A DNA stretch of 64,000 nucleotides from an uncultured virus (IMG/VR IMGVR_UViG_3300048503_000010). Its lineage: Duplodnaviria > Heunggongvirae > Uroviricota > Caudoviricetes. Location of the stretch: positions 1-64,000 of the IMG/VR virus record IMGVR_UViG_3300048503_000010; one strand, given 5' to 3'. Numbering within the stretch: the first letter of the stretch is position 1; every line of letters begins with the position of its first letter. A program made the translations under genes and the position numbers. Below, one piece after another: positions 1-64,000 of this stretch. A model generated the notes under the pieces. That model was not told the origin of the DNA. It searched no databases and worked only from the letters and a program-made list of their open reading frames with translations.

Positions 1-25
1 AAGCAGTGGTATCAACGCAGAGTAC
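1..25 (+). other. SMART/template-switch (PacBio ultra-low-input) adapter, library artefact
   Basis: Exact AAGCAGTGGTATCAACGCAGAGTAC at the window start. Confidence 0.97.
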
Positions 26-115
26 TCTCCCTGTCCCGTCCGCTTCGCTCCAAACTGATACTAACCATTTTTTTCCAGTTCATTATCTCTCCAATAATCT
101 TAAACCGTAATTCTA

Positions 116-382
116 TTAGGACCAGAGACACACTGTCCCCGTGGCAGAATAAACCGACTGTATATAATACGTTCCCGAAGGACTAATGTATGCATTCACC
201 CAAAACACAGGGCTTCCAATAATAGTTCCATTCACATCCAAAGGAATACTAACAAATTGGGTTGTAATCTGCTCTCCAGATGCAGACCCATCTTGGCTCA
301 GCCTAATAAGAATAAACCCATTAGAAACAGGACTTCCATCAGGTGTTATGAACGTATTGACAGTTAAAGATGCCTGCGACAT
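116..382 (-). CDS. Putative virion/tail protein (possibly frameshifted)
   Basis: ATG with GGGAG RBS; beta-rich sequence; lies in the structural module. Confidence 0.5.
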   Translation of the reverse strand: MSQASLTVNTFITPDGSPVSNGFILIRLSQDGSASGEQITTQFVSIPLDVNGTIIGSPVFWVNAYISPSGTYYIQSVYSATGTVCLWS

Positions 383-399
383 TATACACTCCCTCGCCC

Positions 400-1314
400 T
401 TGAATTCCTTGCTGGTTAGACGCCGGAAGCGTCTGCTGCATACCCTGTGACCGTCTGCCATTGAGACAGGAAAATATTAAACTGTGTCTGAGTTAAACCT
501 TGGCTAGAACTCAAAATATGTGCTAAAAAATTTCTGCTCTGCCATCTGAGCGCGGGGATCGTCTGTGAACAAAAATAAAAGACTCAGCATTCCCCAATTA
601 TATATATGGGAATACGAGTCTGGAATTGGTGCCCATGTTCCATTAAGACTTGTGATTAATGTTGGCTTCTGCTGAAATTAGTGATGGACACTGGGTATGC
701 CTGATCTGGGCAAGGCATAAGTCTGAAAGTTACGTTCCCCAATGAGTCAAATAGTTGTGCCGAAATATCGTGTGGTCTGGATTTCGCAGATTCAGCGGAA
801 AGACACAACTTAACTTCGATCTCCTTCCACTCTTGGGCTGAAGTATTCGGATTAGTCGCTTTTATGGATGCCGTCTCGATCCAACCAAAATTATAAGTTG
901 TAGACCCCCCCGGACAAACCGATTGGACCAGAATTCATCCAAACCACGGTTGATCCATCGTTCGTAACTTGTCCTGTGGTTGGGTTCCACGTTGGAGCAG
1001 TGCTTCCCGTAACTCCACCAGTGGTCACAATCTGTGAATTACCGTTGCTGTCCACTGTAACAGTTCCTGCTGATACATTAGTAGCAACTTGCCAGTTAAA
1101 CAGGGTATAATCCTGCTGTCCCGGAACACAAACAAACCCGGTTACTGCACGGTTCCACGGCCACGAGAATGGAGGACTAACAATGGTCTGAAGAACTGTA
1201 TTAGCACTGCTAACAGCAGGCTCATTGAAATTTCCTAATGCTGTAGGACGCTGTGAGATAAAGCGTTTTTGCCCATTCAAGCGTCTGTATCAATTTTATA
1301 GAACTCAGTGCCCA
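400..1314 (-). CDS. Putative head-tail adaptor/tail tubular protein, frameshifted; approximate ends
   Basis: ORF 891..1280 (EPAVSSANTVLQTIVSPPFSWPWNR...GQQDY) continues in other frames; resembles the next gene (QQDY motif). Confidence 0.5.
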
Positions 1315-1396
1315 TAACCTCTCCGTGCAACTAAAAAATAAAAATGGGAGACGGGCGAAATGCCAAGACGTCTCCCGTAGTTTTTATACTAAATTA

Positions 1397-2560
1397 CTAA
1401 CTCCATGGTCCAAACGGAAGTGAGGGTGTAATCTGATTGATTCCCAAAACCTGTGTCCATAACCCCCTACATTTCCCGGATAAAATCCGAAATCATCCGG
1501 TTCCCCTATCTGCCTGTCTAACAGCCTTATCTAAGGACTCCAGCCATAGTTGCTGCTCTTGAGCAAATCTGGCTCTAACTTTGGGATCGGGATTTCGTCT
1601 ATAACATTGTGCGAACAACCCCACTTTTGAAAGCCCCACTCAAAATTATCGGGCAGAGGGTTCAAATATTGTGTAAGATTGGTGAATCTGGGGGCAACCA
1701 TTTGCCCAACAACTTGTATTACCCATACTACCCCCAGACTGAGGAGGGGTAGGACTAACCCCTGATACCCTTGACCCAACCGGATTAATTGCTGTCCCAA
1801 ACACAACCCTCCATCGGTTACCGTTGTTGAAAGCAAATTTGGATTACGCAAAGTAGGATATGTAGGACTGGCAGGCCACGTTGGTTCCACACTCCCCACA
1901 AATTCCATATGTTGTAAGACACCATAAGTTTCCATTGGGGTCTTGTATTGCAGTCGTAGCATTATATGGAGTAAGCAAAGTTCCAAGAGGATTAGTATAT
2001 ATTACACCCGGACCCGGATTCTGCTGCCCGCTCATACTGGGACCGGATACAGTAATCTGACCGCTTGGATTTCCTGCTGTTGGTCCTTGTGGCGCTGCTC
2101 CCCCATGTTCCTGTCATCAACATACTGTTCGGCAACCACGAAACCTTGGCCGTATATCCACCTTGGTTATTAGTTACCAACAAGTCCCTGTCGATCTCAA
2201 TTGGAAATCTCTGCTTAGGAACCGATGTCTGGTTAATATCTACCCATCCATGCACTCTCAAGCCCAACCCAATATTAAACAAATTCGGGATAAAGTAGTC
2301 TTGCTGCACACTGTTTACTGGGAATGTAGGAAGATTATAACGATTTCCACTTCCAGTTATATGCTTGACCTGCATTTCCACCATTGATAATTGCCCTGCA
2401 TAACATCATTGGCAATAGATAATGCTGGTGACATAGAAAATCCACCCGTCGCAAGGGCGGGGGCTACATCTCCTAAAGTAGATGCATCATCTACAACTTC
2501 TTGAAGCTGGATTGTTGAATTTCCAAAAACAGATGAAGAAAGAAATGGACTTCCGCTGGC
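1397..2560 (-). CDS. Putative head-tail adaptor/tail protein, broken by several indels; approximate ends
   Basis: Overlapping fragments 2357..2593, 1992..2384, 1844..2035 and 1531..1986 join into one plausible protein (PALSIANDVM...NSVQQDYF). Confidence 0.5.
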
Positions 2561-2776
2561 ATAAACAATAGCATAACCTGTTACTCCCTGCACCTGATGC
2601 TATCAAATAAAGATTGTTTGCGTCAAAACGTGTGGGCTGAAACCAAACACTTCCTACACTGGTTAACTCAAAAAACAACGGAACCGGGAACTACACCTAA
2701 AGTGTGTGGTAAGGTGAAGTTCCCGCCTGCGCTAGTTACAAAAGGTATTTGAACTATTGATGCCATGTTTGATCCC

Positions 2777-3378
2777 TTATTATTTCAATGTTGTAGCTTC
2801 TGTGGCTTCCCTATAAAACTCTCCATTATCCGAGTAGCGGAACCAAATATGCACTTGAAGGTGTATTTCTTGTCTGAAATTCCTTAGCTTCCCTCATATA
2901 CTGCCCCATGCTCCCCTTATAGGCTTCGTCAGTCTTATAAGCGCGTCTGACAGGAGGCTTCCAAGTCTTGCCGCAACGTAAACAGCGAACCCCACATATC
3001 CCCCATTAGCAAACGTATGCTTTAGTACGGCGTACTGAGAGTCATCCCCCCTTTCCGCCTACAACACCCCTGAGCACCATTTCCGCCTTTCTTGTGGTTA
3101 CAGCGGTTCTGTGTTGCTTTGTCGATTGCGGAAAGCTGCTTCAATGTTTGACCATTGATAACACTTCGCTGAAGCCTGTTTTCACGCTTCATCCCACGCT
3201 CAGCAAGGCGCTCTTGAAGGTCTTGTAAATTAAGTGTTTTCTCCTGAAGTTCAAGCTTTGCATTTTCCAATGCAAGTTGTTTAAGTTCCGCATCCAAAGC
3301 ATCAATTTTCTTGCTAGGCTTTGGTGTCTCTGCCGAATGTGTAGAAACATCTCCCGCAATATCATTCAAATTTGTCAT
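2777..3378 (-). CDS. Coiled-coil protein with C-terminal Cys/His motif, frameshifted
   Basis: ORF 3022..3378 has an RBS and continues in another frame as KHTFANGDMWVRCLRCGKTW. Confidence 0.5.
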
Positions 3379-4755
3379 AGTCTCCTCTCCTATTTTTCTA
3401 TCTATTACTGTACACCGGTGTGAATCTTCCTAATCTCCTGTACCGTTGCATTATACCTATCAAACGCCGCATCGCTACGAGGTTTACCCAAATATACGAT
3501 TTGCCATCTCCTCTGTAATCATTTCTTTCAACATTAGCTGTAGAAGGCAAGTACGCCAACCACGTCTCCCTCTCTGCAAGTGGTATACCATACCGATCGA
3601 AGTTCATAATCGATAATTCAGGCATCTGCCCGATTTGTGCCCCAACAAGCTACTTCAGCTTCAGAAAATCCCAGTGCGCGACACAAACAAAACAGCTTTG
3701 TCCGGTTGTGGATGCTGCTTATAGAAGCATGTTAAACCGGCTCGTCTAAGTTTATATATGAACTCCTCATGAGTCATTACCTTACCGATTCTGGCTTCGA
3801 CATCTGCATACTCTTCCGGTTTTCAGCCACTGATACTGCTTTGCATTCTCGTCATTTCCTTCTTTTAACTCTGCCCAATACCCTCCTGAGACTGATTACT
3901 CGATGGAGCATCTTGGTAATACTTTGTGGAGTACTCTGCCACTTGAGCGGCTAACTCCGGGGTCATCTTAGTATCTAACTCTGCACTGTAGCTGTCCCCA
4001 TGGTGCCGTAGCGTCGAGGCGTGTCCCCCTGTAGCTTCTGGACTTCTTCTGGTGTAATTGTCATCAAGCCCTCCAGCTTGCAAAAACGTGTCTGCTCTAA
4101 AATAAAGGCCGCGACCCCTTGGAATAAAGCAGTGCAGTCAACCGCCTGCGCGGGCTAAGTGACCGCAAGCATATATATGTTAATCCATACTCAGTAATCC
4201 ACATCATATGGTTTTTTCATATATATGAAAAACTTTGCGCGGAGCCGAAGCCCCGCGTCTTTTACTCTGCCTGAACGTACAAAGCAACTAAACTTTCTGC
4301 TTCTGCCTGAGTAATGTTAGGTTTACCTAACAAAGAAAGTCCCTGTTTTGCCGCTGCAAGTTTTTGCGGTTGCTTGCTGAGCCGCAGATACAACCCGGCT
4401 CATACTGTGCAACCCTTTTTATTAAAGTAGTTAGTTCCTTCACCGGCCCATGCTATCTCCCTAAAGAACTTCCTGTGATTATTTGCTTTGGTCTATGGCG
4501 CTTAAGGCTTGTAGGCACTTATCGACTATAAAACTATAATCACCAGAGCCGCATTCTATCCCGCCCAAACGCTCTGATTTTTTCCCATCGCAATCTGACT
4601 GTCTGTTTTCCGACTTGCACAGTTCCCAAAAACAACTCATCTGAATGTTCCTGAGAACTTTTCTGACCCACTGCGCAAGCTTTTGTTAACATTGCGCAGT
4701 GCTCGATTGTGATGACGTAGAACTTCCATATTGTCTACGTCATCATTTTGTGTCA

Positions 4756-5772
4756 TCATAATACCCCTCCAGTATTAGAACGATTACGGTAATACGGTTT
4801 ACCGAAACCCTCTGCGTAAATCTTGTCTTTCGGCAAGTTATACATTGGATTTCCTGATGCTGCCCCGGTTACACCAGACTCATTATCAAAAGTTGGGTAT
4901 GATACTTCTACCACACTCCCGCCCGGATAAAGAGCAGTCAAAAGACCGTTTGCACTAACTGATACAATTGCTTCAGGTGTGCTTGAGGGGCTGTCTGTCC
5001 CTGTGCTAGTTGTCTTAAAATCATATACAACATATGTAAGTGAATACTCGCCTACAGCTACTTGCTGCGTAGCAGTCGCTGTTTGAGCCGACTCCGCTGC
5101 GCCATTCGCGTTTGCAAGGGTTAAAGTTGTAGTTCCGTTGTTATCCACACAAACAAATGTGCCATTATCTGCCGCAGTCCCGAAAGATGCAACCACGAAG
5201 GTTTCACCAATCAAACTGTGAGCAGCGGCAACAACTGTTCCTGTGTAAACTGTATTAGCACCAACAGCATTTGCAGCCGATGTTAAAGCGTATACATTAC
5301 CTGCAATAACTTCCTGAGAAGTTGCAGTTGCTGTCTGCGCTGTAGCAGACGTAGCACTTGCATTCTCCAACGTGATTGTGGTAGAACCATTATTCGCTGT
5401 ACAGATGAATGTTCCATTGTTTGCTGCGGCAACATAACCTGCAACAACGAATGTCTTCCCGACTAGGGCGTTAGCTCCTGCTACAATTGTTCCTGTATAC
5501 ACCGCAGTAGAACCACTAGAACTTGCAACAGATGTCAAAGCATATGCTGTGCCCGGCGTAAGTTCATTTCCACCGGCATCTTCAATGTTAGGACTAAGCT
5601 GGAATGTTTCTGGATAGGTTACTCCAGCATATGTAGCACCAGTCTTAGATAGAACAACATTGTTATATCCCGGAACTGAACTTCCACCTGCCAAGTTACC
5701 TACAACAGAGATTTTAGCCGCTACACCTAAACCTGTAGTTTGAGCCGGATATGACTCTTGTACGTTTCCCAT
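4756..5772 (-). CDS. Virion structural protein (Thr/Ala-rich, internal duplication, Ig-like C-terminus)
   Basis: 338 aa directly after the capsid gene; duplicated YALTS...VYTGT...NGTF.C..NNG unit. Confidence 0.65.
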   Translation of the reverse strand: MGNVQESYPAQTTGLGVAAKISVVGNLAGGSSVPGYNNVVLSKTGATYAGVTYPETFQLSPNIEDAGGNELTPGTAYALTSVASSSGSTAVYTGTIVAGANALVGKTFVVAGYVAAANNGTFICTANNGSTTITLENASATSATAQTATATSQEVIAGNVYALTSAANAVGANTVYTGTVVAAAHSLIGETFVVASFGTAADNGTFVCVDNNGTTTLTLANANGAAESAQTATATQQVAVGEYSLTYVVYDFKTTSTGTDSPSSTPEAIVSVSANGLLTALYPGGSVVEVSYPTFDNESGVTGAASGNPMYNLPKDKIYAEGFGKPYYRNRSNTGGVL

Positions 5773-5789
5773 TTTTTCTCCTATTTCAT

Positions 5790-5820
5790 AATGTGGGAGA
5801 AATTTCTCTCTCCCACATAA
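5790..5820 (-). terminator. Hairpin after the capsid gene
   Basis: ATGTGGGAGA...TCTCCCACAT inverted repeat. Confidence 0.5.
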
Positions 5821-5836
5821 TTAGTTAGACTTAGCC

Positions 5837-8518
5837 TTAGCTAATTGCGCTTGCAGCGTCAATCTCACGGATTCTGATTGTTGTATCAGGACCAAGTGAA
5901 GTCGTGAAATGTACACGATAGCTAGTCCATCCGGGGATCAACCCTTCAGGATCAGCAACGCTAGGTGCAGCATTTTGTACTACGTTACACTTAATATTGC
6001 TCCACTCACCGTCGCCAAAGCCTGTGTCGCCCTGTGCTCCAAGCTTAATGCTAAAGATACCGTCACGTCCGAAGATGTAGGTACGAAGAGCAGTAAAGAT
6101 TGATGCACCAGCGCCAGAATTGTAGCTAGGTGTGGTTGTAACTTGGTTAGTCTGGAAGAAACGAACACCAGTTGAAGGAAGTTCAATCATTTCTGTCAAA
6201 TCAACAGAAATAAGGTCTTCCATACGTGCTAGACCAACTGGAGTGTGCTTCAAGATGTCGATAGGTGAGTTATTAGTAGCGTCAGCTAGAACATCGCCCA
6301 GAGCAAATGGGTGAATTACACCTACAAATGTCTTGCTTGCTTCGTCAAACGGACGAACTGAACGACCTGCAAGACTCTGCACAGCATTACGAATCTGATC
6401 AAGACTCAGTGCTGTAAATACGGTTGATGGTGATGCGCCTGCTGCAAGCTTTGTAAGAACGCTTGTATCAACCGCTGCCGCACCGTCAGCCGTTGCGCGA
6501 ACAAGGCCGCTCAGCGATTCGCCAAGACGATATGCAAGTTCACGTGCTACGTTTTCTACAGTATTGTCGTGATATTGTTATTATCTTCTAACATCTCTGT
6601 TAGAGAATTCTCACAATCACTTGTGAGTCCAGACTGTATCTTTATTGACAATGGATGTTTAATCATAAAAAGTTTATCTTGAATTTTCTTCTTCCGTTCC
6701 TTTGAAACCCCCCTTAAAGCTTCAAGTACCAAAAGAAGTTGTTCATGCTTTATTGTAGAATACGGGAGTATTCTTAAAATAAACTTTTCCATTTGCTCTA
6801 CAGGAACGCAAACTCTATACTCAGGTAACCTATCTGATTTTGCATTTTTTCTATATCCGCCAGTTACATTATTGGCATTAAATAAAATCTTTGCTGTTTC
6901 CAGAAGGCTTTTATTTGAATTAGCAATCCAAATAGTAGGACCGTGGTATACCGCTGCTGTTCCCTCTCCATCAAAAATCGCGGAGAAATAAGCATTTTGT
7001 AGATTAATTTTCCATTTAACAATATGGTTCGTGTCAGTCGTTACGGAACTTGAATTTGCAATTAAACATTCATTATACAAATTTTTTCTAATTTCTGGAA
7101 CTGTCTCTCCTTCAAGTTCTAAAAATTGTATACATAAATTTACTTGATTCTTCTTAATTGCAACATAAGGATAAACTAATTTTAGAACTTTTAGTGCATG
7201 TTTAGAACCATCCGGTTTCCACGCATACACATTTTGTCTAACTTCAGTTTCCTTTCGTAGCATTCGGTATGTTCCACCAAAATGCTTAACTAAATATTTC
7301 ATTAAAGGTAAATATGTATTATATACTGCCAAACTTACTCCATATGAAGTGTAATTTTCGTAAGTATATTCTTTACCTTTAACAACGTACGTTCTCTCTT
7401 TAGAAATATGTCTACTAATAGACACATCTCCTTCTGAGTCGAACAATCCTGCTAAATACGCCTTAGTTTTTTTCTTTCATTCAAGTTTCCTCGGTATTGT
7501 CTGCTAAGCAGAGGTTCACCGATATAGAACCATTTAACGGCAACCGATTAATTAATCGCCGTAGCTAACGAAAGCGAGCTAAAGTTAGCGTAATCTGCAT
7601 ATTCGCCAATGGTGGCCGTTGTAGTCAAAACGTTTACTGAAATACCTGCCCCAACAGTTCCCTCAAGAGTCTGAGTTGTGTTAGCAGCCATAGGTACATA
7701 CATAAAGAGTTTCATATTGATTACCACTCTCATCGTAGGCAGTCCAATGACGTTCGGACTCTATGCTTAACGGAATTGTTTTCCGTTTCCTGCGTATTAG
7801 TCTCTAGGGATATTCCACGAGTATTCACTGATGGCTCATTTTTGTATATGATAACCTTCGTATCTCGGACTCTCATCTGTGCGATCCATTCGTACAAAAT
7901 TTAGTACAGATTTTCGCCTGCTCTTTATTAACCACTAGGGATGGAAGAACTGCAAGAAGAAGTTCGTTTAATTTCACTCTTCTTTGTAAATCTCCACATC
8001 CAAGCAGTTTTCGTTTTAGCTGTCTCTTTTTTAGACAAATAAACGTGACCGCCAAAATGCTTTTGTAACCAATCAATTAACTCCTTGCTAGTATTTTGTA
8101 CTAACAAAAGAGCATTGTAGTTAATGCAAGTTTCTTTTTTACCTGCACCAATGGTTATACAGCCTTCGCCGTCTATTATGCCTGCTAAATAAGCGTACTT
8201 AGCTTTATCTGACATATTGCCTCCTTTTGGGATATTACATAGGGCATTCTGAATCTTTCCTCGGTATTGTCTGTATTATAACAGATGTCCACCGATATAG
8301 CAAGATTTATTTTGTAGTACGGGACATTTATTTTACGCCGTAGCGTAGGAGTTAATCTCGTACTGGTTACGATTCTTTGTAGGTAGGTCCAAACGTTCGG
8401 AACACGCCACAAATGGTGTTTGCGCCTTCAGATTCTCGCGGAACTTTTTGTCATAATATTTGACCGTTGACTGAGGCAGGTTTGACTGTCCATTACTTGA
8501 TGGTGAATAACTAGCCAT
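5837..8518 (-). CDS. Major capsid protein (N4-gp56-like), three exons: 8355-8518, 7555-7707, 5837-6569
   Basis: Exons join in frame to 349 aa (YYDKKFRENL...LEG...GEYADY...IDNTVENVARELAY...VIHPF...GVRFFQT); follows the scaffold gene. Confidence 0.85.
6556..7480 (-). CDS. Double-domain LAGLIDADG homing endonuclease
   Basis: AYLAGLFDSEG and AYFSAIFDGEG motifs; probable ATG at 7480 offset by an indel in an A-run. Confidence 0.88.
6570..7554 (-). ncRNA. Group I intron 2 in the capsid gene
   Basis: P1 CGGCGAU/GUUGCCG with U.G at the splice site; P3 ATGGTTC/GAACCAT; core CTATATCGGTG...GACAATACCGAGG; P7 GACTG/CAGTC; P9 hairpins. Confidence 0.88.
7708..8354 (-). ncRNA. Group I intron 1 in the capsid gene (3' boundary uncertain)
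   Basis: P1 AGUACGAGAU/GUCCCGUACU; P3 TCTTGC/GCAGGA; same core as intron 2; GAGACTA and AGAGTCCGA elements; P8 AACGGAA/TTCCGTT. Confidence 0.82.
7873..8215 (-). CDS. Single-domain LAGLIDADG homing endonuclease, frameshifted
   Basis: YAYLAGIIDGEGCI; continues in the 7873..8076 frame (LLAVLPSLVVNKEQA). Confidence 0.85.
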
Positions 8519-8753
8519 TGTAATTTCCCTTAGTACAAAAAACTCCTAAAACTTCTCCTCCAAGAGTTACTAAGAATTTAAGTCCCTTGCGTCAGTTAAT
8601 TGCTCCAGTAATCCGACTGTGCTTTCTCTGCCTTTGGCCTAGACTTCGGCTTTAGTTCCCTCACGCTAATTTGGTGGCTCTACAGTAATCCACTGCGATA
8701 CCAATGTATATGATACGCGATATAGAAAAAGCGTATCGTATACCAATTTATTG

Positions 8754-9191
8754 CTAAGCAGTTTTGTGCATGCATAGTGCATGTTTTCCCCTGCCATAAA
8801 AATTCTCGTCTACAGATTCAACCCTGTATCCAAGATCAAAATACAACCTTTGCGCCGGATTGTCCGATGCTACTTGAAGCCAGTACGCCGTACCATTACC
8901 CAGACTATCCCGCCAACTAAAACTCTTTTCAAACGTCTCTATAAGTTCTGTTGCTATACCCATTCCTCTATATAGTTCAAGAACAGAAACATTGTCGATG
9001 TATGGTATACCGTGTTTAACATGTCCAGAGATAAATCCTTGAATATATCCATTTTCTGCCACAGCAACCCACGTTTTATACTTCTTCAAATCCTCTAAAA
9101 GTTCTGAATCTGGTTCTGCATCTTTGAAACAAGCACGATTTATAGCGCAGACCGCGCAAGCATCCTTCTCCTGATACTCACGAATTGTCAT
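8754..9191 (-). CDS. GNAT (RimI-like) acetyltransferase
   Basis: VSV...YRGMGIA acetyl-CoA motif; N.PAQRLY..LGY. Confidence 0.88.
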   Translation of the reverse strand: MTIREYQEKDACAVCAINRACFKDAEPDSELLEDLKKYKTWVAVAENGYIQGFISGHVKHGIPYIDNVSVLELYRGMGIATELIETFEKSFSWRDSLGNGTAYWLQVASDNPAQRLYFDLGYRVESVDENFYGRGKHALCMHKTA

Positions 9192-9194
9192 ATC

Positions 9195-10172
9195 CTACCT
9201 CTTTCTCGCTGCTGCTTCCAACTTGTCTACTTCTACACCAAAAGTCTTGTCAGTAAGAAGTCTACGCTTATACTCGTCACTTGGCATAGCTTGCACGGCT
9301 GCAAGTCCGGTAAAAACCTTCTTTTGACCGTCCTGAATAAATTCATAGGCGATCCCGCTTCCGGGAGCACGGACCACACCAACATCTGATGAGTTGGCCC
9401 TTGTCAACCCACTTGAAACCCTGATAGGAATCTCGGCTACTGGTAACAATTCATGGACAACTTCTACAACAGGTTCCGCTACCGGAACGACCACTGATTC
9501 TACTGCCACAGGAATCTCCTCAACGGCACCGCTCTCAATAAGCACGCCCTGTGCTCTCAGGGTGTCATATGCCTTCTGAAAATTCTCTTTAACTGGGGCA
9601 AGATCATACCGAAGCATCCATGCTATGATTGCTTCCTGATTTTCAGAGCATTTATAATAATCATGGTTTTCTGCAATGAAAGAATCAACTTCTATTCTTG
9701 CACGAAGTTTAATGTTATCTTGCTGTACTCCCTGTAAAGTTTCACCAATAACTTTAAGAGGCGCTCCTACTCCAGCTTCAATCAAAGTCTCTGTTGCTTC
9801 ATACGCCGTGGTAGGGTCCAAAAGTTTATGAGCAATCTCATAACGCTCCTCATTGCTCAGTTCACGGGGCTTAAACTCAACCGCACCCGTAAAACGTTGG
9901 GCATCATCGGAAATAGGTTCATCCTCCAGAATGCCAAGACGATTGTTGCGCGTCTCTTTACGTAATTTACGAATAAGGAGGGTGTTCTGCTCTTGGAACT
10001 TCTCTACTAATTCTTCTTGTGTATGGTACTTGATTACTTGAAGCCCACCTATGGACCGTCCAGTTTCATCCTTGGGCTGATAAGTGTACCTCTGCTCTAC
10101 CAAAGGCTCCTCTACAACCTCTACTACAGGCTGCTCTACTACAGGCTGCTCTACTACAATTTCATCTGCCAT
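9195..10172 (-). CDS. Putative capsid scaffolding protein
   Basis: Acidic helical 325 aa protein between portal and capsid; C-terminal AMPSDEYKRR. Confidence 0.6.
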   Translation of the reverse strand: MADEIVVEQPVVEQPVVEVVEEPLVEQRYTYQPKDETGRSIGGLQVIKYHTQEELVEKFQEQNTLLIRKLRKETRNNRLGILEDEPISDDAQRFTGAVEFKPRELSNEERYEIAHKLLDPTTAYEATETLIEAGVGAPLKVIGETLQGVQQDNIKLRARIEVDSFIAENHDYYKCSENQEAIIAWMLRYDLAPVKENFQKAYDTLRAQGVLIESGAVEEIPVAVESVVVPVAEPVVEVVHELLPVAEIPIRVSSGLTRANSSDVGVVRAPGSGIAYEFIQDGQKKVFTGLAAVQAMPSDEYKRRLLTDKTFGVEVDKLEAAARKR

Positions 10173-10537
10173 TAGATAAACGCCTCCCCAACGTCTTCTG
10201 CTGCAATTTCTCCCATGTCCAAAGATTCACCAGAATCAACTGGTTTGCTATTTTCCTTTACCGTGTCTCGATAATCAGTCACTTCCTGATTAATCCGATT
10301 AATGAGCATCGTGTACAACTGTGCGGCAACCTTAGCCGATCTGTGCGCTTCGATTATATCTGCATCGGTCTTCTGATTGAGCCACGCCAAGATAAACCTG
10401 TCTACAGTCGATTTTCCAATCTTCTGAAAAACTGCAAAACCGGGATGATAAACAATCCCTGACAAATCGCCTATTTCTTGAGCCGAAAGACTGATCTCCG
10501 GCTCATATGTCTTCAAATTATTCTCGGTTGTTATCAT
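10172..10537 (-). CDS. Hypothetical protein downstream of portal
   Basis: 121 aa with RBS; abuts the next gene. Confidence 0.6.
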   Translation of the reverse strand: MITTENNLKTYEPEISLSAQEIGDLSGIVYHPGFAVFQKIGKSTVDRFILAWLNQKTDADIIEAHRSAKVAAQLYTMLINRINQEVTDYRDTVKENSKPVDSGESLDMGEIAAEDVGEAFI

Positions 10538-10663
10538 CCTCTTCTCCTAAGAATGCTGCCGTCTTTGCGCCGAATAACATCGCAATTTATCGGTTATTTT
10601 AGAGACGGCAATTTTAATTCAGGACCGAACGGTTACAAACTAAACAGTAACCGTTCGGTTTAC

Positions 10664-12775
10664 TTACTCTACCGTTGGTTCTTCACCACCAAGACCCCCC
10701 GTATCGGGAGTACCCTCGTTGGCCTCTCCTTTTGCACTATTCAAAACAGCGCCCACAATCAATCGCTCTTGTATTCTGCCCTGAATTGATTGCTCTTGAA
10801 GCTGCGCTTTCTGACTAGCATTCTGAGCACTAATAGCAGATTGTGTAGCTTGCTTACCCTGCTGTTGTGCTGCTTGTGATTTTTGTGCCTGCTTTGCTTT
10901 CATTGCCTGCGTCAATGGTTTCACAATATCATTGAAATTCTTCCACTCACTCGCTTCCATCCACATCTTAAGAATTTCTCTAAAGTCAATATACTCTTCA
11001 TTGATCTCCGCAAGATTCTGCTGAATGGTTGGGTTCTCAAAAATCTGAGTAATCAAGGTCATCGACTGACTCATAGTTCTCTTCGCTGCCAGCGATGCGC
11101 CCGCAAGAACCTCATACTCGATTACTGCATCGTGGAATTCCTGCATATCAAATTCGAAGTCCTTACCTTTCTCTACACCTAAAATCTGGAAGATTTCATC
11201 GTCAGAGAAAAATTCGAACACTAATTGATCAAGTCTGTACAACCACGGCTTAAAGACCTGCTCGATAAAATTGTCCAGAGGACCATCTAATCGAGTTGCA
11301 CTTGCACCTGCTTGCTGAGTTGCCCCAGTAGCTGTGCGCCCCATCGATGATCTTGGACCTGCTGTGGAACCTTGCACAAGTTGCGAGTCAGCACCGGAGC
11401 TACTTTCTGTGGCCTTCTCGGATTCAGACAGTGCCGACCACACATCTGAAGGAACCTTGGGCGCTTCTAACAGATGGTAAGCGTCTTTAGTCTCCCCGTC
11501 AACTGTCAGGATTTTACCCAACCCAGTACGTATCATCTGCGTAGGCGAGTTTGAATCCCTTTTGCGCAAATAAATTGGGTTTACACCAAATGACAGAATC
11601 TTCAGAATAGCATTAATGGTGCCCTGATCCACACGTTGATTTTGTCCAACAATCAGGCCCAGACCCATACCATAAAATGCTTTCGGACGATTCCACCAAT
11701 TTGCCGAAAAGAAAGGAAGGCAACTAAATGTATTTTTTTGAGAACACAGCTTGTGCTTACGATCAATAACAAGTATCTTTCTCTTCTTGTCCCAATACTC
11801 TAGCGTCTCCATCGACTTCATCAGCAAATCTGGAGAAGTTTGAATATTCATTTCCTCTGCATGGTGAACAATTCCCTCTACATATGTGGCTCGATCTGTA
11901 GCAGAGGCTTCTGATATTCCGGCATTCGTTGGCGGCATAAACCATGACCGCAACTCTGCCTCACTGGGAAGTGACCACCCCTCCTTATCAGGATGCTCAT
12001 CTGGAAGTGCTTCGATGCCCTTTACAAGATCGAGCAACTCATAATAGTTCATGTACCGGACATCTACAGCAAACTTTGCTCTACGAATGTCACCCACAGA
12101 ACAATGGGGGTCCACTAATACTTTGCTAATCTCTCTGCTCTCAAAAAACGGACGAGGAACCCATCTGCTCGTGGTTGTAATTTTTGGGGCATCTTTCGTG
12201 GGAACAATGCTCTGAAGCTCTACCGGTGAAGGGCCGGACGGAAGCTTGCTCACAGTGGAAATTCTGGTTTTAGTAATAATTTCTTTGTATTCTATACCCC
12301 ACTTCCAAATACCTGTCCCTAAGTGCGCCATTTGCTCCAGCCCATATTTTACCTCCATCTTAAATCCACAATCATCGAGCAATGCGGAAAATAGAGCCGT
12401 TTTTGCATCAACAACGTTCTGAGACGTACCTGGGTGGGGACGTAGTACCATCGGTGGGTCTTGATAGAAAAGTCCTTTGTACAATTGGGGGACAATAGAA
12501 TTCATAACCTTTGCGACTGTAAACCGCTGCACGTTGGGTTCTAAAACATACGTGTTTTCGTAGACTGACATGGGACGAGGAGACTGGTAAAGCAAATCAG
12601 CATCACGCCATAAAAGAGAATACTGCTTGTCACTAATAAAACTTTCGGCTTTACTGGCAGCGCCGACAACAAGAGCAACCTCGGCATCAGATGTCCTAAG
12701 ATCACCCCCTACCCCATAGTCCATAGGAGTGAGTTCGCGTGTTTGATTTCCACCGTCAGGCTGTATTTCCGCCAT
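10664..12775 (-). CDS. Portal protein
   Basis: 703 aa; GTGIWK and FYGMGLG motifs; Gln-rich tail; follows terminase. Confidence 0.85.
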   Translation of the reverse strand: MAEIQPDGGNQTRELTPMDYGVGGDLRTSDAEVALVVGAASKAESFISDKQYSLLWRDADLLYQSPRPMSVYENTYVLEPNVQRFTVAKVMNSIVPQLYKGLFYQDPPMVLRPHPGTSQNVVDAKTALFSALLDDCGFKMEVKYGLEQMAHLGTGIWKWGIEYKEIITKTRISTVSKLPSGPSPVELQSIVPTKDAPKITTTSRWVPRPFFESREISKVLVDPHCSVGDIRRAKFAVDVRYMNYYELLDLVKGIEALPDEHPDKEGWSLPSEAELRSWFMPPTNAGISEASATDRATYVEGIVHHAEEMNIQTSPDLLMKSMETLEYWDKKRKILVIDRKHKLCSQKNTFSCLPFFSANWWNRPKAFYGMGLGLIVGQNQRVDQGTINAILKILSFGVNPIYLRKRDSNSPTQMIRTGLGKILTVDGETKDAYHLLEAPKVPSDVWSALSESEKATESSSGADSQLVQGSTAGPRSSMGRTATGATQQAGASATRLDGPLDNFIEQVFKPWLYRLDQLVFEFFSDDEIFQILGVEKGKDFEFDMQEFHDAVIEYEVLAGASLAAKRTMSQSMTLITQIFENPTIQQNLAEINEEYIDFREILKMWMEASEWKNFNDIVKPLTQAMKAKQAQKSQAAQQQGKQATQSAISAQNASQKAQLQEQSIQGRIQERLIVGAVLNSAKGEANEGTPDTGGLGGEEPTVE

Positions 12776-12777
12776 TT

Positions 12778-13374
12778 TTACTCCTCTCGCTTACGTTTTT
12801 CTATACAGGCTAATCTAGAAAGTCGAATTTTTGCTTTAGTCTCGTCTGAATGAACTTTTCCTTTCATTCCTACATGATTTGCAGATATTTTTGCTCTTGT
12901 TTCATCTGATTCTGCATGATTCATTTTCGAAGCAGACATTTTTTCCCTTGTTTCATCGGATGCTACCTTTCCTCTCCTAGAAGCAGACATTTTTGCTCTT
13001 GTTTCATCGGATGCTACCTTTCCTCTCCTAGAAGCAGACAGCTTTGCTCTTGTTTCATCTGATGTTGCATGATTCATTTTCGAAGCAGACATTTTTGCTC
13101 TTGCTTCAGCAGAACAAATCCAACCGCTTACTCCCCCTCCACCGTCCGTGTAATTTCTTAAACACCCAGTTCCTAAATCTTTACGACCGTAGTATGCAAT
13201 AAAAAATACTTCCGCAACAAGTGCATCCCGCTCACTCGGGTGATATTGTATTATCACTCGTTCCGCAGGGGGCGCTCCGCAACGGAATGCACGTTTGCCA
13301 CGCCCCTTTCCCACGTAGTACGGCGTGCCGTCCTCTCTTAACCAGAGATATGTATAAAAACCATTATCCATCAT
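12778..13374 (-). CDS. GIY-YIG homing endonuclease with NUMOD3 repeats
   Basis: FYTYLWLREDGTPYYVGKG; repeated SDETRAKMSAS. Confidence 0.85.
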   Translation of the reverse strand: MMDNGFYTYLWLREDGTPYYVGKGRGKRAFRCGAPPAERVIIQYHPSERDALVAEVFFIAYYGRKDLGTGCLRNYTDGGGGVSGWICSAEARAKMSASKMNHATSDETRAKLSASRRGKVASDETRAKMSASRRGKVASDETREKMSASKMNHAESDETRAKISANHVGMKGKVHSDETKAKIRLSRLACIEKRKREE

Positions 13375-13552
13375 TAGTGTTCCTTTCGCGTTTCTACCTT
13401 TCTGTAAATCCGTAGCAATAATTTTGCGTATTTGTCAAGAACGTAGACAGAAAAGATTTTTCCATATAAACGCTCTCCGGGAAGCTGTCTTTGATAGTCT
13501 TCCACAACTTTCTTTTTTAGTTCATTCAGAGTAGGGGTCACACAGCCTCCGG

Positions 13553-15580
13553 TCATCCCATCAAATCGCTAAAAGGGTCAGCATATTTTTCCTGCACCTG
13601 CTGTGCCGGGCTGTTCAGTAATGCATAGGCCGTTTTCGGGTCTTCGCTTCCGTTCTGATTGAGACTCGCATACTCCCCGGCGCAATAAATCATATCGTGC
13701 CGAGCCTTCGACTTCGCATCGGCTGCAAAATCGGAAGAAGCTATACTAATTTTTCTGTCCATGTCTGCATAGCCGCCAAACTGCTCGACTAGAAGAGAAA
13801 TGGCCGACACAATGTCGTCGTGCTTATCATCACTAGTCCCTGTGAACTGCTCCATCTCTGTGTAAATTTCTGCCAGTCCTTCACAGGAATTCAGAAAATA
13901 CAAACGTTCATCCCCTAGTAATCTGAGAACGGGTTTGGCTTTAAGCTGCTTCGAACGAAGTTTTGTACCATAGCCCAACGAGCAGAATTCGACAGGAATA
14001 GAAATTTTGAGTGCATCCATTTCTCGTCTGAGTTCTCGACCCATCCATTTGACCCCAACGGAGTCCTCAATGGCAATTCTCTTGGGCTTCCATTTATAAC
14101 CAACATTAGCAATTACCTTCGGTAAGTCATACTCGTTATACTTTCCCCTAACCATGTTAATAACGTAGAAGCGTCCACCAAAAATCAACGCAGTCATTGC
14201 AACTGTATAATCTGCCCAAGACTTGACGCTGTACGCGGTATCAACCGCTGTGACCACTATTCCCTGCTGCGGAAACTGATAATGAGGAATGGTACGCCGT
14301 ACTAGTAGCTCCCGAGGGAACTTAACATTATTGATTTTACGAGGATTATTTAAATACTTAATAGCAAAGTTGCCAGTGCCCTCATCTCTCTTCCACTCGC
14401 GCTCTAAGAATTCATAGTTCAGGCGTTCGGGAAACCAAAGAACATAATCGCTCTTGGTCATCTCATCGTCTACCTTTCCAGATTTCTTAGCCTCATCCGT
14501 AGGCCACCATGCAGACCGCAAATAAACCTTGACAAATACACTGCTATTAAAAATTCCACTATCAACTGAACCGTGGATATTATTCGTTAATCCCTCTTCT
14601 TCAGCAAACTTCTCTTCCTGTCTTACCGTAATTCCATACTGGTCGAACTCGTCATACCAAGTCCCAATTAAATCGAAGAATCCATAAGGATTCAACATAG
14701 CTTTGTTAATACTAATTTGATTATTAATGGTCCTAATTCGATCTTGATTTTGGCTGTTCTCGTTTGTTACCACATCATCCAACTTCAACACACCAAAGTG
14801 CATTCCAGATAAGGCTTGTTCAATAGACGCCGCTCTAATTGTTGGCTCTTTGTCATCTCCACCAGCCGGTGTCTGAAACTCAAACTGTGTTCCAGTATTA
14901 GGTGGAATGCAGTGCTCAGAGAAAAGAACCTGAAACATGCTATCGGACCATTCACCAGTTTTCTTATCCATTATTTGACGAGGCTGTAAAATTACATCGC
15001 CCTTATCGTCTTTCTGTCCACTCTCATCATGTGTAAAATGTTGCTTCGCTTCCCCAAGAAAATCTCCTGATAGTTTATAAACTCCCGTAAGAATAAGAAT
15101 TGTAATTGCTGGAAAACAAATGGTCCATTGTACGCAATCAGCAATGTCAATCGAACTTTTATATCCTCCACGTGGCACTAACAAAAGCCTTTCCTTTAGG
15201 TCTGAGTACTGATTAGCAAATGCTTCAAATGTTGAAAATGTTGGGTCTTTATGCACGAAGAAGTCATTACAAATCTCTTCGTGTGTTTGCAGTGTTGTCT
15301 GGTCATACTTCTCAAGTAAATGACATAAAAAATAAAGGTTAGTCTGGGCCGCAAATCTGTAAACAACAAGTTTACGAATATCTGATGCATCCAACTCACC
15401 ACTGGACTTTCCGAGTTTCTTGCTCCAAGAGTTAAGGACTATGTTTCTATTTTTCTCGTTCAATCGCCCAAAACTAGTTACTGCTCGTTTGGAAAACTCT
15501 TCATCGTCCATATCTCTGTATTGATAATGAGGGAGATGTCTGCACTCTTCATAAAGTTGTTCTAATTTACTGATCTGCAT
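13553..15580 (-). CDS. Terminase large subunit
   Basis: LVPRGGYKSS Walker A; GMHF..LKLDD Walker B; nuclease motifs VDTA, IED, HDDIVSA. Confidence 0.92.
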   Translation of the reverse strand: MQISKLEQLYEECRHLPHYQYRDMDDEEFSKRAVTSFGRLNEKNRNIVLNSWSKKLGKSSGELDASDIRKLVVYRFAAQTNLYFLCHLLEKYDQTTLQTHEEICNDFFVHKDPTFSTFEAFANQYSDLKERLLLVPRGGYKSSIDIADCVQWTICFPAITILILTGVYKLSGDFLGEAKQHFTHDESGQKDDKGDVILQPRQIMDKKTGEWSDSMFQVLFSEHCIPPNTGTQFEFQTPAGGDDKEPTIRAASIEQALSGMHFGVLKLDDVVTNENSQNQDRIRTINNQISINKAMLNPYGFFDLIGTWYDEFDQYGITVRQEEKFAEEEGLTNNIHGSVDSGIFNSSVFVKVYLRSAWWPTDEAKKSGKVDDEMTKSDYVLWFPERLNYEFLEREWKRDEGTGNFAIKYLNNPRKINNVKFPRELLVRRTIPHYQFPQQGIVVTAVDTAYSVKSWADYTVAMTALIFGGRFYVINMVRGKYNEYDLPKVIANVGYKWKPKRIAIEDSVGVKWMGRELRREMDALKISIPVEFCSLGYGTKLRSKQLKAKPVLRLLGDERLYFLNSCEGLAEIYTEMEQFTGTSDDKHDDIVSAISLLVEQFGGYADMDRKISIASSDFAADAKSKARHDMIYCAGEYASLNQNGSEDPKTAYALLNSPAQQVQEKYADPFSDLMG

Positions 15581-15598
15581 GACCCTCCCAGATATGCA

Positions 15599-16147
15599 TT
15601 ACTTTTTCTTCGGTTCCTTCTGTTCCTTCGGTCCCATCACCACACCGGCGAGTCCGGCCATGGTCTTTACGTGGTCATTCTTGCTTCCAAGCGCCGTTTC
15701 CACACTCTCTCTGGGAATTCCGTCACTCTCTTTAAGACCTAGCGCCCTGTGCAATCCACCATGGTTAAGGTGCATAAGTGCTCTATGGGTAGAAACCGTT
15801 CCTTCAGACTTATTTTCGCTGGCCGGAATAACTGCTTCACCTTTATGTAAGATCGCTGGTCCAGTTTTGGGAACGTATGCCGTGCCTGTTTTGTAGCTTG
15901 CTGGCTCAAAATGATGAGCCATTTGACTTTGACTTCCAGAGCTATCGGATGAAGCACCTTTACTGGCCCCGCTTAATGCCGCCCCAATTATACCAAGAGA
16001 ATCCTTTGCTACCGTTTTTCCTGTTGAAGCAGGTTTTGGAGATGCCGGTGCCGGTTTACTTGCTGCCTGTGTCGTCACTTGATTTCCGTTGTCTAAATTT
16101 TTATCACTGGGTGGTAACAGACTCATATAACTCCTTACTTCTTCCAA
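15599..16147 (-). CDS. Hypothetical two-module protein
   Basis: GTAYVPKTGPAILHKGEAV module followed by GGLHRALG module. Confidence 0.65.
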   Translation of the reverse strand: MEEVRSYMSLLPPSDKNLDNGNQVTTQAASKPAPASPKPASTGKTVAKDSLGIIGAALSGASKGASSDSSGSQSQMAHHFEPASYKTGTAYVPKTGPAILHKGEAVIPASENKSEGTVSTHRALMHLNHGGLHRALGLKESDGIPRESVETALGSKNDHVKTMAGLAGVVMGPKEQKEPKKK

Positions 16148-16335
16148 CTCTTCATTGTCTTTGCAAGGGAAGCCATTTTTCTGACATGCTCATTCTTGCT
16201 ATTTAAAGCAGTATCTAACCTTTCTTCGGGAATATCCTTATCTTCAGAAATCCCCAGTGCTCGATGCAATCCGCCCTTGTGTAAATGCATCACTACCCTA
16301 TGATTGGATAGTTCAACTTTTTCTTTTCCTGCCAT
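16135..16335 (-). CDS. Small GGLHRALG-motif protein
   Basis: 66 aa with RBS; similar to the C-terminal half of 15599..16147. Confidence 0.65.
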   Translation of the reverse strand: MAGKEKVELSNHRVVMHLHKGGLHRALGISEDKDIPEERLDTALNSKNEHVRKMASLAKTMKSWKK

Positions 16336-16344
16336 AATATCTCC

Positions 16345-17067
16345 TTACATTCCCATAGGAGATGCACCTGCTGGCGGTGCTCCTGCTGCTGGTGGAGGAG
16401 TTGCTGATGCTGCTTGTGGCGCTCCTGCACCTGCCCCTGCTGCACCGGCCCCTGCTGCGCCCGCGTCTCCGGGAATACCGCTTTGCCCCGCATCTGCCTC
16501 TGCTTCTCCGGGGTTAGGCTGTCCCATGTTCTGCAACATATGGTCTGCCATTGCATCTTGGTCCTTTGAGATGTGTTCCTCGTCTGGATGATGCTCTGGA
16601 TGTGTGTGGTGGTGAGTGTGAATATACCCACCGTTCTTTGCGTGGCGAGTATGAATGGATTCAACTTCTTTCTTGGGCTTCTCTTCTTTCTTTCCTGCCA
16701 TGGAAGAGGTAGCTTCCTTCATTACACTTTCTTTTGACATGTCATTTCCTTTTTCCTTACGATGTTCTTTAGCATCCTCTTTATTTAAAACAGCTTCACC
16801 TTTGTGTAATTTAGCTGGTCCAGTTTTAGGAACGTAATCTGTCCCGTCTTTGTAACTTGGTGTGTGAGCGGGGGGAGGGGCAGTTTTATTTACATAAGCT
16901 TTTGCTTTGTCAACAAGATTTTTCCCTGTATTAACTGCTTTCTCGGCTGTATCGGAAACTGTATCTAACGCTTTGGAAATATCAGGCACATGAAATGTAT
17001 CTGAAAGATTTCTCTCTACATTTGAAACTTGATCCTTTATGCTGTCTAATGCACTATCATTTGCCAT
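16345..17067 (-). CDS. Hypothetical protein with LHKGEAV module, His-rich and Ala/Pro/Gly-rich tail
   Basis: 240 aa ORF; module shared with 15599..16147. Confidence 0.65.
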   Translation of the reverse strand: MANDSALDSIKDQVSNVERNLSDTFHVPDISKALDTVSDTAEKAVNTGKNLVDKAKAYVNKTAPPPAHTPSYKDGTDYVPKTGPAKLHKGEAVLNKEDAKEHRKEKGNDMSKESVMKEATSSMAGKKEEKPKKEVESIHTRHAKNGGYIHTHHHTHPEHHPDEEHISKDQDAMADHMLQNMGQPNPGEAEADAGQSGIPGDAGAAGAGAAGAGAGAPQAASATPPPAAGAPPAGASPMGM

Positions 17068-17578
17068 CTGAAATCTCCAAACCGTCCAATTCTGACCAAT
17101 GTTCTCTAATAATCTGTCTTATGCCCATGTTTGGACTATACTTAGGATATATTGTATGATAAATAGTCTCGCTTCTACCAAAACTATAAGGCATATCTCC
17201 TACCGAACGCAAAAAGGCAAGCCCCGTTGAGGGGCCGCGCGAATGTCCTGCATTACAAGCAACCAAAACCTTTTTCCCTTCCTGTAGTTTCGCCTTGATG
17301 AAGTCTAGTGCGATCTTTATACATTCGAAGGGAACGAAGTTCGGATCAGTTGTGTCAATAAGATTTACTGCAAGATGATTTCCTTTTTGAACGGAGAGAT
17401 AATTTTTTCCTTTGGGTGCTCCCCGTGTAGTATATCCCAATGTTTGTTGGTGACCTCCGGGACCATACTTACACATTCTTGCTGCTGCCCAACCATCTCT
17501 GCCTTGAATTTTTAGATAATCGTTATCATCGCCTACCCAAACAGAGCCGGGATTTTTGTCTTTATAGATTTCTTCCAT
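17057..17578 (-). CDS. Dual-specificity/tyrosine phosphatase family protein
   Basis: VLVACNAGHSRG CX5R loop. Confidence 0.85.
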   Translation of the reverse strand: MEEIYKDKNPGSVWVGDDNDYLKIQGRDGWAAARMCKYGPGGHQQTLGYTTRGAPKGKNYLSVQKGNHLAVNLIDTTDPNFVPFECIKIALDFIKAKLQEGKKVLVACNAGHSRGPSTGLAFLRSVGDMPYSFGRSETIYHTIYPKYSPNMGIRQIIREHWSELDGLEISDGK

Positions 17579-17620
17579 TGGCTCCTCTCACATGCTCTGC
17601 CATTGGGCCGGAGAAACATC

Positions 17621-17932
17621 CTAGTTAGCCGGAAGTTCTATCACCGGTAATGGAAATTCTCCCGAATGCCCGTGGCGATCTTCTTGGTAATGTAAGTAAG
17701 TCTCAATAATTCCAATCCTCTGCCCAAAAAGAAATAGCTCATTATTTTCTTTAGCATAGGTTTGAGACATTTCTTGTTGCTTGGCTTCAATATCTGCCAA
17801 GCGTTTATCAATCGCTGTGTTCTGCGCGCTTAACCACCAAGTCATACTAAGTAACCCAAAAAGAAGAGGAGTAACAACTTTGACCCACTCTGGAATACTC
17901 TGCTGCCATTTATTTTTAAGTTGCTCTACCAT
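17621..17932 (-). CDS. Single-TM coiled-coil protein, possibly lysis-related
   Basis: Hydrophobic segment followed by coiled coil. Confidence 0.45.
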   Translation of the reverse strand: MVEQLKNKWQQSIPEWVKVVTPLLFGLLSMTWWLSAQNTAIDKRLADIEAKQQEMSQTYAKENNELFLFGQRIGIIETYLHYQEDRHGHSGEFPLPVIELPAN

Positions 17933-18188
17933 AGTTTCCCCTGTGTTTTTTTTTAAACTACAAAAGAGTAACCTTCTTTAACTCTTTCTTTTCCTTTGCT
18001 TGTTGCTGACAAAGTTCAATGAAGTTTCGTATAACTACATTAGCAAAATCTCTTGCAAAATATGCGGCTTCGGGAGGCAGCGGAATAGCTACCCCCCGGA
18101 AGTCCCACACGCTTTGAAATTTCTGCGCTTCAACTATGTCTACTTCAAAAGATGCTCCCATATTTCCTCCGAATTAATCAGGAACATC

Positions 18189-18638
18189 TTATGCCGACTG
18201 GGTAACTGTTACTGTGTATGCTTGAGCAACAGGAGTAAGAGCCACGGTAACAGAACCGCTATAAGTTATACCGTCTGGACCTACAGTTGAGGCTGTAATA
18301 GTCACGCTAGTCCCAAGATCACCGGCTGGAACCAATGCTACTACAGTAGTTGTATCCGTGCTTTCAGTAAAGGTTACGGTCGCATCAGACGATGACCATG
18401 CGAAAGTTGATGTAGTAGGCAGAGCAATAGGCGATCCGTTATCGTTAAGAACTGCTACAAAAGTGCCGGTAGTACCGGCTGAAATATTTCCAAGTGCCAT
18501 TTGAGTCTCCTGATAAATACTAACTGTAAAACTGTGATGCGCTAATAGCCAACTAATTCTATGGCTAACTTGCTGGAGTAATATGTTGTTTGCTTCTAAC
18601 AAACTTTCTATGCGATCTATTGTTCTAAAAATTCGCAC
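18189..18638 (-). CDS. Ig-like domain protein
   Basis: Thr-rich beta protein with FAWSSSD and VTITAS; internal ATG near 18500. Confidence 0.55.
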   Translation of the reverse strand: MRIFRTIDRIESLLEANNILLQQVSHRISWLLAHHSFTVSIYQETQMALGNISAGTTGTFVAVLNDNGSPIALPTTSTFAWSSSDATVTFTESTDTTTVVALVPAGDLGTSVTITASTVGPDGITYSGSVTVALTPVAQAYTVTVTQSA

Positions 18639-19120
18639 TATTCCCCTCCCACAAGGCCCGATGCAATATCTGCTAATATCTGCTGCACACGTTGATTGGT
18701 TTCTTCAGAGGCAATAAGAATAGCTTCATCTGCGGGAACCTTAACTTTTATTCTCTTTTTAAGGTGAGTTTCAATCCTTTTTAATTCGGCTACCCATGAT
18801 TTTACAATATCTGGGTGAACTAAAATCACCTTCTTTTTAGCCTGCTCGATTCGCTTTCTTAAATACCCGCGCCTTACTCTTAATCTTTCCTTGTCCCTGT
18901 TTTTAAACAACTCTTCGTAAGCTTCATAATATTTCTTCTGGCTTTCTAGAATTGTTGGTGTTGTACGTTTTACACGATGTAACAAACCTTCCTGTACATA
19001 CACATAGTTGATCGAGGCAATTATTCGACACGCTTCAAGAAGTTCAAGATTTGAAACTCTTGGGTTATCCAGAATCTTTGTCTTTAAGATGTTCTTTAAC
19101 TCTGTATTCTCAACACGCAT
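18638..19120 (-). CDS. Basic helical hypothetical protein
   Basis: 160 aa ORF; may extend upstream through an indel. Confidence 0.5.
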   Translation of the reverse strand: MRVENTELKNILKTKILDNPRVSNLELLEACRIIASINYVYVQEGLLHRVKRTTPTILESQKKYYEAYEELFKNRDKERLRVRRGYLRKRIEQAKKKVILVHPDIVKSWVAELKRIETHLKKRIKVKVPADEAILIASEETNQRVQQILADIASGLVGGE

Positions 19121-19281
19121 CTGGTCCCAAAACTTTTGATCTTCGGGATACTCTGGAATACTGGGGTCAGAAGATACATCCTCTTCAGATTCCTCTATAA
19201 TATGTCAATCTCTTCTTGTGTGTTCTTTAATAACACTGGATTTGGTTCTATCATTTACTCCCTCCAGAGTTAAGTGATTTC

Positions 19282-19704
19282 TTAAATGTAGACTATTTGA
19301 CACTCTAGTGCTGAATTTGGTGTCCAAAAATGAATACGTGTTCGCTTTTTGTTACTGACAGATACAATCCCTTGTATAGAATACGCCTCTCTTATGCAGA
19401 CGGCATAATCATCCTTCGACATCACTGCATCCCATGACGGGTGGCTGTGTATGTCTCCAACGATAGTCTGACCCATCTTACTGGCTTTAATTTTTGCTGC
19501 ATTTAAATCTGACAAGTACCAACTGACACTCCCACGAGTCTGTACACCATACTCTGTGGTATAAACAATTTTGGTAACGTCGATTTCATTTACAGACACA
19601 ATCTTTCCAATCATGTACGCTTGGATTTCTAGAGGAAAGGCCGCTCTCGCTTTTTTCCTAAAGTGATCCAATGCTCCCCGCTTTATCTTCACTCTAGAAA
19701 ACAT
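19282..19704 (-). CDS. JAB/MPN (Mov34) metallo-isopeptidase
   Basis: N-terminal E plus HSHPSWDAVMSKDD (HxH-x7-S-x2-D). Confidence 0.85.
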   Translation of the reverse strand: MFSRVKIKRGALDHFRKKARAAFPLEIQAYMIGKIVSVNEIDVTKIVYTTEYGVQTRGSVSWYLSDLNAAKIKASKMGQTIVGDIHSHPSWDAVMSKDDYAVCIREAYSIQGIVSVSNKKRTRIHFWTPNSALECQIVYI

Positions 19705-19835
19705 CTGGCCCTTTTGCGTCCATGTTATACCGTGTTAAGGGGGAAGAACATTTATCCTTCCCCCACAAAAATCGGGAGTTTTCCTCCCGTGGCCGCAATT
19801 TTTAAGCATGTTAAGATGCAGCGGTCCTGTTTAAA

Positions 19836-20027
19836 CTAGTTTAAAAACAAATGAGGAAGCAAAAACGGATGTCCCAAAACAGTTAGCAGCAACAAAGCAG
19901 CTAAACCAAGAAAAAACATAATCCTTCCAACATCTGTAACCCTTGCTACCCTTGGATTAATAGGGGTTGGCACTGGAGTTAGCAAATACACCAACAGACC
20001 CACAAGACAAATAATTATTGAAAACAT
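19836..20027 (-). CDS. Small two-TM membrane protein
   Basis: 63 aa, two hydrophobic helices, AGGAG RBS. Confidence 0.6.
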   Translation of the reverse strand: MFSIIICLVGLLVYLLTPVPTPINPRVARVTDVGRIMFFLGLAALLLLTVLGHPFLLPHLFLN

Positions 20028-20635
20028 TTATTCTCCTATTACTTAGTTACTGGAGCATTAATTGAGTGATTCGCCCGGCTAACACGTTCGTCCGGCGCAC
20101 CAATCACTTATGAAACATGTGCAACTTTTGGATACTGGCTTTCCACTTTAGCAGAAACTACTGGTGTTTCCTTGTACTCTGCTACTTTTTGTGAAGATTT
20201 TACAGCATACGGCGACTGTGAAGGAAAATTATTCTTTGCCCTCTCTTTAGAAATTAGCTCTTCAGTCGCGGGTGCACTGACTACTGGAACTACTGGTGAG
20301 ACTACTGGTGAGACTACTGGAATAGCAACATTTGTCATTTGTTTCTCCTTATTACTCTTTACTTGTCTGACTTGTTACAAAACTATTAGGGACAATTGCA
20401 TCTACAACGTGGTCAGAAGGGAAAGAGTTCTCTTGGGCTTTCGCTTGATCCTTGATAGCCTGCCTCATTTCGGCAGCAGCTACGTCTCGATCTGTGCCAT
20501 TTAAGTTGTGATTACAAACTGTAGCATGTATCATATACTCGTCCTCTTCTTCCTAACGGTATGGTATACTTCCCATTGCCTCCGAACCCATTCCTGTGAG
20601 ACATGGGGGCAATCGTTGGTAGGGTTCATAACTCT

Positions 20636-20773
20636 TTAATTCACACGGGGATAGTGATGATGGTGATTGTAATGATGGTGGTGGGGATGTACAACAACCA
20701 CCACCTGTGCCTGCGATGCAACTGGAACTGCAAAACAGAAAATTAGAACAAGTCCTAGCAAAAATTTCTTCAT
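20636..20773 (-). CDS. Small secreted His-rich peptide (45 aa, not in the ORF track)
   Basis: MKKFLLGLVLIFCFAVPVASQAQVVVVVHPHHHHYNHHHHYPRVN: signal peptide plus poly-His. Confidence 0.65.
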   Translation of the reverse strand: MKKFLLGLVLIFCFAVPVASQAQVVVVVHPHHHHYNHHHHYPRVN

Positions 20774-20790
20774 ATTGTCTTCCATACTAC

Positions 20791-21046
20791 TGATACTCCG
20801 TACACCTAAAGGTGGGGATTTCAGACGTTACGCTTATGCGTAACTCTCGACGGCATATCCTGCCGCAGCTAATAGAGTGTTACGAGCCGCATTTATATCG
20901 CGGTCGTGCTTCGCTCCACACGAACACACCCATTGCCTTACCGACAGTCCTGCAAACCCTGTAGGTCCAGATAGGCTCCCACATTCGCTGCAAGTCCTGG
21001 TGGAATTCTTGGAAGCAACTTCGATAAACTCCGTCTCATCATAAAT
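20791..21046 (-). mobile_element. tnpB: IS200/IS605 remnant: TnpB C-terminal fragment (20834-21046) plus right end
   Basis: EVASKNSTRTCSECG...VRQWVCSCGAKHDRDINAARN, then AATCCCCACCTTTAGGTGTACGGAGTATCA; in-frame stop upstream. Confidence 0.85.
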
Positions 21047-21233
21047 TTAACAGATTTCCACCTATTCGTCCCTCTGCTCAATTCTTGAGGGAAGAGCATT
21101 GCACTCTTCCCCCCGCCTCCCATATGATAATAATTCAGACAGCAGGTAGTTGTGGTGACGTTTTCGCGCCTATATTCACAACTAGGAGGAGCCTGCTGCC
21201 TTTTCTCTATAATTATTTTCTCTCTATAATTCA

Positions 21234-22046
21234 ATTATAACACACTAAAAATTCCTTGTCAAGTTTTTGGCAGGTAACTCCTTTTGATTCAACCCAACAA
21301 AAATATCTGTGTTTTATTTTTATCTTAAGAAATTCCCTTATTTTCAGGAATTTTAAAGACCCGTTTCCATAGGTTCGCCTCTTTTGGGTAATGCTCAACA
21401 ACCGGGTCAGGTTTTAGTAATTCAACTTCTGCTCGTTTTCGAAGTGCTTCTTCTGTCTTTGATCTAGCATTCTGATTCCCAAATCTAGCTTTCCTAAAGT
21501 CCTTCCCAATCCAACCCGTCATTAACTTCATAGTTCTTCCTTGTTAGATACTCCATACTACACAATGGACTCAATATTTCTATATTGTACCACAGAACTG
21601 CCTATTTGTCAAGTTTTATTGCAAAAAAAACATAGAAAGTAAGATAATCCGGATAATCTAACCAAACTCCCCACAACTGATCAGGCTTCGCCAAAACGTA
21701 CACACCCCTGTTATTACATAGTTGGGGTTTCGGTCACGAACAATATTATTGTAACACGGTAATTGAAATTTGTCAAGTCCATTTTTTAAATATGTCTCCC
21801 ATAACCCAGATATGTCTTTGATTATAAAAGACTTATTAATTTAAAAATAAAATTTTTTGTAAATAGAGAAAGCGAACAAAAAGCGAAAACACAGAAAATA
21901 TTAATATATGGTTTTTAATATATTATCAGTTAGTGCCCCTCAAGTGCCATACAGTTTACACTGACTCCCACAGTAACCGTAAATCTAAAGGACTTAGAAG
22001 ATTTAAATTTTTAAATCTTGACTTTAAAGCCATTCCATGGTAGAAT
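21234..22046. promoter_or_regulatory. AT-rich divergence region with sigma70-type promoters
   Basis: Three minus-strand TTGACA-17-TA(T/C)AAT near 21262, 21612 and 21776; plus-strand TTGACT-17-TAGAAT at 22018-22046. Confidence 0.7.
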
Positions 22047-22052
22047 GGCTCT

Positions 22053-24763
22053 ATGCTTAATGAAGAACGCACACCATTGATTCTCAATCCCCCACCTAAT
22101 ATAACGAGAGTTGTTGACGATGAATCAGTAGCAAGTCTACTGCAGCTTCCTTTCGACACATAAGGAATATGGGTGGGATACGGAAACAACGGTAGTTAAC
22201 GACTTCTATTGGCGGCGAGTAAGGACCATACAGTTTGGTGATAGTAAGGAGCAGTATGTTATTGATTTAAAGGAGTTTTGTGATGGTAGCTCAGATATTC
22301 TTTATGATTGCCAAGGTGATTATGGCAAGAATCTTGACAAAGCCCCCCGGCTGCAAGACTTACTAAACAAACTGGTTCCGTTTGTATGCTCACATGAGAT
22401 CACTAAGGTCGGCGTGAACTTGGCATTTGAATATCAATGCTTCTATTGGAACTTTGGAATTCGTACTAATGGATTCTATGATTGCATGATGGTAGAAAAA
22501 TGTATATATTCTGGGTTAGGTGGACAAGCATCTTTAAAGAACTACGGGTTTTACTCTATGGAAGAGATGTTAGGAAGATACTTTCATAAGAGTATTGACA
22601 AAACATTACAGACATCTTTTAATCTGGATGATGAACTATCTGACGCTCAGTATGAGTATGCTGCATTGGATACTCGCATCCCATTGGCGATAAAAGCGGT
22701 GCAAAATCTAATCACAGCGGGTTGGCTTCCGGGAGCACTGCGTGACGCAGGTTATCCTGAGAAAGCAAAACTGCTTACTGAGTTGGATCAACTTCTTTTG
22801 GGAGACAATCTTAGGGAGATTTGCCAGATTGAGAACGATGCAATTGGATCATTTGTGGATATGCACGTTCATGGCGAAAGAATAGATCGAGAAAAATGGC
22901 TTGAAAGGGTAGCTAAACGCAAGATTCGATTCACAGAAGTTCTTCATGAACTTGATGAGTATTTTTTGCCGTTGGTCGGCTCAAAAACCGAGAGCATCAG
23001 TCAAGAAGAGGTTGATACTCTTGAGGCTGCATGGAAAGCACTAACTGCTCCTAGTCAAAAAGAGATTGAACTAAACCTTATAATTAAGGCCACGCTACGT
23101 GAACAGAAAAAAACCGGAATAGTCGATTTAAACTGTGCTTCTTTAGAGGAGAAACTTGTTACGCTTGAGGCGAAGCGTAAAGAAAACAAAGAAAACCTGA
23201 AAAAGAAGCATGGGGAGTTAAGAAAAAAGCGTACACAAATTCTTAAGCTGATTGACCAGTGTGAAGGAGATGCACTTATTAATTACAACTCTGGCGCTCA
23301 GCTTTTGAAAGTCCTTGTTGAGAATGAGCCGCGTTTGGTTATTAAGGAAAAAGGACAAGATAAGAAATTTACTGGCAAAACCAGGCCAGCAATCGATAGC
23401 CTTGATGATGAGGTTATGGAGAAATGGAAGCTAATTGTTCCAATTTTAGGTAAGATACAGGAATATCACGGCCTTGCTAAAGAGATTGGAACCTATGGCG
23501 ATGCGTGGGCGCAAGAATGGAAGACAAAGCCGAGCAAGGAAGAGGGATGGCTGCACCCCGGCGATGGAAGGCTGCACTCTGAATTTAACCAATATGACGC
23601 TGAGACGGGTCGTAGCAGTTCTTCTAAACCTAATGGGCAGAACTTACCGCAGGACACAGAGGTTCGCAGTTGTTTTATAGCCGATCCTCCTGATGAGTCG
23701 ATACGAATCAGCGATTGCTGTGAAAGCGAAACAGAGTGGAATGGTTCTGCATACTGGTGTAATAAATGTGGGCAAACATGTACAACTCACGCTGAAGAAT
23801 ATGTAATTATCACTGACGATATGTCTGGAGCAGAACTGCGAATTATTGCAGAGGCAGCAGATGACGCCCGTTGGATTGAGGCGTTCTCCAGAGATGAAGA
23901 TGTACACTCTATGGGAGCAGAACTTCTTTATGAAGTTGAGTGGCCAAAAGAAGCACTTCCGGATTGCGAGTACTTCAAGCTGAATGCTACAGGAACACCG
24001 CAAAGGAAGAAATGTAATTGTCCTTTACACAGGGTCACGCAGAGGAGACAATAAGAGCACAAACTTCTTGCTAGCATATGGTGGAGGTCCGGGCAAACTT
24101 GCTACAGAAATTAAGAAGACTCTGGCACAGGCTAAGGTTCTAATGGCCCTACACGAGCAGAAGAACCCCAATATCTGGGCCTATCTTGAGAAGTCTGGAA
24201 CCGACGCGATGCAAAAGCAGAAAGCGTTTGATCTCTATGGGAGACGCAGAATTCTTCCTGTCCCAACTAGAGCACGCGCACTAGAAAACTGTAAAGAGTA
24301 TAATGAAGACAAGCTTCGTTTGCCAATTGCGGACTGTGAGAAGAATGTTGAAACCTTCCTAATAATCAAGAAGAGAAAGCCGAATGCTGGAGAGATGTAT
24401 GAGCTATCTCATCGCCAGCCGAACGCAAACGAGATTGGAAGAAGCTATTACCAAATGTCAAACGGTTCCAAGCGCCAAGGGAAGAACCATGCTATTCAGG
24501 GAACGAATGCCACAATTGCAAAGCTGGCGATGTCTTCCGCTGTTGATGCCAATGGTATACCGTACCTGTGGAATACACTGCCTCTATACAAGGCTAAACT
24601 TCTGAAATTTGTTCATGATGAGTTAGTGGTTCAATGTCCAAAAAGATTTGGTAAGATCGTGGCCGAGCTAATCAGCGATGCGTTCAAACGTGCGGCAGCG
24701 GTTAAGATGCACAAGGTGGAAATGAAGTCTGAGTTCCATATTGGCAACTGTTGGGAGAAATAA
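22053..24763 (+). CDS. polA: Family A DNA polymerase with 3'-5' exonuclease; indels near 22148 and 24035
   Basis: WDTET, YAALD, ETGRSSSSKPNGQNLP, DMSGAELR, KSTNFLLAYG, NHAIQG, VHDEL. Confidence 0.93.
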
Positions 24764-25179
24764 TATGAAGAAATCTATTATAAAAAAAAATACCGGCAAT
24801 TGAGGCAGAGACAATGATTCCTTTTCCTCCATTTGACTACAGAGTGTATCTGTTCTTCGTAAACAATCTGGGAGAAGCAGTGAAAGCCATAATTCAAAAA
24901 ACGAGATGGCTTAAACCTAACCGCCCATAGATTAGAGGAAATTTCCGACTCTGGAGGTTTTCACTTGTATTCTACAAATAGAGCCAGAAGTTACCTGTTT
25001 CTGCATACCGATGCCCTATCAAATCAAATTGTGCATGAAGCGTACCATACTGTTTCTAATATATTTAGATGGATAGAGGCCGAGCATGAAGAAGAAGTTT
25101 TTGCCTATCACCTTGGGTATTTAGTGCAGGAAATCGTGTCAGATCAGAAAAAAATGTTGGAGAAGAGGCAAAAAAGGGC

Positions 25180-25208
25180 TTGACAAACTAGAAAAGACGT
25201 GGTATAAT
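25180..25208 (+). promoter_or_regulatory. Consensus sigma70 promoter for the RNA cluster
   Basis: TTGACA-17-TATAAT with extended TG. Confidence 0.8.
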
Positions 25209-25299
25209 GTACTTATAGTCAGGAAAGGGGTTGCTAGACCATGATAACTAGCTGGTGGAGGGCGTGAATCCCCCGTTGTAGTAACATTAAGGAGAAAAT

Positions 25300-25482
25300 A
25301 TGGTATTTGAAATTGTGGCAGTAGTAGCCCTTGCAATCGGAGTATATGAATACTTCTCGAACGCCAGCTTTAAGGCGAAGGTAACGGCAGACTTCACAGC
25401 GTTGCAAGCAAAGGTTCCCAGTTTTGTTTCAACAGTCAAAGCGGATGTTTCAGCAGTCGTGGCTGACATCAAGAAGTTGTAA
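25300..25482 (+). CDS. Small membrane-anchored protein
   Basis: AAGGAG RBS; N-terminal TM segment. Confidence 0.6.
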   Translation: MVFEIVAVVALAIGVYEYFSNASFKAKVTADFTALQAKVPSFVSTVKADVSAVVADIKKL

Positions 25483-25643
25483 GCACTTTAATGTCAACAA
25501 GTTTCTAGCCCATGCCTTTCGGTATGAAGGCTAGATTACCGGGCGCAATGCCCGGAGTGGGAATCCTCTGGTGGACGTAGGGCAGGGGCGCGGGGCGGGA
25601 TTATAAGGGGTTGGTCGCTCCACCAAAAATAAATAGGAGAATA

Positions 25644-25754
25644 ATGGCAGCTAAGAAGAAAGCAGCAAAGAAGGGTCTTGTCGGAAAGTTTGAACGTGAG
25701 GACAAGAAGGATGATAAGAAGCTAATTAAGAAGCTGAAGAAAGAGTCAAAGTAG
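25644..25754 (+). CDS. 36-aa Lys-rich peptide
   Basis: AGGAG RBS; MAAKKKAAKKGLVGKFEREDKKDDKKLIKKLKKESK. Confidence 0.5.
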   Translation: MAAKKKAAKKGLVGKFEREDKKDDKKLIKKLKKESK

Positions 25755-25763
25755 TTTAATCTT

Positions 25764-26142
25764 CGGGGTTCATCCAAGTGCAGGAGAAGGCTATTAGTAT
25801 AGTCTAATGTTTAGTGTGGCGGCTAGCACCCCGTTGCGAGTAAGCATGTATGAAGCAATAATTAGTAATATTGGACACGGGTTCGACTCCCGTCGTGTCC
25901 ACCAATAAAATTTATGGGCACGTCAAGGTTTCGACAGTATTGGTTAAGTGTTGTGGACATGCAGGTAGCCGACTACCTTAACAGCGGAAAACAATAACTG
26001 CGAATGAAAATTCAACGTTAATGGAAGCACTTCTTGCAGGAATCACTGTCAGTAATGACAATGAGACTAGCAACGAAATGTTGCCAGAATTGGTTAATGT
26101 AAGTTAACCTGAGATTGGCCCACTTGGAAACAGAACGGGCCA
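25764..26142 (+). ncRNA. ssrA: Circularly permuted (two-piece) tmRNA; outer ends approximate
   Basis: T-arm and acceptor 3' strand with CCA end at 25904, upstream of 5' piece GGGCACGTCAAGGTTTCGAC at 25916; G3.U70 pair; ATAACT-GCG resume site at 26000. Confidence 0.9.
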
Positions 26143-26283
26143 TTAAGATTTAATGAGCCAGCGGTGCTAACATGACCACCAGCATGAGGATAGGAGATGA
26201 AAAATACTCCATCCGGGGTATAGTGCAGAAAAACATGTTTGACAGTTTGCAGAGGGCCGAAAGAGGAAATCTGCTAAATTTAT

Positions 26284-26362
26284 GGTGAGGTTGGCAGAGA
26301 GGTTTAATGCGCTGGACTGTGAATCCAGTTTTCGCACGGTTCGAATCCGGCACTTCACCCCA
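26284..26362 (+). tRNA. tRNA-His(GUG)
   Basis: G-1; CTGGA-CTGTGAA-TCCAG arm; GTTCGAATC; C73-CCA. Confidence 0.88.
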
Positions 26363-26373
26363 GAAAGGAAGAT

Positions 26374-26640
26374 ATGACTACATGGTTTTTGGAAGATGAG
26401 GGTCGAGCACCCCGTATGGATGTAGGAGCACGTCAAGCAGGTATCAACAAACTTGCACGACAAAAGAAGTCTAGCTCTACAGCGGGAAGCAATGCTGGAA
26501 AGCCCTGCAAGTTTCGTGTACAATGTCCTGTGTGTCCAATGGAAGGTGGAGACACAATGTATGCCTTTGTGCAGAAGCGGGACAAAAAGACAATGTGCAG
26601 AGCAGGGCATCCAATTGATTGTTCCGGAGGTTGTAAGTAA
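26374..26640 (+). CDS. Small Cys-rich protein
   Basis: RBS; CPVC and C..GH motifs; lies between tRNAs. Confidence 0.5.
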   Translation: MTTWFLEDEGRAPRMDVGARQAGINKLARQKKSSSTAGSNAGKPCKFRVQCPVCPMEGGDTMYAFVQKRDKKTMCRAGHPIDCSGGCK

Positions 26641-26646
26641 CAGTTT

Positions 26647-26720
26647 CGGGGTAAGGTGTTATGGCAGCATCCGGGTTCTGGAAACCTGTGGTCGTCGTCC
26701 GATTCGACGTACCCCGACCA
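26647..26720 (+). tRNA. tRNA-Pro(UGG), atypical
   Basis: CGGGGTA/TACCCCG-ACCA; loop TCTGGAA; T-loop GTCCGATTC. Confidence 0.7.
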
Positions 26721-26725
26721 AGTTT

Positions 26726-26802
26726 AGGGGAGTAGAGAAGTGGCCTATCTCGCCGCCCTCATAAGGCTGAAATCGGTGGTTCAAATCCACCCTCCCCCAC
26801 CA
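26726..26802 (+). tRNA. tRNA with CAU anticodon (Met/fMet-like)
   Basis: CTCATAA loop; GGTTCAAATCC; 1-72 mismatch; ACCA end. Confidence 0.8.
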
Positions 26803-26846
26803 CTATGTATATGATACAAATCTTACATGAAACGGTATATAATACC

Positions 26847-26921
26847 GGGCAATTAACTCAATGGTAGAGTGCCACTTTTACAAGGTGGAAGTTGCTGGTT
26901 CAAGTCCAGCATTGCCCACCA
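26847..26921 (+). tRNA. tRNA-Val(UAC)
   Basis: Canonical cloverleaf; TTTACAA loop; CCA. Confidence 0.93.
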
Positions 26922-26931
26922 AAGTAACTAT

Positions 26932-27014
26932 GCGAGTATGGCGGAATTGGCAGACGCGATGGGTTTAGAACCCATTGAGCAATCATGGGGGTTCAAGTCC
27001 CTCTGCTCGCACCA
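26932..27014 (+). tRNA. tRNA-Leu(UAG)
   Basis: ATGGG-TTTAGAA-CCCAT; long variable arm; CCA. Confidence 0.92.
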
Positions 27015-27323
27015 AAACACATTCAGGAGGATGCAATGAAAACAACAACGACAGAGATACTCAATAAAGAAGGCAAGGTAATCAAGCGGGTAACAGTTAC
27101 AGAAGACGAGCAGGTTCTAGCGCCGCCAACATATCCGATGCCGTTCTATCCCGTTTACACTCCACAAACGATGCCTCTTTATGATCCTAGGCCCGATATA
27201 GGCCCACCCATCATCACTTGCAATTACTAGACAACAACCAAGATTGTCCGGCGCTATGAACCTGTAAAGGGATGGATAGACGAGAGATTTTCGGGGGCCA
27301 GCCGAAACACGGACAATAAAATT

Positions 27324-27400
27324 GCCCAAGTAGCCCAACTGGAAGAGGCAACGGCCTTAAAAGCCGCACAGTGTGAGTTCGACTCTCTCCTTGGGCACCA
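27324..27400 (+). tRNA. tRNA-Leu(UAA), short variable loop
   Basis: GCCCAAG/CTTGGGC-ACCA; CGGC-CTTAAAA-GCCG. Confidence 0.85.
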
Positions 27401-27507
27401 TGTCCACAATATGTTAGCGAGAAGTCTATCTAAAATAATCCCCGAAAGGGTATTGCTTTTTTATGTGGTATGTGATACAATGGTTATTAATGGAGGGTTG
27501 GCCGAGC

Positions 27508-27597
27508 GGGGAAGTGGCCGAGTGGTTGATGGCTCCGGTCTTGAAAACCGGCATACCCGAAAGGGTATCGTGGGTTCGAATCCTACCTTCCCCGCCA
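27508..27597 (+). tRNA. tRNA-Ser(UGA)
   Basis: CCGGT-CTTGAAA-ACCGG; long variable arm; G73-CCA. Confidence 0.93.
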
Positions 27598-27847
27598 AGA
27601 AAGGAGCAATATGGGAACGTTTACAGTAGGGAAACAGCCGTGTGATAACTACAAACCCCAGATAGAAGGAAATGGTTATGCTATTTGGGAGAATGTGCAT
27701 GAGTGTTTTTGTGGATATTCAGCGGGAAAGACATGTGGAAAGCTAGTAAGTTTTTGTTTGAATTGTAGCAGTGACCATCACGAAGATGGTTATGAAAACT
27801 GTCAATGTGGTGGGAAAGGTTTTGAATAGAAAGGAAAGGACAAAATA

Positions 27848-28054
27848 ATGGCAGATATTAAGCAAGCCGCGAAATGGATGCAAGAAGGGAAGCGGGTAAG
27901 GCGTCCTAAATGGCCTCCACTATATTGGTGGCTGATACCGAAGAGATTTCCTGTAGTTCAACTCCACTCCCCCAAGGGTGCTACACAGGACGCCATGATG
28001 GGTGCAGACGAATTGCTCGCAGAAGATTGGGAGATTGATGAAGGTTTTGAATAG
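27848..28054 (+). CDS. Small DUF2829-like protein
   Basis: A...M..GKRVRR..W and ELLAEDWEI motifs. Confidence 0.6.
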   Translation: MADIKQAAKWMQEGKRVRRPKWPPLYWWLIPKRFPVVQLHSPKGATQDAMMGADELLAEDWEIDEGFE

Positions 28055-28063
28055 GAAGGAAAT

Positions 28064-28672
28064 ATGAACAACTGTTGGCTAACTTCCGATGAGCACTATG
28101 GACACAACAACGTAATAAAGTTTTGCAATCGTCCATACAAAGATATTGAGGAAATGAAAGAGGGGTTGATTGAAAACCACAACTCTGTTGTGAAGAAAGG
28201 CGATCTTGTCTATCATCTTGGAGACATTTTCTGGAGAACTATTCCACTATTAGAAGCAGTTAGTATTGTTAAAAGACTTAATGGGCAGCATTATTATGTG
28301 AGAGGTAATCATGAAGAACTAATCGACCATAACAAGAACTTGAGAGACTTATTTATTTGGAACAAAGACATCGCAGAGATACACCCTGCCGGGTTCCCCA
28401 AGATTGTGCTTTGTCATTATGCATTGAGAACGTGGAATGGGTCAAACAGAGGATCGTGGCAGCTTTACGGCCATAGTCACAATGGTTTATCAAGAAGTGT
28501 TCAAGGGGTTACACGAGAAGAGTCTGCATTGTCTCTAGATGTTGGTGTAGATGCTTGGAATATGTTCCCAGTATCTTTAGATGAGATAGCCCTCAAGATG
28601 AAAGAGATTCAAGATGTTATGAAAGACGTACCGAATACGTTCCCACAGGGAATGACTAGGAGCGAAGAATGA
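28064..28672 (+). CDS. Calcineurin-like metallophosphoesterase
   Basis: SDEHYGH, LGD, GNHE, HY, GHSH. Confidence 0.9.
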   Translation: MNNCWLTSDEHYGHNNVIKFCNRPYKDIEEMKEGLIENHNSVVKKGDLVYHLGDIFWRTIPLLEAVSIVKRLNGQHYYVRGNHEELIDHNKNLRDLFIWNKDIAEIHPAGFPKIVLCHYALRTWNGSNRGSWQLYGHSHNGLSRSVQGVTREESALSLDVGVDAWNMFPVSLDEIALKMKEIQDVMKDVPNTFPQGMTRSEE

Positions 28673-29346
28673 AAATAGCAGCATTTAGCGATACCCACGG
28701 ATTACACAAGAATGTAAAAGTTCCAGACGCAGATGTGGTCATCTTTGCTGGAGATCTGATGAATGCGGGGTATCGTATACAAGAAGCTGCGGATTTCGCA
28801 GCTTTTTGGAATAAACTTCCTCATGTGTACAAGATACTAATCGCCGGGAATCACGACAGGTTATTTGAAGATGAGGAGATAGAATGTCTTAGTCTTTTTA
28901 GAGAAACCATCTACCTTAAGGATTCTGGAGTAACTATTAATGGAGTAAATTTTTGGGGAAGTCCTTATCAGCCTAAGTTCAACAATTGGGCATTCAATGT
29001 TCAAAGAGGACCAGAGATTGAAAAGCATTGGGATAAAATACCTCGTGATATGGATATTCTTATAACACACGGACCGCCTTTTGGTATTATGGATGAAGTA
29101 GGAGAGCTATGGGGAGTAGCACATGTAGGCTGCGAAGAGTTGTTAACTACGGTTAAGGTTGTTAGACCTAAACTTCATATCTTCGGGCACATCCACGCAG
29201 GGGCAGACCAAGGTGGAGTCTTAGTTGGTGACAATGAGTTAGCAGGAACTGTTTTCTATAATGTGTCGATATGCAATGAGCAGTATAAACCAGTTAATAA
29301 GCCACATCTAATTGATTTTAAGTTAAATCCAGTTCGCATAACATAG
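28669..29346 (+). CDS. Calcineurin-like metallophosphoesterase
   Basis: SDTH, AGD, GNHD, THGPP, GHIH. Confidence 0.9.
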   Translation: MKIAAFSDTHGLHKNVKVPDADVVIFAGDLMNAGYRIQEAADFAAFWNKLPHVYKILIAGNHDRLFEDEEIECLSLFRETIYLKDSGVTINGVNFWGSPYQPKFNNWAFNVQRGPEIEKHWDKIPRDMDILITHGPPFGIMDEVGELWGVAHVGCEELLTTVKVVRPKLHIFGHIHAGADQGGVLVGDNELAGTVFYNVSICNEQYKPVNKPHLIDFKLNPVRIT

Positions 29347-29915
29347 GGGTATGGCGTACATATAATATAAAGATGATAATCAACCTAAGTTGAATGAGCC
29401 AGTGCATTTGATCCAAGATCAACTTAAGTAGATCATGAGAATGTCAAATAGTTACAAGATCAACCAAGGTGGATCGTGTAGATAACTATAGACTAGTAGG
29501 AAGTTCAGATTTTAAACAAGGAGGAATATGTACGAACATATGAGTAGTTACTGCACACCACGGAGATGTGTAGAGTGCTTACAGCCAGCGTCCTTTTGGC
29601 GCTTCATTACAGGAAGGTTTGGTAAGAACCTTTCTTCACGTCAACCGGTGTGCGAGAAGCACGTCGGAGCTACCGAATCAAGCGAAGTACCTAGTGAAGT
29701 ACCTAGCGAAGTACATGCCGAAGGAGAAAAATGAGTGAACAACAAGTTGTATCTGCCTATGAATCTGTAACTTCAGAGGAGTTTGCCAAGATTCTTAAGC
29801 AAGAGTGGATCAAAAGGACGGGCAACACAGAAGAGGCGTCGTTCAACCAGTTGTGTGAGTTCTCAAAATCTCTGCTTGCGGACATTACAAGGCTAGAAGG
29901 AGGTAGGAAATAAAG

Positions 29916-30296
29916 ATGCTCGAACACATTCTTTACGTTGCTTTGGCAATAGTTTCTCCGACTACATCGGTAGTGAAAGCTACTCCCCATGCTGTCCATA
30001 AACCATCAGGGACAACCTACGCTACCTTCTACAATAGAAAGAGGGAAGGAAAAATCATGGCGAATGGGAGGCCATATGATAGGAACGAGTACTCAGCATC
30101 ATTCAACGGATGGAAGCTTGGGACTCTGGTTAAGATTACGAACCTAAAAAATCATGCGGCTATTCATGTACGGATTACCGATAGGAAGAAGTCAAACTGG
30201 AGCATCGATCTGTCTGAAGTAGCCTATAATGCTCTGGGACTTCGGAAGGAGCAGGGGATAGGGTTGGTTTCTGTGCAAAGAGTTAGGGAGAACTAA
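29916..30296 (+). CDS. RlpA-like double-psi beta-barrel protein
   Basis: ATFY...MANG..YD, GTLVKITN, VRITDR, IDLS..A. Confidence 0.85.
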   Translation: MLEHILYVALAIVSPTTSVVKATPHAVHKPSGTTYATFYNRKREGKIMANGRPYDRNEYSASFNGWKLGTLVKITNLKNHAAIHVRITDRKKSNWSIDLSEVAYNALGLRKEQGIGLVSVQRVREN

Positions 30297-30331
30297 GAAC
30301 TAAGAACTAAGAACTAAGAAGGAGGAGAAGT

Positions 30332-30964
30332 ATGATAATTAGTAGGAATGATTATGAGAGATCATGGCAACCGGGTATGCCAGCTTATGCAGGTGTGCAG
30401 GTTGGTTATGCAGGAGGGTTTAAGAACCACGCAGAGTCAGGACAGAAGGCGGCAGGACTGACAGGGGCAGCACAGACGGAGTCAGGACAGGATGCTGGTA
30501 ATATTTCCGCAGGAACTTCGGAAAAGAGCACAAGCAAGAGTACAAGATTGCTGCACGCTCTCAAGCATACATGTGGCTCCGCCTATTCATGCTGTCACCC
30601 ACTCCAAGACACTAGGAACTTCGGAGAGATTAAGTCTCCCAAGGGTCTGAAAGTCTATGTGCGAAGTGGTACCGGTGTGTTACCCGGAATGGAAGAAGGA
30701 TTCTTTGGGGACAATCATGAGGTACATCCCCATGCCCCCGACGCTGTCCCCGACGCTGTCCCTAATGGCTACGCCCATAGTTTACCAAGACCGGGAGATA
30801 GGCGCAGCCATGAGAATCACTCTACTCCGTGGTCTACAGGGTTGGTTATGCGTCTTGTCTCCGTAATAGATCAGCAGCAACACGAACTCGATCAGAAGGA
30901 GGAAGAGATTGCTAGCCTAAGGATGAAAACATATACGCCACTATCCCGGTGTCTTGTTGATTAG
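30332..30964 (+). CDS. Hypothetical protein
   Basis: 210 aa, strong AGGAGG RBS. Confidence 0.5.
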   Translation: MIISRNDYERSWQPGMPAYAGVQVGYAGGFKNHAESGQKAAGLTGAAQTESGQDAGNISAGTSEKSTSKSTRLLHALKHTCGSAYSCCHPLQDTRNFGEIKSPKGLKVYVRSGTGVLPGMEEGFFGDNHEVHPHAPDAVPDAVPNGYAHSLPRPGDRRSHENHSTPWSTGLVMRLVSVIDQQQHELDQKEEEIASLRMKTYTPLSRCLVD

Positions 30965-32371
30965 TAATAGGCGTAGCCATTTGTAAGTCACTGACTGTAT
31001 TATACTATCATACCACCTTTAAAATTAGTATAAACTCTAAAAGAATAGGGTACCTTTCTTAAAAAGATTGGTACCCTATTTTTGTAGTATAGTACCTTAT
31101 ATATAAACTATTGAAAACAATATCTGTTCATGCTTATGCCGGGTCCGTTTCCGTGAGTCGTGCGGGTACGGCGGAGACCCGTACGGCATCCGTGTTTAGC
31201 AGGGTTGGTTACGACCTAAGACCTGCACTTTCAGTGACTTACAGATTACTAATCAATTAGTTGCCCATTCCGGTCTTATCGTTTTGGTGCATCCTACTTT
31301 TTGCTCTTAATTCTCCTCTTCCTCGTAAGTCGTAGAAAATACCGGGCTTACAGCACGATGTAAACAATACAGGGTAATGTTGACATTTTAAAAAGGAAAA
31401 AGTATATGCGAATATTCGTATATACTAATTTTCAGCGTATCAACTTTACTTTCATGCTATCAACATATTCATCCTATCAACTTTACTTTCATCCCATCAA
31501 CACTCAACTAACAACCTATGTACGGCATACATATAAGCGTAGCTATAAGCGTAACCATTGGACAGGGAGCATACTGGTCTATTGCATTATGGTCTACTGC
31601 ATCTATGCCGGGTAGCAGGACAACAGGATAGTCGCATACAGGATTATATACACTCATACAAATAGAGCGACAACTAGTGACCGCGTATCGTATACCGATT
31701 GACCGTGATCAGCACTTGACCTGTAGCGCGTCTATCTACTCTCTGACACCTTATCTATGCCGATAATTAGTGACCGCGTATAGCGTACCAGTGTGTTCTA
31801 TGTGTCCCTTTGTGCCGCATTGGACTATGTAATTTTTGCATAGCAGTTTTTGACTACGACCTGATATATACCCTACCAGGGTATACTATCAACTGATACC
31901 CTACCAGGGTATGGACTTCATAACTTGTTTATTATCAATAAAACTGTTTACTAATGTATAACATTCGATGAAGTGTAATAAATGTTTGCATTAGTATGAT
32001 TACATTAGACTTATATCTTGCTATGTTTACTCTTGTATAAATATCGCTCTATCGCTCTGTATGGCTTGTCTGTGCCCTTTGTCTCGTTTTTGGTCACCGC
32101 GTATCGTATACGTGCCTTGCAGGAGCACACGGAGGATTTTAAAAATCAAAAAGTGAATGTAAACTATTGAATACAAAGAGGATACATACGATTCTATCAG
32201 AATAGGCGAAGTAATGGCGAAGAATAAACGAACGAAAAGCGAATATAAATGGTCCGTGGCAGATACACTTTATTAAAAGATATTTGATGGTATGAACACT
32301 ATGAACACCTTGTATCCTATTATATGAAAATAGTTCTTGACAACATATTCTGAGGACATGCTATTCTGGTA

Positions 32372-32614
32372 ATGCAAGACAGAGAGAGAGGAACACAAGT
32401 GACAGTTGCAAGTTTCCTGAACACTCCGCACAGTCGCAGTGCATTGCGCACCGTATGTGCCGATCATCTTAGGATAGGCGACTATCTGTTAGATGATAGC
32501 GAAGTAATCCAGCGCATCATCGGCCCATCCGCTGATAACGTTTTAGGCGTGATTTTCGTGGATGGTAATTGTCACCATTTTCGGGGCGATGCACTAATTA
32601 CCATTATCCGTTAA
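32372..32614 (+). CDS. Hypothetical early protein (start may be GTG near 32399)
   Basis: Follows a TTGACA promoter at 32337. Confidence 0.55.
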   Translation: MQDRERGTQVTVASFLNTPHSRSALRTVCADHLRIGDYLLDDSEVIQRIIGPSADNVLGVIFVDGNCHHFRGDALITIIR

Positions 32615-32780
32615 CAGTCAACCGCGTATCATATACGCTTGAAGGAGAAAAATGATCGTTCCCATTCTTTTCGGATGTACTTTGTATTTTATCATCCTTG
32701 CAATTGCAGACCTAATGAATGGATGCCAAAAACGCTAACGCGTATCGTATACGCTCTAACCTGTATCATGGAGAATGAAA

Positions 32781-32942
32781 ATGACTAATCGAATCTTTTA
32801 CGCTGTAGTAGTCAATGGCAAGGAAACTAACAAGCGCGTACGGTATACCGATGCCGTTAAACTTGCTAACGAGTTACGCGCTAAGCATGGCACATATGCA
32901 GTATGGCTTCGCCAGCACCTTGAGTTGATTCCTTCACTGTAG
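32781..32942 (+). CDS. 53-aa hypothetical protein (not in the ORF track)
   Basis: GGAG RBS; MTNRIFYAVVVNGKETNKRVRY...IPSL. Confidence 0.55.
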   Translation: MTNRIFYAVVVNGKETNKRVRYTDAVKLANELRAKHGTYAVWLRQHLELIPSL

Positions 32943-32987
32943 TAATCAACCGCGTATCGTATACGCTCAGAAGAATGGAGTAGAACA

Positions 32988-34520
32988 ATGGAATTTTTGA
33001 AAAGCTTCACAGCCGCGCGACAAGTATCAACTCCACTTGTCGCAGTGCGAACGTTTGACTCTAAGTCCACGGTAGACGCTATTCGCTCGCTTTTCACCGA
33101 TGATATTCCACCATTGATTTTATGGGATTGTATCAATGGCTTTCAAGCCATTACTCCCAAGAGCAAAAACGTATTGAATACGCTTTTCTCTGTGCTGGAG
33201 TCTACACCCGTAGCGTCTGAAAGCTTGATCGAAGCGCTACGCTTAGTGAGTAAGAAAAATGTGCAAGAAGTCCCTGTAATTGGAGACGACTGCATCATTT
33301 TCTTGTCAAATACTCATCTTCACTGGTCTGACTCAAACGTGATTCAAGCTATCTGGAATCTTCGCAACGACTTCAAGGCACACGGTAACATGCTAGTTAT
33401 GCTTTGTGGACAGGGAGCTACACTTCCATCCGAGTTATCCCATGATGTGTTAGTGCTAGATGAACCGTTGCCGACAAGAGAGACACTCGAAAACGTGGTA
33501 TGCGATACGTTCAAATGCGCCAAACTACCGGAACCTAACGCCGATGAATTACTCAAGGCAGTGGACGCCTTGATTGGACTGCCTTACTTTCCCGCCGAAC
33601 AAAGTGTCGCCATGAGTATTGACATTGAACACAAGAGTCTTAATGTCGAGGAGTTATGGAGTCGTAAACGTCAAACGATAAACCAGACTAACGGTTTATC
33701 AGTGTCCAATGGTAAAGAGTCATTAGACGCTATCGGTGGACTCCAGACCATTAAAGCTTATATGCAAGCTTTGCTCACAGGCAGGGAGCAACCGCATTGC
33801 ATTATCTTCATCGACGAGATTGAAAAAGCTTATGCAGGGAGTAGCACAGACACAAGCGGAGTGAAACAAGAACTAACACAGAATATGTTGACTTGGATGG
33901 AAGATACAAAAATGCGGGGTGCATTGTTTATCGGAGTACCGGGTGCAGGAAAATCGCAAATAGCGAAAGCTATCGCTGCATCGTATGGCATACCGTTTAT
34001 TAAGTTTGACCTTGCCGGTATGCAGTCAAGTCTTGTCGGTTCGTCCGGGGCCAACCTCCGCGCTGCAATTGCTACTGTAGACGCGGTATCAGACAAGCGG
34101 GTACTCTGCATTGGCACGTGCAATAGTATTGACGCCTTGCCTCCTGAATTGCGCTCTAGATTCCGTGACGGCATTTTCTTCTTTGACCTGCCAACAGACA
34201 TAGAGCGTGCATCAATATGGACAATTCATCGTGAGCGTTTTAGTATCCCGGTATCAGATACACTCCCATCTGACAACGGATGGACAGGCCGCGAAATTGA
34301 AGAGTGTTGCTCTAAGGCATACCGTCTTAAGCTATCACTTTGTGACGCTGCTACGTATGTCATACCGGTGTCACAGTCGAGTGGTACGCTAATCGATGGA
34401 TTACGCCGTGACTGTGCCGGGAAGTATTTGTCGGCAAGTTATCCCGGCATATACCAGTATGCTGAGCAAGTGTCTAGTGTCTCTACAGTGTCAGAGACAA
34501 GCGGAAGAAAAATCAGGTAA
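32988..34520 (+). CDS. Ycf46-like AAA+ ATPase
   Basis: GVPGAGKS, IFIDEIEKA, TCN...LPPEL..RF...FFFDLP, WTGREIE. Confidence 0.85.
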   Translation: MEFLKSFTAARQVSTPLVAVRTFDSKSTVDAIRSLFTDDIPPLILWDCINGFQAITPKSKNVLNTLFSVLESTPVASESLIEALRLVSKKNVQEVPVIGDDCIIFLSNTHLHWSDSNVIQAIWNLRNDFKAHGNMLVMLCGQGATLPSELSHDVLVLDEPLPTRETLENVVCDTFKCAKLPEPNADELLKAVDALIGLPYFPAEQSVAMSIDIEHKSLNVEELWSRKRQTINQTNGLSVSNGKESLDAIGGLQTIKAYMQALLTGREQPHCIIFIDEIEKAYAGSSTDTSGVKQELTQNMLTWMEDTKMRGALFIGVPGAGKSQIAKAIAASYGIPFIKFDLAGMQSSLVGSSGANLRAAIATVDAVSDKRVLCIGTCNSIDALPPELRSRFRDGIFFFDLPTDIERASIWTIHRERFSIPVSDTLPSDNGWTGREIEECCSKAYRLKLSLCDAATYVIPVSQSSGTLIDGLRRDCAGKYLSASYPGIYQYAEQVSSVSTVSETSGRKIR

Positions 34521-34563
34521 GACAGCGGAGTGTACAGCGTACACTCAGAATGGAGAAAAAAAA

Positions 34564-34746
34564 ATGAATCAACTTGATGCTATGATAGGATGGGAAAACG
34601 GTGAATTAGACAAGGATGAAACAGTTGCTCTTTTCCAAGATCTTGTCAATTCTGGTCTAGTGTGGCAGTTACAAGGATGCTATGGGCGCATGGCAGGAGC
34701 ATTAATCGATGCGGGCTTAGTTTTCCTAAACGAGGTGTCACAGTGA
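34564..34746 (+). CDS. Small phage protein
   Basis: WENGELD...LFQDLV.SG..WQLQG.YGR; RBS. Confidence 0.65.
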   Translation: MNQLDAMIGWENGELDKDETVALFQDLVNSGLVWQLQGCYGRMAGALIDAGLVFLNEVSQ

Positions 34747-35186
34747 GTAAGTATTCCGAAAACAAAACGCAGTTTCATGATGCTGAATTGTTATGTCTTG
34801 CACTGCAAGACATGGGCTTTACTATCGCGCAGATTGAGCGTAACACTAACCCTCAACTTATGTACGATTTTTGCGGGCGCGTAACTACGTATCTTGATGC
34901 ATCCGGCGATAAGGCGGAGATTATCATTCGCCGAAAGCATGTTGACTCTGTCCTAAGTGGCAGTTCTTCGAATGACCTTGGATTCCGCAAGGATACAAAA
35001 ACTGGATTGTACGGTGCGATAATCTCAGAGTATGATTCTCATTATGCAAATAAGGCATGGTTAACGCGTCTAGCAGTATCGTATGCAAAGCATGGCATTA
35101 TGCGGCAAGCTGCTAGTAAGGGTATGCGCTTAGCTTCAACTACTCAAAAAAACGGCAAGATAACCTTGCAGTATCTTGGAGTGTAG
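34743..35186 (+). CDS. DUF1257 (Ycf35)-like protein
   Basis: GTG start; L..AL.DMGF, NDLGF, L...YA pattern. Confidence 0.75.
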   Translation: MSKYSENKTQFHDAELLCLALQDMGFTIAQIERNTNPQLMYDFCGRVTTYLDASGDKAEIIIRRKHVDSVLSGSSSNDLGFRKDTKTGLYGAIISEYDSHYANKAWLTRLAVSYAKHGIMRQAASKGMRLASTTQKNGKITLQYLGV

Positions 35187-35190
35187 GAAC

Positions 35191-35379
35191 ATGGCGAAAA
35201 TGATTAAAATTGTGATCGACGAATCAGACGCATCTTTTAGTGTAGACTTGACAGGATTCCACGGTCAAGGCTGTGACGACGTTGTTAAACTTTTTGCGGA
35301 GATTGGGGAAACTACGAAAGTAATCAGTAAACCCGAGTACCGTGAAACGAATCTGACAAGTGTGAAAGTAGGACGGTAA
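35191..35379 (+). CDS. DUF2997-like protein
   Basis: I.I.....V...GF.G.GC...KPEY. Confidence 0.7.
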   Translation: MAKMIKIVIDESDASFSVDLTGFHGQGCDDVVKLFAEIGETTKVISKPEYRETNLTSVKVGR

Positions 35380-35705
35380 TGCAAACTTACCTTTTCACCA
35401 TTGATGAAAATGCTGTGACTCGTTTTCTAGTTAACGATATGACAAGAGGATTTTTGACTAGCGATTCTCTTGTTAAACGCGCAAGTCACATTGAACCGGT
35501 ATGCCATACACTGCGCGTTATCTTTTACGCGTTACGCGCATTGTTTGGCGATGCCGGTAGAGTGTCAGAGTATACGCGTACGTGGCATTGTCTATGGAGA
35601 ATCAATCTAACACCTGTCCACGGTCCCATCATTCCGATAGATTTTCGGTCACGGTCACTGGCTATGGAATTTGAGGTATCATGGCTAAACGAGAATTTTT
35701 TGTAA
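35379..35705 (+). CDS. RASHxEP-motif hypothetical protein
   Basis: RASHIEP...W..NL.PV.GP...F..R..A..FE..WL. Confidence 0.65.
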   Translation: MQTYLFTIDENAVTRFLVNDMTRGFLTSDSLVKRASHIEPVCHTLRVIFYALRALFGDAGRVSEYTRTWHCLWRINLTPVHGPIIPIDFRSRSLAMEFEVSWLNENFL

Positions 35706-35740
35706 GCTAACCCGTGCGTTACGCGCACAGAAAAGGATGA

Positions 35741-36679
35741 ATGAAAATGACTGCTAAAATCACAGACGCAACGAAAATAATTGACAAGACAGTTTTTCTC
35801 CGCACTGCTTTCCACGTGCTAGGTAACACAAAAAAGGTTTCCAACAGTGTGCTAGCATCTAACAATTCTGCGAATACTCGTCTTGTGAAAATCCAGAAGA
35901 CTCTGCTAGAGTCTAAAGAATTGGATGCGATACGTTCTGCCGATGGACAGATGCGCGCATACCTTTACAACGTGTGTTTGCCGTATGGAGACATGGGTAT
36001 CCTACTCTTGTCTCGTGAACTGGTAGATTCTGTAACGGACCGATGCGAAGCTTTCATAGACGAGCGTAACGAATTGGTTAATGCGTTTATCGAAGCTTAT
36101 CCTGCACTGTGCGACAATGCGAAGAATGAACTAGAAAAGCTTGCACACGAGTTGGGACTTTCCGTGGAACTGCTATACAGTGCGGCGGATTACCCATCTG
36201 TGCAAAGCTTGAAAAGCTTTTTCTCGTTTGAATACCAGTATTTTTCTTTCAGTGTGCCCGCTGGCATGAATGAAGAGACATATCAAAAAGAAGTGAGCAA
36301 GGCACAGGCAAAAATCGAACAGGCAGTAGAAGGAATTGTCTTAGCACTGCGCGAGAATTTTTTTGAACTGGTAAACCACTTGCAGACGGCTCTCGAACCC
36401 AATGCAGACGGAAAGCCCAAGCGTCTATTCGCCAGCACGGTCACGAATCTACAAGATTTTTTGGACACATTTAAGGCGCGAAATGTTACGAATGATGCAG
36501 ATCTCGATGCGCTTGTGAATGAAGTACAAAAAATCATTCATCCAAACTTATCGGTGGATGTGATCAAAAAAGATGAAAGCTTCAAGACCTCTATCCATGA
36601 GAAAATGGAGGATATATCCGGAAAGCTTTCCAAACTAGTCGAGATCACTCCGGGAAGAAAATTCAGAGGAGTAGATTAA
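35741..36679 (+). CDS. DUF3150-like helical protein
   Basis: 312 aa; F...YP, DYPS...L...F.F motifs. Confidence 0.65.
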   Translation: MKMTAKITDATKIIDKTVFLRTAFHVLGNTKKVSNSVLASNNSANTRLVKIQKTLLESKELDAIRSADGQMRAYLYNVCLPYGDMGILLLSRELVDSVTDRCEAFIDERNELVNAFIEAYPALCDNAKNELEKLAHELGLSVELLYSAADYPSVQSLKSFFSFEYQYFSFSVPAGMNEETYQKEVSKAQAKIEQAVEGIVLALRENFFELVNHLQTALEPNADGKPKRLFASTVTNLQDFLDTFKARNVTNDADLDALVNEVQKIIHPNLSVDVIKKDESFKTSIHEKMEDISGKLSKLVEITPGRKFRGVD

Positions 36680-36718
36680 AATACAGGTGAATAATTATTA
36701 GAGATCATTAGAATACTT

Positions 36719-36752
36719 GCCCGGACTGCTTTTACAGGGTCCGGGCTTTTTT
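36719..36752 (+). terminator. Intrinsic terminator
   Basis: GCCCGGAC...GTCCGGGC followed by T-run. Confidence 0.85.
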
Positions 36753-36757
36753 GTCCC

Positions 36758-37596
36758 TAAACCATCATGGACAAGGCACGACATTGACCTGTAGCGCGTC
36801 CGGGACCGTGGATGGTGGTAAACCATCATGGGCAAGGCACGACGTTAGCCTGTAGCGCGTCCGGGACCGTGGATGGTGGTAAACCATCATGGGCAAGGCA
36901 CGACGTTAGCCTGTAGCGCGTCCGGGACCGTGGATGGTGGTAAACCATCATGGACAAGGCACGACATTGACCTGTAGCGCGTCCGGGACCGTGGATGGTG
37001 GTAAACCATCATGGGCAAGGCACGACGTTAGCCTGTAGCGCGTCCGGGACCGTGGATGGTGGTAAACCATCATGGACAAGGCACGACATTGACCTGTAGC
37101 GCGTCCGGGACCGTGGATGGTGGTAAACCATCATGGGCAAGGCACGACGTTAGCCTGTAGCGCGTCCGGGACCGTGGATGGTGGTAAACCATCATGGGCA
37201 AGGCACGACGTTAGCCTGTAGCGCGTCCGGGACCGTGGATGGTGGTAAACCATCATGGACAAGGCACGACATTGACCTGTAGCGCGTCCGGGACCGTGGA
37301 TGGTGGTAAACCATCATGGGCAAGGCACGACGTTAGCCTGTAGCGCGTCCGGGACCGTGGATGGTGGTAAACCATCATGGACAAGGCACGACATTGACCT
37401 GTAGCGCGTCCGGGACCGTGGATGGTGGTAAACCATCATGGGCAAGGCACGACGTTAGCCTGTAGCGCGTCCGGGACCGTGGATGGTGGTAAACCATCAT
37501 GGGCAAGGCACGACGTTAGCCTGTAGCGCGTCCGGGACCGTGGATGGTGGTAAACCATCATGGGCAAGGCACGACGTTAGCCTGTAGCGCGTCCGG
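36758..37596. repeat. 61-bp tandem array, 13 full units plus one partial, two variants
   Basis: Unit TAAACCATCATGG(A/G)CAAGGCACGAC(ATTGA/GTTAG)CCTGTAGCGCGTCCGGGACCGTGGATGGTGG. Confidence 0.97.
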
Positions 37597-37874
37597 CATA
37601 GATACACCCTCAGATCAACCCCATACGGAGCCGCACCGGTATACTCTCAAGATCAGTAACTTCCTATAAGCAACTCTCTTGGTACTTAATGGTTTCAAAG
37701 TGTCAGTAATAGTTTATAGAGAATTGTCTTGGTACTTGTAAGATACAGTTTTAGAAGATTAAAAGTTTTACACATTTCCACAAAGAGGGAAATTGAAAAT
37801 AGTGCTTGACAGATTCTATAACCGTGCTACTCTAACAATGTAAGGAAAAATTAATCCAACAGAGGAGAAAAATC

Positions 37875-38378
37875 ATGGGAACACGTAGTCTAGTTTATGT
37901 AAGTGAAACTGAGAAAGCCGCACCTTTTCTGTGTTTGTACAGACAGTTTGATGGCTACCCTTCCGGTATGGGCAGGGATTTGTTTAACCTGCTCAAAGGT
38001 TACAAGATTACAAACGGTTTTTCCGGCGACGATGCGGTCTGTGCAAAATGTGGGCGAGAATCTTACGCACATCTTTTGAATGATAAACCGAATCATCCAG
38101 ATCACCCCTTCGAGACAAAACGGGTTGCTAATGGTATCAATTGTTTGGCAGCAACTCTTGTAAAAGGTCTTAAAGACGGTTTGAACGGCATTTACCTTTA
38201 TTCTCCACGGACAAAAGATGCTGGACAAGAATATATCTACCGTCTTTACATGAGCGCAGGGACACTCTTTCTTAAAATCGAGGCACAAAATTATGACAAC
38301 GCCCCGGACGCTTCAAACGCAATTCTGTATAATGGCCCACTTGATGAATTCGACGACGAAAAAATTGTTGAAGAATAA
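37875..38378 (+). CDS. Hypothetical early protein (MGTRS...DGYP motif)
   Basis: Own TTGACA promoter at 37806 and GAGGAG RBS. Confidence 0.75.
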   Translation: MGTRSLVYVSETEKAAPFLCLYRQFDGYPSGMGRDLFNLLKGYKITNGFSGDDAVCAKCGRESYAHLLNDKPNHPDHPFETKRVANGINCLAATLVKGLKDGLNGIYLYSPRTKDAGQEYIYRLYMSAGTLFLKIEAQNYDNAPDASNAILYNGPLDEFDDEKIVEE

Positions 38379-38438
38379 TCAAAAAAGTGCTTGACAAACT
38401 AACAAAGATTTGGTAGAGTAATTGAGAGGAGAAAAACA

Positions 38439-39140
38439 ATGTGCAACTTCGCAAGCTTTGTACTAACGAAAGATTCGATTTTTTGGTGCGACGAGAGTGA
38501 TTCTCACGAGGACATCATCAGTGAGAATTCACTTCACGCAGACGGTGTAGCCGGTCCCAATGTTCTTCGAGTGGAAGTATCGCCTACAAAAAACGTAACC
38601 GATTTGATGGACTTTGCGTCTTGGCAATACAAAGTCGATCAGGATATAATGCCGGGTTGGTTTGATGCGGTAACGTGCGAAACCCGTACTAGAGAGGCGT
38701 TACAGGAACGGTTCAAAAGGGGTTTGAAGGTTGGCGGTAGCCTGTATCTAAACGGTTGCACGGGCCTCAAGGAACTCCCGAATGGTTTGAAGGTTGGCGG
38801 TTACCTGTATCTCGACGGTTGCACGGGCCTCAAGGCACTCCCGGATGGTTTGAAGGTTGGCGGTTACCTGTGTCTCGACGGTTGCACGGGCCTCAAGACA
38901 CTCCCGGATGTTTTGAAGGTTGGCGGTAGCCTGTCTCTCGACGGTTGCACGGGCCTCAAGACACTCCCGGATGATTTGAAGGTTGGCGGTGACCTGCTTC
39001 TCGACGGTTGCACGGGCCTCAAGGCACTCCCGGATGGTTTGAAGGTTAGCGGTGGCCTGTCTCTCAACGGTTGCACGGGCCTCAAGGCACTCCCGAAGGG
39101 TTTGAAGGTTGGCGGTAACCTGTATGGTTGGAAGAGGTAG
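38439..39140 (+). CDS. LRR protein copy 1 (94-aa N-domain + 6 repeats + cap)
   Basis: 21-aa repeat GLKVGGxLxLxGCTGLKxLPD. Confidence 0.9.
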   Translation: MCNFASFVLTKDSIFWCDESDSHEDIISENSLHADGVAGPNVLRVEVSPTKNVTDLMDFASWQYKVDQDIMPGWFDAVTCETRTREALQERFKRGLKVGGSLYLNGCTGLKELPNGLKVGGYLYLDGCTGLKALPDGLKVGGYLCLDGCTGLKTLPDVLKVGGSLSLDGCTGLKTLPDDLKVGGDLLLDGCTGLKALPDGLKVSGGLSLNGCTGLKALPKGLKVGGNLYGWKR

Positions 39141-39240
39141 TAGTCAATGGCAAGGAAACAAACTTGACAAGTTTTACAAAGTGTGAGACACTTTGAATGT
39201 AAGGAAAAGTTAACGCAGTACAAACCGAAAAGGAGAGATC

Positions 39241-39492
39241 ATGAAACGTTCTGGACAACTGGGGATGCTAGCAATACTCGCACAGATTACACTTCTGGCA
39301 GTCACTAAGCTAGAAGAGGACATGCTAGAAGCTGGCATATACACGAATTCTCTGGAAGATGCTAAAGAAGCATTGTCCGCAAACGCTGAGGTACTTGACC
39401 AGATGGCACAGGCCGAGTATAACATCGAACAGGCCGAAGCGAAGACGGCTGAAAAGTCTGAAACTAAGCCTACACGGTTCTTTGTAACCTAA
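39241..39492 (+). CDS. Hypothetical protein
   Basis: Promoter near 39164; AGGAG RBS. Confidence 0.55.
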   Translation: MKRSGQLGMLAILAQITLLAVTKLEEDMLEAGIYTNSLEDAKEALSANAEVLDQMAQAEYNIEQAEAKTAEKSETKPTRFFVT

Positions 39493-40194
39493 CGGAGAAG
39501 TAAGACAACTGGCAGAGTAAGACACACGTGCTCTGCCATAGCCGCTCTAATGGTAATGCGGTGACGCCTAAAGACGGATTGAATTCCAATGCAGCGTTAC
39601 TTAAACACATCTAGGAGCGGCTATGGGAGAGCAAGTAAGCTTTCTGATTGGAGAAAAGATGTACAGAATTCTAACCGAAGATGTAAACCGTGATTCGATT
39701 GAAGCTATTCTTGCACGTCACGTTATGGGAGCAACCTTGACGTATGGTTCCGGAATGTACAAGGGAGAGTGGGAAGACAGCCTTGCAATCGACCTTGTGA
39801 ACGTTGGTCCCGAAGTAGTTGAGACAATTGCACAAGAGGTCAAGGTTGCAAACAAGCAAGAATCAATTTTAATCCTTCACTTCCACGCTGACACTCTTTT
39901 CATCTAACGCAGCAACGAGACTGAAAGTCTCCACAACATTTTACCAAGAACTGAGAGGACAAAATGAACATTGGATTACCGGCATACACGCCCGACTTTT
40001 TCCGTGCAGAAATCGCACGGGACACCAATACACTATCAACCGAAACAAACTACACCAAGCGTCTTAAACTTTCCAATCGCATTGCCAGTGCTAAGGCATA
40101 TTTGGCCGACTTGGAAGCAATCGAAGCGCCGAAATATCCAGCAACGTAGTAAAACAATCTCTATAACCGTTTTGGTACTTGAAAGAGGCAGAGA

Positions 40195-40524
40195 ATGACG
40201 GATTTGAGCTATTACATTTACATAGACACATGGTCTGAGGACCGTCTGTCTGGAGAATACGCGAATGCTATGGACCGAGAAGACACACGGGCCATAGAAG
40301 TTCTTGGGAAAGAGTTAGCAAGAAGGCGCATTGCCGGGGAGAAACCGCCCTGTAAGCTAGTGGGCGAAGATGGCAACGTGTTCTCTATCATTGCTCGTGT
40401 AAACCGTACGCTTAAGCAAGCCGGTTTACCTTCACGGGCCAAAGAGTTCATGCACAAGGCTGCACAGTCTAGGGGCTATGATGCGGTACTCACACTGTGC
40501 GATGAATATGTGGAGGTAGAGTAA
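40195..40524 (+). CDS. Hypothetical phage protein
   Basis: C-terminal LVGEDGNVFSII.RV...LK..G motif. Confidence 0.65.
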   Translation: MTDLSYYIYIDTWSEDRLSGEYANAMDREDTRAIEVLGKELARRRIAGEKPPCKLVGEDGNVFSIIARVNRTLKQAGLPSRAKEFMHKAAQSRGYDAVLTLCDEYVEVE

Positions 40525-40875
40525 TGACACAAACATTAGTGGACAAGTCAACAACGTTTTTGCCCGGTGATCGAGTAATCATTTTTAGTATCGATGTACT
40601 GGGAACTATCAAGAGCGTTCGTTATGACTCAGCTAACAAAGCAATCTACACTGTCTTTACTAATGATCCGGCTGCTGTAGAAGACGGAGTATGCTATTGC
40701 CGGGAGTATGAGATCAAGTCATTTGGAGAGCGCCATGACTGAGATACTGGTAACTAATCAGGGACACACCTATGGCTACAAGGCATTCTACAAGGGCCGA
40801 GAGATTGAGTTATTTTTCATTTTTTACTTGACAAACTAACAAAGATTTGGTAGAGTAATTGAGAGGAGAAAAACA

Positions 40876-41893
40876 ATGTGCAACTTCGCAAGCTTTGTAC
40901 TAACGAAAGATTCGATTTTTTGGTGCGACGAGAGTGATTCTCACGAGGACATCATCAGTGAGAATTCACTTCACGCAGACGGTGTAGCCGGTCCCCAATG
41001 TTCTTCGAGTGGAAGTATCGCCTACAAAAAACGTAACCGATTTGATGGACTTTGCGTCTTGGCAATACAAAGTCGATCAGGATATAATGCCGGGTTGGTT
41101 TGATGCGGTAACGTGCGAAACCCGTACTAGAGAGGCGTTACAGGAACGGTTCAAAAGGGGTTTGAAGGTTGGCGGTGACCTGTCTCTCTACGATTGCACG
41201 GGCCTCAAGGCACTCCCGGATGGTTTGAAGGTTGGCGGTTACCTGTTTCTCGACGGTTGCACGGGCCTCAAGGCACTCCCGGATGGTTTGAAGGTTGGCG
41301 GTTACCTGTTTCTCGACGGTTGCACGGGCCTCAAGGCACTCCCGGATGGTTTGAAGGTTGGCGGTGACCTGTATCTAAACGGTTGCACGGGCCTCAAGGC
41401 ACTCCCGGATGGTTTGAAGGTTGGCGGTAAACTGTCTCTCTGCGGTTGCACGGGCCTCAAGGCACTCCCGGATGGTTTGAAGGTTGGCGGTAACCTGTCT
41501 CTCAAGTATTGCACGGGCCTCAAGACACTCCCGGATGGTTTGAAGGTTGGCGGTGACCTGTCTCTCAACGGTTGCACGGGCCTCAAGGCACTCCCGGATG
41601 ATTTGAAGGTTGGCGGTGACCTGCTTCTCGACGGTTGCACGGGCCTCAAGGCACTCCCGGATGGTTTGAAGGTTGGCGGTAGCCTGTCTCTCTGCGGCTG
41701 CACGGGCCTCAAGGAACTCCCGAATGGTTTGACGGTTGGCGGTTACCTGTATCTCGACGGTTGCACGGGCCTTAAGGAACTCCCGAATGGTTTGACGGTT
41801 GGCGGTGACCTGCTTCTCGACGGTTGCACGGGCCTCAAGGCACTCCCGGATGGTTTGAAGGTTAGCGGTGGCCTGTATGGTTGGAAGAGGTAG
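40876..41893 (+). CDS. LRR protein copy 2 (11 repeats; extra C near 40993)
   Basis: N-domain DNA matches copy 1 apart from the indel. Confidence 0.88.
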
Positions 41894-41964
41894 TAGTCAA
41901 TGGCAAGGAAACAAACTTGACAAACTAACAGAGATTTGGTAGGGTAATTGAGAGGAGAAAAACA

Positions 41965-42360
41965 ATGTCGAATCCAGGTGAAAAGACGAGTTTGATTGAC
42001 CTTATCGCAGGAGATGAAGTGATAATCTGTGAAGGGTACGGCACTCGTACCAGAGCCACAATCCAAAGCATTACCCCTGCTGCTAACTTCAAAGTTATCC
42101 AGAAAGGTTCTACAGGCAGCGGAGTAGATACTGTTCGTATCTTCAACAAGAACGGACGTGAGCGCGGAAGCGATATATGGCACGGCGCACACCTTGAACC
42201 GTTTGACAAGGCAGTGTGGGATTGGGAACTGTCTCGCAGAAAGCGTGTATGTTTGACAAAAGCGATTAGGGAAATTGTATGGGATGCATACGACAACGAA
42301 GTTCTTGAGAAAGTGTTATCAATACTGCCAAAGGAGGCAACGAATGGGAGCAGGAGTTAG
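41965..42360 (+). CDS. Hypothetical protein behind the LRR-type promoter module
   Basis: 131 aa; same promoter and RBS as the LRR genes. Confidence 0.7.
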   Translation: MSNPGEKTSLIDLIAGDEVIICEGYGTRTRATIQSITPAANFKVIQKGSTGSGVDTVRIFNKNGRERGSDIWHGAHLEPFDKAVWDWELSRRKRVCLTKAIREIVWDAYDNEVLEKVLSILPKEATNGSRS

Positions 42361-42645
42361 TCAATCAAGGATCAATCAGGCGATACGCAGAGACTTACAG
42401 CACATTCAAAGTGAGTTGTCTGGACACGGTATCCCGTCAATTTACAAGCGTTTTGTTCTGACCGATGGTGAAAATAACAAGGTAGGATTTGTGATTAGTT
42501 ACCGTGTCGTACACGCATCTAATGGAGAATGTGCCGGTTGGCCGGTCTTCTGTGTCATTGACAAAAAGACAGGGAACACAAGAGTTTATGGGTTCTGAAA
42601 ACGATGGGGGTGTCTGGACTAGTAGAAAGCGCGGTATAGCTCGGA

Positions 42646-43002
42646 TTGTGGAGCTATGGAGGGGCTGTGAAAATACCAAGACTACCACAGTTACGGGATC
42701 GTAAAGGGAGATTCAAAAAGGGTTGGACAATCTCCCAAAAAGGTTATCCACGTTATACCAGCGGGCCTTACCGCAATCGGTATGTTCATCGAGTAAAGGC
42801 CGCGCTGATGCTAGGCAGGGAGTTAACCAAAGATGAAGATGTGCATCATGTCAATGGTAACAAGGTTGATTTTAGCACCAGAAATCTTTCCGTCATAGGT
42901 CATACCCAACACGGGTATATATCTGCAAAACAACACTTTTGGGTAACCGTTGTCCTAGAAGAACGAATGAGGAAATGGTATGCCGAGTACAACCTAGTAT
43001 AA
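42646..43002 (+). CDS. HNH endonuclease
   Basis: YVHR...LGREL...EDVHHVNGNK.D....NL. Confidence 0.8.
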   Translation: MWSYGGAVKIPRLPQLRDRKGRFKKGWTISQKGYPRYTSGPYRNRYVHRVKAALMLGRELTKDEDVHHVNGNKVDFSTRNLSVIGHTQHGYISAKQHFWVTVVLEERMRKWYAEYNLV

Positions 43003-43586
43003 GTTCTCACGAAAGGATTAGGAAGAACATGCAGACATTGAATGTGCAAAGCTGGAGTGGGAATCATAAGGTGAAAGTTCGGAAGAATGGAGTAGGGGTT
43101 TTGAATCAAGACGCTTCCAACTTGTTTACATGCGGTCACTGCCACTCGTTAGCACTAGCCGTGAACAAGCTGACCGGCTGGAAAATGTTTGCCGTTGGCG
43201 ATGAGCATTACTCTCCACAACATTTTATCATGTACTGCCCACCGTTGAAAGATTATATCGACGTGAATGGTCCCAAAGCTGTGAGCCGGTATAAGAGATT
43301 AGCAAGCCGACTCTTGGAAGAGTTTGACCCGACTGAGATCGACCAGTTGGAGTTTTATAAAGAACCAGACCCGGAAATGGCTGAGCCCGTTCGCTAAAGC
43401 ATTGTTGATAAAACTTTCTGTAGAACACGACATTGATATTCCGGCTGTAAGGGAACTGGTAAGCAAGCCGAGGCCGAGGCGCAAAAAGAAAATCGTTAAC
43501 AAGGTCTAAAAGATCATCTTGGTACTTGAAGAAAGTGCTTGACAAACTAACAAAGATTTGGTAGGGTAATTGAGAGGAGAAAAACA

Positions 43587-44261
43587 ATGTGCAACTTCGC
43601 AAGCTTTGTGTTGACGAAAGATTCGATTTTCTGGTGCGACGAGAGTGATTCTCATGAGAATATTATCAGTGAGAATTCACTCCACGCAGACGGTGTAGCC
43701 GGTCCCAATGTTCTTCGAGTGGAAATATCGCCTACAAAAAACGTAACCGATTTGATGGACTTTGCGTCTTGGCAATACAAAGTCGATCAGGACATAATGC
43801 CGTGTTGGTTTGATGCGATAACGTGCGAAACCCGTACTAGAGAGGCGTTACAGGAACGGTTCAAAAGGGTTTGACGGTTGGCGGTAACCTGTATCTCGAC
43901 GGTTGCACGGGCCTTAAGGCATTCCCGGATGGTTTGACGGTTGGCGGTAGCCTGTCTCTCTGCGGCTGCACGGGCCTCAAGGAACTCCCGAATGGTTTGA
44001 CGGTTGGCGGTGACCTGTCTCTCGACGGTTGCACGGGCCTCAAGGCACTCCCGGATGGTTTGAAGGTTGGCGGTGGCCTGTCTCTCTACGGCTGCACGGG
44101 CCTCAAGGCATTCCCGGATGGTTTGACGGTTGGCGGTTACCTGTGTCTCTAAACGGTTGCACGGGCCTCAAGACACTCCCGGATGGTTTGAAGGTTGGCG
44201 GTAGCCTGTCTCTCTGCGGTTGCATGGGCTCAAGGAACTCCCGGATGGTTTGAAGCTGTAG
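43587..44261 (+). pseudogene. LRR protein copy 3 (6 repeats, frameshifted; error or decay)
   Basis: Indels near 43867, 44150 and 44229. Confidence 0.75.
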
Positions 44262-44330
44262 TAGTCAATGCAAGGAAATAAACTTGACAAACTAACAAAG
44301 ATTGGTAGGGTAATTGAGAGGAGAAAAACA

Positions 44331-45159
44331 ATGTGCAACTTCGCAAGCTTTGTGTTGACGAAAGATTCGATTTTCTGGTGCGACGAGAGTGATTCTCATG
44401 AGAATATTATCAGTGAGAATTCACTCCACGCAGACGGTGTAGCCGGTCCCAATGTTCTTCGAGTGGAAATATCGCCTACAAAAAACGTAACCGATTTGAT
44501 GGACTTTGCGTCTTGGCAATACAAAGTCGATCAGGACATAATGCCGTGTTGGTTTGATGCGATAACGTGCGAAACCCGTACTAGAGAGGCGTTACAGGAA
44601 CGGTTCAAAAAGGGTTTGACGGTTGGCGGTAACCTGTATCTCGACGGTTGCACGGGCCTTAAGGCATTCCCGGATGGTTTGACGGTTGGCGGTAGCCTGT
44701 CTCTCTGCGGCTGCACGGGCCTCAAGGAACTCCCGAATGGTTTGACGGTTGGCGGTTACCTGTATCTCGACGGTTGCACGGGCCTTAAGGAACTCCCGAA
44801 TGGTTTGACGGTTGGCGGTGACCTGTCTCTCTACGGCTGCACGGGCCTCAAGGAACTCCCGAATGGTTTGACGGTTGGCGGTTACCTGTCTCTCGACGGT
44901 TGCATGGGCCTCAAGACACTCCCGGATGGTTTGAAGGTTGGCGGTAGCCTGTCTCTCTGCGGTTGCATGGGCCTCAAGGAACTCCCGGGATGGTTTGAAG
45001 GTTAGCGGTTACCTGTATCTCGACAGTTGCACGGGACTCAAGGCACTCCCGAATGGTTTGACGGTTGGCGGTAGCCTGTCTCTCTTAGGTTGCACGGGCC
45101 TCAAGGCACTCCCGGATGGTTTGACGGTTGGCGGTTACCTGTATGGTTGGAAGCTGTAG
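44331..45159 (+). CDS. LRR protein copy 4 (8 repeats; extra G near 44988)
   Basis: Same architecture; ends YLYGWKL. Confidence 0.85.
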
Positions 45160-45230
45160 TAGTCAATGGCAAGGAAATAAACTTGACAAACTAACAAAGA
45201 TTTGGTAGGGTAATTGAGAGGAGAAAAACA

Positions 45231-46562
45231 ATGTGCAACTTCGCAAGCTTTGTGTTGACGAAAGATTCGATTTTCTGGTGCGACGAGAGTGATTCTCATG
45301 AGAATATTATCAGTGAGAATTCACTCCACGCAGACGGTGTAGCCGGTCCCAATGTTCTTCGAGTGGAAATATCGCCTACAAAAGACGTGATCGATTTGAT
45401 GGACTTTGCGTCTTGGCAATACAAAGTCGATCAGGACATAATGCCGTGTTGGTTTGATGCGATAACGTGCGAAACCCGTACTAGAGAGGCGTTACAGGAA
45501 CGGTTCAAAAAGGGTTTGAAGGTTGGCGGTAACCTGTCTCTCAAGTATTGCACGGGCCTCAAGGAACTCCCGAATGGTTTGAAGGTTGGCGGTTACCTGT
45601 TTCTCGACGGTTGCACGGGCCTCAAGGAACTCCCGGATGGTTTGAAGGTTGGCGGTGACCTGTCTCTCTACGATTGCACGGGCCTCAAGGCACTCCCGGA
45701 TGGTTTGAAGGTTGGCGGTTACCTGTCTCTCTACGGTTGCACGGGCCTCAAGGAACTCCCGGATGGTTTGAAGGTTGGCGGTAGCCTGTCTCTCTACGGT
45801 TGCACGGGCCTCAAGGAACTCCCGGATGGTTTTAAGGTTAGCGGTGACCTGTCTCTCAAGTATTGCACGGGCCTCAAGACACTCCCGGATGGTTTGAAGG
45901 TTGGCGGTGACCTGTCTCTCAACGGTTGCACGGGCCTCAAGGAACTCCCGGATGGTTTGAAGGTTGGCGGTGACCTGTCTCTCAACGGTTGCACGGGCCT
46001 CAAGGCATTCCCGGATGGTTTGAAGGTTGGCGGTTACCTGTCTCTCGACGGTTGCACGGGTCTCAAGGCACTCCCGGATGGTTTGAAGGTTGGCGGTAAA
46101 CTGTCTCTCTGCGGTTGCACGGGCCTCAAGGCACTCCCGGATGGTTTGAAGGTTGGCGGTAAACTGTCTCTCTGCGGTTGCACGGGCCTCAAGGCACTCC
46201 CGGATGGTTTGAAGGTTAGCGGTGACCTGTCTCTCTTCGGTTGCACGGGCCTCAAGGCATTCCCGGATGGTTTGAAGGTTAGCGGTCACCTGTCTCTCTA
46301 CGGTTGCACGGGCCTCAAGGAACTCCCGGATGGTTTGAAGGTTGGCGGTATCCTGTCTCTCTTCGGTTGCACGGGCCTCAAGGCACTCCCGGATGGTTTT
46401 AAGGTTGGCGGTAGCCTGTGTCTCGACAGTTGCACGGGCCTCAAGGCACTCCCGAATGGTTTGAAGGTTGGCGGTTACCTGTCTCTCTACGGTTGCACGG
46501 GCCTCAAGGAACTCCCGAATGGTTTGAAGGTTGGCGGTAGCCTGTATGGTTGGAAGCTGTAG
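45231..46562 (+). CDS. LRR protein copy 5 (16 repeats)
   Basis: 443 aa = 94 + 16x21 + 13. Confidence 0.92.
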   Translation: MCNFASFVLTKDSIFWCDESDSHENIISENSLHADGVAGPNVLRVEISPTKDVIDLMDFASWQYKVDQDIMPCWFDAITCETRTREALQERFKKGLKVGGNLSLKYCTGLKELPNGLKVGGYLFLDGCTGLKELPDGLKVGGDLSLYDCTGLKALPDGLKVGGYLSLYGCTGLKELPDGLKVGGSLSLYGCTGLKELPDGFKVSGDLSLKYCTGLKTLPDGLKVGGDLSLNGCTGLKELPDGLKVGGDLSLNGCTGLKAFPDGLKVGGYLSLDGCTGLKALPDGLKVGGKLSLCGCTGLKALPDGLKVGGKLSLCGCTGLKALPDGLKVSGDLSLFGCTGLKAFPDGLKVSGHLSLYGCTGLKELPDGLKVGGILSLFGCTGLKALPDGFKVGGSLCLDSCTGLKALPNGLKVGGYLSLYGCTGLKELPNGLKVGGSLYGWKL

Positions 46563-46972
46563 TAGTCAATGGCAAGGAAACAAACGGAAAGGAGAAAATC
46601 TATGGGATACTATATTGAGACAAAAGGAAATTTTGGCAAAGCGGCAACGATTGCCGCTGAATGGGATGGAATTGTCCTAAAATATTCACCAAGAGCCTAC
46701 AGCGATATACCAGAAGGCAAGGCACTTATTGTAGTAGTTGACAACGGAATGTTTGAAGCTGCTGCATTCTGTTATGATGAGGAAGAGTTTAAGTATTTCA
46801 CTGATTCTAGCGACCCGCGCCCCAAGCTGTATGTACTTCTTGATCGTGAGTTGGCAGAACAACTTTCTGGATATAATCGAAAAAAGACTTGACAATGCAG
46901 GACAAACGTGGTATACTGTACTAGAATCAGAAGGGTGCTTAGGGGATAGGCACAGAAAGGGTGTAAAGATTT

Positions 46973-47359
46973 ATGAGCAAAAAGACAATGAAGGCATTCA
47001 GCGATTCAGATGTAGTCATTAAGGAACAGCCTACTCCCGAAGTGCCGGGGGAAGAAGTTGTCCCTGAAACATTTACAGCAACTCCAACAACGAGCGCATC
47101 ACCAACCGGTGAAGAGTTTATCTTCGCCAGCGTGGATATTCCTAAGCGCACGGGCCGTGGGTCCAAGCTGAGTTATCCTATCAATGTTCTGGTAGCAGGT
47201 TCCAAAGATTCATTCTTGGTTCCCGCGTCTCCCGATAAGTTCAAGAATGTCACCGCTTCAATTAGAACCTATGCCTATCGGAATGGGTTTAAGGTTACGC
47301 TTCGCAATGAAAACACCGATGGCTCCACTCAGGGTGTTAGGGTGTGGCGTAAGGTTTAA
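46973..47359 (+). CDS. Putative small DNA-binding protein
   Basis: IP..GR...YP...L...DSF.VP...GVRVWR; TTGACA-17-TATACT promoter at 46889. Confidence 0.6.
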   Translation: MSKKTMKAFSDSDVVIKEQPTPEVPGEEVVPETFTATPTTSASPTGEEFIFASVDIPKRTGRGSKLSYPINVLVAGSKDSFLVPASPDKFKNVTASIRTYAYRNGFKVTLRNENTDGSTQGVRVWRKV

Positions 47360-48339
47360 TAGAAATCTGCCATACTGTTTTAGTTCGCCAGACCCGTCAG
47401 GGAATAACCGCTAGTAACTTTTCGGTTACTGGACTAGAGCAGTATGGCAGAGTAGAAAAAGCATTTGGTACTAAAGTATTACTGAGAAAAGGAGAAGGAG
47501 AAAATATGACACGAGATGCACAAGGAAGATTTGCGAAGGCACAAATGACAGAAGAAGAAGAAGCAGATTTTTTCACTAGTGAAGCAGAATGGCCGGGAGA
47601 TGTATCTACATTTTCAATCCATTCAGATAATCCTAACCCTGATAACACCTATGGTTTCAGCACTACGGATGAGGATAACTACTTTCCTCGTGTAATTTCT
47701 GAAGCTAAGCCAGAGACTAACTTTCTATTTATTACTGACAAGAACATTGATACTGGAAATAAAAATTCGGTATTACTTGTCCGTAAAAACATTCTCAACA
47801 TTGGTTATAAGTTCCCACATGTAAAATTGGCCTATATTCCTTTGTCAGAATGGTTGGACGCACCTTCTACAGTTGGGGAAGATTGGGTTTCGGCAACACA
47901 GGCGTGCAACGGAGATTTTCGTGATACTGTTCTTGCAGAGATTGCACACGTCAATGAACTGCTTGAGCAGGAGAAGAGAGCAGAAAATAACCGCTCTGAG
48001 GGACGCACTGTTCGTGTTACAGTGGAATCTTTCCCCGGATAAAAGGACGTGTGAAAATACATATCCATAAAACTTTACCAAGAAAGGAGAACCGATGAAG
48101 ATTTTGTTAGGCGCGATTTTGTTGTTGGCATTTGTGGTTGTAGTTGCAATAATCCTTGCACTTCCGGTCATGCTAATTGTCAATTATCTGTTTACACAAT
48201 CTGTGCTGATTTACCTGTTTGGAATTCCTGCTTTGACGTTTTGGAAGGCTCTTTGGCTTAACATTTTGTGTGGGTTTATTTTCAAAAGCGGTTCAAACGC
48301 TATTAACAACTAACCGAACCAGTAACAAGAAAGGGTAAT

Positions 48340-48861
48340 ATGCAGGCACTAACTCCAATCGAGATCAAGGCGCTCATCCATGAGGTTCCTAACGAACGCT
48401 GGAAGTTGCTTATCAAAATGGGTTTTCTCCACGGGCTAAGAGTGTCGGAGCTAATAAACCTTACTGGAGAAGATATTCGTGATGGTTATGTGAGAGTACA
48501 ACGATTGAAAGGTTCTCTTAAAACTATCCAGCCGTTCGTTAAGCACCCTGATCCTGATTTAGATGAGTATGAAGGTCTAACCAAACTTCTTGGTACTCTT
48601 GGGTCTAAAGAGCGTTTGTTCAAAATCACCAGATTTGGGGTGTACAATATGTTTCAAAGAGCCGGACAGCGTGCCGGGATTCCGAAGCACAAACTACACC
48701 CCCATGCTCTTAAACATGCCTGTGCGATGGTTGCTATCGACAAGATAGGCATTCAGAGAGTAAGGCAGTATCTGGGACATAAGAACATTGGCAGCACAGG
48801 AGCGTATCTGCAAGAATCTGACGAAAGTGCCAGCAAAGCATTTGCGGGAGCAGTTGTATGA
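48340..48861 (+). CDS. Tyrosine recombinase, catalytic domain only
   Basis: GLRVSE, LKGS, HPHALKH, LGH...T..Y. Confidence 0.88.
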   Translation: MQALTPIEIKALIHEVPNERWKLLIKMGFLHGLRVSELINLTGEDIRDGYVRVQRLKGSLKTIQPFVKHPDPDLDEYEGLTKLLGTLGSKERLFKITRFGVYNMFQRAGQRAGIPKHKLHPHALKHACAMVAIDKIGIQRVRQYLGHKNIGSTGAYLQESDESASKAFAGAVV

Positions 48862-49325
48862 AAAAGACTACAAAACATGTTCCCGAGTACCAAACTTGTG
48901 ACTACCTGAAGTATTATCTCGATCCAGTTGCAGCTAAAAATAGATATGTCTTGGCGGCAAAAGTTTTAAAAAAGTATGCAAAAGAATTCGACAGCATAGC
49001 ATTTACTGGGATGTCGGGAGCACTAATTGCTCCAGCGATTGCCAGTCGGATCAATAAGCCCTTGATTATGGTGAGAAAGTCTACACGAAATTGCCACTCT
49101 TCTCATAGGGTAGAAGGAAACAGAGCATGTAAGAAGTATGTTATAGTGGATGACCTTATATCGAGCGGAGAGACGGCAACGAACATACAGAAAGCTATTC
49201 ATAAGTTTGCTCCAGATGCCCGTTGTATAGGAGTCTTGCAGGTAAACGAATTGTCGAATAGTTTAGATAACAAGCTGACAACCTCTGGCGCTGGCAGCAT
49301 GCTTGAGATTCTTGACTTTAACTAA
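48858..49325 (+). CDS. Type I phosphoribosyltransferase
   Basis: VRK loop; VIVDDLISSGET. Confidence 0.85.
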   Translation: MKKTTKHVPEYQTCDYLKYYLDPVAAKNRYVLAAKVLKKYAKEFDSIAFTGMSGALIAPAIASRINKPLIMVRKSTRNCHSSHRVEGNRACKKYVIVDDLISSGETATNIQKAIHKFAPDARCIGVLQVNELSNSLDNKLTTSGAGSMLEILDFN

Positions 49326-49853
49326 CAACCGTAGTACAATGTATGAAGAACCAAGAAAGGGTTCATATGAAAAAGTATAAACCGTTTGACAAACCGGCTA
49401 ACAATCCATTTCGCAGCATGAAAGTACAGCGTCCCGTTCCTCCCTACCCGCACTACACCGAGGCGAATATCACTAAGAGTGGAGAGAACGCTTTCAAGAT
49501 CGACGTAAAGTTCTACAACAATCCTTACCCACAACAGCCGTGGAGAAGTTTTTGGATAAGGGGATTTAAGCGTGCCGAACGAGTATTCGAGGATGGTGTA
49601 AGGCTGAGCAGACGCATCCAAGAGACACTGCCTCTAGAAGAGGTAACCGAATGAAGAGTAAAGACCCTCTGCCAGAAGGCTTGGTACTTAACGGTTACGT
49701 TTACTACTATAGGAATGGATGGAGGCTAGGTATTCTTTCAGAAGTTAAGAAAGGGCTGGCTCGTATCCTCCCATTCTTGGATGCAACGAAGCACATCAAC
49801 ATTCCGATTGGTGATGTAAAGCCGATGGATCAATAAACGAAGCTGAGGAAATT

Positions 49854-51056
49854 ATGAGTGAAGAAGCACAAGTAGAAGAATTCATACAAAAATTCGGTGG
49901 GATTACAGAGGAGTATATGTTCTATGAAGGACGGGTCACACTTCGCTATGATCCCGCTGACCATGTTTACTTGTTAGTAACACCAGATGGCTTAGAAGTA
50001 CAGAACGGAGTAACGTCGATTTGTCACATTGTTGACAAGTCAATTGTGCTAATTCCTTGGGCCTGTAAGATGATGTCCCAAAAGATTAATAACAAATTAG
50101 AACCATACATTCATGTGGACTCAACTGATATTACTATTCCTGTAGAAGATATTAGGAAGATCATTGAGGAAGCAAAGACTGCCCACAAAGAGAAGCTGGA
50201 AGAGGCAGGTGCAATTGGGCACATTGCACACAACTGGATTGAAAGCTATATTAAAGCAACGTTAGAAAAAGATGAACCATTACTCACACAAATAACAGAG
50301 AACATGCCAATAGACGAGAGAGCCAAGAATGCTTGTCTAGCAGCACTGGACTGGATGGTTAAACACAATGTTCGCTGGCTCAGCACTGAGCGTAAAGTAT
50401 ACAGCCGTAAGCACAAGTTTGCGGGAACAATGGATGGTATGTGTCTCACCGACTCATGCAACGATCCACTTTGCTGCAAGCATAAGTACAAGAATCATCT
50501 AACCCTTATCGACTGGAAGACGAGCAACTATCTTTACGTTGAGTTCCTGTTCCAGACGGCAGCATACGAGGAGGCTTATGAAGAGGAGACAGGAGAGCAC
50601 GTTAAGGACAGGTGGGTAGTCAGACTGGGGAAGGATGATGCACAGTTTGAGGCGTGGCATTTAGGACCGGAAACATACAAGGATGACTGGAAGGCATTCC
50701 TTTGCTGCCTCAAACTGAGACGGGCAGTAGATGTAGTTGAAAATCGTACAAAAGAGTTCAAGGATATGGTTCGTGGAGAGAAGAGAGCCGCTAAGAAAAA
50801 GGCTCGTGCCGTGGCGGAATCTGTCAAATGCAAGGCTTCTGACCGATATAAGGGCACACGGAAGCCCACATGCAACGGAGGAGCCGGGTGCGAGTTCTGC
50901 ACGAAGAAATATGGACAGGTTCAAGAAGAGAAGTCTAAGAAACTGCAAGAGATAGTAGACAAAAAGTTTTCAAAGAAGCTTGCCAAGCTGGAGAAGAAAT
51001 CAGCCGGAGTATCGCCGGAGTTGATAAAAGGGCTAAATTTCTTGTTAGATCGATAA
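49854..51056 (+). CDS. PD-(D/E)xK exonuclease
   Basis: VTSI, G...H, E..VYS....FAGT.D, IDWKTS, Q..AY. Confidence 0.85.
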   Translation: MSEEAQVEEFIQKFGGITEEYMFYEGRVTLRYDPADHVYLLVTPDGLEVQNGVTSICHIVDKSIVLIPWACKMMSQKINNKLEPYIHVDSTDITIPVEDIRKIIEEAKTAHKEKLEEAGAIGHIAHNWIESYIKATLEKDEPLLTQITENMPIDERAKNACLAALDWMVKHNVRWLSTERKVYSRKHKFAGTMDGMCLTDSCNDPLCCKHKYKNHLTLIDWKTSNYLYVEFLFQTAAYEEAYEEETGEHVKDRWVVRLGKDDAQFEAWHLGPETYKDDWKAFLCCLKLRRAVDVVENRTKEFKDMVRGEKRAAKKKARAVAESVKCKASDRYKGTRKPTCNGGAGCEFCTKKYGQVQEEKSKKLQEIVDKKFSKKLAKLEKKSAGVSPELIKGLNFLLDR

Positions 51057-51531
51057 ATAAGTCTTGACAAATGTCTTGGTACTTGGTATACTGTACTCGG
51101 ATTGGAAGATTGGAGAAAAACTATGTCAATTGAAGAGTTGCAGATGGAAGTAGCAAAGCGAGACGAAGAAGCGCGGCTTATAGGAACATCCGACGAGGAT
51201 TTTGAAGTGTTTTATTTTGAGAAGAAACTTGCTGAAGCAAATGAGAAAATCAAAAGGCTAGTTGCCTCGATAAAACTTACAGAAATGCCCAATCATATAG
51301 ACGGATGGGGTGTTAAATGCTGTTCTGCGTTTGAAGTTGAGGAACTTATTCGTAAACGTTTAACAGAACCTGAGAAGAAAGTGCTTGACAAAAATTGAGG
51401 AGTATGGTATACTGTACCAGTAGATCAAGATTAACAAGCGGGGGCAGGAAGGTTAGGGTGGTTGACTTCCTGCCCCGGAGCGGGATCAAATGTCAGTAAA
51501 GTATTATGCAGAAGTAACATAAAGGAGAAGA

Positions 51532-52392
51532 ATGAGCACAGACGCAACAGCACTTACAGTATTAAACAACGAACCAAGCGCAATCCAACCGGGAGGTCTT
51601 GGAATCGATTTTTCTAGCAAATTGTTTTCTTTGAAGCCAGCGACTATATCAATTGTTCAACCGAGCAGTCAAGTAGCCGATGCAATCAAGGGCAATCTCC
51701 GCATCATTGAAACTGGAGATCAGTTTACAGAGATGTTCGTAACTCTTCTTGTGATGCCCACGGAACAGCGTCAGTATTACATAGGAAGTGCGGGTGAGAT
51801 GAACAGGACTTTGGAGAACCTCATGTGCTTCAGCCGCGACTTGATCGTACCCGATGCCAAAGCTAAGGTTCCTCAAGCTGTACACTGCGCTAACTGCCCA
51901 CGGCAAGATTGGACAGCATGGCGTGAATACAAGGACGCACACAACGGTCAGACTAATAAGAGTCTGATTCCGCAATGTGAGTCTTCTTACTATGCAGTGT
52001 TATTGGACACTGTTTACCGTTTGCCGCTGCGCATGTTTATTCGTTCCGATGCCAAGGCTCCGTTTGAAGCAGGAATGCAGAATCTTGCACGTACTCTAGC
52101 TATGCGCAATGCTCAAGGACAAAATTCAAACATCTTTGACATTCGTTTTAAGTTGTCTACAAAACTTGTACAGAAAGGAAAGTATGCGTATTATATACCT
52201 ACCTTCTCTGACTTCAAGGGAGTGACAGATGATGAACGTCAGGCATTTGGCGAGATTTACTTGCAGTTTATCGCTAGCAAGACAAGGACAGCGCCTGCCA
52301 TGATTGAATCGGCACCGCCAGTTAACACAGTTAATGCTACTCCTGTAGATGCGGTTTATGAGAAAGAACTTGAGGAGGATATACCATTTTGA
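51532..52392 (+). CDS. Putative single-stranded DNA-binding protein
   Basis: CxxCP...C; acidic EEDIPF C-terminus. Confidence 0.65.
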   Translation: MSTDATALTVLNNEPSAIQPGGLGIDFSSKLFSLKPATISIVQPSSQVADAIKGNLRIIETGDQFTEMFVTLLVMPTEQRQYYIGSAGEMNRTLENLMCFSRDLIVPDAKAKVPQAVHCANCPRQDWTAWREYKDAHNGQTNKSLIPQCESSYYAVLLDTVYRLPLRMFIRSDAKAPFEAGMQNLARTLAMRNAQGQNSNIFDIRFKLSTKLVQKGKYAYYIPTFSDFKGVTDDERQAFGEIYLQFIASKTRTAPAMIESAPPVNTVNATPVDAVYEKELEEDIPF

Positions 52393-52799
52393 AAACACTT
52401 ATCGGCATAGTTGTTTTAGGATTACTCTGTGCAACACACGTTGCAGATGCTAGAAACCCTAATACGGTTCCGCTTAAGACGGCTCCGCCGAAGGCTCAAC
52501 CGCTAACATATCAACAGGAATTCGATCAATCTCTTGATACACTGAATAGTGTAATGGCAGTCTACTCTAGGATGGACTGCCATGATCCATCAATAGATAC
52601 AATTTCAGACGCACTTAAAGAAGATTTAGTAAAATTTTCTCATGTGTATGTGAGTATGCCTTCAGATGCTAACACGACACGCGACATAGAGATAAGTTTT
52701 GGTGTTGTAGATTTGGCAAAACTACTCGTAGATGACAAAGCAAAGTGTCGAGCAGAAGATAACCCACCGGTTAAGCCGGATGGTAAGTTTAGCTCGTAA
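52389..52799 (+). CDS. Secreted hypothetical protein
   Basis: N-terminal signal peptide. Confidence 0.55.
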   Translation: MKTLIGIVVLGLLCATHVADARNPNTVPLKTAPPKAQPLTYQQEFDQSLDTLNSVMAVYSRMDCHDPSIDTISDALKEDLVKFSHVYVSMPSDANTTRDIEISFGVVDLAKLLVDDKAKCRAEDNPPVKPDGKFSS

Positions 52800-52809
52800 T
52801 GGAGAGACA

Positions 52810-53853
52810 ATGAATCTATCAGACTACTTGGATACCGACAAACTCGCTAATTATCTCAAGCTAGGGCTTGTGATGAGGAACAAGCATCCTGATTTGCCCC
52901 TATCTCTTTACTGCTATGGACGTAGGGCAGTCTACGATAATATATGGGACTCTGTTACCAAGAAGTGTCGTGGATTGATTGTGGAGAATGACACCGACAA
53001 GATCATAGCTCGCCCATTTGAGAAGTTTTTCGCCTATGAAACAGAAGGACAGGAAGAAACCTACGGACGCAATGTCGAATCTATTGAGAAGCTTTACGGC
53101 CCCCCTACTATCACAGAGAAGATCAACGGTAATCTGGGAATCTTCTGGAACTATAAAGGAGAGTGGGGAATTGCCAGCAAAGGTTCCTTCAGTTCTGTAC
53201 ATGCAAAGTGGGCAAAAGAATGGTTTCAAGGTAATCTTTCTTATGGAATAATTAACAGACCTAGTAATTTTGTATGGCCCATAGGTTATACACCCATATT
53301 TGAAATGATTTGTCAAGACATTCAACCGCACTGTATCACCTATCCGGCAGATGGTTTGGTACTTCTTGCTTTGATAAACAAAGAAACTGGGGAGGAACTT
53401 AACTATAAGGATATGTTAGACTATGCTCTACTTAATGGTATTTCTGTCACAGCAAGGTATTGTATTCCTTTAAAAGATGCAATAGAGATAGACAGACCTG
53501 GACATGAGGGTTATGTAGCCACGTATGCTATACCGGTGCACGCTCCGCTGAAGTTGAAGATTAAGCATCCCAGTTTCCTTACAACTCGTAAAAAGTTCTA
53601 TGAGGATATTGAACTGGCGAAGCTAAATCTTCCGGTTATAGATGATATGTATGAGGCAGTAAGGAAGCATTCAGCAGAACTTGTTAAACGAGCATTGGTA
53701 GAATTTACTCTACGAAAAGAGTTTGCAGAGTTTTTTAACCTGCCTGAGAACAAGGTATACGCTCCAGTTTGTTTTGCCATGATGGACACAGGAATTTCTG
53801 GAAAACATCAAGACGCAATCTGGAGAGTAGTAGGAAACTTGAGGGGAAAATGA
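52810..53853 (+). CDS. T4 Rnl1-like RNA ligase
   Basis: CRGLI, ARPFEKFF, EKING, SKGSF, EGYV, KIK. Confidence 0.88.
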   Translation: MNLSDYLDTDKLANYLKLGLVMRNKHPDLPLSLYCYGRRAVYDNIWDSVTKKCRGLIVENDTDKIIARPFEKFFAYETEGQEETYGRNVESIEKLYGPPTITEKINGNLGIFWNYKGEWGIASKGSFSSVHAKWAKEWFQGNLSYGIINRPSNFVWPIGYTPIFEMICQDIQPHCITYPADGLVLLALINKETGEELNYKDMLDYALLNGISVTARYCIPLKDAIEIDRPGHEGYVATYAIPVHAPLKLKIKHPSFLTTRKKFYEDIELAKLNLPVIDDMYEAVRKHSAELVKRALVEFTLRKEFAEFFNLPENKVYAPVCFAMMDTGISGKHQDAIWRVVGNLRGK

Positions 53854-54251
53854 AAGCTTATCTTGCGGCAATGTATAAAAGACGGGATGAACTTCGTATT
53901 TTCAAAGAACACCTTGAAGAAGCAGGGATAGTTATTACATCTAGATGGCTAGATGAAAATGAGCCGCTAAATAGTCAAATGGGACAGCACTCTAAGAAGT
54001 TTTATAAGACCACTGCTCGTATTGACTTAGAGGACATAGATGCGGCAGACATCATGGTGTTCTTTTCAGAAGACCCTCTTGTGGGAACTGTGCGGGGCGG
54101 GCGGCATGTTGAGTTTGGGTATGCCCTTGCCAAAGGAAAACCAATTTATACAGTCGGACCAAAAGAAAATGTTTTTCATTATTTGAAAAATGTGTACCAC
54201 TATGACAGCATAAATAGGTTTTTGAAAGCTATGAGAGATAGCGGATTCTAA
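53850..54251 (+). CDS. Nucleoside 2-deoxyribosyltransferase-like protein
   Basis: YLA, D..DI..AD, GG..VEFGYA.A.GK. Confidence 0.75.
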   Translation: MKAYLAAMYKRRDELRIFKEHLEEAGIVITSRWLDENEPLNSQMGQHSKKFYKTTARIDLEDIDAADIMVFFSEDPLVGTVRGGRHVEFGYALAKGKPIYTVGPKENVFHYLKNVYHYDSINRFLKAMRDSGF

Positions 54252-54530
54252 AAGGATAATCTAATTAAGAAGAAAGGAGGAGCAATGATAACAGTAGGAA
54301 ACGTTACACAAAAGTTAAAAATGCTTAGCGTAGAAGATATGGAAGAAGGAAAAGTTTATGCAAGTACATCCATGGGAAGTAAGGGATTGTTATTTACCAA
54401 ACTGAACGGAACAGTTCTTGTATTTAATAACAACTATGTTTCAACTACTTACAGTCACACTAATGATCTGTATCTAGCACCGAAAGAAATGGCAATTACG
54501 ATTTCTAATTAAGATATTAACAGGAGAAGC

Positions 54531-55247
54531 ATGGATATTATTACAGAAGAGGTTACCGATCCTACGGCTATAGTAGGACAGAAAGTAGCAGGAGAATCGG
54601 CAAAAGTAAGAAAGCAACTCGAACAATTGATAAAGAAGGTTAACACAAGTGCATTTGACATCGCTGACCTGTTATACTCAGTTAAGAAGAACGGGTACTA
54701 TGAAGGCTACGAGACGTTTAATGCATTTATTCAGACACTAGAAATCAAGCCCCGTAAGGCTCAATACCTTACCCGCATGAACGAAGTTATGGACGCTCTA
54801 GGGTTCAACAGAGAGAAGTACGAACCTCTGGGAGTAGCAAAGCTGCGAGAGATTTGTAGTTTGAATATCAACGATGAGTGGGTCAACCCGGAAACAAAGG
54901 AAGTAGTTCCTATTAAGTCTTTTGTCATAGGGTTTATAGAAAAAGGTCAAGGACTGACCTTCGAGGAGATTCAGCAACACGTCCGTACACTTAAAGGGCT
55001 GGTAGGTGAGAACAATTTGGTGTTTCTACATTTCTCAGTCAAGCAGTCGGTATTAGAAAATGTAGTACGTCCGGCTCTTGACCTCGCCAAAAAGCACATT
55101 GGATCAGTAAGCAAGGATGCAGAAGGTATTAGCCAAGATGCCAGCGATGGATCGGCCTTGGAGGTAATAGCAATAGAGTATCTGACCAGTGCCGAGGAAC
55201 CCGGAGACGAAAAAGTAGAGGAGGAAAATGCTACGACTGATTCTTAA
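54531..55247 (+). CDS. Hypothetical helical protein
   Basis: 238 aa with RBS. Confidence 0.6.
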   Translation: MDIITEEVTDPTAIVGQKVAGESAKVRKQLEQLIKKVNTSAFDIADLLYSVKKNGYYEGYETFNAFIQTLEIKPRKAQYLTRMNEVMDALGFNREKYEPLGVAKLREICSLNINDEWVNPETKEVVPIKSFVIGFIEKGQGLTFEEIQQHVRTLKGLVGENNLVFLHFSVKQSVLENVVRPALDLAKKHIGSVSKDAEGISQDASDGSALEVIAIEYLTSAEEPGDEKVEEENATTDS

Positions 55248-55270
55248 TTTGCATTACTTCTGGAACATCT

Positions 55271-55528
55271 ATGCTGCCTATATACCTATCCTGTTTTAAG
55301 CGTGATGGGCACAAATGCCGTCACTGCAATGGTCGGAATGGAGTTCATCCTCATCATGTGATATATAGATCGCAAGGAGGTAAGGATGAATTGAGCAATT
55401 TGCTGACACTTTGCGCATGTTGTCATAGGGCAGTGCATGACCATAAACTATTAATAACAGTAGAAGGAATTCTGGAAAACAATCTACGAGTAAGGTTTAC
55501 CAGAGTGAAAAATTGGAAGCCATGCTAA
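55271..55528 (+). CDS. HNH endonuclease
   Basis: RD..C..C...HH...SQGG.D...NL..LC..CH. Confidence 0.85.
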   Translation: MLPIYLSCFKRDGHKCRHCNGRNGVHPHHVIYRSQGGKDELSNLLTLCACCHRAVHDHKLLITVEGILENNLRVRFTRVKNWKPC

Positions 55529-57162
55529 GACCGTATCAAAAAGAAGCGATTGCGAAAATTCGTGAACACTACTCTGCTGGTAAAGTCCGGCAGATTTTGT
55601 GCATGGGGACGGGCACAGGAAAGACGGAAGTTTTCGCGCATCTTCCGGAAGAAGTAAAAGACATTCTTTCGGGGCAACAAATTGTGTTACTTCATAGGGA
55701 CGAACTGGCGCAACAAGCATACAGAAAGATTACACAACGTAACCCACATTTAAAGATTCATATTGAAGCGGGTACGTCATACGCAGACCCAGATGCAGAC
55801 GTTATTATTGCAAGTGTGCAAACCTTAGGAAGAAAGAATACTGAGCGAATAAAGAGATTCAACTTCCAAAACTTCGACAAGTGGGTGGTAGACGAAGCAC
55901 ATCGCTCTATTGCTCAAAGTTACATGAACGTGTATGAGGCCGCAAACCTCCTACAAGATGGTGACAAACGTTTGTTACTAGGGTGTACTGCCACTCCGTT
56001 TAGAGGGGACGGACAGCCGCTTGGTACGTTGTACCAAACAATCTCCTACACCTATTCTCTAAGACAGGCAATTGAAGACGGCTGGCTAGTAGACATTAAA
56101 GGGTTACGAGTAAACACAGACACATCCCTTGATGAAGTTAGTACAAGTGGGGGAGACTTCAATCAAGAAGAACTTGCTGATACAGTCAACACTCCTGCGC
56201 GTAACCAACTAGTAGTTGATTCTTATAAGAAACATTGCGATGGACGGCAGGCAATAGGATTTGGAGTAGATATTAAGCATTCTCAAGTTCTTGCTGAATG
56301 TTTTGTAGCAAGTGGTATCAACGCTGAAGCAGTGTGGGGAACAGACCCGGATAGGCACGACAAGATTCAAAAGTTTAGAGACGGCAAGATTCAGGTTCTA
56401 TTTAACGCTCAGTTGCTCGTAGAGGGATTTGACCTTGACACCATTTCCTGTGTAATTCTAGCTGCTCCTACAAAGAGCGGAGTAGTATTCTCGCAAAGAG
56501 TGGGGCGCGGGACGCGTCTTAGCCCATTAAAGAAGGACTGTATAGTTCTTGATGTAGTGGATGCAACACACCGACATAACCTAGTTACGCTTCCAACTCT
56601 ATTAGGGATGCCTAGAAACCTAGACCTGCACGGGCGCTCTCTAGTGGGTTCCTGTAAACTTATTGAGGAGAAGCAGGCCGAATTTGCTAATCTGGACTTC
56701 ACAACACTAAAAGACATTGACAAGATCAATGCTTTTGTTGAAGAAGTTAACCTGTTTGAAGTAAAATTCCTGCCCGAAGTCGAGGCAAATAGCGAGTTCG
56801 TTTGGCACCCGTCCATTGGCGGTGGATACATTCTTATGCTGCCCAACAAAGATTTTATCAGGATGTCGCAGAATTTGCTTGACAAATATGAATTATGTGC
56901 TAGTATAAAAGGTAAGAGATATAAAGGAGAGAGGGACAGCATGGACGCTGCCTTCTCTGCGGCAGATGATTTGGTGAGAAAGATTTCACCAGAGTCTTTG
57001 ACACTCGTTGTCCGTGATGCATACTGGAGAGATGAACCGGCTACTCCAAAACAGATGAAGACAGTAAGGAAATTCTACAAGGGGAAGCAAATTCCGAATG
57101 ATTTAAGTAAAGGGAAAGCCGACAGTCTTATCAAAGCGGCTATAGCAAAGAAAGGGAATTAG
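55522..57162 (+). CDS. Superfamily 2 DEAH helicase
   Basis: LRPYQ, GTGKT, DEAH, TATP, EGFD, QRVGRGTR. Confidence 0.93.
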   Translation: MLRPYQKEAIAKIREHYSAGKVRQILCMGTGTGKTEVFAHLPEEVKDILSGQQIVLLHRDELAQQAYRKITQRNPHLKIHIEAGTSYADPDADVIIASVQTLGRKNTERIKRFNFQNFDKWVVDEAHRSIAQSYMNVYEAANLLQDGDKRLLLGCTATPFRGDGQPLGTLYQTISYTYSLRQAIEDGWLVDIKGLRVNTDTSLDEVSTSGGDFNQEELADTVNTPARNQLVVDSYKKHCDGRQAIGFGVDIKHSQVLAECFVASGINAEAVWGTDPDRHDKIQKFRDGKIQVLFNAQLLVEGFDLDTISCVILAAPTKSGVVFSQRVGRGTRLSPLKKDCIVLDVVDATHRHNLVTLPTLLGMPRNLDLHGRSLVGSCKLIEEKQAEFANLDFTTLKDIDKINAFVEEVNLFEVKFLPEVEANSEFVWHPSIGGGYILMLPNKDFIRMSQNLLDKYELCASIKGKRYKGERDSMDAAFSAADDLVRKISPESLTLVVRDAYWRDEPATPKQMKTVRKFYKGKQIPNDLSKGKADSLIKAAIAKKGN

Positions 57163-58368
57163 GAGCTAACAACCATGACAAGCAAAGAGAAAGTCTTACA
57201 AGTGTACCCTAACGCATGGTCTCAAAGGGGTATCGGTACTGCAACGCGGGGATACATTTGGGCAGGTGACGAGTCTACTCGCAAATTGGTAGACATGGAC
57301 AAAACAAGGCTGCGGGAGTCGGAATTATGGCTCGGAGCGTGGCGAAGAGTTCAAGAGACTCTTAAGGAGAGAGCAAAAGAGAACCGTAGGATAGCTAAAG
57401 CGTTCTCTTGGTAGCATCCTAACAGGTGCACTATCGCACCAAACCGAAGTACATCATGCAAGAGAATAAACACCAATGCAAAGAAAGGAACAAAATGAGA
57501 GAGTTAAGCAGAATTCAGTTTGATATTCTACAGCAAATGATAGAGGTTGGCAGTCCAATCGTTCTTATCCAAGAACCCCTTGAGTCCGACCCCGCTGAAG
57601 CGAAGCGTCAAAATTCCGCTGCATTGGCAGACCTTGATGATATAGTCGAGATGGGCTTTCTTACTGATATATCAGAGGAATTTAAGGACTGCGAACGTGT
57701 AGTCCATGGATATATGATGACAGAGGCTGCTATTATTATGTTTCATCCAGCAGCAGCAGGAGGGGTAAACTAATGAAGATTCAGCGAAGGGAGGAAACGC
57801 ATGGCTCTTGACGTTAACGCGAAGTACCTTATGAAGTTGTGCAGCCGAGACGCGGACACCGATGGATGGACGCCAGTATCTGATCAAGTCTGGCCGTTCC
57901 TCGACATGATTCCTGATGAGCTAATGGAAAAGCACGCTGGAGCATCTGGCGGGAAAGTACGTCTCACAGACAAAGGGGTAACGGTTCTTTTTTATATCTA
58001 ACCGAATGCAATGTTTAAGGAGGTCAATAATGGCATGGTTCAATCGTAAGTGCTACCGTGATCGCTCCCATCATGGTAGGTGCTACCGTACCTACGCTGG
58101 TACAACGGTTAATATGTGGGCGATTAGTGTACTGGCCTGCTGTCTACGTATCATCAAAAAGGAGAGAGGATGACACAGGAAGAAAAAAAGTGGATTGATG
58201 AGGCTAGTTTAGTGGTGCTTCTAGGAAAATGGAGGTTTTCTCCTATTGGAGACCCTTATTTCCGGGACTCGGACCGGGGGAACTATTTTGCGAAAGTAAT
58301 GTCAGAGAAACGTAGTGCCGATCCCGATGGATGGGTTCACGCCTCAAAAAATTTAGGATGGGACTAAG

Positions 58369-59550
58369 ATGGAGAAGAAAGCTAATCATCAAGCAAATAT
58401 TGTGGTTGTGAAGGAGGTTCTGCCTCACACCAACGCGGACACGTTAGAGATAATTCCTATAGGTGAATATCAAGTTGTGTCCAAAAAAGGACAGTTTAAG
58501 GTTGGAGAGTTCGCAGTTTACATTCAACCAGATTCGGTCGTACCACAAACAGAATCTTTCAGGTTTATCTGGGAAAGTTATGTAGACCCTATTAATTCTG
58601 ATGCCCCTATCTCTGACAGAAGGCGTCGAATTACTGTTCGTAAGTTCCGTGGCGAGTGGTCTGAAGGACTGCTTATGCCAGTGTACGATTTTGATGAATT
58701 GGTAGACAGTACCTTAACTAGACAGTTTGTAGAGTCTGACTGGCGTGAAGGAACAGATGTATCTGATACACTTGGAATCACACACTATGACCCGGACGAA
58801 GGAGTAGAACGTACAGACGGAGATCAGGGAGCAGCACCCAGAGGCAAGCGCCGTTGGCCGCGCTCTATCAATGGCTGGATTAAGATGATCTGGCGGTATG
58901 TTACCTTCACCCGTGGACAGGAGAAATTCCTAGAAGATGCTGGTAAACTATGTATACCAATTTATGACGTAGATGCTCTGAAAAATTACCCTAACGTCTT
59001 CCGAGAAGGTGAACCAGTCATAGTCACAGAGAAGATTCATGGCAGCAATGCGCGGTTTATTTTCACGGATGGTATGCTGTACGCTGGCTCTCATAAGCAG
59101 TGGACAAGTCCGAGTTCCAACTCAATCTTTAGGAAGGTGCTGAAGTCTCAGCCTTGGATTGAAGAATGGTGCCGAGCACATGAGGACTACGTTCTTTGGG
59201 GAGAGGTAACTCCTACCCAAAAGGGCTATGAATACGGAAGCAAAGACCCACAACTGTTCGTCTTTGATGTGCGTCATCCAGATGGTCACTGGCTCAGCTA
59301 TGACAAGGAAGATGAGAGTGTTACTCTGCAACAGTTGTGGACACGCTCTGTGCCGATGCTTTTCTTTAAGGTTCCATACAGCAAAGAAGGTATTATGAAG
59401 ATTGTTGATGGGATTTCATATGTGCATGGTGCTACAAATATGAGAGAAGGCGTGGTCATCAAAGCGTTTCCGGAGAGACATGTTCGCGGCGTCGGGAGAG
59501 CACAATTGAAGATTGTGAGCAAAGTTTTTCTAGAAAAGGATAATAAGTAG
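58369..59550 (+). CDS. RNA ligase, DRB0094/Rnl2-like
   Basis: PH.NAD.LE, RG..SEGL, TEKIHG.N, GE, FD, REGVV. Confidence 0.88.
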   Translation: MEKKANHQANIVVVKEVLPHTNADTLEIIPIGEYQVVSKKGQFKVGEFAVYIQPDSVVPQTESFRFIWESYVDPINSDAPISDRRRRITVRKFRGEWSEGLLMPVYDFDELVDSTLTRQFVESDWREGTDVSDTLGITHYDPDEGVERTDGDQGAAPRGKRRWPRSINGWIKMIWRYVTFTRGQEKFLEDAGKLCIPIYDVDALKNYPNVFREGEPVIVTEKIHGSNARFIFTDGMLYAGSHKQWTSPSSNSIFRKVLKSQPWIEEWCRAHEDYVLWGEVTPTQKGYEYGSKDPQLFVFDVRHPDGHWLSYDKEDESVTLQQLWTRSVPMLFFKVPYSKEGIMKIVDGISYVHGATNMREGVVIKAFPERHVRGVGRAQLKIVSKVFLEKDNK

Positions 59551-59628
59551 CAAGGCCGGTTAACTTCGGCCTTGACTATTTTTAGGGATTGTGGTACAAT
59601 GGTTTCAACGATTGATGAAAAGGGGAAA

Positions 59629-61659
59629 ATGCTGAACATACCAGAGTCAATGGAAGGTTCTGAACTTCTGCAAATACTAATACAAAGAGGAATTACTTTT
59701 AAATTAGGAACTTCTCCTAATTTGGAACTAGAAACTTGTCCATTCTGCAATAAGACTGGTTATGGTCATTTTTATATAGAATGTCATGGAAAAAGCAGCC
59801 AAAGTCCACAACGCAACGGCTTATTCTTATGTCAAAAATGTGGAAAATCAGGAAATTTATATTCTTTAAAACAGCACTGGGGAATCGCTAAACCAGATAT
59901 TACGTCAACTTCCGAGTGGGCCAGTAAAGAAAAGAAGATTGATCCCCTTCCTGATGTAGAAGCGTGTCATCTGGCACTAATGGCTGACAGCGATGCTCTT
60001 GACTATCTTGTGAATATTCGGGGATTCTCACTTGCAATTATACAGCAACAAAAACTTGGACTTGCACAGCAGACATTCAAGGAAACAGGTTCTGTTCGTG
60101 CCCTTGTCATCCCTTATTTACTAAATGGTAACTGTGTGTGGGCTAAGTATCGCACAATGCCCGATCCAAACGATTTAAAGAAGATTCCAAAGGCGTTTGC
60201 TGCTCCTCATGGTTGGGACAGTACGCTGTACAACATTAGTGCACTTCAAGGAAACACTTCAGAAATCATTCTTGTAGAGGGAGAATGCAATACAATTGCA
60301 GCATTGGACAAGGGAATTATTAATGTCTGCGGTGTGCCGGGAGCCAACGTTAAAAAGGCTGAATGGATTGAAAAATTAGAGCTAGTAGAGCGTGTTTACA
60401 TCTGCTACGATGCCGACAAAGTAGGACAGAATGCTGCTCAAGAGATCGCTAAACGAATCGGTATCGAGAAATGCTGGAAGATTGTACTTCCCGTCTTTGT
60501 GGTTATTACTGACACCGGTAAGGAGCGCAAAGGTAAAGACCTAAATGAGTGGTTTACCCATGGAGGAACAGCCGAGAAATTTGATAAACTAAGAGACGAA
60601 GCTACTCTATTCGATGTTGAAGGTGTTAAAAACAGTGTAGATGCTCTTGATGAATTTGAAGACGAATTAAATGAAAAGGGAGCAAGTGCAAAATATGTTT
60701 GGCCTTTAGTAGAAGAACTAGCACAGTTTGAAGAGGGAGATGTCGTAGATATTTTGGGAGGTGAGAAGCAGGGTAAGACGACTGTTGGTCTAAACTTGAT
60801 GGAATACATGGTAAGTACCTATGGAGACAATGGTGTAATCATTTGCCTAGAGATGCGCCGTGCAAGACTGGTTCGCAAATGGTTGTGCCACAAGTGTGGC
60901 ATAGAAGACAATCTTCCCAAGAACGACGACGAGAAGCTTGCACTGACTCAGCAGTTCAAGGATGCTATCCCCAAGATCAAGGAAGTTATTGCTAACCGAG
61001 AGGGTGACCTTCTGTTCTGCTACCCGGACTACCAAACCGAGGAAGACATTTACAAGCTGATGATTGATTGTATCCGGCGCTATGGTGTCAAGTGGATTAT
61101 GCTTGACAATTTGCAGCTTATATGCGATACTACAATCAAAGGTAAGAACCGGACGCAGCATTTGTCCGAGATTAGTAAACGAGTTGCCAAGATAGGAAAA
61201 GATTATGGGTGTCAAATTATTAGGCTGCTCCAACCCCACCGAATCGCAGATACTAAACTTGCTACAAGCGATTCTGTCGATGGTGCCAGTCAAATCGCCA
61301 AAGACTGCGACTGCATGTTCGTCATCAACCGTAACAAAACTGGAGAGATCAGTAAGGAGACATTTGCACAAGGCGGTTTTATACAAACAGAAGGCTCTTT
61401 CGGCCCAGAGATGCTTGTCAGTGCAGGACTCTCTCGATATTCTTCTGGAGGATCAACCACCCTGTACTTTAATGGGGCTACCAGTACAGTGTACAAGCTT
61501 ACAGAAGGGAAGATCGCAGCTATGAACGCTAAGGCTAATCCAAATGTAGGTTATGAGAAGCAGTTGACTGCCATGGGAGCACCCCTCGACAACCTTAAAC
61601 AAGTTCTTGGTGAAACATTACCAGTAATGGATGTGCCGGAAGGAGAAATCATTGTCTAA
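59629..61659 (+). CDS. Primase-helicase (T7 gp4/Twinkle-like)
   Basis: CPFC zinc finger; TOPRIM VEGE and YDAD; KDLNE; GKTT; LEM; LDNL. Confidence 0.9.
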   Translation: MLNIPESMEGSELLQILIQRGITFKLGTSPNLELETCPFCNKTGYGHFYIECHGKSSQSPQRNGLFLCQKCGKSGNLYSLKQHWGIAKPDITSTSEWASKEKKIDPLPDVEACHLALMADSDALDYLVNIRGFSLAIIQQQKLGLAQQTFKETGSVRALVIPYLLNGNCVWAKYRTMPDPNDLKKIPKAFAAPHGWDSTLYNISALQGNTSEIILVEGECNTIAALDKGIINVCGVPGANVKKAEWIEKLELVERVYICYDADKVGQNAAQEIAKRIGIEKCWKIVLPVFVVITDTGKERKGKDLNEWFTHGGTAEKFDKLRDEATLFDVEGVKNSVDALDEFEDELNEKGASAKYVWPLVEELAQFEEGDVVDILGGEKQGKTTVGLNLMEYMVSTYGDNGVIICLEMRRARLVRKWLCHKCGIEDNLPKNDDEKLALTQQFKDAIPKIKEVIANREGDLLFCYPDYQTEEDIYKLMIDCIRRYGVKWIMLDNLQLICDTTIKGKNRTQHLSEISKRVAKIGKDYGCQIIRLLQPHRIADTKLATSDSVDGASQIAKDCDCMFVINRNKTGEISKETFAQGGFIQTEGSFGPEMLVSAGLSRYSSGGSTTLYFNGATSTVYKLTEGKIAAMNAKANPNVGYEKQLTAMGAPLDNLKQVLGETLPVMDVPEGEIIV

Positions 61660-62230
61660 CGTTGACACATATATGAACCAGTGTACAAATTACTTGAGCG
61701 AACGAGCGAAGGATGTTGTATATACATTCAAAGAGTATGATATACGAAGACCAAAAGACATCCTTAGAGTAACTGGATTCAAGAATCGCTTTCTAGACCT
61801 TGGAGCATATCGAAAAGTTTATAAACTAAGCGATTTTCCTCTTGTGGTAAAATTTCCTATACATATCCCCAATGAAGAGGGGTTTGAAGAAGATTGCCAA
61901 CATTCTGTACTAGAATATAAAGCGTATAAGAAGATATTGAGCAGGAATAGAATATACGCAAGATTAATACCATATCTTCCAAAGCTTTACTATATAAACC
62001 CAAAGACAGGGGTTTTACTCTCACACTACTATAGACCGATTCTGAACACAAAGTTTAGAAAGCTTGGGGACTCAATAGCATTATTGCTATCGGATATTGT
62101 TGAACTTTCATGGAAGAGGGTGGAAAAATTAAAACCAAATTCTGAACTAGATGTACATTCTGGTAATCTTGGACTTGACGAAAACGGTAGGATAAAGATC
62201 ATAGATATGGGATACTTTTTTAAGAACTAA
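61631..62230 (+). CDS. Protein-kinase-like fold protein
   Basis: GAYRKVY, VVK, E, DVHSGN, IIDMG. Confidence 0.75.
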   Translation: MCRKEKSLSNVDTYMNQCTNYLSERAKDVVYTFKEYDIRRPKDILRVTGFKNRFLDLGAYRKVYKLSDFPLVVKFPIHIPNEEGFEEDCQHSVLEYKAYKKILSRNRIYARLIPYLPKLYYINPKTGVLLSHYYRPILNTKFRKLGDSIALLLSDIVELSWKRVEKLKPNSELDVHSGNLGLDENGRIKIIDMGYFFKN

Positions 62231-62237
62231 GGAAAGG

Positions 62238-62654
62238 ATGACTAAACAGGAAAAAGCAAAAGACGCAAGACTAAGAAGGGAATTCAACACAAACTTAGAC
62301 GAATACAATCAAGTACTCAAATACCAAGGATTTTCTTGTGCTATTTGCAAGCGTAAAGTCAACAAAAAAGGACGTGGACTCATTTTATGTGTAGATCATT
62401 GCCACAAAAAAGGACTTGTTCGTGGCCTCCTTTGCTGGACTTGCAACAAAGCTTTGGCGATATTTCAAGACGATGTTGATAGATTGTTAGCAGCAGCCGA
62501 GTACATAAAGAATCCTCCATTTACAGTAGTTTTAGGAAGGGAAGTAATCACGGCACCGGGAAGAATAGGAAGCAAGGCGAGAGCTAAGGTTCTAAATAAA
62601 ATGAGGAAGGAAGGATTGCAGGGGAGTTATGGGAAAGAAAAAAAATCAAAGTGA
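62238..62654 (+). CDS. Endonuclease VII family protein
   Basis: CAIC, VDHCH, VRGLLC..CN. Confidence 0.9.
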   Translation: MTKQEKAKDARLRREFNTNLDEYNQVLKYQGFSCAICKRKVNKKGRGLILCVDHCHKKGLVRGLLCWTCNKALAIFQDDVDRLLAAAEYIKNPPFTVVLGREVITAPGRIGSKARAKVLNKMRKEGLQGSYGKEKKSK

Positions 62655-63697
62655 AGTATGGTCCAAGAATAAATCGGCGTTTACTGAAGTCATGGGCGAT
62701 CCCTATGCTAAGCCTGACCCAATAGAAGGACAATATTCATACCTGAAAAACAGAAGTTCTATTTCAGTTGCCAGCAAAGAAGAAGCACCGTCTGTATCTA
62801 TTAACGAAGCAAGGCCAAGTGTAGTTGATTTCTTCTGCGATGTGGAGGCAGCAATAATTGATGGTATGCTTATATTTGCAAGAAGCTGGAGAGAACCGGA
62901 TGAATGCCTTTTTGTATTCCATACTACTTATATTACTGAGGACGATAATTACTACAAATTCGACCAAGGAGAGCGCAACAAAATAGAACAAATTATTGGA
63001 CGAATCTTTAGAGAAAGAGACATATCTCCTGTAAGAAAGTATTTTTCGGCAATACGACGTAAACGTGATTAACAAAGAAAGGAACAAAATGGAAGTAATT
63101 AAGAAGACTGTGATTAAGAACGGACTTGAAGCTGCACTAGAAGAGATCAACTCTGCACGAAGCCCGCAAGAGAAGATCATGTTGCTCCAGAAGCACGGAC
63201 TCATGGACCCTATCCTAACCCCAGAAGAGGTTGAACTATGCAGCCAGAGCTAGAACAGGTAGACGTTGTTGACAACACTTTAACAACAACCGTTGAGACA
63301 GAGTACCCTAGCTATGACATCATAGATAGCGATGGGACTGTACTTGAAAAAGCCGAACCTGCTCCTCTACGTCCTCCTATCAAGCTATCAAGAGCGATGA
63401 TAGGAAAGATTCGCAAGAAGCAAATCACTGTACATAACCCACGGGCGCAGGGATGTCATCATAAGCTTGATTTAAAGAGCCAACCTAAGCACAGGAATTG
63501 TGAACATTGTTGGTGGGCATGGTTTCAGAACAATGGAGAAATGGTTAAAACGGCTGATGAAGTCTTTCAAAATGGGCATCCTGAGTTGATTGTTCAATTG
63601 CAGGGAGAAGTATTCTACAAGAACTTTTTGAAGTTCATGAGCACTGTGGCACGTCTTAAGGATTTAGAAAAACCAATTGAGGAAGCAAAGGAACCTA

Positions 63698-64000
63698 ATG
63701 AGTAAAGGATTAATGGACCTTGCAGCAGTTCTAGGGGAGCCTGAAGTTAAGGCTCCTGTTGCTGTATCTAAGAAGAAAGAGCCTGAAAAAACTCTGAGTA
63801 AGGAAGATAAGTTTGCTACACTAAGAGCAGTAGAAAAAGCTTTAAACAAGCAATTTGACACAACTATGTCAATTGTAAGACTTGGGGATCGAGTTGGAGT
63901 TCCCATTCCTAGCATTAGTACCGGTTTGCCCAGTCTAGACTATGATGTACTAGGTTGCGGCGGTATCCCCAGAGGAAGAATAATAGAAGTCTACGGAGTA
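63698..64000 (+). CDS. recA: RecA/UvsX recombinase, N-terminal part (runs off the window)
   Basis: ISTGLPSLD...LGCGGIPRGRIIEVYG. Confidence 0.9.
   Translation, partial: MSKGLMDLAAVLGEPEVKAPVAVSKKKEPEKTLSKEDKFATLRAVEKALNKQFDTTMSIVRLGDRVGVPIPSISTGLPSLDYDVLGCGGIPRGRIIEVYGV

Follow-up and report, generated by a model that had tools for sequence, protein, structure and literature searches.

Positions 38439-46562 of a 64,000-nucleotide window (the whole stretch of DNA analysed) from an uncultured soil tailed phage hold five genes on the plus strand that begin almost identically and then diverge into leucine-rich repeat (LRR) arrays of differing length and content. What does a phage gain from such a family, and how is its diversity produced? 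The window belongs to a contig of about 90 kb (G000), the phage genome being about 90-95 kb, and the host is probably an Acidobacterium.

Gene copies and their condition

Each cassette consists of a near-identical sigma-70-like promoter and ribosome site, a 94-codon head and a run of 63-bp LRR units (TRF period 63), and every array is closed by a partial unit, GLKVGGxLYGWK[R/L]-stop (Table 1). Copies c1 to c5 hold 6, 11, 6, 8 and 16 full units, respectively. An alignment of the first 282 bases and 49 upstream bases of the five copies gives a mean column identity of 96%, and the heads show a pN/pS of 0.11-0.17. The head is under purifying selection; that it is near-invariant over its 94 residues had been described in a first-pass annotation of this DNA. 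In sum, the locus is a phage multigene family that joins a constant head to a hypervariable LRR solenoid.

Table 1. Coordinates of the repeat genes and their associated elements in the window.
Feature	Position	Strand	Basis or content
Promoter/RBS cassette, copy 1: TTGACA, 17 nt, TG-n-TAGAGT, GAGAGGAG, ATG	38390..38438	+	Alignment, pattern match
c1, intact, 233 aa	38439..39140	+	Head 38439-38720; six LRR units 38721-39098; end cap 39099-39140
Promoter/RBS cassette, copy 2	40827..40875	+	Alignment, pattern match, promoter scan
c2, frame-broken	40876..41893	+	Eleven LRR units 41159-41851, then cap
Promoter/RBS cassette no. 6, ahead of unrelated 131-aa ORF (41965-42360)	41916..41964	+	Pattern match
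Promoter/RBS cassette, copy 3	43538..43586	+	Alignment, pattern match
c3, damaged	43587..44261	+	Six units, several indels
Promoter/RBS cassette, copy 4, one T shorter	44283..44330	+	Alignment, pattern match
c4, frame-broken	44331..45159	+	Eight units 44613-45117, then cap
Promoter/RBS cassette, copy 5	45182..45230	+	Alignment, pattern match
c5, intact, 443 aa	45231..46562	+	Head 45231-45512; sixteen LRR units 45513-46520; cap
Conserved trailer TAGTCAATGGCAAGGAAA(C/T)AAAC	46563..46585	+	Also at 39141, 41894, 44262, 45160

The earlier count of five paralogs and their unit numbers stands, but that annotation missed the broken frames of c2, c3 and c4; as assembled, only c1 and c5 are open. The c2 head equals the c1 head except that a run of C near 40993 is one base longer, an insertion that breaks the frame and is absent from a near-identical phage contig (G001). 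The c4 head is identical to that of c3, and the frame of c4 is lost where unit 6 ends in a surplus G (about 44987). These two single-base homopolymer frameshifts are probably sequencing errors. The c3 copy has lost one base at the head/LRR junction (about 43866), gained two in unit 5 and lost one in unit 6; the two-base gain leads to a stop after YLCL, and the last unit is 27 bp shorter. A 188-aa version of c3 (P0002), found on four other contigs, has the junction in frame and shares the premature stop. The exact c1 protein occurs on 11 public contigs and is identical in G001. Should the frame breaks in three of the five copies prove genuine, the greater part of the "repertoire" would be non-functional.

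Could the copies instead be a single locus that the assembler duplicated or scrambled, with sequencing noise passing for variation? G000 is indeed error-prone, with 69 homopolymer indels relative to G001 in bases 27-7758, a frameshifted DNA polymerase and five indels clustered in and just after c3. Moreover, contigs break inside the gene in 20 of 58 related loci, and G001 has two copies only. Against this, there are two head types separated by 9-10 synonymous differences, unique genes lie between the copies, the flanks are unique, c1 is identical on its 11 contigs, and the variation is structured by codon rather than random. A contig from a second metagenome (L065) also runs from c2 unit 9 through the spacer and 50 nt into c3 at 99.9%. 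Second assemblies reproduce all of c1, units 1-5 and 9-11 of c2, units 11-16 of c5 and the c2-to-c3 spacer; the unit order of c2.6-8, c3, c4 and c5.1-10 found no confirmation in any of them. An assembly artefact is thus extremely improbable, and the five copies are taken as genuine.

The promoter/RBS cassettes of the five copies differ by merely 1-2 bases in alignment, and their pattern matches only the six positions of Table 1 in the whole 90-kb contig. A promoter scan found 10 of 12 matches and a TG ahead of the -10 at 38391 and 40828; promoter-like sites across the region are not enriched (17 versus 14.2 in shuffles), and terminator-like sites number 2 versus 13.4 expected. The trailer is identical over 23-30 nt behind c1, c2 and c5 and adjoins the next promoter where copies are tandem. 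Neither a stem-loop (folding z +1.34) nor a dyad was found in the boundary element or trailer. The genes lie among small ORFs on the replication strand, outside the structural block, and the terminase/portal block is on the other strand, 20 kb away. Early expression, as first suggested, would fit the promoter-like elements and this position. No conserved partner gene was found.

Fold and variable positions of the repeats

The c5 array matches Pfam LRR_EndoS (E 2e-16; 60.7 bits against a cut-off of 27.9), and sequence matches in the PDB include 8z5u_0, 4fs7, RPP1 and SspH1 (SspH1 LRR E 3e-6). An AF2 model of c1 (pLDDT 92.6, pTM 0.85) places strands at positions 3-4 and 8-9 of every unit, and its Foldseek PDB matches, among those listed, are all LRR proteins. 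Profile matches and the predicted structure agree in making the repeats a true LRR solenoid.

Selection was analysed in 44 of the 47 full units, with c3.5, c3.6 and c4.6 (units 5 and 6 of c3 and unit 6 of c4) excluded for their indels. Across these 44 units, 37 of the 63 columns never change. Codons 7, 9, 11 and 12 carry most of the variation, and codons 3, 18 and 21 vary less; nucleotide diversity is 0.309 at the 12 hypervariable bases and 0.049 at the 51 scaffold bases. Codons 7, 9, 11 and 12 together give a pN of 0.36 and a pS of 0.09, whereas codons 7, 9 and 11 individually give pN values of 0.46, 0.31 and 0.44 and pS values of 0.01, 0 and 0.02, respectively. Over the whole unit, pN/pS is 3.55 (44 of 47 units). 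Synonymous divergence is 0.16 between the two head types versus 0.034 in the repeats. The first-pass description of a near-invariant scaffold with variable x positions in the xLxLxx strand is borne out here by the per-position codon analysis and the modelled strands. From LRR geometry and the DSSP pattern of the model, the variable residues would face outward on one surface.

Unit mosaicism and the origin of diversity

Among the 44 units, 36 are distinct. Seven sets of units are identical at the DNA level, of which six span different genes and four of those six occupy different ranks. The modules singled out earlier were all located: NLSLKY in c2.6 and c5.1, DLSLYD in c2.1 and c5.3 (identical DNA), KLSLCG in c2.5, c5.10 and c5.11 (identical DNA), and DDLKVGGDLLLD in c1.4/5 and c2.7/8, with c1.5 and c2.8 the same at the DNA level. 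For 32.8 of 44 units the nearest neighbour belongs to a different gene, the same as when labels are shuffled (33.8, sd 2.9). The units are therefore mosaic between copies, in agreement with the repeat shuffling or gene conversion that had been suspected.

Variants in other assemblies follow the same pattern. G001, 99.9% identical elsewhere, holds two copies in total: c1 unchanged and one hybrid of c2 units 1-5 with c5 units 12-16 and the c5 cap, whose junction lies inside the unit common to c2.5 and c5.11, and it lacks the intervening 4.1 kb. Public assemblies contain ten more protein variants, each a mosaic built from these LRR units. Chimeric or collapsed assembly of short reads could account for such variants and for the G001 hybrid.

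Judged from sequence, the diversity reflects germline paralog mosaicism by substitution and homologous recombination, rather than retroelement mutagenesis or VLR-like assembly. Diversifying selection would retain point substitutions that change amino acids; whole 63-bp units would move between copies, and the scaffold be homogenised, through homologous recombination or gene conversion; and recombination between copies would alter both unit number and copy number. A dedicated mutator is absent: no RVT_1 match to a reverse transcriptase was found in G000-G003 (G001, G002 and G003 being 95-100% complete), no dCMP/cytidine deaminase match was found in G000, and no headless donor cassette or external template was found, the scaffold motif occurring 46 times, always inside the five genes. 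The lamprey-VLR analogy drawn by the first-pass annotation fails as a mechanism. Because the copies are complete (promoter, start and stop) and neither donor cassettes nor a cytidine deaminase was found, the paralog repertoire is inherited, not assembled.

The codon palette does recall targeted mutagenesis by a diversity-generating retroelement (DGR). The variable codons are AAC-like: codon 7 is GAC, TAC, AGC, AAC, GGC, CAC or ATC, codon 11 is GAC, TAC, AAC, TGC or TTC, and codon 9 is T-N-T, a set that mutating the adenines of AAC and TAT would be predicted to yield. Besides the missing reverse transcriptase in all four contigs and the confinement of all 46 scaffold motifs to the genes, seven scaffold adenines (e.g., both in AAG of codon 17) are fixed in 44 units, the CTT, AAG, TTA and GGC variants require non-A changes, and arrays of 6-16 units in five genes misfit one template with one variable region. 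The DGR reading is close to refuted.

Integron- or shufflon-like shuffling is likewise improbable, if less so. Here, a small tyrosine recombinase (48340-48861) would act on the promoter/trailer element: a 173-aa Phage_integrase-family protein (E 8e-19) lies 1.8 kb downstream of c5 and is conserved beside the head genes of the relative G002, 9 of 58 viral loci have a tyrosine or serine recombinase no more than a few kb away (six query proteins only), and every cassette is bounded by one element of about 70 bp that also precedes the unrelated ORF. However, the G002 synteny is not independent evidence, and several of the neighbouring recombinases are ordinary full-length integrases, probably of temperate phages. 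The cassettes are all in direct orientation, so inversion is impossible, and the boundary element has no stem-loop or dyad. The one well-resolved rearrangement (G001) joins inside a shared LRR unit rather than at a cassette boundary, and the mosaic variants likewise switch at units.

The head domain family

No relatives of the head were found in Pfam (even at E 10), PHROGs, NCBIfam or the PDB, and fold searches gave a best Foldseek E of 0.63, a best VIA Z of 4.5 and no match in a PDB profile search. At E <= 1e-3, the head nonetheless defines a family of 949 clusters. Among the best 150 matches, 140 begin at residue 1 with a Met-Cys start. In an alignment of 149 sequences 40-62% identical to the window's head, C2, S6, T10, S22, H23, N41, E46, P49, W62, D67, Q68, D69, P72 and W74 are at least 92% conserved. 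The head is nearly always N-terminal and almost phage-only; in sampled cellular genomes it appears in 1 of 201 and 1 of 401, one and the same genome, beside terminase genes. Two to four copies occur in 6 of 58 viral loci. A search for its other repeat partners, which had been recommended earlier, returned many different types: LRRs of 19, 20 and 21 residues, an 8-9-residue beta-type repeat, pentapeptide, DUF4774-like and helical repeats.

Proposed function

The reading we favour, at somewhat better than even confidence for the explanation as a whole, is a variable LRR binder that brings targets to the constant head. Each gene stands alone, with a host-type promoter and a ribosome site of its own, and encodes a two-part protein, head then solenoid, that is probably cytoplasmic. 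The head would have to sit at the very N-terminus, with its Met-Cys start, invariant His23 and Glu46, and Asp67-Gln-Asp69, and would do one common job on the bound target, such as catalysis or docking to a host machine. The 21-residue-unit solenoid, hypervariable at the outward positions 7, 9, 11 and 12 of xLxLxx, would be the recognition part, and several copies with different arrays would make a repertoire against polymorphic targets. The likeliest targets are host proteins encountered at an early stage of infection, possibly the defence proteins proposed at first. Since no fold or family could be recognised for the head, the "effector" role then given to it is a guess. By analogy, the logic of a binder with a constant domain gains support from LRRs of the same class fused elsewhere to NEL E3 ligase, DnaJ, DUF4256, DUF6745, PcfJ and ToxN domains.

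A simpler account is a stoichiometric inhibitor or decoy, in which the LRR coil alone sequesters a host protein and the head is a folding cap or a solubility or oligomerisation domain. Many of the proteins with which phages counter host defences simply bind their targets, and the head could be assigned to no enzyme family or fold. The c1 model shows the head packed directly against the first LRR unit, the two forming a single confidently predicted body (pTM 0.85) in the manner of LRR N-caps. Yet a mere cap needs neither 14 positions conserved to at least 92%, many of them polar, nor a Met-Cys start fixed at residue 1 (140 of 150 proteins). The head is also joined to LRR, pentapeptide, 8-residue beta and helical repeats, which are unrelated folds, and this argues for a job independent of the repeat. 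This account is therefore considered rather unlikely.

It is very unlikely that the proteins are adhesins carried on the virion or on a surface and broaden the host range in the way of variable tail-fibre tips or decoration proteins. Receptor-binding proteins are typically hypervariable, and LRR proteins are often adhesins, e.g., internalins and a Flavobacterium psychrophilum surface LRR locus (Altae-Tran et al., 2020; PMC10392669). The present genes, however, each have a host-type promoter and lie on the replication strand with small early-type ORFs, 20 kb from the opposite-strand terminase/portal block. Their products are small, c1 and c5 have no structural-protein PHROG match, and no signal peptide or anchor was seen when the sequences were read by eye.

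Comparison with known systems

A variable LRR binder with a constant head resembles, in its repeats, the LRR-NEL (IpaH/SspH-type) effectors and other bacterial LRR-plus-effector fusions, which are of the same LRR class (at most 56-64% identity to the c5 array, E down to 1e-121) and also join the LRR to a constant domain, with the LRR picking the target on which the constant domain acts. In IpaH/SspH, the LRR selects the substrate. The phage head is unrelated to NEL and comes first, with the LRR last, and the phage genes are multi-copy, mosaic at the unit level and without secretion context.

Lamprey and hagfish VLRs share the LRR scaffold, variability at concave-face strand positions, and arrays that vary in unit number and draw on a shared unit pool; hagfish VLR 2o6r is among the weak Foldseek fold matches (E 0.51). 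In VLRs, somatic assembly involving a cytidine deaminase inserts headless donor cassettes into a germline gene that is itself incomplete, whereas the phage copies are complete genes and neither donor cassettes nor a deaminase was found. DGRs share the NNC-codon residue palette on a binding surface; the phage differs in its invariant scaffold adenines and in having no reverse transcriptase or template repeat.

Poxviruses and giant viruses carry ankyrin-repeat multigene families with a constant domain (PRANC/F-box; the Bodo saltans virus array). They likewise pair a constant domain with a stack of variable repeats, change fast at their binding positions and expand and contract in copy number like an accordion. 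The phage family differs in its LRR repeat, its constant domain, its bacterial-virus setting and the many repeat folds that are swapped.

Two further published systems bear on the locus itself. PeSL cassettes of T4-type hyperplastic regions repeat an early promoter flanking non-essential genes, and recombination between nearby repeats deletes the intervening genes (Arbiol et al., 2010; PMC2839356). The repeated sigma-70-like promoter cassette is similar, here also ahead of an unrelated ORF, but the present element has no stem-loop terminator and the junction falls inside coding repeats, not the cassette. In F. psychrophilum, paralogous LRR genes lie in tandem and are hypervariable at certain positions of the unit, and strains differ through recombination in how many units they have and in what order (Altae-Tran et al., 2020; PMC10392669). 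The two loci are thus alike in tandem LRR paralogs, hypervariable positions and unit recombination; the F. psychrophilum proteins are bacterial cell-surface proteins on the host side and lack this head, whereas the present family is phage-borne, headed and, by its sequence, probably cytoplasmic.

Organization of the Gene Copies

The five paralogous genes (c1 to c5; c2.5 stands for unit 5 of copy 2) lie within a plus-strand block of replication-type genes, surrounded by small unannotated ORFs. Each has a 94-codon head followed by 63-bp LRR units, and both the unit counts and the recurrent modules named in the first-pass annotation proved correct. When the copies are aligned, the 59 upstream bases and the first 290 bases of each show 96% mean column identity. 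In the shared upstream element, CTTGACAAACTAACAAAGATTTGGTAG(A/G)GTAATTGAGAGGAGAAAAACA-ATG, a perfect -35 box is separated by 17 nt from a weak -10 box with a TG extension, and the ribosome site is strong; the whole contig has six copies of the element, one ahead of each of the five genes and one ahead of an unrelated ORF. The arrays end in a partial unit, GLKVGGxLYGWK(R/L), two stop codons, and a conserved trailer of 20-30 nt, which in tandem copies abuts the next promoter directly. All 46 occurrences of the unit scaffold motif in the contig fall within the five genes, which make up 5.1% of its length.

With the PeSL cassettes of T4-type phages, this element has a promoter-like part in common. 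However, PeSL cassettes join an early promoter to a stem-loop terminator, whereas the element studied here has no stem-loop: none was found in the inter-cassette sequence (MFE -8 kcal/mol; shuffled sequences average -11.1), and 2 terminators were found against 13.4 expected. Searching 21 neighboring ORFs against all loci with phmmer revealed no conserved partner gene, the matches being to the related phage at locus L012 and, once, to locus L009.

Coordinates of the features discussed (window positions unless another record is named)
Feature	Position	Strand	Detail
Terminal 25-base sequence	1-25; 89992-90016 of the full record		identical, inverted relative to each other
Stretch rich in gaps	27-7758		relative to G001
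HNH endonuclease gene	6556-7446		
Terminase and portal genes	10.6-15.6 kb	minus	
Replication-type genes	22 kb onward	plus	DNA polymerase, seven tRNA genes, phosphoesterases, helicase, primase, exonuclease, RNA ligases
DNA polymerase	22414-24763	plus	ORFs of 546 aa and 259 aa, overlapping at 23984-24054
tRNA cluster	25812-27597	plus	His, Pro, Met, Val, Leu-TAG, Leu-TAA, Ser
c1	38439 (start)	plus	6 units
c2	40876 (start)	plus	11 units
ORF with the shared upstream element	41965		unrelated to the five genes
HNH endonuclease gene	42646-43002		c2-c3 spacer
c3	43587 (start)	plus	6 units
c4	44331 (start)	plus	8 units
c5	45231 (start)	plus	16 units
Stretch shared with G001	45891-85690		39.8 kb, 99.9% identity, zero gaps
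Tyrosine recombinase	48340-48861		173 aa, catalytic domain only
Phosphoribosyltransferase gene	48858-49325		
RNA ligase genes	52732-53853; 58369-59550	plus	
Large terminase of relative G002	G002:C1:19478-22435		matches in two pieces, residues 2-288 and 261-675
Tandem paralogs at locus L042	12492-16255 of L042		phrog_7964/phrog_5070

The Phage Genome and its Relatives

The full record (G000) is 90,016 bp long, with a completeness of 94% as estimated by CheckV, and the window is its first 64 kb. Judged by the large terminase, the nearest isolate is Tunturiibacter phage Tunturi_3 (56% identity), described as a 97.6-kb podovirus that infects an Acidobacterium (PMC11924767). The sole match to the head in a cellular genome is in a Terracidiphilus MAG, where it lies beside terminase genes at a contig end. 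Together, these two observations make an acidobacterial host likely.

The near-identical record G001 (89,414 bp, with terminal repeats) is rated 100% complete. In the relative G002, the terminase is 50-62% identical, and two head genes with 19-residue repeats occupy the syntenic position. A search of phage records with the DNA as query gave no match, and one with the head protein returned an unannotated contig of a fecal phage, 40% identical. When other strains were sought by exact pattern, viral contigs yielded only G001, and metagenomes yielded two contigs, both from one metagenome. The two pieces of the G002 terminase match lie about 840 bases apart inside a single 992-aa open frame, which suggests an intein or other in-frame insertion.

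Several further features of the record were observed. Its ends have a primer-like sequence resembling a SMART-type amplification oligo and are library adapters rather than phage sequence. Alignment of the gap-rich stretch next to the first of them with G001 opens 69 gaps over 7.7 kb, nearly all of them single-base insertions and mostly in G/C or A/T runs; the stretch is of low quality, and many of its ORFs are probably artificially broken. The division of the DNA polymerase is likewise probably a sequence error and not a true split gene, since a base near 24035 is present in G000 and absent from G001. The permuted tmRNA that ARAGORN places over the tRNA-His gene is probably a false call. The two RNA ligases and the phosphoribosyltransferase of the replication block may form a tRNA-repair or nucleotide-salvage set.

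Copies With Broken Frames as Assembled

As assembled, only c1 and c5 have intact open reading frames, a point that the first-pass annotation overlooked. There is one extra C near 40993, within a C run of c2, and one extra G near 44987, within a G run of c4. These two breaks look like assembly errors of G000, because it differs from G001 by single-base homopolymer insertions (69 within bases 27-7758) and by the split polymerase, and because the c2-type head of G001 is without the extra C. Phase variation through homopolymer slippage was rejected as an account of the breaks: the runs are only 2-5 bases long, and the 69 comparable indels lie elsewhere in the genome. In c3 there are -1, +2, and -1 indels, at about 43866, 44146, and 44228, and a last unit short by 27 bp, and two further single-base losses follow in the trailer and promoter behind it. 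A c3-type version of 188 aa, present on four other contigs, is in frame at the junction yet stops prematurely at the same place, behind unit 5. The truncation of c3 is therefore probably real, although the stretch around it is poorly assembled.

A Common Pool of Repeat Units

Unit-level analysis covered 44 of the 47 full units, with the three that contain indels left out. Thirty-six of the 44 are distinct, and there are seven DNA-identical sets, six of which span different genes. Four of these six pair units at different ranks (c2.5 = c5.10 = c5.11; c1.5 = c2.8; c2.1 = c5.3; c2.10 = c4.3), and the others are c3.1 = c4.1 and c3.2 = c4.2. Matches from c2 to c5 are non-colinear, with units 1, 2, 5, and 7 of c2 corresponding to units 3, 2, 10/11, and 7/8 of c5. 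The nearest neighbor lies in another gene for 32.8 of the 44 units, compared with 33.8 (sd 2.9) when gene labels are shuffled; 340 of 1000 shuffles gave a count at or below that observed, no different from chance. The copies therefore draw their units from one common pool.

The related sequences show the same units in other combinations. G001 has an unchanged c1 and only one other copy, a hybrid in which c2 units 1-5 are joined to c5 units 12-16 inside the unit common to c2.5 and c5.11; the intervening 4.1 kb (c3, c4, the HNH gene of the c2-c3 spacer, and other ORFs) is absent from it. The two protein clusters (90% identity) centered on c1 and c3 add ten variants, each a mosaic of these units; examples are protein P0192 (c2.1-2, then c1.3-6) and protein P0194, found on four contigs (c4.1-3, then c2.11 and the c2 cap). 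The mosaics and the hybrid fit homologous recombination between copies, although short-read assemblers yield the same patterns, and unit order in c2.6-8, c3, c4, and c5.1-10 is that of the G000 assembly only. In another metagenome, one contig links c2 unit 9 to c3 across the intervening spacer (99.9% identity), which shows that the longer arrangement exists outside G000.

The LRR Array and its Variable Positions

The 47 units are of 21 residues, with the consensus GLKVGGxLxLxGCTGLKxLPD, in keeping with the LxxLxLxx(N/C)xL-type core and the 20-30-residue unit length of LRR proteins, and Pfam LRR_EndoS is matched at 60.7 bits by c5 and 40.8 bits by c2 (cut-off 27.9). An AF2 model of c1, built from a 21-sequence alignment (mean pLDDT 92.6, pTM 0.85), has two-residue strands at positions 3-4 and 8-9 of every unit, as in an LRR solenoid, where a short strand from each unit contributes to a parallel sheet. 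All PDB matches of this model in Foldseek are LRR proteins: the flagellar-motor protein 8z5u_0 (top match, E 9e-4), TpLRR, the RPP1 and NRG1 LRRs, XopL, and internalins. The sequence of c5 also matches 8z5u_0 (E 2e-21). A PADLOC match to JAB at c5 residues 338-354 (E 1.5e-4, 19.4 bits) was discounted as weak and within the LRR part.

Within the 63-bp unit, 37 columns are invariant across the 44 units, and variability peaks at bases 1 and 2 of codons 7 and 11 and at base 2 of codon 9. These positions alternate along the strand with the core leucines 8 and 10, and in standard LRR geometry such positions point outward from the ligand-binding sheet. That geometry and the DSSP pattern of the model predict that the variable residues share one surface. 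The pN and pS values are 0.46 and 0.01 at codon 7, 0.31 and 0 at codon 9, and 0.44 and 0.02 at codon 11; for the four hypervariable codons (7, 9, 11, and 12) pooled, they are 0.36 and 0.09. Over the whole unit pN/pS is 3.55, compared with 0.11-0.17 in the head. Between heads of the c1/c2 type and the c3/c4/c5 type, synonymous divergence reaches 0.16, a value five times as high as synonymous diversity in the repeats (0.034). The repeats are thus homogenized at silent sites, indicating concerted evolution, while a few codons are driven apart. A single codon is used per residue at the variable positions, D always being GAC and Y always TAC, for example.

Elsewhere, the same LRR class is fused to NEL E3 ligase, DnaJ, DUF4256, DUF6745, PcfJ-like, and ToxN/SpoVG domains, and it is therefore a widely used targeting module for a constant partner. 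LRR-NEL effectors carry a C-terminal NEL domain (PF14496) with a catalytic Cys. Only the LRR part is common to these E3 ligases and c1-c5, in which Pfam identifies no NEL domain.

Mechanisms of Diversification

The variable codons resemble the product of a diversity-generating retroelement (DGR), as NNC derived from AAC. However, no reverse transcriptase (PF00078, E ≤ 1) was found in G000 or in the related records G001-G003, which are 95-100% complete, and no template repeat, which in a DGR differs from the variable repeat at adenines alone, is present in the contig, where no unit copy lies beyond the five genes. Seven scaffold adenines are invariant, and some variants fall at non-adenine positions. 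A DGR was rejected on these grounds.

The first-pass annotation had loosely likened the genes to lamprey VLRs. In the VLR system, an incomplete germline gene is flanked by headless donor LRR cassettes, and an AID/APOBEC-like cytidine deaminase drives assembly. Here every copy is a complete gene, running from a promoter and start codon of its own through head and cap to a stop; the contig has no headless donor cassettes, and the one deaminase family searched (PF00383, E ≤ 1) has no match in G000 at 94% completeness. VLR-like assembly was therefore rejected, and the likeness holds for the scaffold and the location of the variability but not for the mechanism.

Shuffling of cassettes by a site-specific recombinase would be suggested by proximity, as the tyrosine recombinase gene of the window lies 1.8 kb downstream of the array and tyrosine or serine recombinases occur within a few kb of head genes at 9 of 58 viral loci. 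This is nevertheless unlikely because the cassettes are all direct and the observed junctions lie inside units. The 173-aa enzyme is conserved beside the head genes of G002, and the genome looks lytic-type. The cassette anatomy and diversification by recombination between copies are stated with high confidence.

A Family of Head Domains

A search with the head against 1.84 billion cluster representatives returned 949 proteins at E ≤ 1e-3, of which 346 also passed E ≤ 1e-10. Most are short (100-330 aa), and the match begins at residue 1 in 140 of the 150 best. Among 149 aligned members, Met1, Cys2, Ala5, Ser6, Thr10, Ser22, His23, Ile26, Asn41, Glu46, Pro49, Trp62, Asp67, Gln68, Asp69, Pro72, and Trp74 are at least 92% conserved, with His23 and Glu46 at 100%. 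The family is thus defined by an extreme N-terminal domain of ~90 residues with a Met-Cys start, S22-H23, E46-x2-P49, W62, and D67-Q-D69-x2-P72-x-W74, and all five copies possess these residues.

AF2 predicts a small alpha/beta domain for the head (pLDDT 90.6). PHROGs, NCBIfam, PADLOC, and Pfam gave no match for it, Pfam not even with the threshold relaxed to E 10. In the PDB there was no significant relative, the best Foldseek E-value being 0.63 and a profile giving 0 matches to PDB sequences. For a possible kinship with Ntn-type or Cys-His-acid hydrolases, Pfam, NCBIfam, and the PDB offered no sequence match, and the conserved Cys2, His23, and Glu46 are no more than a lead. Structural comparison by VIA-align with 48,161 chains gave at best an RNase PH-like domain, with rmsd 3.3 across 74 residues and a Z of 4.5, lower than the background typical of this tool. 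The best ESM Atlas score (0.86) is below the usable range, and in BFVD the head matches only two uncharacterized phage proteins.

The head is followed by a C-terminal tandem array, and searching the head for other repeat partners, as had been proposed, revealed many types besides the 21-residue LRR of c1-c5. The arrays consist of LRRs (19, 20, or 21 residues), short repeats of 8-9 residues (GSATVxAx, for example), pentapeptide repeats, DUF4774-like GTATAG repeats, or helical WDAARDAA-type repeats, and in each type a few positions differ between units. Among members such as P0042, P0071, P0109, P0127, and P0133, the C-terminal cap seems to go with the repeat class: it is A-V/L-x-I-D-R-S/T-G ... 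C-x-V-G behind 8-residue repeats and G-E/D-D-G-I-x-P-D-V-x-Y behind GTATAG repeats.

Two to four copies are present at 6 of the 58 viral loci, including four in tandem at L042, where five tandem paralogs of a family without assigned function follow as a second multigene array in the same region. At 20 of the 58 the open frame reaches the contig end, as multi-copy repeats are expected to break assemblies. Sampling of genomes from the family and phylum of the Terracidiphilus MAG gave one carrier of the head among 201 and one among 401, the same genome both times.

Proposed Function and Comparison With Known Systems

In the reading we lean towards, somewhat more than evenly, the array would capture a polymorphic target, for which a host protein is the most plausible candidate, while the head would do one common thing to whatever is captured, so that several differently tuned copies per phage would amount to a repertoire of cytoplasmic adaptors. 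This reading is favored because the head is strictly N-terminal, dense in invariant polar residues, and indifferent to the solenoid that follows; because the head is under purifying selection and the strand positions are under diversifying selection; because there are several tuned copies per phage with early-type neighbors and host-type promoters; and because the same LRR class serves as a targeting module on other constant domains. That the head itself is an effector or docking module is a more tentative proposal, somewhat short of an even chance. From conservation, Cys2-His23-Glu46 is offered as a lead to a candidate catalytic or metal centre.

A bolder version is speculative and rather doubtful. 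In it, the head would be a small enzyme or docking module of a new kind, which requires its N-terminal cysteine to be free, and the 949 clusters would be a phage counterpart of F-box or NEL substrate receptors, in which any fast-evolving solenoid (LRR, pentapeptide, beta-helix, or helical) delivers a host protein to one inactivating activity; phages would keep several tuned copies and reshuffle the units by recombination. The main rival to the adaptor repertoire is a plain stoichiometric inhibitor to which the head is a mere cap, and we judge it improbable. A structural adhesin, recombinase shuffling, a DGR, and an artefact are each minor alternatives.

If the adaptor reading is true, these genes would represent a large unexplored class of phage host-takeover or counter-defense proteins whose targets are readable by pull-down, and the head would be a new small domain with likely N-terminal-cysteine chemistry. 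They would also offer natural, compact cysteine-ladder LRR scaffolds with defined variable positions, usable as binder libraries. The family further accounts for a practical problem, the frequent breaking of phage contigs at head genes.

No phage family of this kind and no description of the head domain was found in the literature, subscription journals aside. A constant domain joined to variable repeats is a hallmark of host-parasite arms races, as in F-box proteins, NEL effectors, poxvirus ankyrins, and VLRs, and the ankyrin families of giant viruses follow the same logic. A bacterial tandem LRR locus with unit recombination is already described (PMC10392669). The logic of the phage genes is thus known from other systems, and the domain chemistry of the head is possibly new.
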